Origin: Methanomassiliicoccaceae archaeon
GTDB lineage: Archaea > Thermoplasmatota > Thermoplasmata > Methanomassiliicoccales > Methanomassiliicoccaceae
Assembly (NCBI GenBank): GCA_963728405.1
Contig: CAVSJV010000007.1
Span: forward strand, 128,001 to 192,000
Reading direction: 5' to 3'
Length of the DNA: 64,000 bases
Shown here one piece after another: positions 1 to 64,000 of the stretch (positions are counted from its first letter, which is position 1; each line of letters opens with the position of its first letter). The translations under genes and the position numbers were made by a program. Under the pieces are notes generated by a model. It worked only from the letters and a program-made list of their open reading frames with translations. It made no database searches and had not been told where the DNA came from.

Positions 1-14
1 ACATTTCACCGTAA
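1..14 (+). CDS. 3' end of a gene, probably Sm/Lsm protein (partial)
   Basis: Ends ..ISP-TAA immediately before L37e; Lsm-L37e is a conserved archaeal pair and Lsm proteins typically end in ISP. Confidence 0.5.
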
Positions 15-27
15 AGGAGCTGAGGAA

Positions 28-195
28 ATGAGCAAGGGCACTCCATCAATGGGTAAGAGGTCAAGTGGCAAGTCACACGTTCCCTGCCGCCGCTGCGGGA
101 GGAGCGCATATAATATGCAAAAGAGCGTATGCGCTTCGTGCGGGTACGGCAAGTCTCCGAGGCTGAGATCCTATTCCTGGGCAAAGCAGAAGTAA
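28..195 (+). CDS. rpl37e: 50S ribosomal protein L37e
   Basis: Manual translation MSKGTPSMGKRSSGKSHVPCRRCGRSAYNMQKSVCASCGYGKSPRLRSYSWAKQK; C4 zinc finger. Confidence 0.95.
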   Translation: MSKGTPSMGKRSSGKSHVPCRRCGRSAYNMQKSVCASCGYGKSPRLRSYSWAKQK

Positions 196-199
196 AAAC

Positions 200-1603
200 A
201 TGGACGACAAACCCAAGCATTATTGCGGGGTTGTCGCAATGGCGTTGGACACCAACGCCGCTCCAGACCTAAAACGTGCTTTAAGAATTATACAACACCG
301 GGGCCAGGAGGCCGCCGGGGTCGTTGTTTTTGACAATAATCGTACTTCCTATGTCCGTGGCTCCGGCCTTGTGCATGAGGTCCTGCAGGGCCGGGAGTTC
401 GATGCGCTGAAGGGCAACACCGGCCTGGGTCATGTAAGATATGCCACCACTGGCTCGTCCTGCGCGGAGAACGCTCAACCGATCGTCGTTACCTCCATGG
501 CCGGTGACGTCGCTCTGGGCCATAATGGTGACATCGTCAACTCCGAGAAGCTTCGCACTAAGCTGCAGGGCGACGGGTGGGCTTTCCTTACTACCACCGA
601 CTCGGAGATCATCGTTCGCATTCTTGCCAACGAGCTCAAGCAGAGTTCCGACGTCATCAAGGCGATCCGTTCGACCATGAAGTTCCTCGACGGGGCCTAT
701 TCCTTGGTCATCATGGTTGGCGGCCGGGTGTATGGGGTCAGGGACCCCCTGGGCTTTCGCCCGTTGTGCGTCGGGAAGCTCCCTCATGGTTACTGTATCG
801 CTTCAGAATCATCGGTGCTGAACATCCTGCAGGGTGAGTTCATCAGGGATGTGCTCCCCGGGGAGGTCATCGAGATCACCAAGGAGGGGTTCACATCCTC
901 CAAGATCTCCGGCCCCACCCATCGCGCTCACTGCATGTTCGAATGGGTGTACTTCGCCCGGCCAGACTCGGTCATCGACGGCCGGGAGGTCTACGACGTC
1001 CGCAAGAAGCTGGGGATGATCTTGGCCAAGGAACAGCCGGCCAACGCCGATGTGGTGATCCCGGTGCCGGACTCCGGTCGCGCTCACGCCCTCGGCTACG
1101 CCATGGGCTCAGGCATCCCGTACGACGAGGGTCTGATGAAGAACCGTTATGTCGAGCGCACCTTCATCATGCCCGAGCAGAACCAGCGGGAGGAAGGCGT
1201 AAGCCTTAAGCTCAACCCCATCAAGTCGACCATCTACGGCAAGAACGTCGTTGTGGTGGACGATTCCATCGTTCGCGGTACTACGTTGCGCAAGATCGTG
1301 CAGATGCTCCGGAGGAGCGGAGCCAAAGAGGTTCATGTCCGCATCGGCTGTCCGCCGGTCCGCGCCCCCTGCTACTACGGCATTGACATGAAGACCAGGG
1401 AGCAGTTCATTGCCACCGGGAAGACGGTGCAGCAGATCAGCGACTACCTCACCGCTGACAGCCTGGGTTACACCTCGCTCAAGGGCTTGGAAGAGGCCAT
1501 GGGCATTCCGGAGCACGACCTGTGCATGGCCTGCCTCAACGGCGAGTATCCGACCAACGTTCCGGGTGAGAGGATGCGCTTCCAGAGGCGCCTAGAGGTC
1601 TAG
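200..1603 (+). CDS. purF: Amidophosphoribosyltransferase
   Basis: N-terminal CGV, QHRGQE, GHVRYAT, PRPP motif VVVDDSIVRGTT, Fe-S cysteines. Confidence 0.97.
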   Translation: MDDKPKHYCGVVAMALDTNAAPDLKRALRIIQHRGQEAAGVVVFDNNRTSYVRGSGLVHEVLQGREFDALKGNTGLGHVRYATTGSSCAENAQPIVVTSMAGDVALGHNGDIVNSEKLRTKLQGDGWAFLTTTDSEIIVRILANELKQSSDVIKAIRSTMKFLDGAYSLVIMVGGRVYGVRDPLGFRPLCVGKLPHGYCIASESSVLNILQGEFIRDVLPGEVIEITKEGFTSSKISGPTHRAHCMFEWVYFARPDSVIDGREVYDVRKKLGMILAKEQPANADVVIPVPDSGRAHALGYAMGSGIPYDEGLMKNRYVERTFIMPEQNQREEGVSLKLNPIKSTIYGKNVVVVDDSIVRGTTLRKIVQMLRRSGAKEVHVRIGCPPVRAPCYYGIDMKTREQFIATGKTVQQISDYLTADSLGYTSLKGLEEAMGIPEHDLCMACLNGEYPTNVPGERMRFQRRLEV

Positions 1604-2314
1604 TTTTCTCGAAGCTTTCTTCCCATGGGGACAGGCATACAGGCAAAGGCCGCACACCGGCACCTTTCCACTCGATTCCATCTCCTTGAAATGCAGTTCG
1701 CACGTGCGAGCATCATAACGCGTCTCCCTCGGTTCCGTCGCGACGAAGTTCCTACCGGTGAACGCTTTCTGTGGGCAGATGTCCACACACTCATGACATT
1801 CGCCGCACCGTTGTTCCATGGGCGTCCCGACTGGCAGAGGGGCGTTGGTCAGCACGGTGGTCCACCGCACCCTGGGACCCGCCTCCGGAGTGATCAACAG
1901 GCAGCTCTTGCCAATCCACCCGAGTCCGGCCAGATGCGCGGCCAGTTTGTGCGAGAAGGCGGCACAGACGCGCTCATCATCGACCCTATCTGACGCAGGC
2001 ACCGGGAAGGCCTTGAACCCGGCCCTCTGAATCTCGGAGGCTATCCTTGAGGCGATCGCATCGAGTCTCTGGTTCACGAGGGCATAGGCATGGGTGCGGT
2101 ACTCTACTGCCACAGACCGGATCTCCCGGTTGGGCAGGCGGTCCACGATGGGATGTAGCAGCGCCACGCCGATCGAGATGGCCCTTGGATACTCACCTAG
2201 TTCCTCGCCTCCTTGCCGGATGACCTCGTCCCTGGCCAGCGTCAGGTCGGCGACCCCGTACAGGTCCCCGCCGAGCCGGCGGACCAGCCTCGGAAGCTTC
2301 TCATGTAGTTCCAT
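1592..2314 (-). CDS. Epoxyqueuosine reductase/RdhA-like 4Fe-4S protein
   Basis: SHKLAAHLAGLGWIGKS..GPRVR, CGECHECVDICP, CGLCLYACP. Confidence 0.8.
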   Translation of the reverse strand: MELHEKLPRLVRRLGGDLYGVADLTLARDEVIRQGGEELGEYPRAISIGVALLHPIVDRLPNREIRSVAVEYRTHAYALVNQRLDAIASRIASEIQRAGFKAFPVPASDRVDDERVCAAFSHKLAAHLAGLGWIGKSCLLITPEAGPRVRWTTVLTNAPLPVGTPMEQRCGECHECVDICPQKAFTGRNFVATEPRETRYDARTCELHFKEMESSGKVPVCGLCLYACPHGKKASRKLDL

Positions 2315-2425
2315 GCATTAGCATCGTCCGACCCATAGATAATGTTCTCGAAATCTGGGATGTTGTTCTCGACCCTGTTGCGATGACAAACTTTAATTAC
2401 ATTGATTTCTTTGCCAGATTACATC

Positions 2426-2498
2426 GGGCAGGTAGATCAGCTGGAAGATCGCTACCTTGGCATGGTAGAGGCCGGGGGTTCAAATCCCCCCCTGTCCA
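2426..2498 (+). tRNA. tRNA-Ala(GGC); integration target
   Basis: Acceptor GGGCAGG/CCTGTCC with G3:U70, anticodon arm CTACC-TTGGCAT-GGTAG, T-loop TTCAAAT; AT-rich TATA-like box at ~2391. Confidence 0.95.
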
Positions 2499-3470
2499 CT
2501 CTCACTCTGGCTAACTTCATTTTGTACCATTTGCGGTACAATTAAGGTTTTTTGATACTGGCTGTATTGCACCATCGCTTCGTCCATGTCCTCAAAATCG
2601 AGGCCGAGGTACCTTATTGTCGTCCTCGTATCGGCATGGCCGAATATCTTTGCTATCTTCTCTAATCTGACCCCGGAGCGATACATCATCCGGCCGCAGG
2701 TCCGTCTCAGGTCGTGGTTTGTGAAGTGACATGTCCACCCGCTGCCCGAGATGGTAGAGCGTTTTATCAATCCCCGATTTGGAATAGGTCAGCAGCTCGC
2801 CTCCCCGCTCGTATATGAGCAGATTTTCAGGGACCTTCACCTTGGAATTCTTGGCCCTGGCCTTGGCAATCTCGCCGTTCCTGTAATCCCTAAGCTCCTT
2901 CCCAGTATGGCGAGTCTCGGGGTGCCAGGATATCTGTCGGTGTTTGCCCCCGTTGCGTCCCTTGCCATGTATGTGGATCTTGTTGGCCCGGTTCCGGCCT
3001 GACTGAAATGACGAAGTGGTGAGCCGTGATTAGCTCGATCCGCCTCATCGCCCAGGTCCAGCTCGAAATGGACGATGAACCGTTCCAGGCCTCGGGCCTC
3101 AGACCTGACCATCGCCGCGTCCTTGTCGCTCAGCCACCTTACTCTGGTCGGAGAGGTGTCGCCGAACGATAATCTCCACCTCTTCGCTTCAGGATGACCG
3201 GCCCAGCGCAAGAAGATGAGCATCCGGCCGATCTCATTCTCTTTGTATCGATTGGTGCCGGTGATGAACTCATCCCTCAACCACTCCAGGTCCTCCCGGC
3301 GAATCTTCCGCGGGTTCACCGGCCTCCTTGAAATCGTTGCAGCAGCTTGGAATAGACCGGTGCAAGGTCCATTCATACTGATGTATCGTCAGTTCGCTCT
3401 GTTGCATCTCCCGTTTCTCCCGAATGAACGCGTTTAGCTCCTGCTCGAGAGCGTACATCGGTCTTACCAA
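2480..3470 (-). pseudogene. Tyrosine recombinase/integrase, frameshifted over several ORFs
   Basis: HDLRRTCGR...FGHADTRTTIRYL catalytic H-x-x-R, H, Y in 2480-2770; N-terminal pieces in 2837-3376 and 3270-3470. Confidence 0.88.
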
Positions 3471-3767
3471 CGCAAGCCCTCCATCGAGATAAGGGTATTT
3501 CAGAGCTTATCAAAGATGCCGCCCGTCCCTCGCCGCGTGTTAACTTCTTAACTTTCTCTGCATCTGGCTCATAGGAAAAAAAGTGCAAGGTTAAATCATA
3601 GGTTAATCCTTGGGAAAGGGTGGCCGATGCCATCTAGTCGGCCTCCCCGAACTAAGGGGTACCTCTTCCGGTTGGTTTCGTAGGTAGCGAGGTTATGCTT
3701 CGACTGGGTGTCGATGAATCGGTTTGTTACCGGTTCTTCGTTTTGTCCCATAACCAAGGGTACTGAT

Positions 3768-4901
3768 TCAGTGCTTGTAACCCTCCTGGTGGCAAGCTGC
3801 TCGTTGCGCTTCCGCGAGTTCCCCGTCCCCCTCCATCTCGCACCCGACCCTATCCCTGATTGCGAGGACGGAGATGAGCTGCCTCTTCGGACAGTTCTCC
3901 CATTCTTCTTCGATACTATGCTGGACGCGGGCGAGGAAAGTCAGCATCGTCCTCATCGCGGGCCTCGGCGCTGCTCTTCTTGATGGTCTCTATCAGCTAC
4001 GTCCTCCTGACCGCTCAGGACGGCTGGTAAAAGCAACGACAGCGCGATATCGCGGGGCCGTCGTTCCAATCCCAGGGTTTCGGGTGTCTGCTCGCTCCCG
4101 GACCATCCTGAGAGCCTCATCGAGGAAGCTCGCATCGGTCAGCAGCTTGAGCCGCAGGCAGGCCCACCATTCGCGCCCTAAGCTCCCGATGCTCTGGGCT
4201 GTCGCTCTCCGGCACGATGGCCTTGGGATGCTCGTTCCTGCGCATCGTGAACAGGATTCCTCGGTTCTTGACGTCCTTGGCAGGGTGCGAGCCTTTGAGG
4301 GACAGGGCGGTGAAGCCTCTGGTCTGGTAGTCGCACACCTGGTGACTCTTTCGGTTGCACACCGATAGACTGAAGTACCGTCAAAGGCTCCCTTGACGAT
4401 GTTCATGATTGCTCTTTGTGACTCTTTGTCCAAGTCCTGAAGCTCGTCCAGGGCAAAGGACGGCTCCCAATGGGCTGCGCACCGAAACATGACCGCCGGG
4501 GTGGGTGATCATCATCTTGGTGCCGCGATAGGCGAGACGGGAGCACCTGGTCCAGGACCTGCCCCTTGCCCGATTCGGTGGGGCCGAAGATTAGCAATAC
4601 GGGCGAGCGGTCGATGAACGGGACGAGGTGGCTACCCATCAACCAGGTCGCGAACACCGAGGGCCACGCGCTGTCGGGGAACTCGATATACTGGTCGCTG
4701 CACCGCTGAAGGTCGATGTGCAATCTTCGGAATATCCCTCAGCAGATCCTTAGGTAATATTGGTTTCCGCTGGGTATCTCCAGGGCTGGCGAGAAGAGGA
4801 AAAGTACCTGCTCTCCAGCCAGTCGCCAACCTCCGATAGTTTTGGCGTCCCTCTTCAGGTCTGCTATCGTCCAGTAATTCACATTTGCCATTCCATATCA
4901 A
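3768..4901 (-). pseudogene. P-loop NTPase, primase/helicase-type replication protein (frameshifted)
   Basis: Walker A VLLIFGPTESGKG (4403-4723), Walker B FALDE (3993-4490), continues in adjacent frames. Confidence 0.65.
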
Positions 4902-5159
4902 CGCGACCGCCGGGTTGCCGTCATCGTCAAGATACGGCTCGGCCTAGGTCCAAGGCGAAACCCCCGTCTATCCTTAGGTGCCCTGGTCCTGGGAAGTACC
5001 TCCTCCCTCTCTTGTCACTGAGGTATTCAGGGGAGGAGGAGCTGTCGCTAATTCTATACCATTTTGACACCCTTTCACCACCCTTCAGTTCAGGTTCTTC
5101 TTCCAACTCCCTGACTACTTGGTCGATATCCTTCTCGGGGCGGTTCTATCACCAATCCA

Positions 5160-5573
5160 GGGGATGCTATTCTTCCTCCACTTTTGCCTCGCGTTTGATT
5201 ACTTCATCGGCGGGTATCTTGGGCCGTGGAATGCAGGGAATTTTTCGGGAAGTTCGATAAGCTTGATAATCTCAAGGGCCACTCTCCCACGCTGAGGGTT
5301 CTCGGAATCGTTCACCACCGCCTCCAGAGCGGCAACGGCCTGGGGGACAAGGCTCCTCAGCCGGTCCAGTCCGTGGTCCCATAGCTCCTGGCGTAGTCGG
5401 TTGCAGCTCGGCCTGGAATGCCGGATGATATAAGCGCCATTTGGTCACGGTCTCTCCTGCATACTCCGGTCCTTTAAGCCACCTCGCAGTCAGAGAGGCC
5501 TGTTACCAGCAGGGTGATGGCATTCTGCTGCTCGACGGTCAATGTCCTCAGGCGTGAGATTATGCGTGGTCAT
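5160..5573 (-). pseudogene. Helix-turn-helix protein resembling phage terminase-small/phBC6A51-type HTH (frameshifted)
   Basis: Joined frames read LTVEQQNAITLLVTGLSDCEVA..GV..ETVTKWRLYHPAFQAEL..RLRQELW..LRSLVPQAVAALE. Confidence 0.5.
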
Positions 5574-5579
5574 TTGTAA

Positions 5580-5768
5580 TCATAGCTCCCACCTCCTCCG
5601 GTCGGTACCCCTTGCGCAGTTCGGGATAATCAGATCTCCACTATAAGCAGCCACTCGGGATTGCTCATTGCCCGAGGCCAGCGCACCAGAGATAAGTTGT
5701 TCGATGTACTTGGTTCGAGGGACCAGTCCCCTCCTTGCATCGATTACCTTAAGGAGGCTATCGGGCAA
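5580..5768 (-). CDS. Small ribbon-helix-helix-like DNA-binding protein
   Basis: PDSLLKVIDARRGLVPRTKYIEQLI resembles the CopG/RHH pattern. Confidence 0.45.
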   Translation of the reverse strand: MPDSLLKVIDARRGLVPRTKYIEQLISGALASGNEQSRVAAYSGDLIIPNCARGTDRRRWEL

Positions 5769-5986
5769 GGAACAGCCGAAGGTCTGTTCTTACGGGACAT
5801 TATGCTGACTAATCCGATATGCCTATATCTCAGGTAATGCATGTTATTGTGCATGCAAGTGTCGCCATGAGTAATCACCCAGATTCGCCAACGGTTCCTG
5901 GAAGGAGTATATGATGAGCGAGGCATATTTGAGAATGAAAAGCGGACGGCAACAGTATTGCTCCACTGCCGTACTAGAATACCTTC

Positions 5987-6454
5987 TTGATTGTGAGGGC
6001 GGGAAGGTTCGTAGAAATGAACTGCGAAACCAATTTTATTGTTGGTATACGGAAACGTGGAATAAACCTCCCCGATATGTCAATACTATGGGAGTCACCA
6101 TATCTTCCGCTGACCGACCGGGAGCTTCAGCGGATAATGGATCGTCTTATCGAATACGGCTTCGTGACAACATCGACGAAGCTGCCCGCCTTTGAAAAGG
6201 ACCAAGGGGCGGAGAGAAAAATGACCGCCACTATGCAATCTGCGTCAAGCGCATGGTTTCGAAGGGCGATGGAAAAAAGCCCCAGTATCATGCCATATTT
6301 CACAGACCGATTTCAAATGCTGGAGCTAGTAAAGAAGGAATTGCTTGGGATTGACATCCAGGAGATGACCAAGGAGGAGCTGGAAGAGAAATTGGATTAC
6401 ATTCGGCTCTTCCTATTCATATCTGCAAAGTATAGGGTCTCCAAATGGGATTGA
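5987..6454 (+). CDS. Hypothetical protein (element cargo; N-terminus possibly frameshifted)
   Basis: 155-aa ORF with protein-like composition. Confidence 0.45.
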   Translation: MIVRAGRFVEMNCETNFIVGIRKRGINLPDMSILWESPYLPLTDRELQRIMDRLIEYGFVTTSTKLPAFEKDQGAERKMTATMQSASSAWFRRAMEKSPSIMPYFTDRFQMLELVKKELLGIDIQEMTKEELEEKLDYIRLFLFISAKYRVSKWD

Positions 6455-6619
6455 TGATTTGCTGAAAAGAACAAAAAGCTTAGCCTAGGATAATAAACTC
6501 GTTCTTCTCCCACTTGTATCAATAATAATCACTCACGAGGCCCGCCAAGTATGTCACTTTCAATATGCCAAGCGATAGTTTCTAAACTCGACTTGCATTT
6601 ACAGTCCCCCGTGGAGTAA

Positions 6620-7716
6620 GATAGTCTGGGGTAACAAGACGACCCAAAGTCAAAGCAATAGTTGAAAAAATATTACACCCTCCTCTCTCAAAGGACTGCG
6701 TCGTTAGATCGCTTTATTCTCTGGTACAGGTTCCATTTCTTCAAAAGTTAAGGAAAGGGGGTACAAGGTTCACGCTAATGACTATTTAAAACAGTGTGAA
6801 ATCAGAGCCAAGGTGATACTGCTCATCTCCGAGTCTCCTCCCTTCGAAGGCTTGGATTACCTAAAACCAAGCGGGAAGATGCAAAGGACATTCGAAGAAT
6901 CTAATTATATAAAGGCGATTGAATACCTTAACAGGCTCAAAGGAATTAAGGATTTTTTCTATTATGAATACTCTTCAGAAGGCAGTAAATCACAAGGACA
7001 GTGGGAGAGAAAATACTTCTCTGAATCGAACGCAATGAAGATGAAATATCATACGAAAACAAATTTACGATTGGAGACATGTAGTACGACATAATCACCG
7101 AAAATGAGCATGACATCTCCTTCTGGTCATGTTGATAGAGGCGGCTAATCAGGTCGCTAACATTTCCGGTACATATGGATGCTTTCTAAAAGAATTAGAT
7201 ACGAACGCCATAAATCAGATAAAGTTGTCCCGCTTCACCTTTGTGTAGAGATCGGATCTGACCATATTGTTACTAACGATAATGTCCCTCATAGCGGCTA
7301 AAAATGACCGTTCGGATGTTGTTTATCTCGATCCACCATATACTAAGAGGCAGTACGCAACATACTATCACATTCCTGAAACAATCGCCCTAGAGGATAA
7401 ACCGGAACTCATAGGGAAAACTGGAATTCGTGAGTGGAAGGCAAAGTCCTCAGACTATTGCTATAAACGAAAAGCGATTAAGGCACTGAAGGAACTCACC
7501 AGCGCTTTATGAACCAGGAAGATTTTCCTACATTTCATAGAAGCAATGGCCATATGGAAAAGGACGATATCCTCGATTTGCTAAGTGAATTCGGGCCACG
7601 TAACAGTCCATGATTACTCCTATAGACGATTCAATAGTGGGAGCATAGGGAGTGAAACCTCAACGAAAAATGGAAAGCCTTTGACAGAGTTCCTCTTTTC
7701 CGTAGGGGATACTAAA
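6620..7716 (+). pseudogene. Adenine-specific DNA methyltransferase (D12 class), multiple frameshifts
   Basis: SAM motif (L)FSGTGS..KVHANDY near 6715-6785; YFS..NA; catalytic DVVYLDPPY..QY..YYH in 7267-7512. Confidence 0.8.
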
Positions 7717-7717
7717 A

Positions 7718-8629
7718 ATGGACAAAGTATTGTGGAGAAAACTAACTAAGAACGACATGAACATGCTGATTAATGGCTTGGCCGCTCCTGCTGGTGGAGG
7801 AGGAGGGGCTAAGCACAGTCGCAATAGGTGTTGCTTCGGCGAATTTTCCCATCCACGAGTTCCTTTGGCGTAACCACTTGCGCTGACACCACAATAGATA
7901 CTCAGCCAGTCCCTGGGCTGGTGGGACCAAACCAAATTATCTTTACTTGCAACCCATCTAGGAGGAATGGGGAGTGGATTATATCTCAGCAACACCTGAG
8001 ATAGATACCCCTTTTGGACTGAAAAACATGGATTCCCGGCAGATTTCCCAGATGAAAATTCTCCAAATCGACCAGTGATTTTTATATTTACGGATTTTCT
8101 GGGGAATATCATGTACAGTTTTTGCACGGCCTCTCAGCTGAGTTCGTTGTTGCCCAGAAGTTCAGCTCTGATACTATCCTCAAATAAAAATTCCGGAATC
8201 CTAGATTACGATCGCTGAAATGGCAGCGATTACTAGGGGCCAATGTGCCAATAATCGACAGAAGATATAGCCCAGTAGATACGCCGGATGGGGCCATTGA
8301 GGTACCTGGAACTGTCCCAGGTCCGGCCCCAATGGTGAGCTGTGACACAAGACTAGGGAGAGTACGGGAAACCAAAAAATGCAAAGAAGTGAAGGAGGCC
8401 AACGGGCATAAGTGTGCATTTTGTGGTACCAGTACTCGCCCGCCCACATGCGGTTCCATATTCCGAAGGATGCCATATTTGGCCGTTAAAGGAGCTTGGC
8501 CCGGATGTAAAGGAAAACATCATCGTCCTATGCCCAAACCACCATGTTGAATTCGACTATGGTTCAGTTTCAATAGATCCTGTATCGATGAGGATACAGC
8601 ACATCGACCCTAGCAATCCTGTTAAATAA
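7718..8629 (+). pseudogene. HNH endonuclease (putative restriction nuclease), frameshifted
   Basis: Starts MDKVLWRKLT at 7718; CAFCG then HIWPL..GPD..ENIIVLCPNHHVEFD. Confidence 0.75.
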
Positions 8630-8710
8630 TAAGGTAGTACAAAACGAGCCATCAAATTGATAAAAAAATTGCATCGATTTACCACTACCAAAAATGGAAG
8701 AAAGGTAGCC

Positions 8711-11130
8711 TTATGGCAATATGACCTCCAACTCTTCAAACTTTTTCAATATCATCTCCCTTTGGTATATCGGAAAATTCCCTGAGGACCATTTTTACTT
8801 CTTCTTCGGAGAGCTTGTATAACTTGAAAACGAGAGCATCAATCTCCGATTCTCTACATCCAGTCTGTTCGAGTTATCCCACTTTGCCGGCTCTTCTCGC
8901 CTGGCCACTATCATTCCCCATTCTCTGGAGACTCATTCAATGTGTAAGTCAGTATTGAAACCTTTTCTATTAGCCGATTTTGAAAATGTTTCTGTACCAT
9001 TAACGGTGCCTTCTTGGATATGTCTCAATGGCGGGACAGGTATTTGCCTAAGAATGAACCAATTCAGCGTGATGTTTCCGATTTTCTGTCTTGCTAGGAA
9101 ATCGAACATGAGCTGAATTTATTGTAGTGCACAAGAGGCAGGCTTCAGCCTCTGCAGTACCTTCACCTCTAGAGTTGGTAATTTATTTGACACAACACAT
9201 TTAGGAAGTATAGATGCCCTAACGGTCCTCCTGTTTGTTGCTGCCGTTATGTCCTTGAATGCGAGGTGCCATGGCTTCAAGTTACCCTGCAATCTCATGT
9301 TGCACTGAACAGCATCGAGCGGGATAGCGTACCGAGATTTAACAAGAAACTGTTGGATTGGCCAGTTCCGTAAAAGATGGACATAATTTGATAAGCCGGA
9401 TCGAAGAATATTATCCGGTCTTGGTTACTGATGAACCTGCCCTGTGGTTGTATCTATCAACCATCTTGCCCTCATATACTCTCAGGTATGTGACTCCGTT
9501 GTCAAAAAGCAATCCAGGCTCTTCCCCCATCAAATACCATCGCCTGCAGTGGGTACAAAAATACTTGGAATCGTTGGTCATGTCGGCCTGTCTACGGAAC
9601 CTTACCCCCCAAGACCTGCTCGTCGATACCGTCCGATAGAATGTCGAAATTCTTATGAACCTTAAGGAGGAGGGGGTAATCACCTCCGGGTTCTTTGGAA
9701 ATCATGGATGGTCTTGGTCATAGGGTTTAGGGAGCGTATTTCACTCGCTAGTCAAAGTGAATATGAAGCTCAGTCGAAATATCCTATCTGATTTGGAATT
9801 GTAAAACGATACTCTCAATGGATTTTTACTGGTCCCCTTTATAGCTATTCAGGTATGAGAAGCGGTACCTCCCATCGACATTCGGGAATATCTTTTTTTT
9901 ATTAAGGAAATCAGTGGGACTCAACGATTTCTTGATTATGCATCATGTCGGAAAATAGTTCTTTAAGGTGATAGTCGGTCGCAATTCCGGTTGGTACTAT
10001 CGAGTCCCATCAAGCCACTTTCCACCAACAGTTCCCTACATCTCTCAACAAAGAGTGCGTAATAGTTCAGCTCACCCTTGGATGAAAAGAGGATAGTGGC
10101 CACAGGACTTCAGAAAAGTTGTCCTTTCTTTCACCATTTGCCGATATTTTTCAATTCTCTATATGCACATCATGGTTTGTCGAGTGAGCCAGCCTTTTCT
10201 CGATTTCGGCTTTGCTAGGCGCTGTCCATCCTGCACTCTCTAAGGCCTCTCTGGTTACTACCTTCACCTTCTCCCATGGAGGATTGGTGATGATTATGCT
10301 GAACCCCTTGAGGGTAGGGAACTCATGACACCAGTCAAACGGTTGGTCTGATGTGTAAGGTGCATAACCTGGGAGTGCGGGAAGCGGCTTCCTGAATGTT
10401 GCCCCCACAAGCGAGTCGCCCTGCTTTATGTTTGGAATTACGCCGTCAATTCCGTTGTAGGTGGTTTGCCCAAAACAAAAATCTTGAACCTTTCACAGCG
10501 ATGATATCCTTATCGACACCAAAAATACAATTCCTAACAATCTCTCTTCTTATTGATAATGACTCTTCCTGTGAAAGAGGAGGTGACGATGGCTTCGATC
10601 ACTCCTTTGTGAACGCAAATAATAATCCACCTGTTCCACAAGCGGGGTCCAAAATCTTTAAACTCGTGATATGCTCCAATATCTAGAAGTGTGCCACTTC
10701 TACAGAATTCTGGGTTATTGTTGAGATAATTACTAATCAACCTTTTTGAAAGATTAGCTCCCAATTCCGGCGCTGTGAGATATGTGCCCCCTCGGCGACG
10801 GCTTGTTTTTGATGCTTCGATAACATTTTTTGAGCCATTTTTGAAAGAAGATATGAATTCGACCTGGTCCGATAAAAACTCCCATAACCGGTCTGACTTT
10901 CTACAATCTATGGCACCGAAATGCCCAGCTAGCTCCGTATCAATTGCTTCTGGTAGTTCCAATAAACCTATTTCCTCTGGGATGGGTAATGAGCATATTG
11001 ATTTAATAAGGTATGAAATATAGAATTCTTTCACCAGTGATTTGTCGTTACATTTTTCAGAAAGGATGTTAGCGATGGAAATAGCTTTTGTAATATCTAA
11101 TTCGTTGATTCTGTTATGTGGTTTTTTCAT
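8711..11130 (-). pseudogene. Eco57I/Type IIG-like N6-adenine methyltransferase with TRD, frameshifted
   Basis: GTYLT, LDPACGTG, IITNPPW, GELNYYALFVER, VPTGIATD, C-terminal EIDALVFKLYKL. Confidence 0.8.
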
Positions 11131-11347
11131 TATCGCCCAATGTGCTAGCCTCTAGGATGTTTTCATTCTCAATAAGAATCCCTCTCTTTTTTAGTGACTC
11201 CAAGGATGTGAAGATGGAAGAGCGAGACCTGTCCAATGAATCCGCTAGTTCCCCTATTGTGGGTTTACGCTTCAGGGTTTTCTGCGAGTTCAATGAGTCT
11301 TCTCCATTACGTCGATTTGTGATGGGGTCAATTGTTTTGACATTCAC
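11114..11347 (-). CDS. Small winged-HTH regulator upstream of the MTase
   Basis: TIGELADSLDRSRSSIFTSLESLKKRGILI. Confidence 0.65.
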   Translation of the reverse strand: MNVKTIDPITNRRNGEDSLNSQKTLKRKPTIGELADSLDRSRSSIFTSLESLKKRGILIENENILEASTLGDNEKTT

Positions 11348-11704
11348 GTATCTACAAACAGAATGTCATATACAGCTTTAATATATACTGGTAGTATTTC
11401 TAAATCGGATATTCGGAAGGAATAGAAATCTTATGTTCTTGTTCTTTGAATGGAAAACTAGTAATTGTACACTGCCTAGAACGATGTTCATCTGCTCATT
11501 AATGAAGTAATAATTAACCAATAGTTCAGTTTTAACTAAAATTTAACTTAATTATTTTGATAATAGCCAGTCGTCAATATTGCGATGAATTAGTTAAATA
11601 AGTTAGAAGGAGTAGAGGACCAGCTACGGTTAATCTACTGTGGTTAAGATATTTTCTTAATAAAATATAGCTAAAAAAAGAGATGGAAAGGTGTTTCATG
11701 CGTT

Positions 11705-11833
11705 TCTATCTCGCATATTCCTTATGCTCTCGAGCAGGGCGGTTGTCCCGAGGTTGGTACAAAACGGGGTCGAGCCAGTCGTCTGGAGAGGTAAAAATCC
11801 CCCCCTGTCCACTTCGCAATTATATCTAGATGG
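11705..11833 (+). repeat. Junction repeat 1 (element right end + tRNA-Ala att core + next left end)
   Basis: TCTATC..CTCGAGC..TTGTCCC-GAGGTT-GGTACAAAA..AGCCAG..AAATCCCCCCCTGTCCACTTC..TATATCTAGATGG. Confidence 0.9.
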
Positions 11834-11986
11834 AAAAACTGCGCTTATTAGTCAATAATTCTATATTTTTACTATGAATGGTAAAATGAAGGAATATTCG
11901 CACTGGCATTATTGAGCTAATCACCCTACGGCCATTCACCTTGGTTTTATTGGTATGTAGAGCGATTATCATTCGAAGTCGATCCC

Positions 11987-12754
11987 ATGATGCTTCAATC
12001 CCCTTGGCCGCCCGTCCCGGGGTCTTTTGTCCTCGGTTCTATGAAATCCCCTGTGGCCGTAGCTATTGTGGGTAGGGCTAGATTTGCTCTGTCGCCTGAA
12101 CACTACTGCATGATGGGCCATCTACGATCCGCCAATCTGGGCATCGAGAAGGTCATTGCCAATATCGTCAGCAACCCCCGCATCCGATTCCTGATCGTAT
12201 GCGGTCGAGAGGAAGGCCATCTGCCTGGCGATGCTATAGTCAGTCTGGCCAATAATGGCATCAACGAGGACACGAGCATCGTTGGCACCAGAGCTCAGTT
12301 GCCATTTCTTTCCGACATTACCCGTGAAGCGATCGCCCGGTTCAGGGAGCAGGTCAAGGTCATCGACCTGATGAATCCAAAAGAATCAGATGGTAGCATT
12401 GATTGGCAGGATCCGCCCTTCGATTTCGATGCTGGACGACTAAAGGAGCTGGAGGATGTCATATCTGAGTGTGAACGAACAGACCCGGGTACGCACCCCG
12501 GGGGGCCGATGATCGTTGCCCTACCTAGGCCATTTCATAGCAAGAAGGATATTGGCATGGTCCTCAAGGACCAGGTGGACAGGATCTCCAGCCTTATGCT
12601 CCGCATGCCCAGCGAGAAATTGAACACCGATAGCGATTTGGTGACCATATCATCGGAGTTCGAGATTATCATGGACCCCGTTGACGGGGCGGTTATGGGG
12701 GTGCCCTCCATCGCCTTCTATAAACGAATGAGGGCATACCTGATGGGGAAGTAG
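11987..12754 (+). CDS. Stand-alone MtrA-like (tetrahydromethanopterin S-methyltransferase subunit A domain) protein
   Basis: WPPVPG..SPVAV, NLGIEKVIANIVSNPRIRFLIVCGREEGHLPG, PFL..EAIARFREQV..IDL; no C-terminal TM anchor. Confidence 0.85.
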   Translation: MMLQSPWPPVPGSFVLGSMKSPVAVAIVGRARFALSPEHYCMMGHLRSANLGIEKVIANIVSNPRIRFLIVCGREEGHLPGDAIVSLANNGINEDTSIVGTRAQLPFLSDITREAIARFREQVKVIDLMNPKESDGSIDWQDPPFDFDAGRLKELEDVISECERTDPGTHPGGPMIVALPRPFHSKKDIGMVLKDQVDRISSLMLRMPSEKLNTDSDLVTISSEFEIIMDPVDGAVMGVPSIAFYKRMRAYLMGK

Positions 12755-12776
12755 AGCGGTTTAGATCATTGAACTT

Positions 12777-13044
12777 ATGAACGAATGCCTTCGGGCGCTC
12801 AAACCTGGCGGCCTGAATCTACTCGGTGAGGAGCGACCACGGCCCACAGTTCGGACAAGGAACCCACTATGGCGAGGATATGTACGCTAATGGCCTGGGC
12901 TTCGAGGTGCAGTTCTTCAGCGAGGACAAAATAAAACGGATGGCCAAAGGATACGAACTGTTGTGGATACGTGAGTTCGAGGAGCAGTCACCTCCTTTCC
13001 CAAGGAAGCTGTACGAGGTCGTGCTGAGAAAGCCTAGCAGGTGA
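12777..13044 (+). pseudogene. C-terminal fragment of a class I SAM-dependent methyltransferase
   Basis: ECLRALKPGGLN..SVRS followed by FFSEDKIKR. Confidence 0.55.
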
Positions 13045-13227
13045 GTTCTAAACGGGAGGTTAGAGCGTGCAGTGTACCGTATTATGGGGGGAGGGGAAAA
13101 TTCTTAACTTCCGAATGCTTCCAAATTGTTAATCCGGAAGCTCTTCTTGAACTGCCCCGCATCTAATCTTTTTACTATCTTCCGAACTTCCTACTAAAAA
13201 AAGAAAAGGAAAAAGTTTAGGGCGACA

Positions 13228-13355
13228 CTATCGCATTTCTTCCTTGAGCATCCGAGCAAGTAGCTGTTCTTCCGGATGGTACAAACGAGGGGTTAGCTAG
13301 TCAGTTTGGAGAGTAAAAATCCCCCCCCCGTCCACTTCTAACTATATCCAGATGG
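13228..13355 (+). repeat. Junction repeat 2
   Basis: CTATCGCA..CCGAGC..GGTACAAA..TTAGCTAG..TGGAGAGTAAAAATC9GTCCACTTCTAACTATATCCAGATGG. Confidence 0.85.
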
Positions 13356-13540
13356 TTCGTATTTTGAATCTATAACGGGCTTCCGCAACGTTATTGCCGG
13401 TTCGTCCTTCCAGGCATCCTTTAGTTGCTTACCGGGCACCTTGCTCCATACGGTAGTAGGAGCGTTGCGTCGTCGTTAGGGAATTGTGCCTCAACTGCGC
13501 GGACATGGCCGGGAGGAGGCCCATGTCGATGTTCACGATG
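13338..13540 (-). pseudogene. 3' remnant of a tyrosine integrase (family of the 42084 integrase)
   Basis: VNIDMGLLPAMSAQLRHNSLTTTQRSYY..KQLKDAW..KPVIDSKYEPSGYS* aligns with TLGHSNVKTTQRYY..INKLW..GRIDSLKWLPGYY*. Confidence 0.7.
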
Positions 13541-13563
13541 TGCCATTCCATTTTAAAAACGAT

Positions 13564-14480
13564 CTATACGGAAAATAGTTTGGTGCTTAGGTATTTTTCG
13601 CCCCGGTCAGGTAAAATAGTTACAATAACGCCGGACTTTATCTGCTTGGCTATCTCGATGGCAGCGTACATTGCGGCACCGCTGCTCATACCAACGAAGA
13701 TCCCTTCCTGTTTAACGATCTGACGGGTCATCTCATAAGCTATTTCCGTCTCGACCATGATGGTGATGTCGATCTGGGTAGGGTCATATATCGCCGGGAC
13801 AATGGCTTCTTCCATGTTCTTTAATCCCTGGATATAGTGTCCTTTAACAGGGTGGGCGCTGACTATCTTTATTTGCGGATTATGTTCCTTTAACGCTTTA
13901 CCTACGCCCATTATCGTGCCAGAAGTGCCTAACGCCGATACAAAATAGTCTACTTTGCCTCCAGTTTGCTTCCAGATCTCATCCCCGGTCGTCTTATAAT
14001 GCGCAAGCTGGTTATATTGGTTGGAAAATTGGTCCGGCATGAAGTACTTTTGAGGATTTGCCTTGACCAATTCCCGTGCCTTTCCTAATGGCGCCGTCGG
14101 TGCCGTATTTCCCCTCGCTTAAGGTGACGATTCCGCCGAACGCTTTGATCATCTGTCGTCTCTCTACCGAGACGGTATTCACTCATAACGATCTCTACTT
14201 CGTAACCCTTGATCGCCCCGATCATCGCTAAAGCCACGCCGGTATTTCCCGACGTTGGTTCGATGATAGTTTTATTTTTAGTCAGCGTGCCCTCATCTTC
14301 AGCCTGCTGGATCATGCTTAAGGCAATCCGGTCTTTGATACTGCCAGTAGGATTGAATCCCTCTACTTTGGCATATATCGTCGTGTTCTTGTTCGGATTA
14401 AGCTTGTTTATCCTGACCAAGGGGGTATTGCCGATCGTCTGGAGGATATTTTCTTTAAAATCGGCCGATGGCGTTTTCAT
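13564..14480 (-). pseudogene. Cysteine synthase (O-acetylserine sulfhydrylase CysK/CysM family), frameshifted
   Basis: [46 protein letters not shown]; two ORF halves. Confidence 0.9.
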
Positions 14481-14580
14481 GTTATATTCCCCCTGTGAAA
14501 GGGGAGAGCATTTATAAATAAAATATATCACAGCTAAGAAATATCAGCGACTAGTGCGGTTGTTGAATCCGGTTCAAAAA

Positions 14581-14704
14581 TCTATCGCACGAATTTCTTT
14601 AGTTCTCGAGCGGGTTTGTTGTCCTGAACTTGGTACAAAACAGGGTCAAGCCAGATGTCTCGAGGGCATCAAATCCCCCCCGTCCACTTCTAACAATATC
14701 CAGG
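14581..14704 (+). repeat. Junction repeat 3
   Basis: TCTATCGCA..CTCGAGC..TTGTCCT-GAACTT-GGTACAAAA..AGCCAG..TCAAATC7GTCCACTTCTAACAATATCCAGG. Confidence 0.88.
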
Positions 14705-14887
14705 CAAATATCTTCCGTTGTCAATTAATGGCCCTTGGTGATACATAGGGTGGGGGCTTCCTTTATTGGCCAGGCCTCTTCTAACTATCTCCTGACGGCG
14801 ATCCCCCATTATCCATCACGAGGGGCCTTTCGTGGTCGTTGAGGTGATCGGCCGCACAAACAATTATACGCATCGAATTATGATAAA

Positions 14888-15193
14888 ATGGGTAAGGTGC
14901 ATCATCATATGCCAATTGATTGGGACATGGAAGACTGCGATGAGGATATCACCCCTGACCTCATTGCCGCTCTAAATTCGATCTGGGATGAATTACCTGC
15001 AAGGATGCAGAACAGCATAATATCCTATCTAAATTTTGAGGATAACGGCAAATGGGAGCTAACTATCGAATTTTTCATATCGGAAGAAGGAAAGCCAGTT
15101 TCCCTGATGATGGTTATTGAGAACACTGATGACATCGATAGCGATATAACCTACACAGAATCGATAAACATTGATTTTAATAAAAATGAATAG
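14888..15193 (+). CDS. Small acidic hypothetical protein
   Basis: 101-aa D/E-rich ORF in an AT-rich patch. Confidence 0.55.
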   Translation: MGKVHHHMPIDWDMEDCDEDITPDLIAALNSIWDELPARMQNSIISYLNFEDNGKWELTIEFFISEEGKPVSLMMVIENTDDIDSDITYTESINIDFNKNE

Positions 15194-15609
15194 ATGCACG
15201 CCCAAAGTACTGATCTTCAGAGGCCTACGTTAAATTACTGTCAGGATCAAGGCCGAATTTAACGTAATACCTAGCCCCTGAAGCGCCCCCTCATAACACG
15301 GGGTCAGGGTCACAGGGGGCATCCGCCGTCGGCCGACGGCTCGCGCCGATCGGAGGCAGCACACTCGGTAATCTGGTGCTGCTCGAGGCGGTCAGATTCC
15401 TCTCCGCGGCCGGCGGGGCCTACGGCAGCCCGAGGTACGAAGAACACGGTGCCAACTACGAGCTCAATCTTGCCGCTTTAACAAGGATTAACCCTCGTAG
15501 CTTGTCAGAAGAGCCCCCGGGCCGTCTAATCGGAGAGGTCTCTAGGGGTGGCAAAGATTAATGGGGTCAGTAGCTCAATCTGGACCTGTTTCTAAAGGGG
15601 GGCAGTGTT

Positions 15610-16566
15610 TTGTTCGCTATCGAGGTCAAGCATCTTTCCAAGCAGTTCGATGATTTCCGGGCACTGTCCAATGTGAGCTTCTCGGTGGAGGACGGCGAAA
15701 CATTCGGTTTCCTCGGCCCTAACGGTGCTGGAAAGACCACAACGATCCGTATCCTGACCGGCATATCTGCCCCGACGGAAGGTACGGCCACCATCTTTGG
15801 CCGAGACATCGTTAAGGAGACCATCGCCGCGAGGAAGCTGATGGGCATAGTCCCGGAAACGTCGAACATCTACGACGACCTCACTGCCTGGCGGAACCTG
15901 ATGTTCTCCGCCGAGCTCTATGGCATCACTAGGAGCGTGAGGGAGAAACGCGGAAAGGAACTTCTGGAACTTTTTAGTTTATGGTCGAGGAAGGACGATA
16001 AGGCCCGTGGTTTCTCCAAAGGGATGAAGCGCCGACTAACGCTGGCGATGGGGCTCATTAATGAGCCTCAATTGCTCTTTCTGGACGAGCCTACGTCTGG
16101 ACTGGACGTACAGAGTAACCTCATCATCCGCGAAATCATTCGTGACCTGAACTCGAAAGGGGTGACGGTGTTCCTGACCACCCATAACATCGAGGAAGCC
16201 AACCTCCTCTGCGATAGGGTAGCCATCATAAACAAGGGGCGCATCGCCGCCATCGATTCACCTGAGAAGCTCAAGGGGGCCATTCAGAGCGTGCAATCGG
16301 TGGAGGTCGCGTTCGACCACGCCTCTCTCGATCTGATGGAAGTTCTGAGGGGCATCGCTACGGTCAGCGAGGTCCGAAAGGAAGGGGACAAATATCGGCT
16401 CTTCACCGAGGACCCCTCGACGGTCATCGCCCAGCTCACGGGGTACGCGAACGCCCACGGCAATACTATCGTAAGCTTGAACACCTACGGGCCGAGCCTC
16501 GAGGATGTCTTCATCAAGCTCACCGGCCTGGATGTCCGGACCAGGGGGGTGAGGACCGTTGAATGA
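15610..16566 (+). CDS. ABC transporter ATP-binding protein (DrrA-like)
   Basis: GPNGAGKTT, FSKGM, LFLDEPT. Confidence 0.92.
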   Translation: MFAIEVKHLSKQFDDFRALSNVSFSVEDGETFGFLGPNGAGKTTTIRILTGISAPTEGTATIFGRDIVKETIAARKLMGIVPETSNIYDDLTAWRNLMFSAELYGITRSVREKRGKELLELFSLWSRKDDKARGFSKGMKRRLTLAMGLINEPQLLFLDEPTSGLDVQSNLIIREIIRDLNSKGVTVFLTTHNIEEANLLCDRVAIINKGRIAAIDSPEKLKGAIQSVQSVEVAFDHASLDLMEVLRGIATVSEVRKEGDKYRLFTEDPSTVIAQLTGYANAHGNTIVSLNTYGPSLEDVFIKLTGLDVRTRGVRTVE

Positions 16567-17317
16567 GCACATTTGGTATGATCAGGTAATATCCGAGATC
16601 AAGGCTGCCTGGGCCATCGCCAAGAAGGACATGAAGATCTACTACATCAAGCCGAACATCATCGTTTCCGGGGTGCTATTCCCACTTTTCATGTTCCTGG
16701 CCTTCTCGGTCAGCAACACCTCAGGCCCTTCGGTCCTGATACCCGGTCTGATCGCCATCACCATTCTATTCTCCGCATCATCGATCGAGCCGGTATCCAT
16801 CCCCATAGAGCGGAGGACGAAGACCTTCGATCGTCTCCTCTCAGCGCCGGTGTCCCTGAATGCGGTCGTTCTGGGGGAGAGCTTGAGCGGCTTCTTGTAC
16901 AGTCTGGGCATCGCCTTCGTTCCATTGGTCGCTGGGTTCCTGGTCTTCAGTGCGTCCATCGTGGACGTCCTCCCCCTCGTCCTTGGGCTCCTCTTGACCT
17001 CGTTCTGCATCGCCTCTATGGGAACGCTGTTCGCGGCCTATCCCACCGAGAGCCCCGGGGACATCATGTCCATGCTAAACGTGGTCCGGCTGCCACTGGT
17101 CTTCATCTCGGGAGTATTCATCCCTCTGGCGTCGATACCGGCCATCGGCCAGTTCGTGACCTACTTCTCCCCGCTCACCTACGGTTACGACCTCATCCAC
17201 GCCGCTTATTCCGGTACATCGCACTTCGATCCCATCATCGACGTGCTGATGTTACTGGTCTTCATCGTGTTCTTCCAACTGCTGGCCGACCGACTCTATA
17301 AGAGGTACAACGCCTGA
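16559..17317 (+). CDS. ABC-2 type permease
   Basis: About six TM segments, ERR..TFDRLL, FISGVFIP, SPLTY; overlaps the ATPase gene. Confidence 0.9.
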   Translation: MNEHIWYDQVISEIKAAWAIAKKDMKIYYIKPNIIVSGVLFPLFMFLAFSVSNTSGPSVLIPGLIAITILFSASSIEPVSIPIERRTKTFDRLLSAPVSLNAVVLGESLSGFLYSLGIAFVPLVAGFLVFSASIVDVLPLVLGLLLTSFCIASMGTLFAAYPTESPGDIMSMLNVVRLPLVFISGVFIPLASIPAIGQFVTYFSPLTYGYDLIHAAYSGTSHFDPIIDVLMLLVFIVFFQLLADRLYKRYNA

Positions 17318-17584
17318 GCGGCCAGTGGAGCGCCGTTACTCGCCGACAGCCATTGGGGGGCGGGTGTCGCTGCCATCCATGAAGGTGGCTCGGACGAAAT
17401 GGGCCTGTACTGCCTATCCGGATCCCCTCGATGGGCGCGAGAACACCAAGACGGTCATCGACCGGGGCCTGGACCTGGCAAAGTCACCGGGTGCCGGGGT
17501 CACCGCCCGGAGCGTCGACGTGGCCGAAGCGGCCGTCGGGAATGCGTTCCGCTCTGTACTGGTCGTTCGCATACCGAGCAAAGG

Positions 17585-19039
17585 CTAGGTCTTCTTCAGG
17601 ATCTTCTTCAGGATCTCCTTATCTTCTTGGTTGATACCTTTAAGGAGGAACAATAGGCCGAAGTAGACGACGATACCGACTCCCAGGGCGATGAAGAGGT
17701 TCATCCCGGGGATCAGCAGTAAGGCCACACCCATACCGACCACGGCCACCAATGGTTTTAGCGCGATGTCCACGAGATCGACCTTGAACACCTTGGTGCT
17801 CAAGAAGTAGAAGGTCGTGGACACCAGGGCCAGGTACGCGAAGGTGAAGGCCAGGGCCGCCCCATTCTGGTCTAGGAACGGAATGAAAGCGAAACACAGG
17901 ATCAGGTTCGCCAGGGCCCCGATGCCGTTAGCTACAGTGATGAGCCTGATATGCCGGGCCGATGCGAGCACGCTGCCCATGCCCGAGTCGAAGAAACTTA
18001 TCGCTACAGCGGGGATGAGGATCTGGAAGACCGTGATGGCCGGAAGGTACTGGGAGCCATAGAAGAGAAGGATGATCTTGTCCGCCAGGATGACGCCACC
18101 CACGGCGATGGGCAGGCCGAGAGCGAACATGTACTTCATGACCTTCTGCTGCATGAGCTGGGTCATCTCCACCGAGTTGCGGTACATGCGGGAGATCACC
18201 GGGAGCAGGGAGATGATCAGGACGTTCGGTATGGCGATCAGCGCGGTGACCATGTTGAAAGAGAGGTTATACATGCCCGTGGCCGTCAGTGCCGCGGAGT
18301 ACCCTAGGCCACCCCAGACCAGGATGAGCTGCACCAGGACAGCGTTGATCGAATACAGCGATGTGATGAACACATTAGATATGGCGTAGGGTACCGCTTC
18401 CCGCAGCTGCCTAGCTGCCTTGCTCAGGTCAGGCCTGCGGACCGGTCGTACCACCAGGCGGGAGCAGACCAGGTACCCCAGGAGGAACTGGAGGATGGAA
18501 CCGGTCAGGACGACCAGGGCGACTGCGTCGAGGCCGAACCCCAGCACCACCAGGACGATGGCGACGGTGACCGTGAACAGCCTCTCGACGATCGTGATGA
18601 AGAGGGTCAGGTGCATCCGCTCGAACGTGATATACATGGCATTGAAGGCCTGGTTGAGCCAGCTGAACGCGGTGGCGAAAGCGATGATCATGATGGCATA
18701 GGAAACGTCGGCCGGCTGGTTCTCCAAGAGCACTATCGCGAAGGTTAGTGCGAGCGCTACTCCCCCCAGTATGACTCGGAGGAACAGAGTGTTGGTGAGG
18801 TGTTGAGGGGCCAGGTCCTTGTTGGGCGCGACCTCGACCACCATCTGGAACCCCAAATTGAAATCGGCGATGAGGAAGACCAGGGAGCAGAGGGAAAAGG
18901 CCAATGTATAGGCGCCGTAGTTTTCGCTGCCCAGATAGCGGGCAAGGTAGATCGAGAGTATGAAGGTGGAAAGCTGGGCCAGCAGTTGCACCATGGCTAT
19001 GGCTAGAGCATTCCTAGTGACGTTGCGTACTAATCCCAT
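17585..19039 (-). CDS. Polysaccharide flippase (Wzx/RfbX family)
   Basis: ARYLGSENYGAY, about 14 TM segments. Confidence 0.88.
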   Translation of the reverse strand: MGLVRNVTRNALAIAMVQLLAQLSTFILSIYLARYLGSENYGAYTLAFSLCSLVFLIADFNLGFQMVVEVAPNKDLAPQHLTNTLFLRVILGGVALALTFAIVLLENQPADVSYAIMIIAFATAFSWLNQAFNAMYITFERMHLTLFITIVERLFTVTVAIVLVVLGFGLDAVALVVLTGSILQFLLGYLVCSRLVVRPVRRPDLSKAARQLREAVPYAISNVFITSLYSINAVLVQLILVWGGLGYSAALTATGMYNLSFNMVTALIAIPNVLIISLLPVISRMYRNSVEMTQLMQQKVMKYMFALGLPIAVGGVILADKIILLFYGSQYLPAITVFQILIPAVAISFFDSGMGSVLASARHIRLITVANGIGALANLILCFAFIPFLDQNGAALAFTFAYLALVSTTFYFLSTKVFKVDLVDIALKPLVAVVGMGVALLLIPGMNLFIALGVGIVVYFGLLFLLKGINQEDKEILKKILKKT

Positions 19040-19378
19040 GGGTTGACCTGCATCATTGGAAGGTACGGCCCTTGGACCGGCCTATCAACTGTCATGAGTT
19101 TTGTTCCTAAGGTCGAGCAGCCGGACCGGGGCTCACTGACGCCGACAGCCATCGTACCACCTTTCACTCCCCATCTATTGGAGCCAGCGAGGTCATTTAT
19201 TTTGCTTTCAGTTCGGCCATATTGTGAGGAGGGCACAATGCTCAGGATCCGGAGCTAAAAAATGCTAGAGTGGCAAAGGTTGGTCTGATCTGGTTCTCCA
19301 GGCCCGTACGCTTCCTCTGCCCCTGGTCTGATATCATCCTTCTGCTCCTTTTTTTTCGGTTCTTCATTTCGGCGCCGA

Positions 19379-20194
19379 TCACTTGACCTCTGACCATGGC
19401 GCGTCGAGGAACGACATGGCAGGGCCAACCAGCCCGGGAGAAGATAGGACATCATAGTGGGTCATCCCTGGAAGAATGGCGAGCCGCGCCGTAGGCCTTC
19501 CGGAACCGTCCAAGCCAGCGTCCCGCTGCCCACCGCCGAGCAGCGCGAAGAACTCCATTATGTGCCCCAAGCGGACGGCGTCTGCATCGGCGAAGACGAT
19601 CATCATTGGTGACCTGATCTCCGCTACGTCCTTCGACCAGTCATAGTCCTGCCTCAGCAGCTCCCCCAGCCTGGTGAAAAGCACCGCCCAATCTGCGTCA
19701 GGATAAAGCCGGTCTAGAGGGCTCTGCTTCATGTACTTCGCAGCTTCGGGGCCCATCTGGGCCATGTTCTCTAGGACCTCAGGATACCAGCCGTCACGTT
19801 TGAAGGGAGTGGAAATGATCACAAGTTTGCTCACCGCCTCCGGATGCCGGATGGCGGTCTGCAGGCTGACCCCGCCGCCCAGCGAGTAGCCCATGATGTC
19901 GGCACTGGCGATGCCGAGATGCTTCATCAGAGCGGCGATGTCATCGGCCATCTGCTCGAAACGGAGCGGGCGATCGAGGGTAGCCGTACGTCCATGGCCT
20001 TCCAAATGGACGGTTATGACCTGCCTGTTCTCCGAGAGCTTCGGCAAGATGGGGTCGAACATCTCGCTCGCACTTACGCCGCCATGAAGGAGGATCAACG
20101 GTCTTCCGGACCCGTGGGCCTCATAATACATATTGAGGCCGTTCACCGATGCATAGCTGCCTACGATCTTAGTTGGTGTGCTCATCGCCCTCAT
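19379..20194 (-). CDS. Alpha/beta hydrolase
   Basis: LLHGG, GHGRT, GYSLGG nucleophile elbow. Confidence 0.9.
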   Translation of the reverse strand: MRAMSTPTKIVGSYASVNGLNMYYEAHGSGRPLILLHGGVSASEMFDPILPKLSENRQVITVHLEGHGRTATLDRPLRFEQMADDIAALMKHLGIASADIMGYSLGGGVSLQTAIRHPEAVSKLVIISTPFKRDGWYPEVLENMAQMGPEAAKYMKQSPLDRLYPDADWAVLFTRLGELLRQDYDWSKDVAEIRSPMMIVFADADAVRLGHIMEFFALLGGGQRDAGLDGSGRPTARLAILPGMTHYDVLSSPGLVGPAMSFLDAPWSEVK

Positions 20195-20213
20195 CCATTC
20201 ACCTCCACTCGGG

Positions 20214-21170
20214 TCATGGTCGCCCCATAGCTGCCGTTCTAGCTTCTTGTTGTTTGTTCGATGGGCTCTCCTTTACCATCTCCCGGACGTCCAAAGGAAC
20301 TCCCCTGCTCTCGTCCCGGACCAGAGAGCGGGCGTTCTGGGGGCACGATCCCACGCAGACCCCGCAGCCCATGCACGTCTCCGTGTCGTTCACGATGGTC
20401 CGCCCCTCAGAGGTGACCGCATCAAAGGGGCAGGCATCGACGCACTTGCCGCAGGATGTGCAGGTTCCGGGATCGACCTTGATGGAGAACCCAGACGGCG
20501 TCAGGAATGAGGTATGGTATCGGTTCATCATGCGGATCCCCAGGCAGTGGTCCTTGCAGCAGTTGCAGAGGGAATAGAAGCGGTTCAGCATGGCGTCCTT
20601 GAAGTAGGCGGTGTGCATGTGTCCCCGTTCATGCTCCTGCCGAAGGACCTCCAGAGCCTCCTCCTGGGTCACTCTCCGGCTGGTCTCTGGCTGCTCGGCC
20701 AGCACCAGGTCGGTAAATGGCTTCCCGATGATCATGCATACTTGGCTCGGTTGGCAGTCGCTCCCCAGGGCGCGGCGGCAGGCGCACTCTAAGAGAACGA
20801 TATCGGCAGGGGCGTTCAGCATGAATTTCCGAGCCATGGCATAGGGAACGACCTGCTCTAGGTCGCGCAGGGAAATGTCCCGATCGACGCTGATTATCGC
20901 CTCCGCTTGATCGAGGGTGACCACCTTGCCGTGGTAGTGCTGGCTGAATTTCTCTTTCGATCCCTTCCCGGTGAACGGCCCGCGGATGTTCTTCTGGAAC
21001 CAAAAGTACTGCGAGGTTCCATAAACGGACGCGACCAATTTTTGAATGGCGGTCAGACCTTCGACCTTCGCCTCATCCAAGAACGCTTTTCGGGCATCCC
21101 TTTTCGCATCACTGGCTGTCGATATCCCATCATCTCCTGTTCCGACAGATAATTTGATGGGGAACCCCAC
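20214..21170 (-). CDS. 4Fe-4S ferredoxin-domain protein
   Basis: CACR, LCNCC, two CxxCxxCxxxCP motifs. Confidence 0.85.
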   Translation of the reverse strand: MGFPIKLSVGTGDDGISTASDAKRDARKAFLDEAKVEGLTAIQKLVASVYGTSQYFWFQKNIRGPFTGKGSKEKFSQHYHGKVVTLDQAEAIISVDRDISLRDLEQVVPYAMARKFMLNAPADIVLLECACRRALGSDCQPSQVCMIIGKPFTDLVLAEQPETSRRVTQEEALEVLRQEHERGHMHTAYFKDAMLNRFYSLCNCCKDHCLGIRMMNRYHTSFLTPSGFSIKVDPGTCTSCGKCVDACPFDAVTSEGRTIVNDTETCMGCGVCVGSCPQNARSLVRDESRGVPLDVREMVKESPSNKQQEARTAAMGRP

Positions 21171-21245
21171 CTACATATCAGTATCTTGGCCGGCCTAGGG
21201 GGCCGGATCACTATCCAATTTCCGGCCTCTGATCTTGGAGGTCGA

Positions 21246-21587
21246 CTAGGCTCGGTCGATCAGGGTCGGGACATTAGTACCGATTCTCGTCACCGTGTCC
21301 AGGGTCAACAGCCGGGCCTCGGTGCAGAGCTCCTTGCCCCGAGCAAAGAAATCTTTGAACTCCTTTGTCTCCCTCCATCGAGCTAGGGCCTCATCGCTCG
21401 TCCAGGAGCCGAAGGCGACAAAGACATTAGGGTCCGATCGGTCGTGCGTAAGATAGGCCTCGATCGCTCCAAATTGGTTATCGATGGTCCACTTGGCGAA
21501 AGCCTTCCAGGAACTGATGAACTCCTCTTCATTTCCTTCCTTAACGGTCCATAGGCCCATCGCGAAAAAGCTCACCTCGTCTACCAT
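21246..21587 (-). CDS. Antibiotic biosynthesis monooxygenase (ABM) domain protein
   Basis: VKEGNEEEF..DPNVF..W.S.EAL..W pattern. Confidence 0.75.
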   Translation of the reverse strand: MVDEVSFFAMGLWTVKEGNEEEFISSWKAFAKWTIDNQFGAIEAYLTHDRSDPNVFVAFGSWTSDEALARWRETKEFKDFFARGKELCTEARLLTLDTVTRIGTNVPTLIDRA

Positions 21588-21685
21588 TTTGCAACCTCAT
21601 ATCAACTTGGTGGCAGGAGTATTTTAATGATGTGCTGGTCTCGCATCGAGCTATGTCATTGTTTTCTCGAGCCTGGATCGACCGT

Positions 21686-22444
21686 TCAGCCATCGGACTC
21701 TTCCTTCTCCTTTTCCAATAGTCGCTCCCAGTCGGGCGGTCTCTCCCGGAACCCCCGAGAACGCCAGAAGGCGATGTTGTTGGGGTTCTTCTGGTTGGAG
21801 CGGTCGTTCCTGTACAACACGTACTTCTGAACGTTGACGGGCTTTCCCCCGGCATCGGTGACCCGCAGCCCCTCGCAAGCCTTGTTCTCATGTTTCCGCT
21901 CGCCGACATGCCCTTCCATGACCTTGCTCCCCCTCGCCAGAAGCTGGAGCACATGGCAGCCGAAGCCCAAGGACTCGCATTTGGAGACCAGGAACCCGGA
22001 GATGGAGTTCGCTTCCCCCACCACCTGGGCCGCGCGACCGTGATCATGGATATAATCCAGTGCCACAGTGATGTCCTTGTCCCCGGTGACCAGGATCATG
22101 ACGTCTGGGCAATCCTCATCGTGAAGGCGGTCCACTAGGGCACAGTGCATCGACGGGTCGGTGAGGCTCTTTCCGAAAGTGAACGCTCCAGTGTGTGGAT
22201 CAACATACTTGAACGACTTGGTCTCCTGGAACCGGAAGCCATTCATCTCGTAGTCCTCCCTGGTCCGGGCCGACCGCCACAGGGTTGCCTCATCTAGGAA
22301 CACCCGGGCGTCCTTGACCTCGCCGAAGGTGGTAGCATGCTCGACCAACAGACTACCTATCCTTTCGAGGATGGCCATCTCGCCGGCCTCATAGAGGCCC
22401 CGTTCCATGTTAGGGCCATCCACATAGATGCCCACGGCGGTCAC
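21686..22444 (-). CDS. NYN/LabA (PIN-like) domain nuclease
   Basis: IYVDGPN, K..D, ILVTGDKD..G..VVG acidic PIN motifs. Confidence 0.8.
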   Translation of the reverse strand: MTAVGIYVDGPNMERGLYEAGEMAILERIGSLLVEHATTFGEVKDARVFLDEATLWRSARTREDYEMNGFRFQETKSFKYVDPHTGAFTFGKSLTDPSMHCALVDRLHDEDCPDVMILVTGDKDITVALDYIHDHGRAAQVVGEANSISGFLVSKCESLGFGCHVLQLLARGSKVMEGHVGERKHENKACEGLRVTDAGGKPVNVQKYVLYRNDRSNQKNPNNIAFWRSRGFRERPPDWERLLEKEKEESDG

Positions 22445-23988
22445 TACGGTCCACGCTCCCGAAGCCCGGCCAGGATGATCTCGTCTATGCTCTGCTGCTC
22501 GAACCTTCGATTGAGGAGGGCGAGGAGAACCCGCGGGATGGTAAAGGTCACCACCTGGGTCCCCTCAAGATATCGGCGGACCTGGTCGCTCAAGGCGTAG
22601 CTGTACTTGGCCAGAGACTCGTAATAGTCTAGGATGGTGATCTTGGCCACGATCTCCCTGGCCAGTTCGTCGTTCAGTCCGTCCCTTTCCGCTTTGGCGA
22701 TGAGCGCATGGACCTCGGCGTCCAGGGCGTCCATGTCTGGCTGGGGGAACTTCCCCGGATCTCGATGGAGCTGTCGGGATAGGGCCAGAAGTTTGCCTCC
22801 GATAGCCAAGATCATCTGGTCCATGGTGCTTTCGGACACCTCGGCGTCATCGAGTAAGAATCGTTCGGTGGCGGGGTCCAGCCTGAGATCGAACCCCAGC
22901 ACCGAATAGTCCTGGTCCCCGCAGTCGGGGTCCCTGGCGTTCACCGGAAAGCGTACTTCCGCCCTGATGCCGGATAGATCCTTAAGCCTCGAACGGAACA
23001 GTTCCTGACCTTCGGGCGACATCTTCTGGGGGATGCCGATCGCCCGGGGGATCACAGTATGCTCATCGAACAGTACCGTCTCGATGCTCAGCGCCTCCTG
23101 GAGAGCTATATCCTCCTCCCGGCTCGTTCCATGCACCTCCACCTGGCACCCCTTGACCCGAGGGTCCCTCTTCTCCGTGGTCAGCATTTCCAGGAGGCCG
23201 TAATATTCAGCGTTCTCAGACCGCTCCAGGCCGAAGCTCTTCGATGTGTGGTACAGTCCGACCGCGAAGCTCCTGGATGCCGGGGTCATCTCCACGTGGA
23301 ACACCCCCTGGTCCGGAGAGATGAGTTCCCAGTAGTTCTCCACCGCCTCGGGTGGGTGGAAGAACTCGTTGCGGCCGTGGATGTTGTTCAGCCGGAACAG
23401 GTTCTTCAGGAAGTATCGCGCATATTTTCTGAGGTCCGACGGCAGACCTTCATTCTCTATCCGGGTGCGCAGGACCGGACGGCTGGCCGCCCCTTCGCTT
23501 CCGCCCACGTCATCGGAATCGATCTCCTCCGGGCCCGTCCTCCTGGTCCCGGTCCATCCATCCAGGGAGAATCGGAGAATGCGTATCTTATTCTCGTCCG
23601 CATTTTCGGCTATATCGTCCAGTGCCTCCCTCACCACCGGTGCCAGCAATCGCCGCAGCAGGTCACTACGGCTTTCGTTGGTCTTGGCCAGCGCTTCCAG
23701 TATGCGATATAACGTCGCGGTCCTCACCCTGACACTGCGGGAAGCCATCTGGGAGAAGCATTTCTTGAAGACCGCCTCTCCGTTGAACTCGAGGTCGCCC
23801 AAGAGGCGATAGGCCTCTTCGCCGTCCCCTGCCGTGCGCAGCTCTTCGATGCGGTCCATGACCTCTTGCCGGGACAGTAGTCTGATGACCTCTTTGGATC
23901 GCACCGGGATCAGGTCAAGGAGCGCGGCCAGGATCTCAGCATCGGCCCACTCGCCGGCAGGCATATCGCGGAAGGGCATGCTGTGCAT
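22444..23988 (-). CDS. Hypothetical protein, 514 aa, coupled to the NYN gene
   Basis: Long ORF; stop overlaps the NYN start (TAGTG); no recognised motif. Confidence 0.75.
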   Translation of the reverse strand: MHSMPFRDMPAGEWADAEILAALLDLIPVRSKEVIRLLSRQEVMDRIEELRTAGDGEEAYRLLGDLEFNGEAVFKKCFSQMASRSVRVRTATLYRILEALAKTNESRSDLLRRLLAPVVREALDDIAENADENKIRILRFSLDGWTGTRRTGPEEIDSDDVGGSEGAASRPVLRTRIENEGLPSDLRKYARYFLKNLFRLNNIHGRNEFFHPPEAVENYWELISPDQGVFHVEMTPASRSFAVGLYHTSKSFGLERSENAEYYGLLEMLTTEKRDPRVKGCQVEVHGTSREEDIALQEALSIETVLFDEHTVIPRAIGIPQKMSPEGQELFRSRLKDLSGIRAEVRFPVNARDPDCGDQDYSVLGFDLRLDPATERFLLDDAEVSESTMDQMILAIGGKLLALSRQLHRDPGKFPQPDMDALDAEVHALIAKAERDGLNDELAREIVAKITILDYYESLAKYSYALSDQVRRYLEGTQVVTFTIPRVLLALLNRRFEQQSIDEIILAGLRERGP

Positions 23989-24021
23989 ATTCTCCTAGGC
24001 CCATATGGCACTTTCGTGCTA

Positions 24022-24351
24022 TCATATATCGATGGTTACGCATCCTTCCTTTACTTGCACAGGGTACGAGCGGAGGTCGAACGCGCGGCCCTCGGAGTCC
24101 ACTGGTTGGCCGAGCACCATGCCGGTGCGGACATCGTACCGGGCCTGGTGCCGCGGGCACTCGACCACGAAGCCGTCCAGCCTTCCCAAGGTCAGGTCGG
24201 CGAGGCCATGGGAGCAGATGCCGTCCATGGCATAGACCGCGCCACCCACATTGGCCACCAGGATCGTTCGCCCCAGGATGTCGACGTTGCGCATGGTGCC
24301 AGGTTGAAGCTCCGATGTAAGGCACGCTATCATCTTTACCGTTGGAACCAC
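24022..24351 (-). CDS. Rieske [2Fe-2S] ferredoxin
   Basis: CSH...CPRH motif. Confidence 0.88.
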   Translation of the reverse strand: MVPTVKMIACLTSELQPGTMRNVDILGRTILVANVGGAVYAMDGICSHGLADLTLGRLDGFVVECPRHQARYDVRTGMVLGQPVDSEGRAFDLRSYPVQVKEGCVTIDI

Positions 24352-24440
24352 CTGGATGATAATGGCCTCTGGCACAATATATCGCTTTCCGGGAAGACAA
24401 TCTGACAACCCTAAAATAGCTATGATCTGCTGTCAGGGCG

Positions 24441-25331
24441 ATGATAATCGACAGCCATATCCACATCTGGCTCCGAGATCACTTACCCGACTCGATGGTC
24501 CGGGCATATCTGGAGCCGCTGAACGCCCTGAAGGACCTCTTCGATCTGGGGATCGATGTGGAGAACGTATGGCCTGATTATGGTGTCGATGTCAACAAGC
24601 TCCTGGAGATGATGGCCGCCGGGCCGGTGGACAAGGCGATCGCTCTGCCGATCGATTACAACCTCATCGAGCAGGCCAGGATCGACATTGAGGAGTACAA
24701 CACCTGGGCCTTCGAGACCACCGCCCCCTATCGCGACAAGGTCATCCCGTTCATCGGCATCGATCCACAGCGCGGCGCAAGGGCTCTGGGGATCATGGAG
24801 AAGTTCGTCAAGCGGTACGATGCCCGTGGCCTAAAGGTGTACCCCGCGACGGGGTGGTATCCTCAGGAGGATCGCATAAAGGATTTCTGGAAGATGGCGA
24901 ACGACCTCGAACTAGCAGTGGTCTCCCATGCCGGGGCGGCCTGGGGGCCCCTGGATGATAAGTTCACCCGGCCGTCGTTCTACGATGAGGTGCTGAGCAA
25001 GTACCCCGACCTGAAGGTCATCATCGCCCACCTGGGCGGCAAATGGAGGGCAGAGACCTACGAGCTGTGCGCCAAGCATGCGAACTGCTACACCGATATC
25101 TCGGCGCTGCAGGGCTGGCTGCCCTCCGATCCGGCCACCTGCATCTCCCGGCTGAAGGAAGTGGCCGAAAAAGCGCCTGACCGGGCGTCGTTCGGTACCG
25201 ACTGGCCGCTGTTCGACCTGAGCTACCCGTCCTCGAGCTGGCTGAACTTCGTCAAGGAGCAGCCATGGGCCGACGAGGGCACCAAGGCCAAGGTGTTGGG
25301 TGGGAACATGCAGCGGTTACTGGGTCTGTGA
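24441..25331 (+). CDS. Amidohydrolase family 2 protein
   Basis: IDSHIH, GLKVYP, IIAHLGG, FGTDWP. Confidence 0.88.
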   Translation: MIIDSHIHIWLRDHLPDSMVRAYLEPLNALKDLFDLGIDVENVWPDYGVDVNKLLEMMAAGPVDKAIALPIDYNLIEQARIDIEEYNTWAFETTAPYRDKVIPFIGIDPQRGARALGIMEKFVKRYDARGLKVYPATGWYPQEDRIKDFWKMANDLELAVVSHAGAAWGPLDDKFTRPSFYDEVLSKYPDLKVIIAHLGGKWRAETYELCAKHANCYTDISALQGWLPSDPATCISRLKEVAEKAPDRASFGTDWPLFDLSYPSSSWLNFVKEQPWADEGTKAKVLGGNMQRLLGL

Positions 25332-25436
25332 CATCTCCTCATCGCCGCGATCGGATCCATCCTGCCGCAATTCGGCCGGTGACGACGGTCCCGGTTCGAA
25401 GGGCCCCGTGACCCTATAAAGTTCGAGCCAGTTCCA

Positions 25437-25903
25437 TCAGGTCCTGCCCATCCACCCTGTACACGTCCAGTCGGCCATGGGCTTCGCTCCCATGTGTTTG
25501 TAGAAAGCAACGGTCGATCCGTTCCAGTCCAGGCGCCCGCAGCCCCGCTCGATGGCGATCTTGGCCAGGCACGCGAACAGGGCACGGCCGAGCATCGGGC
25601 CGCGATACTCTTCCTTGACGAACAGGTCCTCCGGGTACAGGTTCGCCTTGCCCAGGAATGTGGAGAGATTGTTAAAGAACAAGGCAAATGCCACCGGCTC
25701 CCCTCGGTATTCGCCGATGAGGGCCTCGGCATGGTGCTTTCTGAACAGGAGATCGAAGAGGATATCCTCGGTCGCGACGACCTCATCCGGTAATCATTCG
25801 TATTTGGCCAGATCCCTAATGAGATCCAGGATGAGCTCCGTATCTTCTTCCTGCGCTAGCCGGATGATGAACTCTGGATCATTGGCGACGAATGCTCGTT
25901 CAT
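25437..25903 (-). pseudogene. GNAT N-acetyltransferase (SSAT-like), disrupted
   Basis: IRLAQEED..LIRDLAKYE then frameshift; LYPEDLFVKEEYRG..GRAL, FYKHMGA. Confidence 0.75.
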
Positions 25904-25943
25904 AGCCTACTCCTGCATGAACTCGATCCACTTTCTGCTGCGA

Positions 25944-26507
25944 TCATAGCAGTGGTTTGCCCCATACTTCCTGGAAGAAGTTCTCTCCGATGGGCTTCCG
26001 TTCCGGCCGCTCCAACTGTTCTGCTTTCTGCTTATCGGACAGCAGGCTCTCGTCCTCTCCGGGATGGCCGCAGATGACCAGAGCGATGACCACGTAATCG
26101 GCTGGGATGCCTAATACCGCTCGAACCTTGACCGGATTGAATCCGGCGATGGGGTGCGCGATGAGCCCCAGCTCGGTGGCCTGCAGTAACATCTCCGCCA
26201 CCGCCAGCCCGCAACCGAACTTGAAGTAGTCCCGTCCTTCGTTCGAGCGACAGTCGTCCGCTGGCTTTCCAGTGATGACCATAATGAGCGGGGCGGTGGT
26301 GGCCCACACATTCCCTTTGTTCAGGCATTCCTTGACCGGGGGGAGCGATTTCCCGGAGCAGATGATCACTCTCCAGGGCTGGTTATTTATGCAGCTGGGG
26401 GCCAGGCGCATGGCCTCGATCAGTGCCTGTATGCTCTCTTCCTCGATGGGGCGTGGGTCGAAGACCCGATATGCTCTTCTGCGGCGTATGGCCTCGCTAA
26501 CGTCCAT
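25944..26507 (-). CDS. Nitroreductase family protein
   Basis: RRAYRVF, APSCINNQPW, ATELGL, PERKP. Confidence 0.9.
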   Translation of the reverse strand: MDVSEAIRRRRAYRVFDPRPIEEESIQALIEAMRLAPSCINNQPWRVIICSGKSLPPVKECLNKGNVWATTAPLIMVITGKPADDCRSNEGRDYFKFGCGLAVAEMLLQATELGLIAHPIAGFNPVKVRAVLGIPADYVVIALVICGHPGEDESLLSDKQKAEQLERPERKPIGENFFQEVWGKPLL

Positions 26508-26664
26508 GTCCTCTCCCGGCGGCATGGGGCTCGCCCTGGATAAGGATATTGAGGGGGCCGAAAGCGGCGGGCGATGGGGCGTCGGGAACATGGCCAGATG
26601 TGCGATAATTAGGGCGCCGCGGCAGGCCAAACCTTTTATTGGAAAAGCCCTATCGAGGGAATGC

Positions 26665-26783
26665 GGGCTCGTGGCTTAGCCTGGATATAGCACTGGCCTT
26701 CTACCATGAATGTCATGGAAGCAAGTCAGTGGTCTCGGGTTCGAAACCTTCCCAAGAAGGCGAAATTCCCGACGAGCCCGCCA
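26665..26783 (+). tRNA. tRNA-Arg(TCT) with two BHB introns (26704-26723 at 37/38; 26746-26766 at 59/60); CCA encoded
   Basis: Acceptor GGGCTCG/CGAGCCC; removing both inserts gives anticodon loop CTTCTAA and T-loop TTCGAAT. Confidence 0.92.
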
Positions 26784-26852
26784 TTTCCCAATGAAAAGCT
26801 TCATTAATGCCCACAGATTCTGGGCTAGAATATAGCAGCTTGAGGAATACTA

Positions 26853-26960
26853 ATGAAGAGAAGTTCACGCGCTTGGAAAAAGCGAGGCAAGCAGAGATGG
26901 AAGTGGCGCAAGAAGAAGATGCGTCGCCGGAAGCGGGCGCAGAGGATGCGCAAGACTTAA
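26853..26960 (+). CDS. rpl41e: Ribosomal protein L41e (eS32)
   Basis: MKRSSRAWKKRGKQRWKWRKKKMRRRKRAQRMRKT; GAGGA RBS upstream. Confidence 0.85.
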   Translation: MKRSSRAWKKRGKQRWKWRKKKMRRRKRAQRMRKT

Positions 26961-26971
26961 CGCTGACCAGT

Positions 26972-27143
26972 GGGGGTATGGGCTAATTCGGTATACTCGC
27001 GGGCTCCAGTTATACGGGAATGATAGGAACGGGTTTGCTGACCGGTTGATGAGTAACTGGAGCGTTGACCCGTACAATTCCGATGGGGTCGCTCCCCGTC
27101 CGGTGGAAACCCGCTGATCTGGGTTCAAATCCCGGTGCCCCCA
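26972..27143 (+). tRNA. tRNA-Trp(CCA) with ~99-nt intron (27010-27108)
   Basis: Acceptor GGGGGTA/TGCCCCC, anticodon stem GCGGG/CCCGC, T-loop TTCAAAT. Confidence 0.92.
27010..27108 (+). ncRNA. Intron-encoded box C/D guide RNA
   Basis: ATGATAG (C), CTGA (D'), TGATGA (C'), TTGA (D); guides TAACTGGAGC and CGGGTTT are complementary to its own anticodon arm. Confidence 0.8.
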
Positions 27144-27330
27144 CTCCAATATCTGGCTAACAAACTATTTGCCCCATTTCGGCCGTCAAACCCCAAGTTA
27201 GGAGGAAATCCGGACCGCCGGAAGCCCTGAGACAATTCTCGGGGCTTCTCGGCCGTTCTCCTTCTTACCACTCATTTTCGCTTCTATATCTTGGAGGAAG
27301 TTACTGACTTTCCACTGTTCTTTAGCGAGC

Positions 27331-27549
27331 TCATCGACGGTCACGCCCATCTAGCGATGGGTCCGTCTGGACGTCCTTGTGCTCCATCGCTTCCCTGATC
27401 CGTTCGACGGGCATGCCCGCCAGCCACGCGAGGCGGCAGCTGGTCCTTCTCAGGGTGTGGTTTCCCGCTGGCCTGTTTATCTCTGCTATTCTTGAGACGT
27501 CCAGATAGTTATATTCATTGATGATGAATGGATCGAACCCCCATATCAT
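27331..27549 (-). pseudogene. Tyrosine integrase C-terminal remnant next to tRNA-Trp
   Basis: NHTLRRTSCRLAWLAGMPVERIREAMEHKDVQT resembles NHDLRRTCGR..LEKIAKIFGHAD of the Ala integrase. Confidence 0.75.
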
Positions 27550-27580
27550 CCCAGATCGATGATGGCTAAGACGCCTCCGA

Positions 27581-27928
27581 TCATACCCAGTACCGACCCG
27601 ATGATGTAGCCTCCGCCGAGGAACAGGGCCAGCAGGGAAAAGATGATGATCGATGCCCCTGTAATGACGTGTGTCGATCTGGAGCCCTGGTCAGCGCATA
27701 GGCCGAGGAGTAGACGATAATGCCCAGGATCACTAACATGATTCCCAGGAAAACCACTGATATGCCCACTCCCAGGCTGCTGGTCAGGATGGCGTAATAG
27801 ATCGAGCTGAAGAAGATCGCTACCAGGCCCTGGATGATGATTATGCTTCCCCCTATCATCGATAGGAAGAAACCAGCCCGCGAATAGGTCGCAGGCGCTT
27901 TATATTCGACCTTTTGTGTTGTCGTCAT
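27581..27928 (-). CDS. Small membrane protein (probable 3' frameshift)
   Basis: Hydrophobic segments; GGAGG RBS. Confidence 0.6.
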   Translation of the reverse strand: MTTTQKVEYKAPATYSRAGFFLSMIGGSIIIIQGLVAIFFSSIYYAILTSSLGVGISVVFLGIMLVILGIIVYSSAYALTRAPDRHTSLQGHRSSSFPCWPCSSAEATSSGRYWV

Positions 27929-28369
27929 TTCAAACCTCCGTTTTTGGATCGGCCGCTTACTCGGCTTCCCCAGTTGTTTTTGCTAGGTGCCTAGATTAAT
28001 ACGTAATCTGACCAATAGTCGGAAACGGAGCAAATGAGCGCTATTGGGGGGCGTTTTACCAGGCCATATGGGTCGGTCAGTTCATGAACTGCCTTATTGT
28101 CTATCCGATCCGAAGGGCGCATTTAGAGGAGGGGGCCCCGGTAGGGGCCCTGTATTGAACGGATGCGAACTTTGGGGCAGCATCGCTTTCCGACTCGCTC
28201 GGGAATCTGGACCTGAATGTCAACCTCCACACATCGGCGGCCGGATGTCCATGGATGGGGTCAAGGAGGAACTGGATCTGTCGACCCATGTGCTTCTGAG
28301 GATCTGCAATGGAGGGATAGTGTCATTGAAACTAGGGTTGCCCGAGATGATGGATGAGATCCTGTTCCG

Positions 28370-28415
28370 GTCTCGGTGGAAGGGGGGCCATGATCCCGGC
28401 CCCCTTCCTTTTTTA
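28370..28415. terminator. GC-rich hairpin followed by a T-run
   Basis: GGAAGGGGGGCC..GGCCCCCTTCC-TTTTTT. Confidence 0.5.
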
Positions 28416-28447
28416 CTATAGGTTAAAAAAAGTGAAAGGTTTTTTCC

Positions 28448-29080
28448 TTACTTGCAGGCCTGGTCCCTGGACTGCTGCCTGAGCTGGTCCTGGTCGCCCG
28501 AACCGTCGGAGAGGCGGTCCCGGCTCTGGGTCCTGTCCTGGGTCAGATCACAGGTGCCGTTCTGGCCACAGATCTGGTTACCCGTCTGGGTTTGGGCCTG
28601 ATTCATGACCTGGAAAGTTTCTCCCTTCATTTGGCCCCAGTTCCACTGGTGCATCTTGACGATGTTCATCTCATCATCGCTGAGATTTCCATGGGAGAAT
28701 CCCTTGAGCCCATTGCGCTCAGCGAACATCCAGTACTTCCCCTCAGGACGCTCGAAGGTCACGGTCCCGTTGCCATCGGTCTGGCCACGGATCGTGTTCA
28801 TTACCGTCATCGCGGTACGTTCCTGTTCGCGGACAATGTTCATCTCGCAGATGGTCACATTCGCGCCTACCATGGGCACATCTTGCCCGTTCACTCTAGA
28901 ACATACCTGTATCGATAGGTTTGATGGATCGGTTGCACTGCCTTCATCGCCCACAGTGATCATGGGCGTGCCATCATTGGTCGCTGAAGCGGTGCTCGAG
29001 GTCATCAGGACGGCGGCCAGCCCAGCAACGGCAAGGACGGCCACGGCCCCGATGGCCATTAGCTTGGTGGTTAGCTTCAT
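28448..29080 (-). CDS. Secreted/membrane-anchored protein with Q/D/R-rich tail
   Basis: Signal peptide, beta-sandwich TDGNG motif, QDRTQSRDRL..DQDQLRQQ tail. Confidence 0.75.
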   Translation of the reverse strand: MKLTTKLMAIGAVAVLAVAGLAAVLMTSSTASATNDGTPMITVGDEGSATDPSNLSIQVCSRVNGQDVPMVGANVTICEMNIVREQERTAMTVMNTIRGQTDGNGTVTFERPEGKYWMFAERNGLKGFSHGNLSDDEMNIVKMHQWNWGQMKGETFQVMNQAQTQTGNQICGQNGTCDLTQDRTQSRDRLSDGSGDQDQLRQQSRDQACK

Positions 29081-29488
29081 TTTGTTTGCCTCCAAGTGAG
29101 GTCACCGTCTTGAGGGTATATCCGAGGTCGGAAAGAATCGTATGTACGATTCATCCATGTAGATGGAGGTTGGCCCACAAGGAATGCAAGGTCCGAACAT
29201 ATTAAGGCCCATTTTGCCGTCGGGATCGTTCAGGAGCAACAATATGGGATCAACCGGCCCGATAACGGCCCATGGTACTGGGCATCGACAAGGGCCGACC
29301 ACTTCATAAAATGGTTCGGCGGGGCGATGATCCATCGAAATCTTCCTGGATGTTGGCTGGACTGTTTAGCCCCATTGCCTGGGCCGGAACTGCTTGTTCT
29401 TGGTCCGTTCCGTGGTCCACAATATTTTGGAGATTATTCTATATAGGTAGAAATGACAAATCATTACAATCCAGTTGTAGAAACTGGA

Positions 29489-30073
29489 ATGGAGTTGACT
29501 TATTTGGCCGTTGAAAGCATGCGAGATAGAAGATGGGGCAGAATGGCCTTCGGGATAATAGCCTTGATATTCGGGCTGGCTTTTCTTCTGGTTCCTGGGT
29601 TCACTCTGGTCCTGTTCCTGGTCCTGTTCGGCATATTCATGATATTTGCCGGGCTGGTCCTCATAGGGTTCAGCCGGTCCCGGACTCGAGGTACTCATCG
29701 GACCTTGAATGTGGTCGAAGGCATAATCGATATAGCGATCGGCATCATTGCCATATTCGCGCCGGGTTTCACTTCCCTTCTAGCCATCTACTTGGTCGGT
29801 GCGTTTCTGATCATTGCGGGCATCTTCCAGCTCTTTGAGGGCATCATTGCTCCACGGGGCACACAGACCTTCGGGACGTCCAACCGGTGGATATTGGCCG
29901 GCGGAGGCCTACTATCCCTCGTGATCGGGGTGGCCATCGTCCTGTTCCCCGAAGCAGGGATTCTTGCCATCCTGTGGATCATCGGCATATTCCTGGTGAT
30001 AATCGGCATCATCAACATCGTATCTGGGCTGCGGATGCGCTCGGCCACCATGCCAACGACCACCACGAGGTAG
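29489..30073 (+). CDS. HdeD/DUF308 membrane protein
   Basis: Repeated GIIALIFG..P..LFG..I.AG hairpins. Confidence 0.82.
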   Translation: MELTYLAVESMRDRRWGRMAFGIIALIFGLAFLLVPGFTLVLFLVLFGIFMIFAGLVLIGFSRSRTRGTHRTLNVVEGIIDIAIGIIAIFAPGFTSLLAIYLVGAFLIIAGIFQLFEGIIAPRGTQTFGTSNRWILAGGGLLSLVIGVAIVLFPEAGILAILWIIGIFLVIIGIINIVSGLRMRSATMPTTTTR

Positions 30074-30161
30074 CCAAACCATTTCCTATCAACTTTTTAT
30101 GTAGGATTCCTTCATATATCGAATATATCTAGGGAGCATTAGGGGTTAGCACAGGTGCCTC

Positions 30162-30818
30162 ATGTTCCCACCTCATTGGTTCCTACCATATGATGCGGCA
30201 TTCCAGTTGCTGACGGCAGTGGTCGCTCTGGCCGTGGCCTTGTACGCTTTGCGGGGTTACGGATGGATCCGTGAAAGGACACTCTACGCACTGTTCTTGG
30301 CCTTCCTGCTGCTAGCTGTAGGTCTTTTCATAAACGGGGTAACGTTATCCTATGCCTCTCTGACAGGAGTTTCGTTCTCCAGCAACGGCTCTTCATCCTC
30401 CATTGCTGACATCGGTTTCTGGGCCTACTACCTGATGAGCATCTTAGCCTTCTCGCTCCTGGTCTTTGCCTATACTAACAGGCTAAGGGAGTCATCCTTG
30501 GCCTTGGCGGGGGCAGGCTTGGGCAGGGGCGGCAATGGTGGGTCGGCGGGAACATATCTGGTAATGGCCGGGCCGATCATGGAGCTCGTCCTGGTGATCT
30601 TACTCTTCATCATCATCGTGGCCCAGCTGGCCCATATGGCCATCAGGCGTAGCAAATATTCCATCATGGTGACCCTGAGCTTCACGTTGCTTCTATTGAG
30701 CCACATGCTGTTCATGATCAGCTCGATCGAGGACAGTATCTATGTGGTCGGTCGGATTTTAGAGCTAGCTGGTTTCTTGGCCTTGCTGGCAGTGTTGGTC
30801 GGCCTCAGGAGGGCTTGA
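30162..30818 (+). CDS. Multi-pass membrane protein
   Basis: About seven TM helices; overlaps the downstream regulator. Confidence 0.75.
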   Translation: MFPPHWFLPYDAAFQLLTAVVALAVALYALRGYGWIRERTLYALFLAFLLLAVGLFINGVTLSYASLTGVSFSSNGSSSSIADIGFWAYYLMSILAFSLLVFAYTNRLRESSLALAGAGLGRGGNGGSAGTYLVMAGPIMELVLVILLFIIIVAQLAHMAIRRSKYSIMVTLSFTLLLLSHMLFMISSIEDSIYVVGRILELAGFLALLAVLVGLRRA

Positions 30819-31102
30819 TGACGGAGCCGCAGAAATATCGGTCGAAGGGACGAATCTTCGCCGACATCCTCCGGGCGGTCCAGGAGAGCGGAGCGGCCAA
30901 GGTGACCCATATTCTATACAGGGCGAACCTGTCGCATGACCGCCTGATCAAATATCTAGCCCAACTGGAGGAAACGGGTCTCATCGTCCGCTCGCAGGAA
31001 GGGGACAGGACGTTCTATTCGATAACGGAGAAGGGGATCAAATTCATGGCCGAGTTCAGAAGGATGGAAGAATTTGCCGATGCGTTCGGCTTGGATATAT
31101 AA
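30815..31102 (+). CDS. Archaeal winged-HTH transcription regulator
   Basis: RSKGRIFADIL, THILYRANLS, YSITEKG. Confidence 0.88.
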   Translation: MMTEPQKYRSKGRIFADILRAVQESGAAKVTHILYRANLSHDRLIKYLAQLEETGLIVRSQEGDRTFYSITEKGIKFMAEFRRMEEFADAFGLDI

Positions 31103-31250
31103 ACAATTATCTGGCTCGATAATTTTAATAGAACAGCGATGGGAACGGCGATAGTTTTTATTAACCCCTCCTCAATATTCCATTGAGGAGTCCCCGTGGA
31201 CCTTCTCCAACTTCCCCACCATTTCTTTAATCTTCGGGGGCTCCTCTCAT

Positions 31251-31766
31251 TTATCCTAATTTTCGGTTCAGATGCCAGATCGAAGCGTTGAGCGCCGCGG
31301 CGATGCTGACCCAAGCGATATAGGGGAGGAGGAGCAAGGCCGCGTTCGCGGAAACGTTCCAGAACGCCGCGATAGTGACGGCGATGCAGGTCCACAACAG
31401 GGCGATCTCAGCCAGACCCAGGCGGGGAGAACGTCTCGCGAAGAAGAAGTAGTTCCAGACGATGTTCAGGACCAGCTGGATGGCGAAAACGATCAACGGT
31501 ATGGTCACATCCTGACCGCTCGATCCTCGCTCGATCACCAGGAATAGGGAGAATCCCATCAGTGCGAACAGGATGGTCCAGATCACTCCGATCAGGTATC
31601 CGGGCGGGGTGAACGAAGGCTTGCGGAGGGAATCGAACCAGGTGAGCCCCCTCCGGGTCCACACCGAGCCGATCACCCCGGCCGCCTCGCAAAGGGCGAC
31701 GCAGACGATCAACAGAATGGCGGCAGAGGCGAGGTCCACGCTACCGACACCCCGACCGGCCCTCAT
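31251..31766 (-). CDS. tspO: TspO/MBR tryptophan-rich sensory protein
   Basis: WFDSLRKPSFTPP, QLVLNIVW..FF, LLPYIAW..A..LN. Confidence 0.9.
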   Translation of the reverse strand: MRAGRGVGSVDLASAAILLIVCVALCEAAGVIGSVWTRRGLTWFDSLRKPSFTPPGYLIGVIWTILFALMGFSLFLVIERGSSGQDVTIPLIVFAIQLVLNIVWNYFFFARRSPRLGLAEIALLWTCIAVTIAAFWNVSANAALLLLPYIAWVSIAAALNASIWHLNRKLG

Positions 31767-32703
31767 ACTGGCACGCGATCTTCCTTATGATCTCCTGGGT
31801 CTCCAAAGGCGGTCCGGTGGTGTTGACCATGTGCACCTCGCACTCCTCCAGGAAGCTGCGATAGAACCTGGCTCGGAGGTCGACCTTGCGCTTGTCGCTG
31901 ACCAGTTGATGAGGATTGCAGAAGTTGTTCGCGGAGAGGTAATCCATCGCCTCTTCGGTGTCCATCCGTCTCACGATCCTCTTGTCCTCCGCGTCGCGCT
32001 TGAGAAGGATGACCTTGTACATAGTGGTCAGCGGCACCACTCCTCCCTGCCCTATCGTCCAGCGGACGTTGACGATGGCACGACCCCTGTTATCCAAGTG
32101 GGCTTTGTCCACCAGCCCCTGGTATTCGGGCCAGATGCTGGCGATGTCCCCTTCCACGTAGAAGTTCTTCTCTGAGCCGTAGGCCAGAGGCCGCTTGCTG
32201 GACAAGCGGACGAAGTACCAGTCATCGGTGACCAGCCGAGCGTCCTGCATGCGCAGCAGGCCCCAGGAGTGGGTGGTCTTCCCGCTCTTGGAAGGGGCGA
32301 TGAGCGAGATCCCCTTGCCGGCCACGTCCAACGCCGCGCCGTGCACCGAGTAGATGCGGTGCTGGTCTTCCAGGATATCGCTGGCCAGGGCGAGGGCGAT
32401 GCTCTTGATCCAGCCGTAGTAGTCGATGTTGAACAGGAATGCCGTGCGAGTGAGGGGATCGTACTTGACCACCACCCGCTGCTCCGGATCGTTGAGCACT
32501 ATCAGCCGGCCGTGGGACCGGACGCTCTCCGACATGCTGTAGAAGTTGTTCTCCCAGATCTGGTTCGTCCTCTCTTGGTCAGTGAGCAGGCGAATGCAGG
32601 TTCCATGCAGCTCGCACTTGGCAGTGTAGAGATACCGACTCTCGTAGCGGGTGAACAGTTCGCTGCTCTCTTCAGGGCTGATGAGCTCGATCTCATAGGG
32701 CAT
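31741..32703 (-). CDS. HPr kinase/PEPCK-like P-loop protein
   Basis: HGAALDV..G..APSKSGKTT, LVTDDW. Confidence 0.7.
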   Translation of the reverse strand: MPYEIELISPEESSELFTRYESRYLYTAKCELHGTCIRLLTDQERTNQIWENNFYSMSESVRSHGRLIVLNDPEQRVVVKYDPLTRTAFLFNIDYYGWIKSIALALASDILEDQHRIYSVHGAALDVAGKGISLIAPSKSGKTTHSWGLLRMQDARLVTDDWYFVRLSSKRPLAYGSEKNFYVEGDIASIWPEYQGLVDKAHLDNRGRAIVNVRWTIGQGGVVPLTTMYKVILLKRDAEDKRIVRRMDTEEAMDYLSANNFCNPHQLVSDKRKVDLRARFYRSFLEECEVHMVNTTGPPLETQEIIRKIACQYEGRSGCR

Positions 32704-32939
32704 GGTCGGACCAGATTGGTAGATGGTATCGAGCCTATAAATCCGAGCGTCCTCCCATCTCTACCATTTCATTAGGTCTCTCGGGGCCACGATCGCAGGT
32801 GCGCTGATCGCCGCGCCACTGCCCCGATCATACGCAATGAGCGATCATCGTCACTACGCTCTTTGGGGTGCTGGTGATTAACCTAATGCCTTCGGTGGTG
32901 TTTCAAGATATATTAGATAAAAAGGATGCTGGCCGCCGT

Positions 32940-34520
32940 TCAACGGCCGTTGCCGTTAGCGGCCCTCATCAGCTTGTACTCCATGCTGTCCAGCAGCGCG
33001 ACGAGCGACGCCTCGATGACGTTGGTGGATACGCCCACGGTCGTCCAGGACTCCTCCCCGTCGGTCGATCGGATGAGCACCCGGACCTTCGCCCCGGTCG
33101 CATCCTTGCTGTCGATGACCCGGACCTTATAGTCCGCGAGCCGGACCTCGCGAAGTTCTGGGTAGAAGCGTTCCAGCGCCTTCCGGACCGCCCGGTCCAG
33201 CGCGTTGACCGGACCATTGCCGTTGGCCGCGGTGTGCTCCATCACTCCTTTGGAATCGACCACCTTGATGCTCGCCTCCGAGGAGACGTTGTTGCCGGTC
33301 ACATCGACGAAGATACGGAAGCCTTCCAGCCGGAAGGGTGGCTTGATGTCATCACGGAGGCGGCGGACCAACAGCTCGAACGAGGCGTCAGCGCCCTCGA
33401 ACTGGTACCCCTCCGATTCCATGTGCTTCAACTTGTCCAGGATCTTCTTTCCCGACTCCTTCTCGGTATCGATCCCGAACTCCTTCATCTTGGCCATGAT
33501 GGAGGCAGTGCCCGCCAGTTCCGAGGTCAGCACCCGGCGCTCATTGCCTACAAGGCTGGGGCTGATGTGCTCGTATGTCTTCTCGTCCTTCATCATGGCA
33601 TTGACGTGTATGCCGGCCTTGTGGGCGAACGCGCTCTTGCCGACGTACGGTAGCTTGGGATCAGCGATGATGTTGGCGGTCTCGCTGACGAACGTGGACA
33701 ACGCGGTGAGGTGGGTGAGGTCCGGTATGCTCAGTTTCCGCCCCATCTTGAACATTAAGGCTGGTGCTACGGAGCATAGGTTGGCGTTGCCACACCTCTC
33801 CCCCAGCCCGTTGATGGTTCCCTGGACCATGGTCGCCCCGCACTCCACGGCCATCAGGGAGTTGGCGACAGCCAGGTCCGAATCGTTGTGGGCGTGGACG
33901 CCTAGAGGCAGGTCGAAGCGTTCGACCACTGACTTGAACGCCGTTTCCACTTCCTTCGGCAACGAACCGCCATTGGTGTCGCACAGCACCAGCCAGTCCG
34001 CTCCCGCCTTACAGGCTGCTTCCAGCGTGCTCATGGCGTACTCGGGGGAGGCCTTGTAGCCATCGAAGAAATGCTCCGCATCGTACACCACCTCGAGGCC
34101 GTGGGTCTTGAGGAACGATACGCTGTCGGCTATGAGCTCCAGATTCTCCTCAAGCGGTATCTTCAAGGCGTTCTTGACATGGCGGTCCCAGCTCTTGCCG
34201 AAGATGGCCACGCAGGGCGCTTTTGAACCCACCAGCGACAGAAGGTTAGCATCCTCTGAAGCGTCCACCCCGGCCTTGCGGGTGCTGCCGAAGGCGACCA
34301 GTTGGGCGTGCTCGAACTGAACGCGGGACGCTGCTTCGAAGAAGGCCACATCCTTGGGGTTCGATCCGGGCCAGCCGCCCTCGATGAAGTCCATACCGAA
34401 CTGATCGAGCCTTTTGGCGATGTCCAGTTTATCCTCGGTGGAGAAAGATACACCCTCCGATTGGGTGCCATCTCTAAGCGTCGTGTCGTATAGCGCGACT
34501 TTACCCGCTAATAAATACAT
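32940..34520 (-). CDS. cimA: Citramalate synthase
   Basis: DTTLRDG, GGWPGSNPKD, YDAEHFFDG, HAHND, GNGPVNALD. Confidence 0.9.
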   Translation of the reverse strand: MYLLAGKVALYDTTLRDGTQSEGVSFSTEDKLDIAKRLDQFGMDFIEGGWPGSNPKDVAFFEAASRVQFEHAQLVAFGSTRKAGVDASEDANLLSLVGSKAPCVAIFGKSWDRHVKNALKIPLEENLELIADSVSFLKTHGLEVVYDAEHFFDGYKASPEYAMSTLEAACKAGADWLVLCDTNGGSLPKEVETAFKSVVERFDLPLGVHAHNDSDLAVANSLMAVECGATMVQGTINGLGERCGNANLCSVAPALMFKMGRKLSIPDLTHLTALSTFVSETANIIADPKLPYVGKSAFAHKAGIHVNAMMKDEKTYEHISPSLVGNERRVLTSELAGTASIMAKMKEFGIDTEKESGKKILDKLKHMESEGYQFEGADASFELLVRRLRDDIKPPFRLEGFRIFVDVTGNNVSSEASIKVVDSKGVMEHTAANGNGPVNALDRAVRKALERFYPELREVRLADYKVRVIDSKDATGAKVRVLIRSTDGEESWTTVGVSTNVIEASLVALLDSMEYKLMRAANGNGR

Positions 34521-34600
34521 CCCTTTCTGCGTCCTTCATAGATAACTACTCCGAGACAGTCAAGGCATATTGCGGGAATGATATAAAAGAACGCTTTGTT

Positions 34601-35614
34601 TCATCGTTCTTTGGCCTGGTCCTCGTTCATGATCGCCAGCAGGTCGCTAAGCATGGCGCTTGCCGTCTCCTTGCGTCCCGCACCCCGCCCGACCACGGTG
34701 ATCTCTCCGGCCAGGTCCGTGATCAGCTGCACGATGTTCAGCGTGCCGCCGATCGACAGCGGGTGGCCGGCCGGCACCATTCTCGGCGATACCTCCAGTT
34801 TATTGTTGTTGATCTCGCCGATCAGCCGGATGACCTTCTTCTGCTCCGCCGCCATGGCGATGGCGTCCTCGGTTATGTTCCGGATGCCGGTCCTCAGGAC
34901 GTCGCTGTAGGTGACGTCCATGTTGAAGATGGCATTGGCCAGGATGGCGAGCTTGCACGCTGAATCGACCCCGTCGATGTCGTAGGACGGGTCCCTCTCA
35001 GCTATGCCCATCTCCTGCGCCTCCCGTAACGCCTGGTCGAACGGCAATCCCTCATCCTTCATGCGATTGAGGATGAAGTTGCAGGTGCCGTTCAGTATGC
35101 CCCGAAGCGAGTAGATCTGCTCGCCCCTGAGCAGCTCGCGGGAGAGGTTGATGACCGGCATTGCTCCGCCCACCGAAGCCTCGTACCTCAGTTGGACCTT
35201 GTTCCTCGCCGCCGCTTGGGAGAGCTCGCGGAACTTCAATGCGAGCGGCCCCTTGTTCGATGTGACCACGTTCTTGCCGGCGTTGAGCGCGGCCATTATG
35301 TACGAATAACCTGGTTCGGCGTCCACGATGTTGGTCGGCGTCGTCTCTATGAGCGTATCGAAGTCATAATTCTCGATGAACTCCTTGACGGTGCCCTCCA
35401 CCGCCTTCGTGCCCACGCTCCCGGTGGCGATCTTGCGGGAGACCAGTTCTACAGGGTCCAGGCCCTTGGCTTCCTTGATGAAGGTGCTCGAATCGAACGC
35501 TCCGACGATGGTGACCTTCTGCCCGAAGCTCCTGGCGAACAGCTCCTGTCGCTGCCCGATCACTTCGGCGATGCCCTGCCCCACCGTTCCGAAACCAGCG
35601 ATGACGACCTTCAC
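34601..35614 (-). CDS. hom: Homoserine dehydrogenase
   Basis: GFGTVG, SNKGP, EASVGGAMP, GILNGT, GAGRKETA. Confidence 0.95.
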   Translation of the reverse strand: MKVVIAGFGTVGQGIAEVIGQRQELFARSFGQKVTIVGAFDSSTFIKEAKGLDPVELVSRKIATGSVGTKAVEGTVKEFIENYDFDTLIETTPTNIVDAEPGYSYIMAALNAGKNVVTSNKGPLALKFRELSQAAARNKVQLRYEASVGGAMPVINLSRELLRGEQIYSLRGILNGTCNFILNRMKDEGLPFDQALREAQEMGIAERDPSYDIDGVDSACKLAILANAIFNMDVTYSDVLRTGIRNITEDAIAMAAEQKKVIRLIGEINNNKLEVSPRMVPAGHPLSIGGTLNIVQLITDLAGEITVVGRGAGRKETASAMLSDLLAIMNEDQAKER

Positions 35615-36109
35615 TTAATCAAGCCCCCTGATGAGGATGTAATCGTTCTTCTCCGCCCGCAGCTGGAAGAAGTTGTCGAGAGCGGCGATAGCTTCCTTCT
35701 TCGACGCCTTCCCGGTCACCAGGGCGGCGCGGGAGCTTGAATTGGCCGAGCCGGAGTACCGGATCTCGATGGACGCGATGTTCTCCATGGACTCGAGCCC
35801 TTTGGTGATGCTTTCCAGCTCCTTCGAGGTGATGTGGCCGACGATCAGGTACTGGATGGGATAGGTCTCGAAGAACGCGTCGATCTTGGCAACGTCCACC
35901 TCCCGCTGCTTCCAGGTGCTCAGGATCTTATCCAGCGCCTGCTCCGAACGGACCTCGAAAGTGACGTTGACCGCGATCCTCCCACCGACCTTCACATCGT
36001 GGTGGTGCACGACCCCCCTGATATTGCCGTCGTTCGCGGATATCGGCTCCAGGGCGCCCACTAGCTGTCCCGGAATGTCCTTTAGTCGCAGGTCCACGTT
36101 CACCTTCAT
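35615..36109 (-). CDS. ACT-domain allosteric subunit associated with hom
   Basis: LKDIPGQL..L.PIS...GNI; directly upstream of hom. Confidence 0.8.
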   Translation of the reverse strand: MKVNVDLRLKDIPGQLVGALEPISANDGNIRGVVHHHDVKVGGRIAVNVTFEVRSEQALDKILSTWKQREVDVAKIDAFFETYPIQYLIVGHITSKELESITKGLESMENIASIEIRYSGSANSSSRAALVTGKASKKEAIAALDNFFQLRAEKNDYILIRGLD

Positions 36110-36205
36110 GCTAAAACCTCGTCGTCCTTTCCGACCTGACGGTATTCGGCGTATATGATACTTGATAAAATCGCGGCACGGGCCGCTTAGAAAGATGGTG
36201 GTGAG

Positions 36206-36289
36206 CGCCGAGGGGGAGATTTGAACTCCCGAGTCCTTGCGGACACAAGCTTTCCAGGCTTGCGCCTTACCGGTCTGGGCCACCTCGGC
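36206..36289 (-). tRNA. tRNA-Ser(GGA)
   Basis: Acceptor GCCGAGG/CCTCGGC, anticodon loop CTGGAAA, long variable arm. Confidence 0.93.
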
Positions 36290-36748
36290 CTAGTTTTGCT
36301 CCTAACCGCGATATGCAATTTAAAGATGTCGGGTTGGAACTGCTGTCTCCTTCTCCAGAATGGAACATGCGCCGACCTACTAATGTGTTCCACGGTCGAT
36401 ACACTTTCGCTCTCTGCGAAGGATGCCACACATGAACAGGAGGGTTTCACTTTCGCCCACCTCCGAGGCAAAGGGAGTTGAGGATGGGAACGAGTGAGCG
36501 AACGGAGGGAAACAATGGCCCGTTCCAGTGGTAGGGAGTGCGTGTTGGATGGAGCTAGGAAGGAGTATCCCCGCTCTGAGGGCGGGGAACAATGTTCTGG
36601 AACTGGAGAACGTAAAAAAATCATGGTGAACGATGGTGACAAGGTCGAAGATGGCGGGGGCGCGATGCTCCCGTGCGCTGACATGACCTGCCCCTGTAGG
36701 GTCCTCAAAAAGCGTTAGCTAAGGTACTGGCAGGATGGTCCTTAGGAC

Positions 36749-37525
36749 TCAGTACGGTAGCGAATCCCTCACCGTTGGTCTGGCCCGGCGCGCCGCTCTC
36801 ACTTCGTCAAGGGATAGCTCTATCACCGAGAGGTCCTCTTCGAAGTATTTGTTCTTGACCAGCTGGTTGCCCCTCGGACCGCAGGCCTCTCCGCCGCCGA
36901 AGAACACCTGGTTCAGCTGGGTGCCGACCTGGTTGACGTAGGCAACATAGGTGGTGTTCTCGATCGCTCTTGCCGGGATCAGGCGTTCAAAGAACTCCCG
37001 GGAGGTGGCCGGGGATGCCGATATGCATATCACGGCCTCCGCGCCGGCCAGGGCGTAGGACTTCGCGAGCTCGGGGAAGAACAGGTCATAGCAGATGACC
37101 GCTCCGATCTTGTGTCCTTCTACTTCCATAAGGGTGCCGACCGTCCCCGCACCGAAGTAGAAACCCTCCTCGAACGGGCCGAAGTTGGCCAGGTTCACCT
37201 TATCATAGCGCTGCAGGACCTCGTTCGGAGAGACCAGGACCGCACTGTTACGCACCACTCCCGGCACCCCATCGTCCCACGCGGGCATGCCGAAAAGGAC
37301 ATGCGCCCCCTGCTCGTCCGCCAGCTGCTGCACCGCCTTGACGCTCTTGCCGTCCAGGCCCTCAGCTAGGCGGAACACCTCGTCCCGGATCATGTATCCG
37401 GTCAGGAACAGCTCCGGGAAGACGTACAGGTCGGCCTTGCCGTTCTCCACGACCTTCCTCATCCGGGCGAGGTTCTCCTTCTTGTCTCCAAGGGCACAGG
37501 GTACCTGAGCTAGGGCGATGCGCAT
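36749..37525 (-). CDS. Carbon-nitrogen hydrolase (nitrilase family)
   Basis: FPELF, YDK, ICYD catalytic triad, RAIEN. Confidence 0.9.
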   Translation of the reverse strand: MRIALAQVPCALGDKKENLARMRKVVENGKADLYVFPELFLTGYMIRDEVFRLAEGLDGKSVKAVQQLADEQGAHVLFGMPAWDDGVPGVVRNSAVLVSPNEVLQRYDKVNLANFGPFEEGFYFGAGTVGTLMEVEGHKIGAVICYDLFFPELAKSYALAGAEAVICISASPATSREFFERLIPARAIENTTYVAYVNQVGTQLNQVFFGGGEACGPRGNQLVKNKYFEEDLSVIELSLDEVRAARRARPTVRDSLPY

Positions 37526-37591
37526 GATCCTACCTTCTCGCCCGACATCAGTAAGGTAACTGATAAAAGAGAGTACCCTTATTTCATCCGC

Positions 37592-38392
37592 ATGAGGCCG
37601 CAGCTCAAGGACTATGCCTACCCCGCGATCAAGAATTTCATACGGCAGAAGGTCAATGAATGCGGAGGAACGGGCGTGGTCATCGGCCTGAGCGGGGGCA
37701 TCGACTCGGCCACGGTGTCCAAACTGTGCGCCGACGCCATCGGGCCGGAGAAGGTGTTGAACATCTTCATGCCTGCCCAGACCTCATCAAAAAAGGACCG
37801 CCAGGATGCCGAGGACTTCTGCCGTCAGTTCGGAATGGGGCTCCTGGTCGTGGACATCGGGCCGGCAGTACAGGCCTACGCTTCAATGTTGCCGTCCATG
37901 GACAATAAGGAGTTTGCCGGCAACACCATGGCGCGTTCACGCATGATCGTCCTCTACCACCACGCCCGACTGCTTGGCCGCGCCGTCATGGGCACCAGCA
38001 ACAAGAGCGAGTTGCTGACTGGCTACTTCACCAAGTTCGGGGATGGTGGCGTGGACTTCTGCCCAATCGGCGATCTATACAAGACCGAGGTGCGTCAGCT
38101 CGCCGAGCAGATCGGCGTCACCAGGGCGATCATCGACAAGGTGCCCTCGGCGGGGCTGTGGGACGGTCAAACCGACGAGGGAGAGATGGGAATCACCTAC
38201 GAGAAACTGGACCAGGTTTTGCTCGGCCTTGAACGCTCCCTTAGCAATGAGGCGGTGGCCGCGGAGACAGGGGTCCCGCTCGATAAGGTGGACAGGGTCT
38301 GGAACATGTACAGATGCAGCGTCCACAAGCGTAAGACGCCCTTGATACCGAAGTTGGGCTTGAGAACCTTAGGGCTTGACTGGAGAGAGTGA
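37592..38392 (+). CDS. nadE: NAD+ synthetase (single domain)
   Basis: GLSGGIDS, GYFTKFGDG, PSAGLWDGQTDE. Confidence 0.95.
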   Translation: MRPQLKDYAYPAIKNFIRQKVNECGGTGVVIGLSGGIDSATVSKLCADAIGPEKVLNIFMPAQTSSKKDRQDAEDFCRQFGMGLLVVDIGPAVQAYASMLPSMDNKEFAGNTMARSRMIVLYHHARLLGRAVMGTSNKSELLTGYFTKFGDGGVDFCPIGDLYKTEVRQLAEQIGVTRAIIDKVPSAGLWDGQTDEGEMGITYEKLDQVLLGLERSLSNEAVAAETGVPLDKVDRVWNMYRCSVHKRKTPLIPKLGLRTLGLDWRE

Positions 38393-38872
38393 GCCGCTAC
38401 CCTCCAGTACTTTGATGAGAGCGCCAGGCTCCTCGACATCGAACACGATTCGGTCGGCCCTCTTGCCGAGGGCCCATCCAAAGGTATGCTTCTTCAGCAG
38501 CTCGACCTCGATAAGGTCCGTGCGCCGGGTGGTGACGAACAGCGTGGAGGTCAGCAACCTGAAGAACACTCCGGTCCTTGCCGGCCCCTTGAGCAGGCGA
38601 TTGACCTTTCGTATCTCCCGGAGAGGGACCTGGGCCTTGAAGTACCAGCCCTGCCTGAGCACAAGTACACCGTCCTGGACCTCGTGCTCGGTGAACAGCG
38701 GTGACACCCCCAGCACCAGGAAGAGCGCCAGCTCCAGCAGGAGGATGACCGCAAGGTACACAAGGTCTATGTCGGTCATGAGCAGTATGAACGAGGTCAG
38801 CACGATCAGCGCCCCTAAGAATGCCAAGTTGACAAAGAACGATCTCTTGGAGTAGGCGAACGACCTCTGCAT
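38369..38872 (-). CDS. Membrane protein with a PH-like soluble domain
   Basis: Two TM helices followed by a beta-rich domain. Confidence 0.65.
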   Translation of the reverse strand: MQRSFAYSKRSFFVNLAFLGALIVLTSFILLMTDIDLVYLAVILLLELALFLVLGVSPLFTEHEVQDGVLVLRQGWYFKAQVPLREIRKVNRLLKGPARTGVFFRLLTSTLFVTTRRTDLIEVELLKKHTFGWALGKRADRIVFDVEEPGALIKVLEGSGSLSPVKP

Positions 38873-38985
38873 GACGGGGGTATTATCGTTAGGCCGATAT
38901 CCAATTTTCCAATGCTAGTGAACAACGGGCGGCTGGTGTGGAATGGAAAGATTTAATTAAGACTTCCTTATTTGGCAACCAGTAC

Positions 38986-39058
38986 GCTCCCGTAGTGTAG
39001 CGGCCAATCATGAAGCCCTCTCGAGGCTTCGACTCGGGTTCAAATCCCGACGGGAGCA
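38986..39058 (+). tRNA. tRNA-Glu(CTC); integration target
   Basis: Acceptor GCTCCCG/CGGGAGC, anticodon loop CTCTCGA; TTTAATTAA upstream. Confidence 0.95.
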
Positions 39059-39249
39059 CTTCACTTTTATCCAGATAAGCGGTTTCCAGACTCAATTCGG
39101 GCGTTTTTGGCGAAATTGACATCTGGTTGACCCCTTATTTGACCACAAGTGGTACAAAGCGCTTATTCGAGGAACGAAGAATTATCAAGCTTTTCCATCC
39201 TTTTTTATTCGCACACCACTCTTTATCTCACTAACACATGCGCTTTTAG

Positions 39250-39600
39250 GGAAATCTAATTGCATGTCCGAGGTGCCCACGAACAGGGGGACCATGTCGA
39301 CGCCGGCGTCCACTGCCGCGTCGATGTCGCCCTTCGTCACCCTGGACAGCGCCAGGATGTCGGCGTTGAGACCCGCTCGGAGATGTCCTTGATCGTCCTG
39401 ACCTCGTTCTCCGACACCGCTGGGAAGCCCGCCTCGATCCGGTGCACGCGAGCCTAGTCCAGTATCTGGGCGATGGAGATCTTCTGCTCCCTGGAGAACG
39501 CCACCCCGGGGGTCTGTTCGCCGTCGCGGAGGGTCGAGTCGTAAACCATGACCTCGGACGCCCTGATGGCAGGGTTGTAAGGGCTCAGCGCCACCTTGTC
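39250..39600 (-). pseudogene. N-terminal fragment of homocitrate/isopropylmalate synthase family gene
   Basis: [27 protein letters not shown] with in-frame TAG, a frameshift and truncation. Confidence 0.8.
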
Positions 39601-39671
39601 CACGGGCGGTCAAAAGAATGAGCTCGATTAAACTGTTTTCAATATCCTTCGTAACGAATAAAGAAGGGCAA

Positions 39672-41549
39672 TCACTCCATCTCCCGCTGCCCCTCCCCAT
39701 CCTTCGAACCCACGGCGGCGACGCTCGGCTGCGGCCTCACGCTTCTCAGGCCCAGCACGTACTTGAACGCGATCAGGCCCAGCATGTTGGTGATCGTCAT
39801 CGGCACCGCGGTGCTGGTCATGACCGTGACGACGTCGCTCCACGGGTAGTCCATAGACAGCAGGGGAAGGTACAGGAACAGGTGCATCACCTCCACTAGG
39901 ATGGCGACGAAGGAGACCTTAAGGTAGCTTATCCGTCCTTTCCAGTACCACGAGAGTAGGCCGGCCACGATGCCCCCAGAGACTGTGGCCACGAAGCATG
40001 GGACAGCCGACCAGCCACCCAGGCCATAACGGTAGCTGCCGCCCACCAGACCGACCAGCCCACCGATGACCGGTCCCCCCAGAAGCCCGGCCATCATCGG
40101 CCCGAGGTCCCGGTAGTTGATGATCACGCCGTCGTACTCGATGCCCCCGGTCGTCCCGAGTATCGATATCGCGGAGAACAGGAGGAGGCAGGCCGCCGCC
40201 CCCTTCCAACGGTGCACGTTCCGGACCATCCAGGGGAGCACGCCCAGCCTGAGCAGCAGGTAGAGAAGCAGGGACACTGCCCCGACCCTGATCAGTATCG
40301 GCACTCCGAAGGCGAGCATCGTCTCCTCTTTGAGCAACGCGATGATTAGGATCAATGAACTGCCGACAAGGGCGACCGCGCTCCACACCAGCCCCGCCCT
40401 GGCCTGGGCCGGCATCTTCCAATTGAGATATATGAGGGTGAACCCGGAGAGGGCGAACAAGGCCGATGACACCGCCGAGATGAACCCGAGCAGGTTGGAG
40501 GGGGTGCCCAGCCACAGCGACGCCGAGATTAGGATAACGTAGAAGAGGACCAGGGCACGGTACAGAATCTTTCTGTCCAGGCTGGTGGTCTTGGTCTGGT
40601 GGAGCATCCTGGTGATAGCCCTGGCCCTCCCGTCAATGCCCACGAGCATGACGCCGAAGAACAGCAGGAAGATCGAAAGGACGAAGGCCGGGGCGGCGTA
40701 GGGCAGTGACCCCAAGGCGGTCGCCTGAACTGACAAGTAGCCGTCCGAGCCGGAGTTCCAGGCCACAATAACGATGGCCAGGGCGATGAGCCCGGTGAGG
40801 GTGAAGGCGGTGGCTAGGCTGGCTCGTATGTTCCTCACCATCTTGTCCAACCCCTCGGTCTGGGGTGCCTTCTGAAGCTTGTCGCCGATCCAGACCGAGT
40901 ACAGGAGCAGGGACAGGCCCGATCCGCTGCCCATGACCAGCATGAGGTCCGGCTCCAGGTCGTACAGGGGGACGTTGCTGCTGATCGGACCGGTTGTTCC
41001 TCCCATTAGCGCCGACAAGGTGCAATATAAGAGGATGATCCCGACCGTGCTGATGAGCAAGTACACAAACTTTTCCAGCAGCTTGAATGACCGGACCTGC
41101 AGGAACACTAGGGCGACGAGGAGGAAGGCTACGGCCAGAAACCTTTCCGACTGGTCCCCCGGGGTCAGTGAGTCGAGCACGGCGGCTGCGGCTAAGGCGA
41201 TGAGGGAGTAGTTCACGACCTCGAGCACATAGACAGCGATGACCGTCCAGACCCCCCAATTCTTAGGCCCGGGCAGCCTGGGAAGGGCGGAGAAGACGCT
41301 TTCCCCCCGCGACACGGTGTATCGGGCCAGGCCGTCGACGATGGCGAACCTGAAGATCAAGGAAAGACCGATGAACAGGAAGATGAACAGCCCGAGGTCG
41401 TGCCCCACTGCGAAATAGTTGGAGAATCCCTTACCACTCATCTGAACGACTATGAACATGGCTGGGCCGAGGAAAAGAGCGGAATCGAGTAGAGCGACCT
41501 TAAGCCCCCACCTGAGGTCTCGACCAACCATCTCTGCATGAACGAGCAT
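39672..41549 (-). CDS. Nramp/APC-like transporter fused to a C-terminal 5TM-5TMR_LYT (LytS/YhcK) domain
   Basis: FLGP..RYT..GES..LPG N-terminus; INYRDLGPMMAGLLGGPVIG..GG.YRY..GG C-terminus. Confidence 0.75.
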   Translation of the reverse strand: MLVHAEMVGRDLRWGLKVALLDSALFLGPAMFIVVQMSGKGFSNYFAVGHDLGLFIFLFIGLSLIFRFAIVDGLARYTVSRGESVFSALPRLPGPKNWGVWTVIAVYVLEVVNYSLIALAAAAVLDSLTPGDQSERFLAVAFLLVALVFLQVRSFKLLEKFVYLLISTVGIILLYCTLSALMGGTTGPISSNVPLYDLEPDLMLVMGSGSGLSLLLYSVWIGDKLQKAPQTEGLDKMVRNIRASLATAFTLTGLIALAIVIVAWNSGSDGYLSVQATALGSLPYAAPAFVLSIFLLFFGVMLVGIDGRARAITRMLHQTKTTSLDRKILYRALVLFYVILISASLWLGTPSNLLGFISAVSSALFALSGFTLIYLNWKMPAQARAGLVWSAVALVGSSLILIIALLKEETMLAFGVPILIRVGAVSLLLYLLLRLGVLPWMVRNVHRWKGAAACLLLFSAISILGTTGGIEYDGVIINYRDLGPMMAGLLGGPVIGGLVGLVGGSYRYGLGGWSAVPCFVATVSGGIVAGLLSWYWKGRISYLKVSFVAILVEVMHLFLYLPLLSMDYPWSDVVTVMTSTAVPMTITNMLGLIAFKYVLGLRSVRPQPSVAAVGSKDGEGQREME

Positions 41550-41663
41550 GCGGAGTAATAAAACATGTTTTAATTGCCTTAGTTAAAATATTCTTTCACT
41601 TTTCATTCTCCTGTTGAAAATATTCTTAAATGGATAAAAACAATACCGGCCAGGTAGGATGGG

Positions 41664-41884
41664 GTGAACTGCCCAAAGTGTGGCAACGATATGGAGGGCG
41701 GGTTCCCCGGGCCGAGAGCTTCATCGGAGGGGTCAAGTGGATGCAGGAGCCGGAGTCCGAGAACCCCGGGAAACGTGGCAAGCGCCCCAGGGACAAGGCC
41801 CTGGACCCCGACACCCAGGCCCGCTGCCTGGAGAAGCTCGAAGGCGTTCTGAAAATGAACGGCAACGACGTGACCAGCGGATGA
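41664..41884 (+). pseudogene. Small zinc-ribbon protein (frameshifted)
   Basis: MNCPKCGNDMEGGF then a frameshift to ..GVKW..ARC. Confidence 0.45.
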
Positions 41885-42083
41885 GGGAGGAAAGGTATCT
41901 GTTCCCCAGAGGGTAGGGCGGAAGCCCATCTGGGCGCTGACCCTGCCTGGCCTGGAAGCCATCCAAGATGCGGCCAACAAGATCGGCAGCGCCAGGGGGA
42001 GCCTAAGGGGTGGAGAAGGGCAAAGGCCAAGCTGCTCACGTGTGCCTACATAACCCACCGGGGCGCGGCCGTCCGAGCCCCGC

Positions 42084-42712
42084 TTGGCCCACCTGGTGGA
42101 CCTGAACACCCGCACCTGGAAGCTTTACATCCGTGTGCCCAAAGGCGGGGCCAAGTGGGCCGAGAACCGCCGTGTCACCACTATCCCACCGTACCGCCAA
42201 GCCTTCCTTGACTTCCTCAAGGCGAGAGAGGAGCTTCTGCGACACTACGGGCGGGAGGAGTCAACGTACCTTATCCAAAAACTCCAGGAGGATAAGGACA
42301 CCTTTTACAGCTCCAACCACTTCCGGGAGCTCAAGAAGGAGTTGCGGGAGGTCCCGGGCATCGAGTTCAAGTTCAAGGACTTCCGGCCCACCTTCGCGTC
42401 CCTGACCGTGGAGATGGAACTCAACAGCCTCATAGACGTATTGACCACGCTAGGACACTCGAACGTTAAGACCACTCAGCGCTATTACGCCCAGATCCGC
42501 TCTGTCAGCGCAGGAGAGCGCATCAACAAGCTATGGGAGAGCGCGCTGAAGAAGGAGGCCCCCACCACGTCACCGCCCGGTGAGGTGGAGGAGCTGCTCA
42601 AGACCCTCGGAGTATCGTCGGTGGAGGAGCTAAGGGCCGCCCTGTCCCAAGACTCAATCCCCGCAAAAAGGGCCGAATTGATTCGTTAAAATGGCTTCCT
42701 GGCTACTATTGA
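42084..42712 (+). pseudogene. Tyrosine integrase, N-terminally truncated
   Basis: PKG, KDFRPTFA, LGHSNVKTTQRYY; likely true tail KGRIDSLKWLPGYY* lies in a shifted frame ending at 42712. Confidence 0.85.
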
Positions 42713-43643
42713 GATGCTTCTCGACGGGATCACTTCTCTTTTATACAGAATAATATTATATATCAGAATTAAATCGTTTTAGGATTCTACTGCCCAGTTT
42801 GGGTCAACTTTCATTGCCACCTCTTCGTGCAGCGCTGTCGCGGCATGGCTCTCATCGCGGAGCCCTGCTTTTCGTCAGCCGTTTGGTCGATTTTTAATAG
42901 TGGCGGCTCCCCAGTGAATTAAACGGTGATTCCGTTGGCAGAGAAAGATATCACGAAGGAGATCGAGGAGATCAAGGTTCGATTGGAAAAGCTAGAGAAG
43001 CACGTTGGGTCGTGCAACGAGCACGAAGAGGCAGAGGGGCACGGTCAAGAGCATGGCGGGGCCCATCGCGAGCATGGAAAGAAGTCCTAAGATTCGCCGC
43101 TTTGCTAAAAGATTCACATCCACCACGGCAGAACGCAGGACGACAGGCTACTCTCATTGATGTTGATTCGACCACCGCTTACAATGGTGGGGGAGGATTG
43201 CGTAGCGGATCAGCGCTCCGGACATAGGCCTGAGATGCACGACCTAGTCGAAATGTCACTGGTGCGCAGGAGCCATGTAAGATAGTCGGCCTGTAAGGCT
43301 CGACAGGCCAAACCTTTCTAATATGCTCTGGGAGAAGGTCTCTCACATCGCCTATGGTCGTGGCCCCTATGGTCCCCCACAGGATCATCATCTATGAATC
43401 TGGTCTCAAGGATGGGGACAACAAGGTCAACCAATGATACTATTGTCCGACAACTCTGCGTAGGGTAGAGAACAGGCTTGCTCGGGAGCATATCGGGCGA
43501 GCATAAGCGAACATGTTCGCCATAATGGTTTCAAGTCGTAAGTGGATTGTGGCCTCCACTTATGTTAAAGAATCACGGCCAGCTTCAGGAGGCACCCCGA
43601 ACAGCGCTTGCCCGGGCTGCGCCCACCGGTGAGGTGAAATGTA

Positions 43644-44342
43644 ATGGGTCGATGGCGATTATCCATAATATATGATTCACCAGCTCTTCCCGGGTTCGCT
43701 GAGGGGTGGGGATTTTCCGCCCTCATCTCATCCCAGGATGGCAACATCCTTTTCGATTGTGGATGGGACGGCCACTTGCTGAGGGATAACCTTTCCTGCC
43801 TGGGGTTCGCTCTCTCGGACATCCGAGCGGTGGTGCTTTCCCACTCCCACTGGGACCACCTGACTGGCCTGCCGGAGGTCCTTAGTGACCCTGCTGTCAA
43901 CAGATCTCTGGAGGTCATTGTGCCAGCCGGTTCCTCCAAGAACCTGATGAAGGAGATAGGGCGCAGGGCTACGGTCAGGGAGATCGAGGCGGCTCAGGAG
44001 ATATTCCCGGGCATGTGGGCCACTGGCCCACTCGGAGGGGAGGTCCTCGAGCAGGCGTTGGTCCTGCGCGGCGGGGGGGATGTGGCGATTTTGACCGGTT
44101 GCGGTCACCCAGGTCTAGCTGCGATCCTCGCTGCCGGTTCCTCGTGGGGGCTTCCCCGCTGGTTGATCGGTGGACTTCATGACTGCACCCTCTCTGAGCT
44201 GGAGCGCTCCCTAAGAGGGCAACCGGCGCTACAGGCAGTCCTTTGCCACTGCACACGGTGTAAAGTAGAGGCGTCGTCAGCTCTCCCCGATAGGGTTCGC
44301 GTCGGGGCGGCTGGCGAGACCTACGACCTATGGCTGCGATGA
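43644..44342 (+). CDS. MBL-fold metallohydrolase
   Basis: WGFSALI, LFDCG, SHSHWDH, GCGHPG, GGLH, CHCT. Confidence 0.88.
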   Translation: MGRWRLSIIYDSPALPGFAEGWGFSALISSQDGNILFDCGWDGHLLRDNLSCLGFALSDIRAVVLSHSHWDHLTGLPEVLSDPAVNRSLEVIVPAGSSKNLMKEIGRRATVREIEAAQEIFPGMWATGPLGGEVLEQALVLRGGGDVAILTGCGHPGLAAILAAGSSWGLPRWLIGGLHDCTLSELERSLRGQPALQAVLCHCTRCKVEASSALPDRVRVGAAGETYDLWLR

Positions 44343-44764
44343 AAAAAGGGTGCCGATGACCAGCGGAGAGGGGGGGAACAGGAAAGACATCGTTGGATAG
44401 CTACCTGCACAATATGCTGACCAGTAAAAATGTCGCAGCCACGCCTGTTCCTCCCGCTCATTCAACATGGTTCTTGGTTTCCAAAATCAGTATTCTCTTT
44501 ACTTATACTTACAAAAAAATGATAAACTATTTAAGCAACCCTCTCACATGGGAGAGTTGCATTAGAAAGCATCGTGTCTCGGTTGCGAGGCTGCCTGAAC
44601 GGCCAACGACGCTTTCTTATGTTACACTTCTTGACCATTGCTAAATGGTCTTTGACACCAGGTTTGTCCTGGCTACCCTTTTTATCGATCTTGCCTAGGG
44701 CCCGGGCTTGTTGAGATGAAAAAGAGGATAGGCCTTTCTAGGCCCAATGTGACCATTGCCTTGC

Positions 44765-45097
44765 TCAGAGGGGTCCTGACAACGTCGGCAGGAAGATGCC
44801 CACAATGGCGGTGAGGATCCATATGATGACCGCGATGAGGAGGGCCTTCAGCCATCCTATCTTGTATAGTGCCTTCAGCGCCAGCAGCCAGACGATGCCC
44901 CCGATGATCGCCGCCAGCAGGCCATTCCCTAGGAGCCAGTATGCTGCAGTATAGATGACGGTACCGATGATAGCGGCCACTAAAGCCGTCCCGATCCCCT
45001 CCCTCTCCCCGGTCAGCTTGGTTACGACCCAAATCACTAGGGTGCTGACTATGAGCGCTACTATGAACCCGATGATTGCGCTGGACACCTCGACCAT
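44765..45097 (-). CDS. Small membrane protein
   Basis: Four TM helices, YKIGWLKAL. Confidence 0.75.
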   Translation of the reverse strand: MVEVSSAIIGFIVALIVSTLVIWVVTKLTGEREGIGTALVAAIIGTVIYTAAYWLLGNGLLAAIIGGIVWLLALKALYKIGWLKALLIAVIIWILTAIVGIFLPTLSGPL

Positions 45098-45238
45098 GCT
45101 GATTGTTTAAGATTCGAAGGTATATCAAGTGGCCGGGCACGTCAGTTATGCTCCACTTCTAGGTCGTGATCGCTCTTATGGACCTCCGTTGATATCGGGC
45201 CCCATAATAATTTAAACGGGCCATCGGATGATTGCCCA

Positions 45239-46423
45239 ATGCCTGTGGTCTCTCCTAGGAAGGGTTCGTTGATCGGTCTGGCGGTGATGGGGCAGCTATC
45301 CCTCTCCCTGCTGATGCCTCTCCCTCGGATCAATGTCTCCTTCCCGAAAAAGCATAAAAGAGACCAGGACTCCGAGCCCGTCGCCAATGATGAAAACACC
45401 AAACTGATCGACTGGAGCGGGCGCAAGATAACGCTGTTCCATGACCATCGTCTTCTCCCCCGGGTAAGTATAGTCTTCCCAAGCGTGGAGAAGGGGGCCG
45501 AGGAGGCCGAGGACATCAGCGTCCTGAGCGACGAAGCGCTCATCAAACAGATGATGCTGGATGAGCAAAGGGAAGGGGCGCCCGAAGGTGTCGAACCAAT
45601 GGTGGATCGTCCTTCCCAGCCGATATCGGGTGGTGATCTGTCCCTGGAGGAAGCGATCAAGAATGCCATGAAGGTGGAGCAGGATGCCGAGGCCCTTGAG
45701 GTGGCCAAGAGCATCGTGAATGCCGATGGCGCTCGAGATGTCGCGCTCCCTGGTGGGGTTGACATGCATGAGGACGAACCCTCATACAGGGGAGATGGGT
45801 CCGACACCATCTCCCAGGGCTCCATGGTCCTGGTGGAGGGAAAGAAAGGCGCGATCACCAGGGGGGTGGCAGAGAACCTATGCTATGGTCTGCTGGAGAA
45901 TGGTTACTCGGTCACCTATGTGACGACCTCGCTCGCGGTCCAGGACTTCATCGTGGAGATGCATGCCCACAATTACCGCATCGCCCAGCATCTCCCTGAC
46001 CGTAAGGTCTTGGTCATACCAGTCTACCCCATCATCGAAGGCAAAGGGAACACCGATGGCCTACTGGACAAGCTGATGTCATCGTCCCAGTTGCAGACCA
46101 CCGACACCATCATCGTGGATAGCCTTTCTGATTTCCTGGGCGGCCACTTCGACGAGGTCATCTGCATGCGATTGCTCGAGTATCTCCGGCACCTCATCAG
46201 TATGGGCAAGACCGTCTTCCTGGTCGTGGAGGACGGGCAGAAGGGCATTCTTTCCCTTCGCCTGGCCTCGGATCTGCATTTCGCCCTTCCGTCCCGGGAT
46301 AGCAAAGGGGTCCAGGTCAAGAGGTATCACCCGCCCAGGGAGGGCTCCCGGGACATTCTGCATTTCCGCATTGATCCGATCGCCGGACTCATTTCCCAGC
46401 CTCGCAGGACAGAGAAGAACTGA
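45239..46423 (+). CDS. ArlH/FlaH-like RecA-fold protein with degenerate Walker A and acidic N-terminal extension
   Basis: GSMVLVEGKKGAITR, LCYGLLENGYSVTYVTT, IIVDSLS; start codon uncertain. Confidence 0.7.
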   Translation: MPVVSPRKGSLIGLAVMGQLSLSLLMPLPRINVSFPKKHKRDQDSEPVANDENTKLIDWSGRKITLFHDHRLLPRVSIVFPSVEKGAEEAEDISVLSDEALIKQMMLDEQREGAPEGVEPMVDRPSQPISGGDLSLEEAIKNAMKVEQDAEALEVAKSIVNADGARDVALPGGVDMHEDEPSYRGDGSDTISQGSMVLVEGKKGAITRGVAENLCYGLLENGYSVTYVTTSLAVQDFIVEMHAHNYRIAQHLPDRKVLVIPVYPIIEGKGNTDGLLDKLMSSSQLQTTDTIIVDSLSDFLGGHFDEVICMRLLEYLRHLISMGKTVFLVVEDGQKGILSLRLASDLHFALPSRDSKGVQVKRYHPPREGSRDILHFRIDPIAGLISQPRRTEKN

Positions 46424-46539
46424 CCATCTGGCAGTAAGCTGCTATTCTTTTATTAATATTAATATCACTAGTGATTATCAGTAGAATACCTACTAATATA
46501 CTCATTTTCGGTCCCAGAGGTATAACGGAGGGTCTGAAA

Positions 46540-49500
46540 ATGAGGTTCAGAGCAAGCACCGCCCAGGCCATGTTCCTCATGGCCATTCTGCTTCTCAGCT
46601 CGCTCTATTTTCCCATGGCCAGTGCTGATCCCAATCCTGATCCTCCCTTCATGAACGATCCGGTGGCGGGGAACGCCCAGGTGACCTTGTCGTGGACCGT
46701 ACCCTATGATTATTCCTACGCGATCGAAGGGTACAGCATCTACCGGGGAACGGTCCTGGGACAGGAAGCGGTGTACTGCACCGTTATCGGTTCATCCACT
46801 ACCGCCTATATTGACACCAACCTCACCAATGGCCAGCCCTATTATTACTACATCGTCGCCATCAACTATTATGGGCCCAGCGAGCCATCGAACACCGTCT
46901 CCTGCATCCCCTACGGGCCGCCCGGCATACCCACAGCCCTCAACGGCGTTCCAGGCACCGGGCTCATCGACCTGTCCTGGACCGCGCCCTACGACAATGG
47001 CGGAACGCCGATCATCCACTACCGTATCTATCGTGGCACGCTGCCAGGGGCGGAGATTTTCCTGGCCATCTCTGTGGACACCACCTTCGTCGATGACGGG
47101 CTCTCGGAGGGCCGGACCTTCTATTATCGGGTCTCGGCGATCACCGATTTCGCAGAAGGCAATCGCTCTGCAGAGATCAAGGTGGTCCTGGCCGACGTCC
47201 CAGGCCCAGTCACCACCCTGGTGGCGACGTCAGGGAACGGGTCGATCGCCCTCAATTGGACGGCCCCTGCCGATGTCGGAGGCTCGAACATCTCGGGATA
47301 CCAGATCTATCGGGGGATCACGACGGGCTCAGAGACCTTCCTGAGCAACTCCCCCACCACTGCCTTCAACGACACCGCCCTGGACAACGGGCAGACCTAC
47401 TTCTACCGGGTCTCGGCCTCCAATGATGCCGGTCCTGGACCACTCTCGAACGAGGTCTCCGCGACCCCTCTATCGGTGCCCACTGCACCGACCTCGCTGC
47501 AGGCCTATAAAGGGGACCAGCAAGCGGTCCTCTCCTGGTCCGCGCCGGTCATCGAGGGAGGAACTCCGATCATGGAGTACCGCATCTACCGCGGCACCAC
47601 CCTCGGCGCTGAGATCTTCCTGACCAGGGCCACTACACTCAACTACACCGATGCCAATCTCACTAACGGCTGCACCTATTACTACAAGGTCAGTGCGGTC
47701 AACGCCCTGGGTGAGGGTCCCAAGAGCATCACGGTGACCGTTGTCCCGCTTACAGTTCCAGGCGTGCCTGGAGGCGCGGCCGCCAGGGGGGACCTTTTCA
47801 AGGTCGTCTTGACCTGGACAACGCCGACGGTGACCGGCGGCTCTAACATAACTGGATACAATATCTATCGCAGTGAAGGCCCTGGGGCCGAGGCGTTCCT
47901 GATGGCCGTCGGTAAGGTGCTCACCTTCGTCGATGCCGGGCTCAACGCCAACACGACCTGTTACTATTACATCACCGCCCTCAACGGGGCTGGAGAGGGA
48001 GCGCCGTCCATCGAGGTCCACGCCACCACCTACGGGATGCCCAGCGAGCCTCGCGCCCTGGCCGCGGTCCCGGGCAATACTACCGTTCAGCTTAGCTGGA
48101 GCCAGCCGACCGATAACGGTCGTACGGCGATCGCTCAGTACAAGATCTACCGAGGTACGTCCTCGGGAAGCGAGGTCTTGCTGACCACGGCCGAGGGGCT
48201 CAATTATAACGATATAGAACTGACTAATGGGCAGACCTACTTCTACCGGGTCAGCGCCGTTAACGCCGTTGGAGAGGGGCCCCTGGGCCAGGAGATATCG
48301 TCCACTCCAGCACTGCCCCCGACGGAGCCACTATGGTTGCTCGCTTCGCCCTCTTCACAGCAGGTTACCCTTAACTGGGGCGCCCCCCTATCCGACGGTG
48401 GGTCGCCGGTCACCGGCTACAGGATCTACCGCTCCACTCCACCGGGCGATGTCAAGACCCTGTTGACCGCCGTCATCGGCACGAGCTACATCGACAGCGG
48501 CCTGCTCAACGGGGAGACCTATTACTATCAGATCTCGGCCTACAACGCAGCGGGCGAAGGTACGCTCTCGTCCGAGGTCTCGGTCACTCCCTCTCGCGCT
48601 CCCGGACAACCTACTGGCCTTCACGCGGTTGGAGGACTACGTCAGGCGACGCTGACCTGGACCGCTCCGACCGATACCGGCGGCTCGACCATCAGCGGGT
48701 ACAACGTTTACCGTGGATCTTTGCCCGACGGCGAGGGGGCCACTCTGGTCGCCGCGGGCGTACAGGCACCGTTCACCGATACTGGCCTCGATGACTCTAC
48801 GACCTATTACTATCAGGTGAGCGCCGTAAATTCGGTGGGAGCCGGGTTGAGGTCGGAGGCGGTGGCAGTGACCGCCCTTCATGTGCCCCCATCCCCCCAC
48901 AACCTGGTGGCGGTGGCCGGGGACCGGACCGTCGACCTCGCCTGGGAGGCCTCCGCATCGAACGACGGATCCCCCCTCACCTATCGCCTCTATCGGTCCA
49001 CCACCTCGGGAGCGGAGACCTACCTGGCCACGGTATCTTCGACCTCCTATCATGACGGCGGCGTCGTCAACGGCCTGACCTACCACTACCGTGTGTCGGC
49101 GGTCAACGCCACCGGCGAGGGCAGGGCGACCACGGAGGCCTCGGCCACGCCTTGTACCGTACCCGGCGCTCCCCTCAACCTCACCGCTGAGGCCGGGGAC
49201 AGCCTGGTCATCCTTCAGTGGAACCTCCCCTACGACAATGGCGGAAGTGCCATCACCGGTTACCGGCTGTACTGGAGGAACGCGCCCTCCGAGGAGCTCA
49301 GGGTGATCAATGTGAGCGGGACGGCGCAGTTCCACGAAGGGCTGACCAATGGCCTTCCCTATTACTACAAGGTCGCGGCGGTCAACGCGGCGGGCGAAGG
49401 GCCTGCTTCCGACACGGTCGTCGCTACCCCTCGGGCCAAGCCCGGTACGCCCTATGATCTGAAGGCCACGGGAGGGGATCAAAAGGTGACGCTCACCTGG

Positions 49501-49860
49501 TCCGCGCCCATGGAATCGAACAGCGCCAACATCCAGGGTTATCGCATCTACCGGGGCAACAGCTCCATGGACCTGCTGCTGTACGACATTTCTACCAACA
49601 CTACCTACATCGATACCCACGTCGTCAACGGCCTGACCTACCACTACCGCGTGTCGGCGGTCAACGCCACCGGCGAGGGCCGTACCTCCAACGAGGCCAG
49701 CGCCACGCCGGCCGGACAGTCGCAGGACATCATGAGCGTCCTGGGACGGTATTGGATGGAGATCCTCATCATCGTCATCGCCGTAATGGTCGTCGTAGGC
49801 ACGGTCTTCTTAATGGTCGGTAGCGGCATGCTCTCCCTAGGAAAAGAGGGCAAAGAATGA
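46540..49860 (+). CDS. Cell-surface protein with 11 fibronectin type III repeats and a C-terminal TM anchor
   Basis: Signal peptide; repeated LSWTAP..GG..I..YRIYRG..L.NG.TYYY.VSAVN..GEG. Confidence 0.92.
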   Translation: MRFRASTAQAMFLMAILLLSSLYFPMASADPNPDPPFMNDPVAGNAQVTLSWTVPYDYSYAIEGYSIYRGTVLGQEAVYCTVIGSSTTAYIDTNLTNGQPYYYYIVAINYYGPSEPSNTVSCIPYGPPGIPTALNGVPGTGLIDLSWTAPYDNGGTPIIHYRIYRGTLPGAEIFLAISVDTTFVDDGLSEGRTFYYRVSAITDFAEGNRSAEIKVVLADVPGPVTTLVATSGNGSIALNWTAPADVGGSNISGYQIYRGITTGSETFLSNSPTTAFNDTALDNGQTYFYRVSASNDAGPGPLSNEVSATPLSVPTAPTSLQAYKGDQQAVLSWSAPVIEGGTPIMEYRIYRGTTLGAEIFLTRATTLNYTDANLTNGCTYYYKVSAVNALGEGPKSITVTVVPLTVPGVPGGAAARGDLFKVVLTWTTPTVTGGSNITGYNIYRSEGPGAEAFLMAVGKVLTFVDAGLNANTTCYYYITALNGAGEGAPSIEVHATTYGMPSEPRALAAVPGNTTVQLSWSQPTDNGRTAIAQYKIYRGTSSGSEVLLTTAEGLNYNDIELTNGQTYFYRVSAVNAVGEGPLGQEISSTPALPPTEPLWLLASPSSQQVTLNWGAPLSDGGSPVTGYRIYRSTPPGDVKTLLTAVIGTSYIDSGLLNGETYYYQISAYNAAGEGTLSSEVSVTPSRAPGQPTGLHAVGGLRQATLTWTAPTDTGGSTISGYNVYRGSLPDGEGATLVAAGVQAPFTDTGLDDSTTYYYQVSAVNSVGAGLRSEAVAVTALHVPPSPHNLVAVAGDRTVDLAWEASASNDGSPLTYRLYRSTTSGAETYLATVSSTSYHDGGVVNGLTYHYRVSAVNATGEGRATTEASATPCTVPGAPLNLTAEAGDSLVILQWNLPYDNGGSAITGYRLYWRNAPSEELRVINVSGTAQFHEGLTNGLPYYYKVAAVNAAGEGPASDTVVATPRAKPGTPYDLKATGGDQKVTLTWSAPMESNSANIQGYRIYRGNSSMDLLLYDISTNTTYIDTHVVNGLTYHYRVSAVNATGEGRTSNEASATPAGQSQDIMSVLGRYWMEILIIVIAVMVVVGTVFLMVGSGMLSLGKEGKE

Positions 49861-49916
49861 GCATTCAGTTCACCCGCGGAATCATTTAAACATGCTCATG
49901 GCGCGGCCGGTCAGGC

Positions 49917-50312
49917 ATGTCCGAGAAGGTCATCGAGGCCAATGAGCTGGTTCGAACATATCGTTCCTCGACCGGCCTGCTGCGCAAGAAGAAGGAAATG
50001 TTGGCAGTGGACCAGATCTCGTTCTCGGTGGCGAAGGGAGAGATCTTCGGCATGCTCGGGCCCAACGGGGGCGGAAAGGCGACCACCGTCAAGGTGCTCA
50101 CCACCCTCCTGACCCCGACGGGTGGCAATACATCGGTGTCGGGCTTCGATGTGCTCAAGGGATCGGTGGAGGTCCGCAAGTGCATCGGGCTCATACTCGG
50201 TGGCGAAAAATGCCTTTTCTACCGAGTCACCGGCCGTCAGAACCCCAATTGCTTCGCCGATCTGTACGGGGTCCCCATGCAGTACCGGGACCGGCGGCTC
50301 CAAAGGGCCTGA
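49917..50312 (+). pseudogene. Truncated ABC ATP-binding protein
   Basis: GPNGGGKAT (altered Walker A); ends before signature and Walker B. Confidence 0.75.
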
Positions 50313-50514
50313 AGGTCGGGTCCCCTTCCGTTTCTCTCTTCTTTCAGTGAACATGAACAATATGATGGGCTCAGGAAAATGTAATTAACGGCGCATTCGT
50401 TTTACGTTCCAATATTTTTCTTTTCTTTGCTGGATAATATATTATCTCCTATGATAGCAGTAACTTGTTTATACGGTGGGTTCCGAATTGAACGTCGCGG
50501 AGCGTTGATGGTCC

Positions 50515-51531
50515 ATGGTCAGTAAGACTAAGGATCCTAAGATTGAATCTAAAAAGGAAAAAAGCGAAGTGAAGACCGAACGTCTAGCCGCTGACAAAAA
50601 GGAAGGGACGACCGACCTGAAGGAAGGCGTAGCGGACACGGGCGAGAAGCTCAAGAAGAAAAGGGGGAAAAGATCTATGATGGACGAGCAAAAGCGGAAG
50701 GATGTGAAGGGAAAGCTCACCGAGGAAGAGAGGGTCCGAAGCCTCAAGGAAGGCGGCGAGACCATGAGGGCCCAGCTGGCCATGGAAGAGGGCGAGCGAG
50801 CCGCTCGGGAGGGATCACCGGGTAGGGAGAGCTACCTGGTCTCGGAAGAAGAGCGAGAGCGGCGGAGGCTGGCCGGGACTGGCGACCCCTATAGGGGCTA
50901 CGGGGAGACCCAGAGAGGGGAGATGGCAATGTGGGACACAAAAGCGCCACCAGGAAAGTCTCTGACCGAGGAAGAGATGCGGAGGACCGGGTCGGCGAGG
51001 GTAGGCTATGAGTCCGGAACAGGCAGCTACTATTCCGAGATGCCCGACCGCCCCACGGGAACTGCCGGCCCCGAAAGCTCTTTCGGTAGGACCGAACGCA
51101 CGCCGAGCGGTCGGCAGTATGCGGAAGGGGGGAAGAGCGAGGGTGCGGGGACCCCGACGGCTCAAGAGATTGGCAGTGATGTCATGGCCAAGACCAAGGC
51201 TACCGGAAGTACTATGGTGGCCAAGACAAAAGAAATATCATCGGGCGTTACCGAAAAGGCCAAGGAGTACACAGAGGGCACCAAAGCGGAGGACTCAGCC
51301 CACCGGGCAGGGATCGCCGTCGGAATGGCCCTCAGGAAAGCAGCATCGGTGGTTGGAGAGATGGGGAGTGGGCTGAAGAAAGGGCTCCGGGGGCACGAAG
51401 AAGCCCAACCGCCGAAAGGGGGATCGGCCGAAATGCCGTCTCAGCGCAAGGAAGGGGAGATGGTGGAAAAAGAGACTCCCACCCGGGAGGAGAAGAGCTA
51501 CCAGGAAACCCGGCGGAAGGAGAACCCCTGA
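50515..51531 (+). CDS. Highly hydrophilic, low-complexity (LEA/hydrophilin-like) protein
   Basis: 338 aa rich in K/E/G/R/T with few hydrophobic residues. Confidence 0.7.
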   Translation: MVSKTKDPKIESKKEKSEVKTERLAADKKEGTTDLKEGVADTGEKLKKKRGKRSMMDEQKRKDVKGKLTEEERVRSLKEGGETMRAQLAMEEGERAAREGSPGRESYLVSEEERERRRLAGTGDPYRGYGETQRGEMAMWDTKAPPGKSLTEEEMRRTGSARVGYESGTGSYYSEMPDRPTGTAGPESSFGRTERTPSGRQYAEGGKSEGAGTPTAQEIGSDVMAKTKATGSTMVAKTKEISSGVTEKAKEYTEGTKAEDSAHRAGIAVGMALRKAASVVGEMGSGLKKGLRGHEEAQPPKGGSAEMPSQRKEGEMVEKETPTREEKSYQETRRKENP

Positions 51532-51596
51532 ACTGTGAGGGCTCGCCCCTCCTTCTTATCTTTCTTTTATTAAAATTGATGTTAGAGGAAAAGGTT

Positions 51597-52133
51597 TCAA
51601 TAATCGGGAAAAGTGCGCTTGAACAGGTCCATGCCCGATAGGATACATTCCATCCCGGACTTCTTACCCTCCCATCCCAGGACCTCGGTGTTCTTGCCCT
51701 CTTCTAGATGCTTGTATGTCCGGAAGAATTCGGCGATCTCGTCGAGGTAGTGGGTCGGCAGGTCGGTCAGGTCGTGGTATTCTCGGTTGCGAGGGTCGCG
51801 GATCGCCGCGCACAGCACCTTGTCATCAGCTCCCTTCTCATCCCTCATGCGGAGAACGCCCAGTGGGCGGGCCTCTACGATGCAACCGGTGAACGTGGGC
51901 TCGGACATTACGACCATCGCATCGATGGCATCCCCATCCTCGTAGAAGGTACGGGGCACCATGCCATATTCTAACGGGAACACCACGCTCGAGTGCAGGA
52001 CCCGGTCCAGCACAATGGCATCATAATCCTTGGACACTTCGTACTTGTTCTTACTGCCCTTGGGGGTCTCCACGATCACATTGATAATGTTAGGAGGGTC
52101 CTTCCCTACCGGCAGATCTTTCCACATCGTCAT
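51597..52133 (-). CDS. ppa: Inorganic pyrophosphatase
   Basis: KNKYE, YGMVPRT..EDGDAID, MRDEKGADDK, FFRTYK. Confidence 0.95.
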   Translation of the reverse strand: MTMWKDLPVGKDPPNIINVIVETPKGSKNKYEVSKDYDAIVLDRVLHSSVVFPLEYGMVPRTFYEDGDAIDAMVVMSEPTFTGCIVEARPLGVLRMRDEKGADDKVLCAAIRDPRNREYHDLTDLPTHYLDEIAEFFRTYKHLEEGKNTEVLGWEGKKSGMECILSGMDLFKRTFPDY

Positions 52134-52305
52134 ATTTCTCACTTTGTCCTTGGCAGAATACAAGTCCCATTTAACTTTTTCGAGCGGGAAGTGCTCCTGC
52201 GCAAGCCGATGACAAGTGAGGCAGGGGAGCATATCCCCAGTATCGACCGTCTGCAGAAAATAGACTACTTGGGCCTGGTGCCAATCCTCCTTCGAGATGG
52301 GAGGC

Positions 52306-52476
52306 TCAGACTGGCCAGATCACTTTGGCCAGCGAAATGATGATGACGATGGCCACGATGCCGCCGACCACGTACCAGGGCTTGAAGACCGGTCCCTTAT
52401 CTACCTCGTTGTCGAAATAGCGGATCAGACCGGCAGCGGACTGGAATCCCGTGTTCTTCTTGCTCTTAGCGGGCAT
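52306..52476 (-). CDS. secG: Preprotein translocase subunit Sec61beta/SecG
   Basis: Manual translation MPAKSKKNTGFQSAAGLIRYFD..P..TM helix. Confidence 0.9.
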   Translation of the reverse strand: MPAKSKKNTGFQSAAGLIRYFDNEVDKGPVFKPWYVVGGIVAIVIIISLAKVIWPV

Positions 52477-52628
52477 GAGTATCGTTCCTTGAAAACCACA
52501 CTATCTTATATAATTTTGTTGAGTCGGCCGTCGGATATCAGATCGCGCTGCCCCCGACAAAATCCTCATCATAGCCGAGGACGACGAAACGGTTAGGGCC
52601 CTTGACCCTCTTCATGTTGTTGATCTCC

Positions 52629-52892
52629 TCATCGACCTTCTTCTTGGGGACTATTATGCCTAGCTTGATGCCCCGGCCGAGAACTGTCATAATATTCGGT
52701 GGACCTTCGCGGCAATAGGATGGAGCGGCATGATTCTATGAAGTCTGTCTCCAAAATTCGGTTATTCATCGTTACCGAGACTATCGCCCGATCTTCCAAT
52801 AGCTCCTGGGTAACCTGGGCCTCCGGACTCTCGTTCTGGAGCTCCTTGGCCCTCTGGAAAGCTATGGACTTAATCATTGGTTGGGTCGTCAT
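52629..52892 (-). CDS. Hypothetical protein
   Basis: 87-aa ORF. Confidence 0.35.
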   Translation of the reverse strand: MTTQPMIKSIAFQRAKELQNESPEAQVTQELLEDRAIVSVTMNNRILETDFIESCRSILLPRRSTEYYDSSRPGHQARHNSPQEEGR

Positions 52893-53027
52893 AACTAATC
52901 GCTATAGGTGCAGGTTGGTAAAGCCACTTTGCATCATTCCAACGTAAGATAATGAGCAGGCCAGGTACGACCGCTCTGGCGGGATAGATTTATAAGAAAC
53001 CAGCCTATTGGCGTTTAGGCTGATAGT

Positions 53028-54572
53028 ATGCACTGGGCAGATGTAGAGGCCAGCACTCTTCTGACGAAGGGCAAGACCCACCTGATAAACACCGGCATCA
53101 CCCCTTCCGGCACGCTCCATGTAGGAACTCTACGAGAAGCTATAACTGCCGAGGCGGTCAGGAAATCCCTCTCTAAGCAGGGCGCCAATGTCCGGATGAT
53201 CTACCTCGTTGATTCCTGGGATCCCCTGCGCAAGCGCTATCCCTTTCTTCCCGAGAGCTATGAAGCGGAGGTCGGCAAGCCTCTGGCCTACATACCATGC
53301 CCCTGCGGGGAGCACAAGAGCTATGCACAGCATTACATCCAACCATTCCTAGACTCCATCAGGGAGTTGGGCATCCACTGTGATGTGCTGTGGACCCATG
53401 AGCAGTACGAGGAGGGTAAGTTCGCCGAGGTCATCGACATGGCCATCAGAAAGAAGGACCTGGTGGCCCAGATCCTGAAAGAGGTGAGCGGAAGGGATGT
53501 TCCCAAGGATTTCTATCCCTACTCGCCGCGGTGCGAGAAATGTGGCCGTCTGACCCATGCCAAGGTGACTGGTTATGAGAAGCCGTTCGTAAGCTATACA
53601 TGTGCCTGCGGCCACACCGGACAGGCCGACATCCGCAAGGCCGATGGTAAGATGCCCTGGCGCGTCGAGTGGGCCGCCAAGTGGAAGGTGTTCAGTGTCA
53701 CCTGCGAGCCGTTCGGCAAGGACCATGCCGCAGCGGGCGGTTCCTACGATACCGGTGTCCGTCTGGCCAAGGAGGTCTTCGAGGTGGATCCTCCCCATCC
53801 CGTTCCGTATGAGTTCGTTCAGCTGAAGGGCAAGGGGCAGATGCACAAGTCCACCGGTTCCTCGGTGACCGGGGTGGACGCGTTACACATCACCCCCGCT
53901 GCGGTCATGAACTACATCATCCTCAGGGTGAATCCTAACCGACATATTGACTACGATGCCGGACTGGGCATCCTGGACATGGTTGATGAGTATGATCGGG
54001 TGGAGAACATGCACTACTGTGGGGGATGCGAGGAACGGGACAGAGACCTGCTGCGCGCCTACGAGCTATCACAGCCCGAAGGCCCCCGCTCCAAGCTGCC
54101 TCTCCAGATACCATACCGCCATCTTGTCTACTTGGTCCAGATCACTGACGGCTTCGACGGCGTGCTCGCCGTGCTGCGCCGGATGGGGGTGATTGACGAT
54201 TCCGTCTCCCCCGAAGATGTGGCCATCCTTAAGCAGAGGATCGATTGCGTCATCTACTGGCTGGCCAATTTCGCTCCCGATGAGGTCAAGTTCGCGGTGT
54301 GCGAGAACATGCCGCCCTGCGAGCTCAACGACCAGGAAAAGGCGTTCCTTCGCGAGCTGTTCGTGGCGATGGAGGGCGTGGAGTGGAAGGGAGAGAGCAT
54401 CCACAATGCCATGTACGCTTGCGCCAAGAACGGATCGATCGGGGCCAAGGGCGGATTCCAGGCACTGTACAAGATCTTCTGCAACCAGACGCAGGGACCT
54501 CGCCTGGGCTTCTTCCTTTCCACTATGGACAAGGACTTCGTGCTTAACCGCATCCGCGAAGCCTCAGCCTAA
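53028..54572 (+). CDS. lysS: Lysine--tRNA ligase, class I
   Basis: MHWAD, GITPSGTLHVG, EPFGKDH, MHKSTG, GPRLG. Confidence 0.96.
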   Translation: MHWADVEASTLLTKGKTHLINTGITPSGTLHVGTLREAITAEAVRKSLSKQGANVRMIYLVDSWDPLRKRYPFLPESYEAEVGKPLAYIPCPCGEHKSYAQHYIQPFLDSIRELGIHCDVLWTHEQYEEGKFAEVIDMAIRKKDLVAQILKEVSGRDVPKDFYPYSPRCEKCGRLTHAKVTGYEKPFVSYTCACGHTGQADIRKADGKMPWRVEWAAKWKVFSVTCEPFGKDHAAAGGSYDTGVRLAKEVFEVDPPHPVPYEFVQLKGKGQMHKSTGSSVTGVDALHITPAAVMNYIILRVNPNRHIDYDAGLGILDMVDEYDRVENMHYCGGCEERDRDLLRAYELSQPEGPRSKLPLQIPYRHLVYLVQITDGFDGVLAVLRRMGVIDDSVSPEDVAILKQRIDCVIYWLANFAPDEVKFAVCENMPPCELNDQEKAFLRELFVAMEGVEWKGESIHNAMYACAKNGSIGAKGGFQALYKIFCNQTQGPRLGFFLSTMDKDFVLNRIREASA

Positions 54573-54834
54573 GGACTCACTTTGTAACGGAACGCTATTT
54601 ACCGTCAAGGCAGGAATGAACGTCACGTCCTGAGACGGAATGTTCGCCCAAGGGACGACCGACCATATTCTGCCGCATTTTTCTCTCGTACCTGATCATC
54701 TAGCAGCCGCTCCATGGCGCAGCGGAGGAACTCTCCCCTAACTATGAGTTCACTCAGGTGCACGCCATGACCCGCGGCGATCCCAACTTCGCCGTGCTGC
54801 TGGACGGTCCACAAGAGGTGACCGAACCTTTTAC

Positions 54835-55938
54835 TCACTTTTTCAGTAGGCCCTGCTCGTTCAGCTTGTCTGGCAGGTACGTGTCGGTGACATAGTCCAA
54901 CCCATACTTCGCCAACGCCTGCTGTTCCGATTTGCGATTCAACTTAAGCATGAGGTCGATCTCCCCCTTCCAGAAATCGGTGTTGAACCGAGGATCCTTC
55001 AGTTCAGCGTTCAGCGCTCGGACGTCCATGTCGGTGAGCTTGTCGGTCGGCAGCTCGTAGTTCTCGATGTCCGAGGCGGTGATCCCGATATACTCAGCGG
55101 TCGGAGTGGCCAGATACTCAGAGAGGTGGGCGGTCTTGATCGCCCCGTAGGCGATGGACGCATAGATGCGGAAGGACCACGGATCGCCATCGGTGAACAC
55201 GATGACTGGGAGCTTGACCTCTTCGTTAAGTCGCTTGATGAACCGACGAGTGGACCGGGCCGGCTGTCCTTTCAGGTGCACCAGCACCGCGTTGTAATCC
55301 TCGTCGAAACCGTTCTCCACAAGCCTGTCGAACATACCACCGGTCTCGATGGCCACGACGAACTTGGCGGAGGAGTCCTTGATCTCGATCTTCTCCTTCT
55401 CCACATTGTATGGGATGCCGTAGCCGGAGTCGCCCACATCGTCGCGGCAGTTGAGCTTCTTCTTCTTACCCTTCCGGTCCGTCTCCACGATGTTGATGTC
55501 CCCGATGACCCTGGCGCCGTCCTCCTCGGGGCGAAGCTTAAAGTCCTCCCGGAGGCACTGGGTGACGATTTCCAGGTCCTCAGCCAGTAGATTGGACTCA
55601 TCCTGGGAGTGGAACTTGGCCTTGCCCCACCCCTCAGAGATGTAGTACGCCTCTCTCAGGGTCGAGGACTTGTTGGTCTCTATCATGCCCTGGATCAGCT
55701 CCAGCATGTAGGAGGTCCGGAGCAGCATCATGGCCCCCTTGACCTTCTTGGCCGTCCTCGCTCCCCGCAGGCTGCCGTACTTCCAGACGTTGCTCCGGGT
55801 GTCGAACTTGATGTTGGCCTTGGTCCTCAAGGGCAGCACCATCTTGGGGATGTTGCCCTTGTCCAGCTGCTCGTAGATGGACTCGGAGATGGAGTAGAGC
55901 CTTTTTATCGCTTCAGTGTTACGTTCATTGCTCATCAT
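54835..55938 (-). CDS. top6A: DNA topoisomerase VI subunit A
   Basis: [31 protein letters not shown]. Confidence 0.96.
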
Positions 55939-57922
55939 TTAGGTCCTCTCCTGCCTCGTCGTAGTCCGGCTCCTCATCCTCTTCGTCGGTCTTTTCCTGG
56001 ACCGACGCGTCCACCTCAGTGAAGTGGACACCCTGCAGGTCCCAGTCGCCGGGCAGGGGGTCGGCGCCCATGACATCTACCGGGTTGATGCCCGATACGT
56101 AAAGCTCTGTCTCGGAGTAAGCGTCCTGGTCCAGCCCTTTCAGGTCGAAGCAGACCTCGCAGACAGCGGTGGAAGCGATCTTGGGTAGCTCCCAGGTGAT
56201 CTTCTCCCCATCCTTGACCTCGGCCGGCTTGATATTGCATGACTCGATATCGAGGCAGCCCCGCGGGAGCACCGTGTGGAGTCTGAAGCGTTGCTGCTTC
56301 GGCGTGTAGTTGTAAACGAGCACCTTGATATTGTGGCGCCCTTTCGCGAAGGAAACGGCATCGTCGATCCACACCACATTCATGATCTTCGTTAGCGTTC
56401 CTCGCAGGTCGGGAATAGGTTTGCCGACGATCTTGGAGGTCTTCTCTGCCATCAGCGGAATGATGACCTGTACGATCTCGAACTTGGAACGGGTCTTGGT
56501 TTTCCGATCCTTCTTATTGAGATGGATCTTGAGGCTGCGACCGCAGGCCTTGAGCGCCAGGGCGATCTCTTCCTGGATGGCTGGCACCGAGGCGATGGCC
56601 TCCTTGGCCTCCGAGGTGAACGGTATCTTGGTGGAGGCCACATGCACCATGATGATGGCCGGTCCGAAGGGGATGCCCGAACCGCCGCGCTGCTCCAGGC
56701 CGTAGCGCCGCCAGTCGGTGTTCTCTATTGCTTTCGTTACCACGCATGCGCCCTGTTGATAGAGCAGCGGAACGCGGTTGGCAAACCGCAGGATCTGCAC
56801 TGGCTGGTCCGCTGGCATGTTCCCGCCATAGACGATTCCGACCTCCACCAGGAACGGGTTACCGGTATGGACCTTGGGCTCTCTGGTGACCGGCGGAGCA
56901 TAGAATTCCGGCTTGATCTCCATGAGCATGTGTTTGAGGCCCTTACGGATGAGGTTCTCGCCGATGGGAGAAAGACAATCGACCTGGGGAGCCATGATCT
57001 TGACCTTGCCAATGCCGTCCAGCAGCTGCTTAGAAGACTCTAAGCTCAGGTTCGCCGGCTTGGCCGTTTCCGGAAGCGCGGCGGAGGAGCAGATCTCCTT
57101 GGCCACTCGTTCGGAGATCCGGTTAAAATCGTTCTGTAGGAACTTGGCCAGGCTCCGTTCTTTGGTAGCCTTTATCATGTTCATGAGCGTCCCCAGCTCG
57201 ATGCCGTCGGGATGGGGTTTGATCTCCTTGGTGGGCGGGGGCATCAGGTCCGTGGCCCTATCGAAGTTGTACCTCTTACCATCCGGATCGATGAAGGAGA
57301 CCGTGGCATGAGGGTTGACGATAGCGGTCTGTCGGAGATATTCCAGCACTGACTGCTTGCCAGTCACATACCGTCCGTTCATATAGAACTCGACGCTGGT
57401 GCCATGGACCTTCTCGTTCCAGGGCACGAAGTCCTCGCGCAAGATTATGGGGGCGTTTTTCTTAGTATCGATGATGAGGTCGATCTCCTTGGCGGCCTCG
57501 GCCCCTTCGACCTTGGAGCGGGCGGTGGCCGCCTTGCCCGTGGTGATCTGACCATACATGATGGTGGCCGAGATCCCGATGCCCTGTTGTCCCCGGGACT
57601 GACGAACGGCGTGGAACCTAGAACCGTAGAGGAGACGTCCAAAGACGTTAGGCATGGATGTAGAAACAATGCCCGGACCATTGTCCTCGACCATGACCCG
57701 GTACTCCTTCTGATCGATGCGGTCGATCTTGACCAGTATCTCGGGAAGGATCTGCGCTTCCTCGCAGGCGTCCAAGGAGTTATCGACCGCTTCCTTTACG
57801 CCCATGATGAGCGATTTTACCGGTGAGTCGAAGCCGAGGATCTGACGGTTCTTCTCGAAGAACTCGGAGACTGATATCTCCTTCTGGCTCTTGGCCATTT
57901 TCGAAGCTGTGGTTGAGGGCAT
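55925..57922 (-). CDS. top6B: DNA topoisomerase VI subunit B
   Basis: KEAVDNSLDA, EDNGPG, QSRGQQGIG, RFANRVPL. Confidence 0.96.
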   Translation of the reverse strand: MPSTTASKMAKSQKEISVSEFFEKNRQILGFDSPVKSLIMGVKEAVDNSLDACEEAQILPEILVKIDRIDQKEYRVMVEDNGPGIVSTSMPNVFGRLLYGSRFHAVRQSRGQQGIGISATIMYGQITTGKAATARSKVEGAEAAKEIDLIIDTKKNAPIILREDFVPWNEKVHGTSVEFYMNGRYVTGKQSVLEYLRQTAIVNPHATVSFIDPDGKRYNFDRATDLMPPPTKEIKPHPDGIELGTLMNMIKATKERSLAKFLQNDFNRISERVAKEICSSAALPETAKPANLSLESSKQLLDGIGKVKIMAPQVDCLSPIGENLIRKGLKHMLMEIKPEFYAPPVTREPKVHTGNPFLVEVGIVYGGNMPADQPVQILRFANRVPLLYQQGACVVTKAIENTDWRRYGLEQRGGSGIPFGPAIIMVHVASTKIPFTSEAKEAIASVPAIQEEIALALKACGRSLKIHLNKKDRKTKTRSKFEIVQVIIPLMAEKTSKIVGKPIPDLRGTLTKIMNVVWIDDAVSFAKGRHNIKVLVYNYTPKQQRFRLHTVLPRGCLDIESCNIKPAEVKDGEKITWELPKIASTAVCEVCFDLKGLDQDAYSETELYVSGINPVDVMGADPLPGDWDLQGVHFTEVDASVQEKTDEEDEEPDYDEAGEDLNDEQ

Positions 57923-57981
57923 CCCGTTACCTCAATGAAGAGTTATATTAAAAGGTTTGACTGGGAGGTGGCCGAAAGTGC

Positions 57982-58992
57982 TCAGTTCTCGAACTCCTTC
58001 CCGCAGTTCCAGCACTTCTTGGCGTCCTCGTCGACCTTGGCTCCGCAATCAGTGCACACGAACTCGTCCTTGCCCTTTTCGGGGGCCTTGGGTGTCTCGT
58101 CCTTCCCGGCGTCGTCGAATTTCTCGCCGCACTGGGGACACTTGTCCGCGCTGGACGGGACTTCCCCGCCGCACTCTGAGCAAACGAACTTTTCGTCCTT
58201 GCCGTCTTTGGCCGGAGGCAGCTTGCCGCCCTTGGTGCCATACTGCTTCTCCATCTGGGCCACCTTGGCCTTGGATCGATCGCTCATGTAGCTGAGGGCT
58301 AGCAGCAGGAAGTACAGCACACCCACCTGGATGAACAGGGCGAGCATCAGGGTCGGAAGCCAGTGAGCGTACAGGTCGCCGTCGGACACTAGAATGGGGC
58401 CATAGTTGCCCGGAGTAACGACCCAATTCTGCCCGTTATTGGCGGTGAAGAAGTAAGCATATTCGGTCTTGTTCTGTAATGTGGTATCATAGGTGAATAG
58501 GCGACCCTCGGATACATTCGTGAAGGCCATGGTCTCATTGCGTTCGGTCGTACCGGTCCAGTAATCTGCGATAATGACGTTGACCTGAGTATAGTTGCTA
58601 TCCTTCACCAGTATGCTGAACTGATAGTCCGTGCTAGAGTCCCCATATATCGGGGTGAGCTTACCATCCACCATGGTCCCATCGGTGGTGCTCTGGGTTG
58701 TGTTTGCCAAGCTCTTTTGGCCCTCGATGTAGGAAATGCTAAAGGGGACCGCCAGCAGTACAATTAAAATAATGCCCCAGGCCGCTAGCTTCTTCTTGGA
58801 CTTCATGCCGAAGAAGTATGGAATGTAATATCCGGCCAGCGCGACTAGCAGGAGGCCGAAGCACAGCAGGTAGCCGGAATAGACTAGCAGTAGGGAACAA
58901 ATGACGAAGGTGAGGGCCAGTCCGATCAGAATGGCGTATTTGTGCCTCCGGAATTTGAAGAACCTGTCCTTGAGGTCATCCACCATTGACAT
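57982..58992 (-). CDS. Membrane protein with C-terminal double zinc ribbon
   Basis: TM helices, an extracellular beta domain, two CxxCG..CxxCG pairs. Confidence 0.8.
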   Translation of the reverse strand: MSMVDDLKDRFFKFRRHKYAILIGLALTFVICSLLLVYSGYLLCFGLLLVALAGYYIPYFFGMKSKKKLAAWGIILIVLLAVPFSISYIEGQKSLANTTQSTTDGTMVDGKLTPIYGDSSTDYQFSILVKDSNYTQVNVIIADYWTGTTERNETMAFTNVSEGRLFTYDTTLQNKTEYAYFFTANNGQNWVVTPGNYGPILVSDGDLYAHWLPTLMLALFIQVGVLYFLLLALSYMSDRSKAKVAQMEKQYGTKGGKLPPAKDGKDEKFVCSECGGEVPSSADKCPQCGEKFDDAGKDETPKAPEKGKDEFVCTDCGAKVDEDAKKCWNCGKEFEN

Positions 58993-59091
58993 TGATGTTC
59001 GGCATTGGCATAGAGGGTTTAAACTTATTGTTTTCCAGGCAGAAAATCTTTATTTATTGCCCGTAGGTTGGTTTGACCTAGACGTGGGCAT

Positions 59092-60036
59092 ATGAGAACG
59101 GCAGTAGTGGCCATCGGCGGGAACGCCATACTGAGGAAAGGGCAGCGCTCTACCCTGGAGAATCAGCTCAGGAACCTTGAGGAGACCTCTCGCCACATCG
59201 CCATGATGGTAAGCTCTGGCTATGACATCACCCTCACCCACGGCAATGGCCCCCAGGTCGGGGACATCGTGCTGCAGAATGAGGCGGCCAAGGGGGAAGT
59301 GTCCCCGATGCCATTGGACGTTTGCGTGGCCGAGTCCCAAGGCCTCATCGGTTACATGTTCCAACAGACCTTGACCGAAGCGCTGCGGACGCTGTGCTGC
59401 GAGCGGATCGTCCCCTGCGTCCTGACCCGGGTGCTGGTCGACGAGAACGACGAGGCATTTAGGTCGCCGTCCAAACCGATAGGGCCGTTCTATTCGTTCG
59501 ACGAGGCGGCGGAGCTAAAGGCCGCCAAAGGCTGGACCATGTTGGAAGACAGTGCCCGCGGGGGATGGCGAAGGGTCGTGCCCTCTCCCCGCCCCAAGAG
59601 CATCGTGGAGGCCAGCTCCATCAAGCGGCTGGTCAAGGGCGGGAACGACCTGGTGATCTCCACCGGTGGAGGAGGCATCCCGGTCATCAAGCGCGACGGC
59701 CGTCTGCAGGGCGTCGAGGCCGTGGTCGACAAGGACCTCGCCGCCGCTTGCCTGGCCAAGTGTATGGGGGAATCCCTCCTGATCATGCTGACCGATGTCG
59801 ACCAGGTATTCCTCGATTACGGCCGGAAGGAGCAGCGCCCTCTCGGCACGGTCACCGCCGACGAGGCCGAATCCTATCTCCGGGCCGGACAGTTCCCCGC
59901 CGGGACGATGGGGCCGAAGGTCGAGGCGGGCATCGACTTCGTCCGTTCGGGGGGAGAGCGGGCGATCATCACAAGACCGGAACTTTTAGATACGGCCTTG
60001 GCGAGTAGGGCGGGAACTGAGATAGTACTTAGGTGA
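59092..60036 (+). CDS. arcC: Carbamate kinase
   Basis: AIGGNA, THGNGPQVG, RRVVPSP, GGGGIPV, GTMGPKVEA. Confidence 0.95.
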   Translation: MRTAVVAIGGNAILRKGQRSTLENQLRNLEETSRHIAMMVSSGYDITLTHGNGPQVGDIVLQNEAAKGEVSPMPLDVCVAESQGLIGYMFQQTLTEALRTLCCERIVPCVLTRVLVDENDEAFRSPSKPIGPFYSFDEAAELKAAKGWTMLEDSARGGWRRVVPSPRPKSIVEASSIKRLVKGGNDLVISTGGGGIPVIKRDGRLQGVEAVVDKDLAAACLAKCMGESLLIMLTDVDQVFLDYGRKEQRPLGTVTADEAESYLRAGQFPAGTMGPKVEAGIDFVRSGGERAIITRPELLDTALASRAGTEIVLR

Positions 60037-60042
60037 ACCAGA

Positions 60043-61158
60043 GTGGCCCTTACCATCGATGAGCAGATCAAGGCGATCGAGGACGAGATCCTCAAGACCC
60101 AGTACAACAAGAAGACCCAGAGCCACATAGGTCTCCTGAAGGCTAAGATCGCCCGTCTCAAGATGGAGCAAGAGAAGCGGCGGGCCGCTTCGGGCGGCGG
60201 TGGCCAAGGATACTCGGTCAAGAAGTCCGGAAACGCCACCGTCGCGCTGGTGGGGTTCCCCAGTGTCGGCAAGTCTACTCTATTGAACAGGCTGACCGGG
60301 GCTCAGAGCGAAGTGGCCGCGTACGCGTTCACCACGGTGGATGTCATCCCCGGGGTGATGTATCACGAGTTCGCCAAGATCCAGATCCTAGATATGCCCG
60401 GCTTGATACGGGACGCATCCAAGGGTAAGGGCCGCGGCCGAGAGGTGTTAGCGGTCGTTAGGACCTCTGATCTTATCCTGTTCGTTATCGACGTCTATGA
60501 CATGAACATCGACGTCCTGGTCAACGAGCTTTACAATACTGGCATCAGGCTGAACACTCGCCCGCCCAATGTGGTCATCACCAAGACCGATAAGGGCGGG
60601 ATAGAGGTCAAGCCGACCGTGCCGCTCACCAAGATCGACGTGGAGATGGCGGCCGACATGGTCGCCGCCTATGGTTACGTGAACGCCGAGGTCATCATTC
60701 GCGAGGACATGGACGAGGAGCGGCTCATCGACGCGCTGACCGGTAATCGCGTCTATCTTCGCTCGGTGACCGTGGTCAACAAGATCGATCTCATCGATCA
60801 GGCCCACATGGAGCAGGTTAAGGCCAAGCTCAAGGATTGGAACCCCATCTACGTCGCGGCCAGTAAGGGAGTCAATCTGGACGGGCTCAAGGAAGCTATC
60901 TACAAGAAGCTCGACTTCATACATGTGTTCTTAAAGCCCCAGGGCCAGGACGCCGATATGAAGGAACCGGTGGTCATCATGAACGGTTCGACCGTCGGCG
61001 ACCTGTGCGATCGCATCCACCGTTCCTTCCGCAAGAACTTCCGCTACGCTACCGTCTGGGGCAAGTCGGCCAAGTTCCCCGGGCAGACCGTGGGAGCGGA
61101 CCATGTCATGAGGGACGGGGACATCGTAACGGTAGTGGTCAAGCGGGGCGGGGACTGA
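60043..61158 (+). CDS. DRG-family GTPase with TGS domain
   Basis: GFPSVGKST, DMPG, NKID, C-terminal TGS. Confidence 0.93.
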   Translation: MALTIDEQIKAIEDEILKTQYNKKTQSHIGLLKAKIARLKMEQEKRRAASGGGGQGYSVKKSGNATVALVGFPSVGKSTLLNRLTGAQSEVAAYAFTTVDVIPGVMYHEFAKIQILDMPGLIRDASKGKGRGREVLAVVRTSDLILFVIDVYDMNIDVLVNELYNTGIRLNTRPPNVVITKTDKGGIEVKPTVPLTKIDVEMAADMVAAYGYVNAEVIIREDMDEERLIDALTGNRVYLRSVTVVNKIDLIDQAHMEQVKAKLKDWNPIYVAASKGVNLDGLKEAIYKKLDFIHVFLKPQGQDADMKEPVVIMNGSTVGDLCDRIHRSFRKNFRYATVWGKSAKFPGQTVGADHVMRDGDIVTVVVKRGGD

Positions 61159-61179
61159 GCAAGGGATTTTTGACCGTAG

Positions 61180-61305
61180 CTCCATGTCCCGCCGGCGGAG
61201 CGGGCAAGGCTGGGCACAGTGGGCAATCTGGTCCGGTTATCGGTGGGCATCGAGGATGTGCAAGATATCACGGAAGGCCTGGACCAGCTCCTTCGCTTAG
61301 TGTGA
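61180..61305 (+). pseudogene. C-terminal remnant of a Cys/Met metabolism PLP enzyme (MetB/MetC family)
   Basis: HVPPAERARLG..NLVRLSVGIEDVQDI..LDQ. Confidence 0.7.
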
Positions 61306-61310
61306 TGCGC

Positions 61311-61982
61311 TCACAGCTCGGTGCACAGCCGCACTAGTTTGTCGATCTGTACTGCCATGGAATCCCTAATGGCCAAGGCGTCGGTACCTCTCTCCCGGTA
61401 CGCCTTCTCCAGGAAGGACGGATACCAGCTGGATATGTGGTTGGAGGGGAGGGGGAGGAACACCAGCATGAGGCCTTCAGGCGGATAGTTGGTGCGAACC
61501 CAGTTCTTGGCCAGGTCGCCCAGCGTCACGATGGTCTGCACCCCCTCATCCAGCAGCGCGTCGACCTCTTTTCTGGAGAGGTCCATGCTGGTCCGGCCGA
61601 GCCCGGTGCTCTCCTCGGCGGGGGACCGATCGAGGTATATCAGATGGCCGTAATGGAAGAGCTTGTACAGCTGACGCATCTTCTCTTCCTCCTGTACGTC
61701 CCACATCTCCCGCAGGAAGTGCTGCACCCTGACCAGCATCCGACCGGGGTCCCCCGCCGCGAAGATCATGCGGCGGGCCGACTCATCGTCAAATGTCTTA
61801 CTGGCCCGGTAGATAGGCATGAGGGCCGGGGATGGGGATTCGGCCACTATGATCACCTTGACCTGTGGTGGACGGGGTACATTGATCTCCGCTCCACCGT
61901 AATCGATGCCCTTGGCGCCATCCCGTTCCATTCCGTCGACAGGCAAACTTATCCTCGGCCGGGACATGTGCAAGGGGCCCAT
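61311..61982 (-). CDS. Uracil-DNA glycosylase-like fold protein
   Basis: VIIVAESPS, IVTLGDLA, FLPLPS motifs (degenerate). Confidence 0.5.
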   Translation of the reverse strand: MGPLHMSRPRISLPVDGMERDGAKGIDYGGAEINVPRPPQVKVIIVAESPSPALMPIYRASKTFDDESARRMIFAAGDPGRMLVRVQHFLREMWDVQEEEKMRQLYKLFHYGHLIYLDRSPAEESTGLGRTSMDLSRKEVDALLDEGVQTIVTLGDLAKNWVRTNYPPEGLMLVFLPLPSNHISSWYPSFLEKAYRERGTDALAIRDSMAVQIDKLVRLCTEL

Positions 61983-62130
61983 AATATGTTATCATTGGTG
62001 GTGAGTCCCCGACCTATCGATGTTCCACCGTATGCCTGGTCAACACACCAATGCCGCCGTTGTGTTCAACTCCTTTCATTTCATGACAGAATGACCAATC
62101 TATTCATGGGATAGAGGGGATGACCGGAGC

Positions 62131-62523
62131 ATGGGAATTGCGGAACTGGCCGGATCGAAAGCGAGCACATTGCCTTTGATACTGGATGGCGGCCCCACCT
62201 CTGACCTGGAAACAGTGATCGTGGTGCTGATCATCGCCGCGGTGGTGATATTCCGTATTTTAATGCTAGGGAGGGCGAACGCCATGCGGACCAGGTGCCC
62301 CAGGTGCGGGACGGTGTTCGATATGTTGTTCGTCCGAGGCCCTCATCTCGGGCCGTGGAGATATGGTCGGTGTCCGTCCTGCCATAAGGGAGGCCTAATG
62401 CGCACCGGGATAAACGCCACCTTGACCTGGCCCGAAGAGGAAGATGGGGGTGAAGAGCGTCCCAACGGGCTGGACGAGAAGGAAGAACTAGACCGTCGCA
62501 TCCACGATTCGAAGTATGATTAG
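62131..62523 (+). CDS. Membrane-anchored zinc-ribbon protein
   Basis: TM helix, CPRCG..CPSC. Confidence 0.65.
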   Translation: MGIAELAGSKASTLPLILDGGPTSDLETVIVVLIIAAVVIFRILMLGRANAMRTRCPRCGTVFDMLFVRGPHLGPWRYGRCPSCHKGGLMRTGINATLTWPEEEDGGEERPNGLDEKEELDRRIHDSKYD

Positions 62524-62630
62524 CGGTCCGCTCCAGCCTGATCAGGGGAGTCAGGGGTCCGACCGCCCTCGGTCAGGCTGAAACGCCGTGTCCACAAAAA
62601 AGTTAATAACGCCACCCCAATGTCGCAGCA

Positions 62631-63875
62631 ATGATTCAGAGGCCCCGGGGGACCCGCGACTTCGGTCCCGAGGAGATGGAAAGGAGGCGCTATCTTGAAA
62701 ACATCATGCGCAGGGAGGCCGCGCTGTTCGGCTTCCGTGAGGTATCCACGCCCATCTTCGAGCATACTGAGCTCTTCACGCTCAAGTCCGGTCCCAATGT
62801 GGTCGAGGAGATCTACGCCTTCCATGATAAGGGAGGCAGGGAGATATCCCTCCGTCCGGAACTCACCGCCCCGGTCATGCGTTTCTTCGTCAACGAGCTG
62901 ACCAACTACGCACGTCCGCTGAAGATGTTCTACTTCGGCCAGTGCTTCCGTTACGAGCGGCCGCAGTCCGGCCGGTATCGCGAGTTCTACCAGTTCGGCG
63001 CCGAGCTCATCGGCAACCCCGGGCCGGAATCGGACGCTGAGGTCATCGCCCTGGCCGCCTCCATCATGAATAGGGTCGGGCTGAAGGAACACAATATCCG
63101 CATCGGCCACATCGGGGTGCTGCGGGGTATGCTCTCTCAGGCGGGCATCGATGGCGTCAAAGCCCCTCTCATCCTGCAGAAACTGGACAAGAAAGAGTAT
63201 GATGAGGCTAGGACCAGGATGACCGAGGCCGGCATGTCTGCCGAGGACATCGAGAGGATCATCGAGATCACCAAGACCACTGGGTCGGTGGAGGTGCTGG
63301 AGAAGATCAGTGGGGAAGCTAAGGACCATCTCGGGGCGGTCTTCCGCATACTCGCTGACTATGGGTTCACCAATGTCCAGGTCGATCTGGGTGTGGTCCG
63401 CGGACTAGACTACTACACGGGCATGGTGTTCGAGATGGATGCTCCGGTTCTAGGTGCGGAGAAGCAGATCTGCGGCGGAGGCTCGTACTCCCTGACCGAG
63501 CTGTTCGGAGGAGAGAAGACCTTCTCCACGGGGTTCGGGATCGGGTTCGACCGGACGCTGCTGGCCCTGGAGCGGGAAGGTTATCGGACGCCGATCCAGG
63601 CGGTCGGCGCTTACGTAATCCCAGTCAGCGATGCGGTCAAGGACGAGGCGTTTAAGATCACTGCCCAGCTTCGCCAGGCCGGCATCGTGACCGAGGTCGA
63701 CCTCATGGGCCGCAATGTCTCCAAGAACTTCAAGTACGCCGCCTCCATCAATGCCCGAATGGCCGTGATAGTGGGAGAGAAGGAGCTAGCCCAGGGATCG
63801 GTAGCGCTACGAAACATGACCACCGGCGAGCAGAAGTTGGTGAAGAAGGACGACCTTCTTTCAGAGCTGAATTAG
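62631..63875 (+). CDS. hisS: Histidine--tRNA ligase
   Basis: RGTRDF, LRPELT, FRYERPQSGRYREF, RGLDYY. Confidence 0.97.
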   Translation: MIQRPRGTRDFGPEEMERRRYLENIMRREAALFGFREVSTPIFEHTELFTLKSGPNVVEEIYAFHDKGGREISLRPELTAPVMRFFVNELTNYARPLKMFYFGQCFRYERPQSGRYREFYQFGAELIGNPGPESDAEVIALAASIMNRVGLKEHNIRIGHIGVLRGMLSQAGIDGVKAPLILQKLDKKEYDEARTRMTEAGMSAEDIERIIEITKTTGSVEVLEKISGEAKDHLGAVFRILADYGFTNVQVDLGVVRGLDYYTGMVFEMDAPVLGAEKQICGGGSYSLTELFGGEKTFSTGFGIGFDRTLLALEREGYRTPIQAVGAYVIPVSDAVKDEAFKITAQLRQAGIVTEVDLMGRNVSKNFKYAASINARMAVIVGEKELAQGSVALRNMTTGEQKLVKKDDLLSELN

Positions 63876-64000
63876 TAAAAAGTGCCCAAGGTCAGCGCTT
63901 GGTGGGGATTCGGAGGAAAAACTACTTCTTAGGAGGAGAGTTGAGCCACCGACCTCGGGCACCATATAAAACCTAATATTGGACTTCTATATAACCATAT

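Follow-up and report, generated by a model that had tools for sequence, protein, structure and literature searches.

Tandem accretion of integrative elements has been described in Streptococcus and other bacteria. According to the part of PMC5704250 available to us, such elements integrate at tRNA 3′ ends, hybrid att sites lie between neighbors, and older elements decay to integrase-less remnants (CIMEs) that keep attL and attR while newcomers stack beside them. The ssrA islands of Dehalococcoides, in the accessible text of PMC3146451, lie in tandem downstream of one small RNA gene and are bounded by short direct repeats of its 3′ end, next to which further bases are conserved. Their contents include metabolic genes, and fifteen islands without an integration module are discussed there as possible cis-mobilizable elements. 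Prochlorococcus tycheposons also target tRNA genes; the available portion of bioRxiv 10.1101/2020.12.28.424599 reports that a partial tRNA copy alone separates neighbors, that newcomers push older elements deeper into the island, that older events are recognizable from broken integrase genes and scattered partial tRNA copies, and that the cargo consists of nutrient-assimilation genes. For archaea, excerpts of PMC8371274 state that tandem insertion of elements at a single locus can occur and that integrated elements often have no integrase, presumably by loss, and the accessible part of PMC6563490 mentions arrays that arise when a single site is used repeatedly. Our literature search found no description of such arrays for this order of methanogens.

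We analyzed a 64,000-nucleotide stretch of DNA (the window) from a Methanomassiliicoccaceae archaeon. A tRNA-Ala(GGC) gene in the window ends in a putative att core (positions 2477-2500) that is also the attL of a downstream array (Table 1). A purF gene and a ferredoxin-like open reading frame (ORF) precede this tRNA gene in 10 of 10 oriented loci from the same genus or family. The 19-nt 3′ end of the tRNA gene is repeated three times downstream, in junctions J1 to J3. The J1 copy is exact; the J2 copy has three mismatches in an ungapped comparison, made up of a longer C run and a T-to-C change. The J3 core is one base shorter and is consequently missed by a gapless scan; it was detected by a repeat-family search (families D2/D3). 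The gapless scan yielded 3 matches where 0.06 were expected, and 3 or more were obtained in 0 of 100 shuffles. Relative to the tRNA, the cores of J2 and J3 carry 1 to 3 changes, and by comparison of the letters their arms and cores appear recognizable. Extended junctions (11705-11835, 13222-13357, and 14576-14706) align over ~135 nt, with 63 to 77% identity of the other two to J1 (for J3, 76.6% over 111 nt). A profile of the three gave nhmmer E values of 2e-39 to 8e-37 on those same three copies. J1 is also 85.5% identical over 76 nt to the end junction of an element in a relative (G015) that has the first of two tyrosine integrase types, A and B.

Table 1. Features of the tRNA-Ala(GGC) array, in window coordinates
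Feature	Position	Strand	Evidence
tRNA-Ala(GGC)	2426..2499	+	ARAGORN; Rfam tRNA, 66 bits
Element E1, 9.3 kb, fully decayed	2500..11813	none	Open-frame scan, Pfam, GC
Type-A tyrosine integrase pseudogene of E1	2483..3470	-	tblastn, Pfam
E1 fragment, D12 N6-adenine DNA methylase	7267-7512		Pfam
E1 fragment, HNH nuclease	8414-8629		Pfam
E1 fragment, Eco57I-like methylase	10151-10408		Pfam
E1 fragment, HTH protein	11114-11347		Assigned with the other Pfam fragments of E1
Junction J1	arm of E1 11705-11794, core 11795-11813	+	Repeat and profile searches
Element E2 remnant, 1.5 kb	11814..13336	none	Pfam, translated alignments
MtrA-like gene, intact (E2)	11987-12754	+	Pfam MtrA, 4.6e-38
Class I SAM methyltransferase, last ~85 codons (E2)	12765-13044	+	
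Junction J2	arm 13228-13317, core 13318-13336		Repeat and profile searches
3′ remnant of type-B integrase gene, start of E3	13337..13536	-	tblastn
Cysteine synthase (cysK/cysM type) pseudogene (E3)	13564..14531	-	PALP N and C halves in separate ORFs
Junction J3	arm 14581-14671, core 14672-14688	+	Repeat and profile searches
E4 stub, fourth and presumably oldest element: last codons of type-B integrase gene	14689..14800	-	Translated tail

Integrase remnants lie to the right of all cores. A type-A integrase pseudogene adjoins the tRNA, and type-B remnants adjoin J1 to J3: 65 codons after J2 and shorter tails ending in Gly-Tyr after J1 and J3. The same tail also adjoins the core in the intact homologues examined, namely the type-B integrase on C18 and the tRNA-Gly-associated integrase on C13. 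Sequence to the right of the cores is conserved because the genes of both integrase families end inside the core or right beside it. An inverted copy of the motif pair of the J1 left arm is present to the right of the tRNA, the arrangement predicted if both are arms of a single attP. Each junction is thus a hybrid att site, with a conserved element arm to the left of the core and the last codons of a tyrosine integrase to the right, and we therefore regard the region as a tandem pile-up of four integrative elements, E1 to E4. Arm similarity does not follow integrase type, and this counts against stepwise accretion: the J1 arm (type-A element) and the J3 arm (type-B element) are 77% alike, more than the J2 and J3 arms (both type B).

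Decay is confined to the island. GC content is 0.36 to 0.48 over 5.5 to 15 kb versus 0.55 to 0.61 in the flanks, and the neighboring genes on its two sides, purF (467 aa) and the ABC genes, are undamaged. The longest open frame in E1 has 205 codons, and none of the stop-codon reassignments that we tried on E1 restored long frames. The last codons of the E1 integrase overlap the tRNA 3′ end. tblastn with an intact 335-aa homologue, which stands uninterrupted in the same position beside the tRNA in G015, matched residues 1 to 335 in four frame segments, indicating three frameshifts; the C-terminal ORF matches Pfam Phage_integrase (2.5e-10). At the start of E2 are the eroded last codons of an integrase gene, few in number and without the stop (about 11814-11840). 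Another relative (G002) keeps a full cluster of an MtrA-like gene, DUF169, and a 240-aa methyltransferase, and about 1.8 kb is therefore missing in E2. The integrase remnant of E3 (~65 codons) matches residues 332 to 396 of the 397-codon frame C18:19024-20214, with identities of 72.7% and 46.9% in two frames by tblastn, and its translated end aligns with the C terminus of that integrase. The reverse translation of E4 ends in a Gly-Tyr-x-stop tail, as in the C18 and C13 integrases; its tblastn match is weak (E value, 0.38).

Several claims of an earlier sequence-only reading of this DNA were borne out by these data. The tRNA-Ala 3′ end does recur three times in shared junctions, as judged by the gapless scan, the repeat families, the ~135-nt alignment, and the nhmmer profile. 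Pfam and translated matches agree with the gene content that had been assigned (MtrA-like gene, methyltransferase fragment, and cysteine synthase), and the homologous hybrid junctions and integrase remnants support the view that site-specific integrative elements have accumulated at a site anchored by the tRNA gene. The small modules had been said to have no intact integrase; they do lack one, and we additionally found an integrase 3′ remnant after every junction.

That reading had also proposed a comparison across relatives. The tRNA core is kept in 11 of 11 relatives' loci examined, and the sequence after it is a type-A end in 2, a type-B end in 3 (one diverged), and something else in 6. The array is not invariant, and its content differs in every relative examined. 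G002 has a near-empty site, with cysK 0.3 kb from the tRNA and no element between them, and inserts in other species measure 4.3, 6.0, 9.3, and about 22 kb, with different content. As in islands made by tRNA-targeting tyrosine recombinases, we found a distal repeat of the tRNA 3′ end, an integrase gene beside att, and variable occupancy. We concluded that the tRNA-Ala(GGC) site is an integration hotspot whose occupancy varies among relatives.

The cysteine synthase gene of E3 has two 1-bp insertions (14079 and 14176) relative to three other copies, and an intact cysK copy is present elsewhere in the same genome. The two genomic copies share only the gene and promoter (1,025 nt, 95.7%), with no relation between the att flanks or between the integrase remnants, and hence the present module is not what moved. 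Third-codon identity of the window cysK to G020 is 72%, versus 46 to 57% to congeners; for purF, identity to G020 is 43%. In an order-wide comparison (261 genomes), the best cysK matches after the nearest species (G003) are all in family f3. The cysK GC content is 0.47, and the segment has its own conserved upstream region. In a cysK protein tree, the only relevant grouping (G000, G003, and G010, all of the same genus) has support of 88/96, below the tool thresholds; because the tree lacks resolution, foreign origin is argued from nucleotide and third-codon similarity and from composition. By these measures the window cysK appears compositionally foreign, closest to alleles of another family, and behaves as horizontally moved cargo. 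The proposal that the modules carry metabolic cargo therefore holds in part: the cysK segment behaves as horizontally moved, but the copy in the window is a pseudogene.

The usual downstream neighbor of tRNA-Ala(GGC) is cysK, found there in 9 of the 19 other genomes with a cysK locus examined. A native gene with an att junction (J3) on its far side does not follow from simple accretion. A foreign cysK-carrying element may have replaced the native copy; we found neither a native copy nor a deletion scar that would prove replacement. In G003, the stretch immediately preceding cysK corresponds to that of the second genomic copy (C13/C11) and not to that of the window copy, making the cysK region a mosaic that accretion does not explain.

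The repeats, integrase remnants, pseudogenes, variable content in relatives, and foreign cysK allele are shown by these data; the region as a whole is probably a genomic island formed by repeated site-specific tyrosine-recombinase integration at the tRNA-Ala(GGC) 3′ end and then eroded. The attP of an incoming element, with its copy of the tRNA 3′ end, would have recombined with the intact tRNA gene, and each arrival would have pushed older elements downstream. The anatomy suggests integration at the tRNA side of the array, so that an internal junction would be a hybrid of the newer far arm, the core, and the older integrase-proximal end, and suggests the order E1, E2, E3, E4 from newest to oldest. 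E1 may have brought the type-A integrase and restriction-modification genes that are now fragments, E2 the MtrA-like/DUF169/methyltransferase cluster, and E3 a cysteine synthase of foreign origin; no integrase and little of the cargo would have come through later deletions and frameshifts intact. As fossils, the small modules are deletion remnants of full-size elements and not units designed small. Their integrase 3′ stubs, the methyltransferase cut to ~85 codons, and the two frameshifts in cysK speak against taking the miniature elements of the earlier idea as purpose-built units. Cassette-like mobility today, also proposed, is countered by mutations in two of the three distal cores, the three frameshifts in the adjacent integrase, and a genomic cysK duplicate without common att flanks.

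As far as the available part of PMC5704250 describes them, CIMEs share with this array the tRNA 3′ target, hybrid att sites, decayed integrase-less remnants, and stacking. They differ in that our host is an archaeon with no conjugation genes seen, and in that cis-mobilization has been experimentally shown for some bacterial CIMEs, whereas this array is known from sequence and its only neighboring integrase is broken. Only integrase stubs remain in E2 to E4, and with three frameshifts in the E1 integrase there is no functional neighboring element now. The ssrA islands, in the accessible text, use a serine recombinase and tmRNA, in contrast to two tyrosine-recombinase families and a tRNA here, and our modules are far smaller and visibly eroded. 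Tycheposons are bacterial and, in the portion of the preprint available, were shown to be active by PCR of excised forms; replication genes are their hallmark, and E1 is too decayed for that comparison. In SSV-type elements, attP lies inside the integrase gene and integration splits it; neither integrase family here is split, the core overlaps only the last integrase codons, and uninterrupted frames of 335 aa (G015) and 397 codons (C18) stand beside cores. We also rejected an integron, in which an intI integrase with attI and a promoter precedes promoterless cassettes that each end in an attC hairpin: the array lacks an intact integrase, its sites consist of tRNA-derived cores and arms instead of attC, and the cysK segment has its own conserved upstream region. 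The type-B integrase scored 20 bits against the NCBIfam integron-integrase cutoff of 265. The locus reveals no new recombination system; it is a known type of genomic island. It had been put forward as an undescribed system, but decayed, integrase-less, att-flanked tandem remnants are already described in the accessible parts of PMC5704250, PMC3146451, and bioRxiv 10.1101/2020.12.28.424599. It shows one methanogen tRNA gene collecting, stacking, and eroding foreign DNA, and offers a concrete case of a core metabolic gene seemingly replaced by a foreign allele from an integrative element.

Could the repeats come from misassembly or from a segmental duplication of recent date? The draft genome comprises 18 contigs, its contamination is estimated at 4%, and a 10.9-kb contig duplicates part of another contig (97%). 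The junctions are only 63 to 77% alike, however, and so are not assembly duplicates; the segments between them are unrelated, and orthologous junction pieces are present in G003 and G015. We consider an artefact, which the earlier reading had itself named as a refuting condition, extremely improbable. Very unlikely, too, is that the junctions are copies of a chromosomal functional element, such as a small RNA gene or tRNA-like regulatory unit, that ends like tRNA-Ala. The left arm does hold a 7-bp hairpin whose stem sequence varies while pairing is kept across 13 copies (78.9% paired cells versus 63.9% in shuffles, reached in 0 of 500; 5 of 7 pairs change on both sides), and the arm is common to elements of different integrase types. 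A co-varying palindrome is also expected of an element-specific binding site, though, and the Rfam search matched no family besides tRNA itself. Moreover, integrase codons follow every window copy, and every core corresponds to one or another tRNA-Ala gene of the host.

A further possibility, to which we give a small chance, is cis-mobilization of the small modules, the cysK module in particular: lacking their own integrase, they would have usable att sites at which the integrase of a neighboring or co-resident element excises, reshuffles, or co-transfers them. This possibility comes near to the earlier reading and resembles bacterial CIMEs. Arm, core, and the start of the integrase-side arm are kept in all three junctions, and the cysK allele crosses family lines. 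Two att junctions enclose cysK in the window, at its second genomic locus (CGC-type cores, one degenerate), and in a genome of another family (G260, two full junctions); in G003, a core is present on the far side of the gene. The genome also encodes two apparently intact type-B integrases, but the cores beside them are TGC-type, not GGC-type, and no intact integrase adjoining a GGC-type core was found in this genome. Against mobilization stand also the unrelated att flanks and integrase remnants of the genomic cysK copies, the altered J2 and J3 cores, the broken or truncated module genes, and the dead E1 integrase. E3 and its G003 equivalent both still carry integrase stubs, and the ancestor therefore had its own integrase.

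The arm-plus-core architecture is found in about 15 more copies in this genome, with cores of the two other tRNA-Ala genes, and these copies adjoin integrase genes or fragments. On a wider view, tRNA-Ala genes in this order would be shared docking sites for an element family with two integrase types and one arm design, and integrase-less leftovers, among them the ~1.4-kb att-bracketed cysK module, might remain mobile, either in trans or as passengers of newly arriving elements. We regard this as doubtful though worth entertaining; if true, a small unit bounded by att sites carries a housekeeping sulfur-assimilation gene from family to family and would be the archaeal equivalent of CIMEs or of the cargo modules of tycheposons. 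The att design itself, an arm in which a hairpin co-varies and a hexamer is fixed, followed by a tRNA-Ala core and then an integrase 3′ end, is now defined. Elements with this design occupy all three tRNA-Ala genes of the genome, and the design can help to locate the edges of islands in related genomes.

The last 19 nt of tRNA-Ala(GGC) occur again, exactly, at positions 11795-11813. Two further copies of this core sequence lie at 13318-13336, with a longer C run and a T-to-C change, and at 14672-14688, one base shorter than the tRNA end. A gapless scan allowing up to 3 mismatches caught three of the four core sites, counting the tRNA itself, against an expectation of 0.06. Each of the three distal cores sits within a homologous junction (J1 to J3), and the junctions are 63 to 77% identical to one another. 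These data confirm the claim of the sequence-only reading that tRNA-Ala 3′ ends recur within shared junctions. Copies this diverged cannot be duplicates created by the assembly. An Rfam search of positions 1-20000, with E values up to 1, matched only the tRNA. To the left of each core is an arm of ~90 nt with three conserved blocks: a CTCGA-type block, a 7-bp hairpin, and an AGCCAG hexamer. The arms of J1 and J3 are more alike than those of J2 and J3. We considered whether the junctions might be coding regions. However, they code only to the right of the core, where they contain an integrase tail; in the left arm, conservation is in blocks and no reading frame is present.

Coordinates of tRNA-Ala genes and att junctions (C7, the contig that holds the window; C13, another contig of the same genome)
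Feature	Position	Description
tRNA-Ala(GGC)	2426-2499	ARAGORN and Rfam
J1	11700-11835	homologous junction of ~135 nt around a distal core copy
J2	13222-13357	homologous junction of ~135 nt around a distal core copy
J3	14576-14706	homologous junction of ~135 nt around a distal core copy
tRNA-Ala(TGC), then frameshifted type-B integrase gene	C7:358968-360137	outside the window
tRNA-Ala(CGC), then 3′ fragment of type-A integrase gene	C13:150753-151044	outside the window

Remnants of two tyrosine integrase families, types A and B, are associated with these sites. After J2, positions 13344-13536 of the minus strand match residues 332-396 of a 397-codon integrase frame on contig 18 (C18:19024-20214) in two frames, with 73% and 47% identity, and the translated end aligns with the C terminus of that protein, including its Gly-Tyr-x-stop tail. 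A shorter tail of the same kind follows J3, and a few decayed integrase codons that have lost the stop follow J1. At intact type-B genes, the same C-terminal tail abuts the tRNA-derived core, and hence the conserved 16 to 20 nt to the right of each core are the end of an integrase gene. To the right of tRNA-Ala(GGC) itself is a type-A integrase gene whose last codons overlap the tRNA. Compared with an intact 335-aa homologue at the same position in the related genome G015, the window gene is covered from end to end in four frame segments, indicating three frameshifts. Between the tRNA and this gene are the hexamer and the hairpin, inverted relative to the J1 arm, as would be expected from the sequence of the two arms of one attP after integration. 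The array reads as tRNA (attL)-E1-J1-E2-J2-E3-J3-E4 stub, where E1 to E4 are successive integrative elements, and each junction reads as a hybrid in which the far arm of one element is joined to the integrase end of the element that follows. We concluded that the locus is a real tRNA-anchored accretion island of four decayed elements.

Decay is evident within the elements. No open frame in E1 (9.3 kb) exceeds 205 codons, and only fragments of genes are present, for a D12 adenine methylase, an HNH nuclease, an Eco57I-like methylase, and a helix-turn-helix (HTH) protein. Alternative genetic codes were tried for E1, but reading TAG, TGA, or TAA as sense gave no long frames in 2500-11700. Gene families in the island (integrase, PALP, and MtrA) were assigned from Pfam, NCBIfam, and PHROGs. 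In E2, an MtrA-like gene is intact (Pfam, 4.6e-38), and directly after it comes a class I methyltransferase gene of which just the final ~85 codons remain; a DUF169 gene lies between the same two genes in the related genome G002, indicating that ~1.8 kb has been deleted from E2. E3 contains an integrase stub and a cysteine synthase gene (cysK) that has two 1-bp insertions (14079 and 14176) relative to three other copies, neither of them in a long homopolymer. Since the genes on both sides of the island are intact, the damage represents local decay and not sequencing noise. The MtrA-like gene of E2 (11987-12754) has an 86% identical, frameshifted paralogue ~186 kb farther along the contig (C7:325830-326610) and a third, distant paralogue (44% amino acid identity) on contig 17.

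The genome is an 18-contig, 2.73-Mb draft, and the window is part of contig 7. It contains mcrA, and hence the organism is a methanogen; MtmB was looked for in this genome and not found. A profile built from J1 to J3 finds ~15 more copies in the genome, and their cores match either tRNA-Ala(TGC) or tRNA-Ala(CGC). Many of these are on short, low-GC contigs or are clustered beside integrase genes or fragments. Integrase remains follow all three tRNA-Ala genes, indicating that all three are occupied. Two type-B integrases, in the regions C18:19024-20340 and C4:277868-279000 (genes at C18:19024-20214 and C4:277868-278899), appear to be uninterrupted, but both adjoin tRNA-Ala(TGC) cores, leaving the array without a cognate integrase. 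At the C18 locus, a full left arm lies across the core from the integrase, an arrangement that looks like an attP that is still intact or like the boundary between tandem copies. When loci related to the type-B integrase were sought in genome contigs, none of 32 pattern matches was confirmed. Cores of the GGC type are confined to the array, with the exception of a 15-nt match (C18:39048-39062) that falls where a histidine kinase gene encodes its H-box and was rejected as a chance look-alike.

We aligned 13 arms from four genomes. Pairing in the hairpin is kept while the stem sequence changes: paired cells make up 78.9% versus 63.9% after shuffling and 29 to 56% in slid controls, and none of 500 shuffles reached 78.9%. 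Five of the seven pairs change on both sides. On this sequence evidence, the pairing would fit a structure or, alternatively, a palindromic binding site specific to the element.

The cysteine synthase gene could be a plain native neighbor of the tRNA. Among 19 other genomes from which the cysK locus was retrieved, 9, belonging to two families, have the gene 3′ of tRNA-Ala(GGC), so the adjacency is probably ancestral. However, the allele shared by this genome and its nearest species, G003, has a GC content of 0.47 to 0.48 and a third-position GC content of 0.60, compared with 0.54 to 0.61 and 0.71 to 0.93 in congeners. Its third-codon identity is 72% to G020, a member of another family (f3), versus 46 to 57% to congeners; for purF, third-codon identity to G020 is 43% and protein identity is 68%. 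We therefore dropped the native-neighbor explanation for this genome. In a blastn search of 261 genomes of the order, cysK matched G003 best (91%), followed only by f3 genomes (G231, 89%; G260, 88%; G020, 87%; then 86, 86, and 84%, and lower), and the genes of other congeners were at most 81% identical. A protein tree, in which 1 of 11 inner branches was well supported and was irrelevant to origin, adds no support for a foreign source. In G260, cysK lies downstream of a type-A element, and a full arm-plus-core junction is present on each side of the gene. An element may have picked up cysK, plausibly because the gene adjoins the attachment site in the donor lineage, and would have carried it into the ancestor of the present genome and G003, with the native copy then being lost.

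The genome also has an intact cysK of 304 aa (C13:119607-120627) and, on contig 11, a near-duplicate of it with its own 1-bp deletion. Both match the window copy at 95.7% identity along the gene plus its upstream region and no further (1,025 nt). Their flanks, which contain CGC-type cores and a type-A integrase fragment, share nothing with those in the window. In our reading of these sequences, the later within-genome copy did not move as the att-bounded module seen today. In G003, the sequence immediately upstream of cysK matches the contig 13 and 11 copies rather than the window copy. Contig 11 (10.9 kb) duplicates part of contig 13 (C13:116072-125000) at 96.8%, and contig 12 shares 98% identity with the same region over 2.7 kb; these could be strain variants in the draft or true repeats that break the assembly.

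The sequence-only reading had proposed that the att-delimited segments are cargo modules, mobile like integron cassettes through an integrase acting in trans, and are a candidate undescribed system. A historical cargo role for cysK is supported, but present-day cassette-like mobility is unsupported, and we consider it unlikely. The locus falls outside the definitions of an integron and of SSV-type elements, whose archaeal integrase splits its own gene on integration. A scheme outlined for bacterial elements has three steps: integration, decay to an integrase-less, att-flanked cis-mobilizable element (CIME), and accretion of a newcomer (PMC5704250). Islands in tandem at ssrA, delimited by 20-bp repeats, have been described, and 15 of them lack an integration module (PMC3146451). 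Neighboring tycheposons have been described with nothing but partial tRNAs between them; farther into the island are degenerate integrases and stray partial tRNAs (bioRxiv 10.1101/2020.12.28.424599). Archaeal elements have been noted to integrate in tandem and to lose their integrase once integrated (PMC8371274, PMC6563490). A literature search by the order name Methanomassiliicoccales returned no description of such arrays, which, given its limited coverage, is weak evidence of absence.

The arrangement of purF, a ferredoxin-like open reading frame (ORF), and tRNA-Ala(GGC) is syntenic in all 10 oriented loci from the genus and family. The sequence 3′ of the tRNA differs in each relative, with type-A ends, type-B ends, or other sequence, and the insert between tRNA and cysK measures 0.3 kb in G002, 4.3 kb in G005, 6.0 kb in G004, 9.3 kb in G008, and ~22 kb in G015. 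In G003, whose purF region is 87% identical, a J2-like core precedes 4.4 kb of metabolic and transport genes that are intact; beyond these come cysK, a further core, 3.5 kb of additional sequence, and a homologue of a 101-aa ORF. Hence, the island turns over on a species time scale. The 101-aa ORF (14888-15193, plus strand) is acidic, lacks a Pfam or PHROG match, and is kept in G003 (84% amino acid identity) 3.6 kb downstream of cysK. On the right, the island is bordered by ABC transporter genes (15610-17317). In the relatives that yielded these genes, they are distant from tRNA-Ala: in G002 they are on a different contig, and in G009 the distance is 135 kb; hence, the right border was rearranged in this lineage. 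Elsewhere in the window, a partial tyrosine integrase frame of 211 codons (42054-42686, plus strand; Pfam Phage_integrase, 1.6e-6) is located ~3 kb past tRNA-Glu (38986-39059); tRNA-Ser (36205-36289) lies still farther upstream, and this region may be another island.
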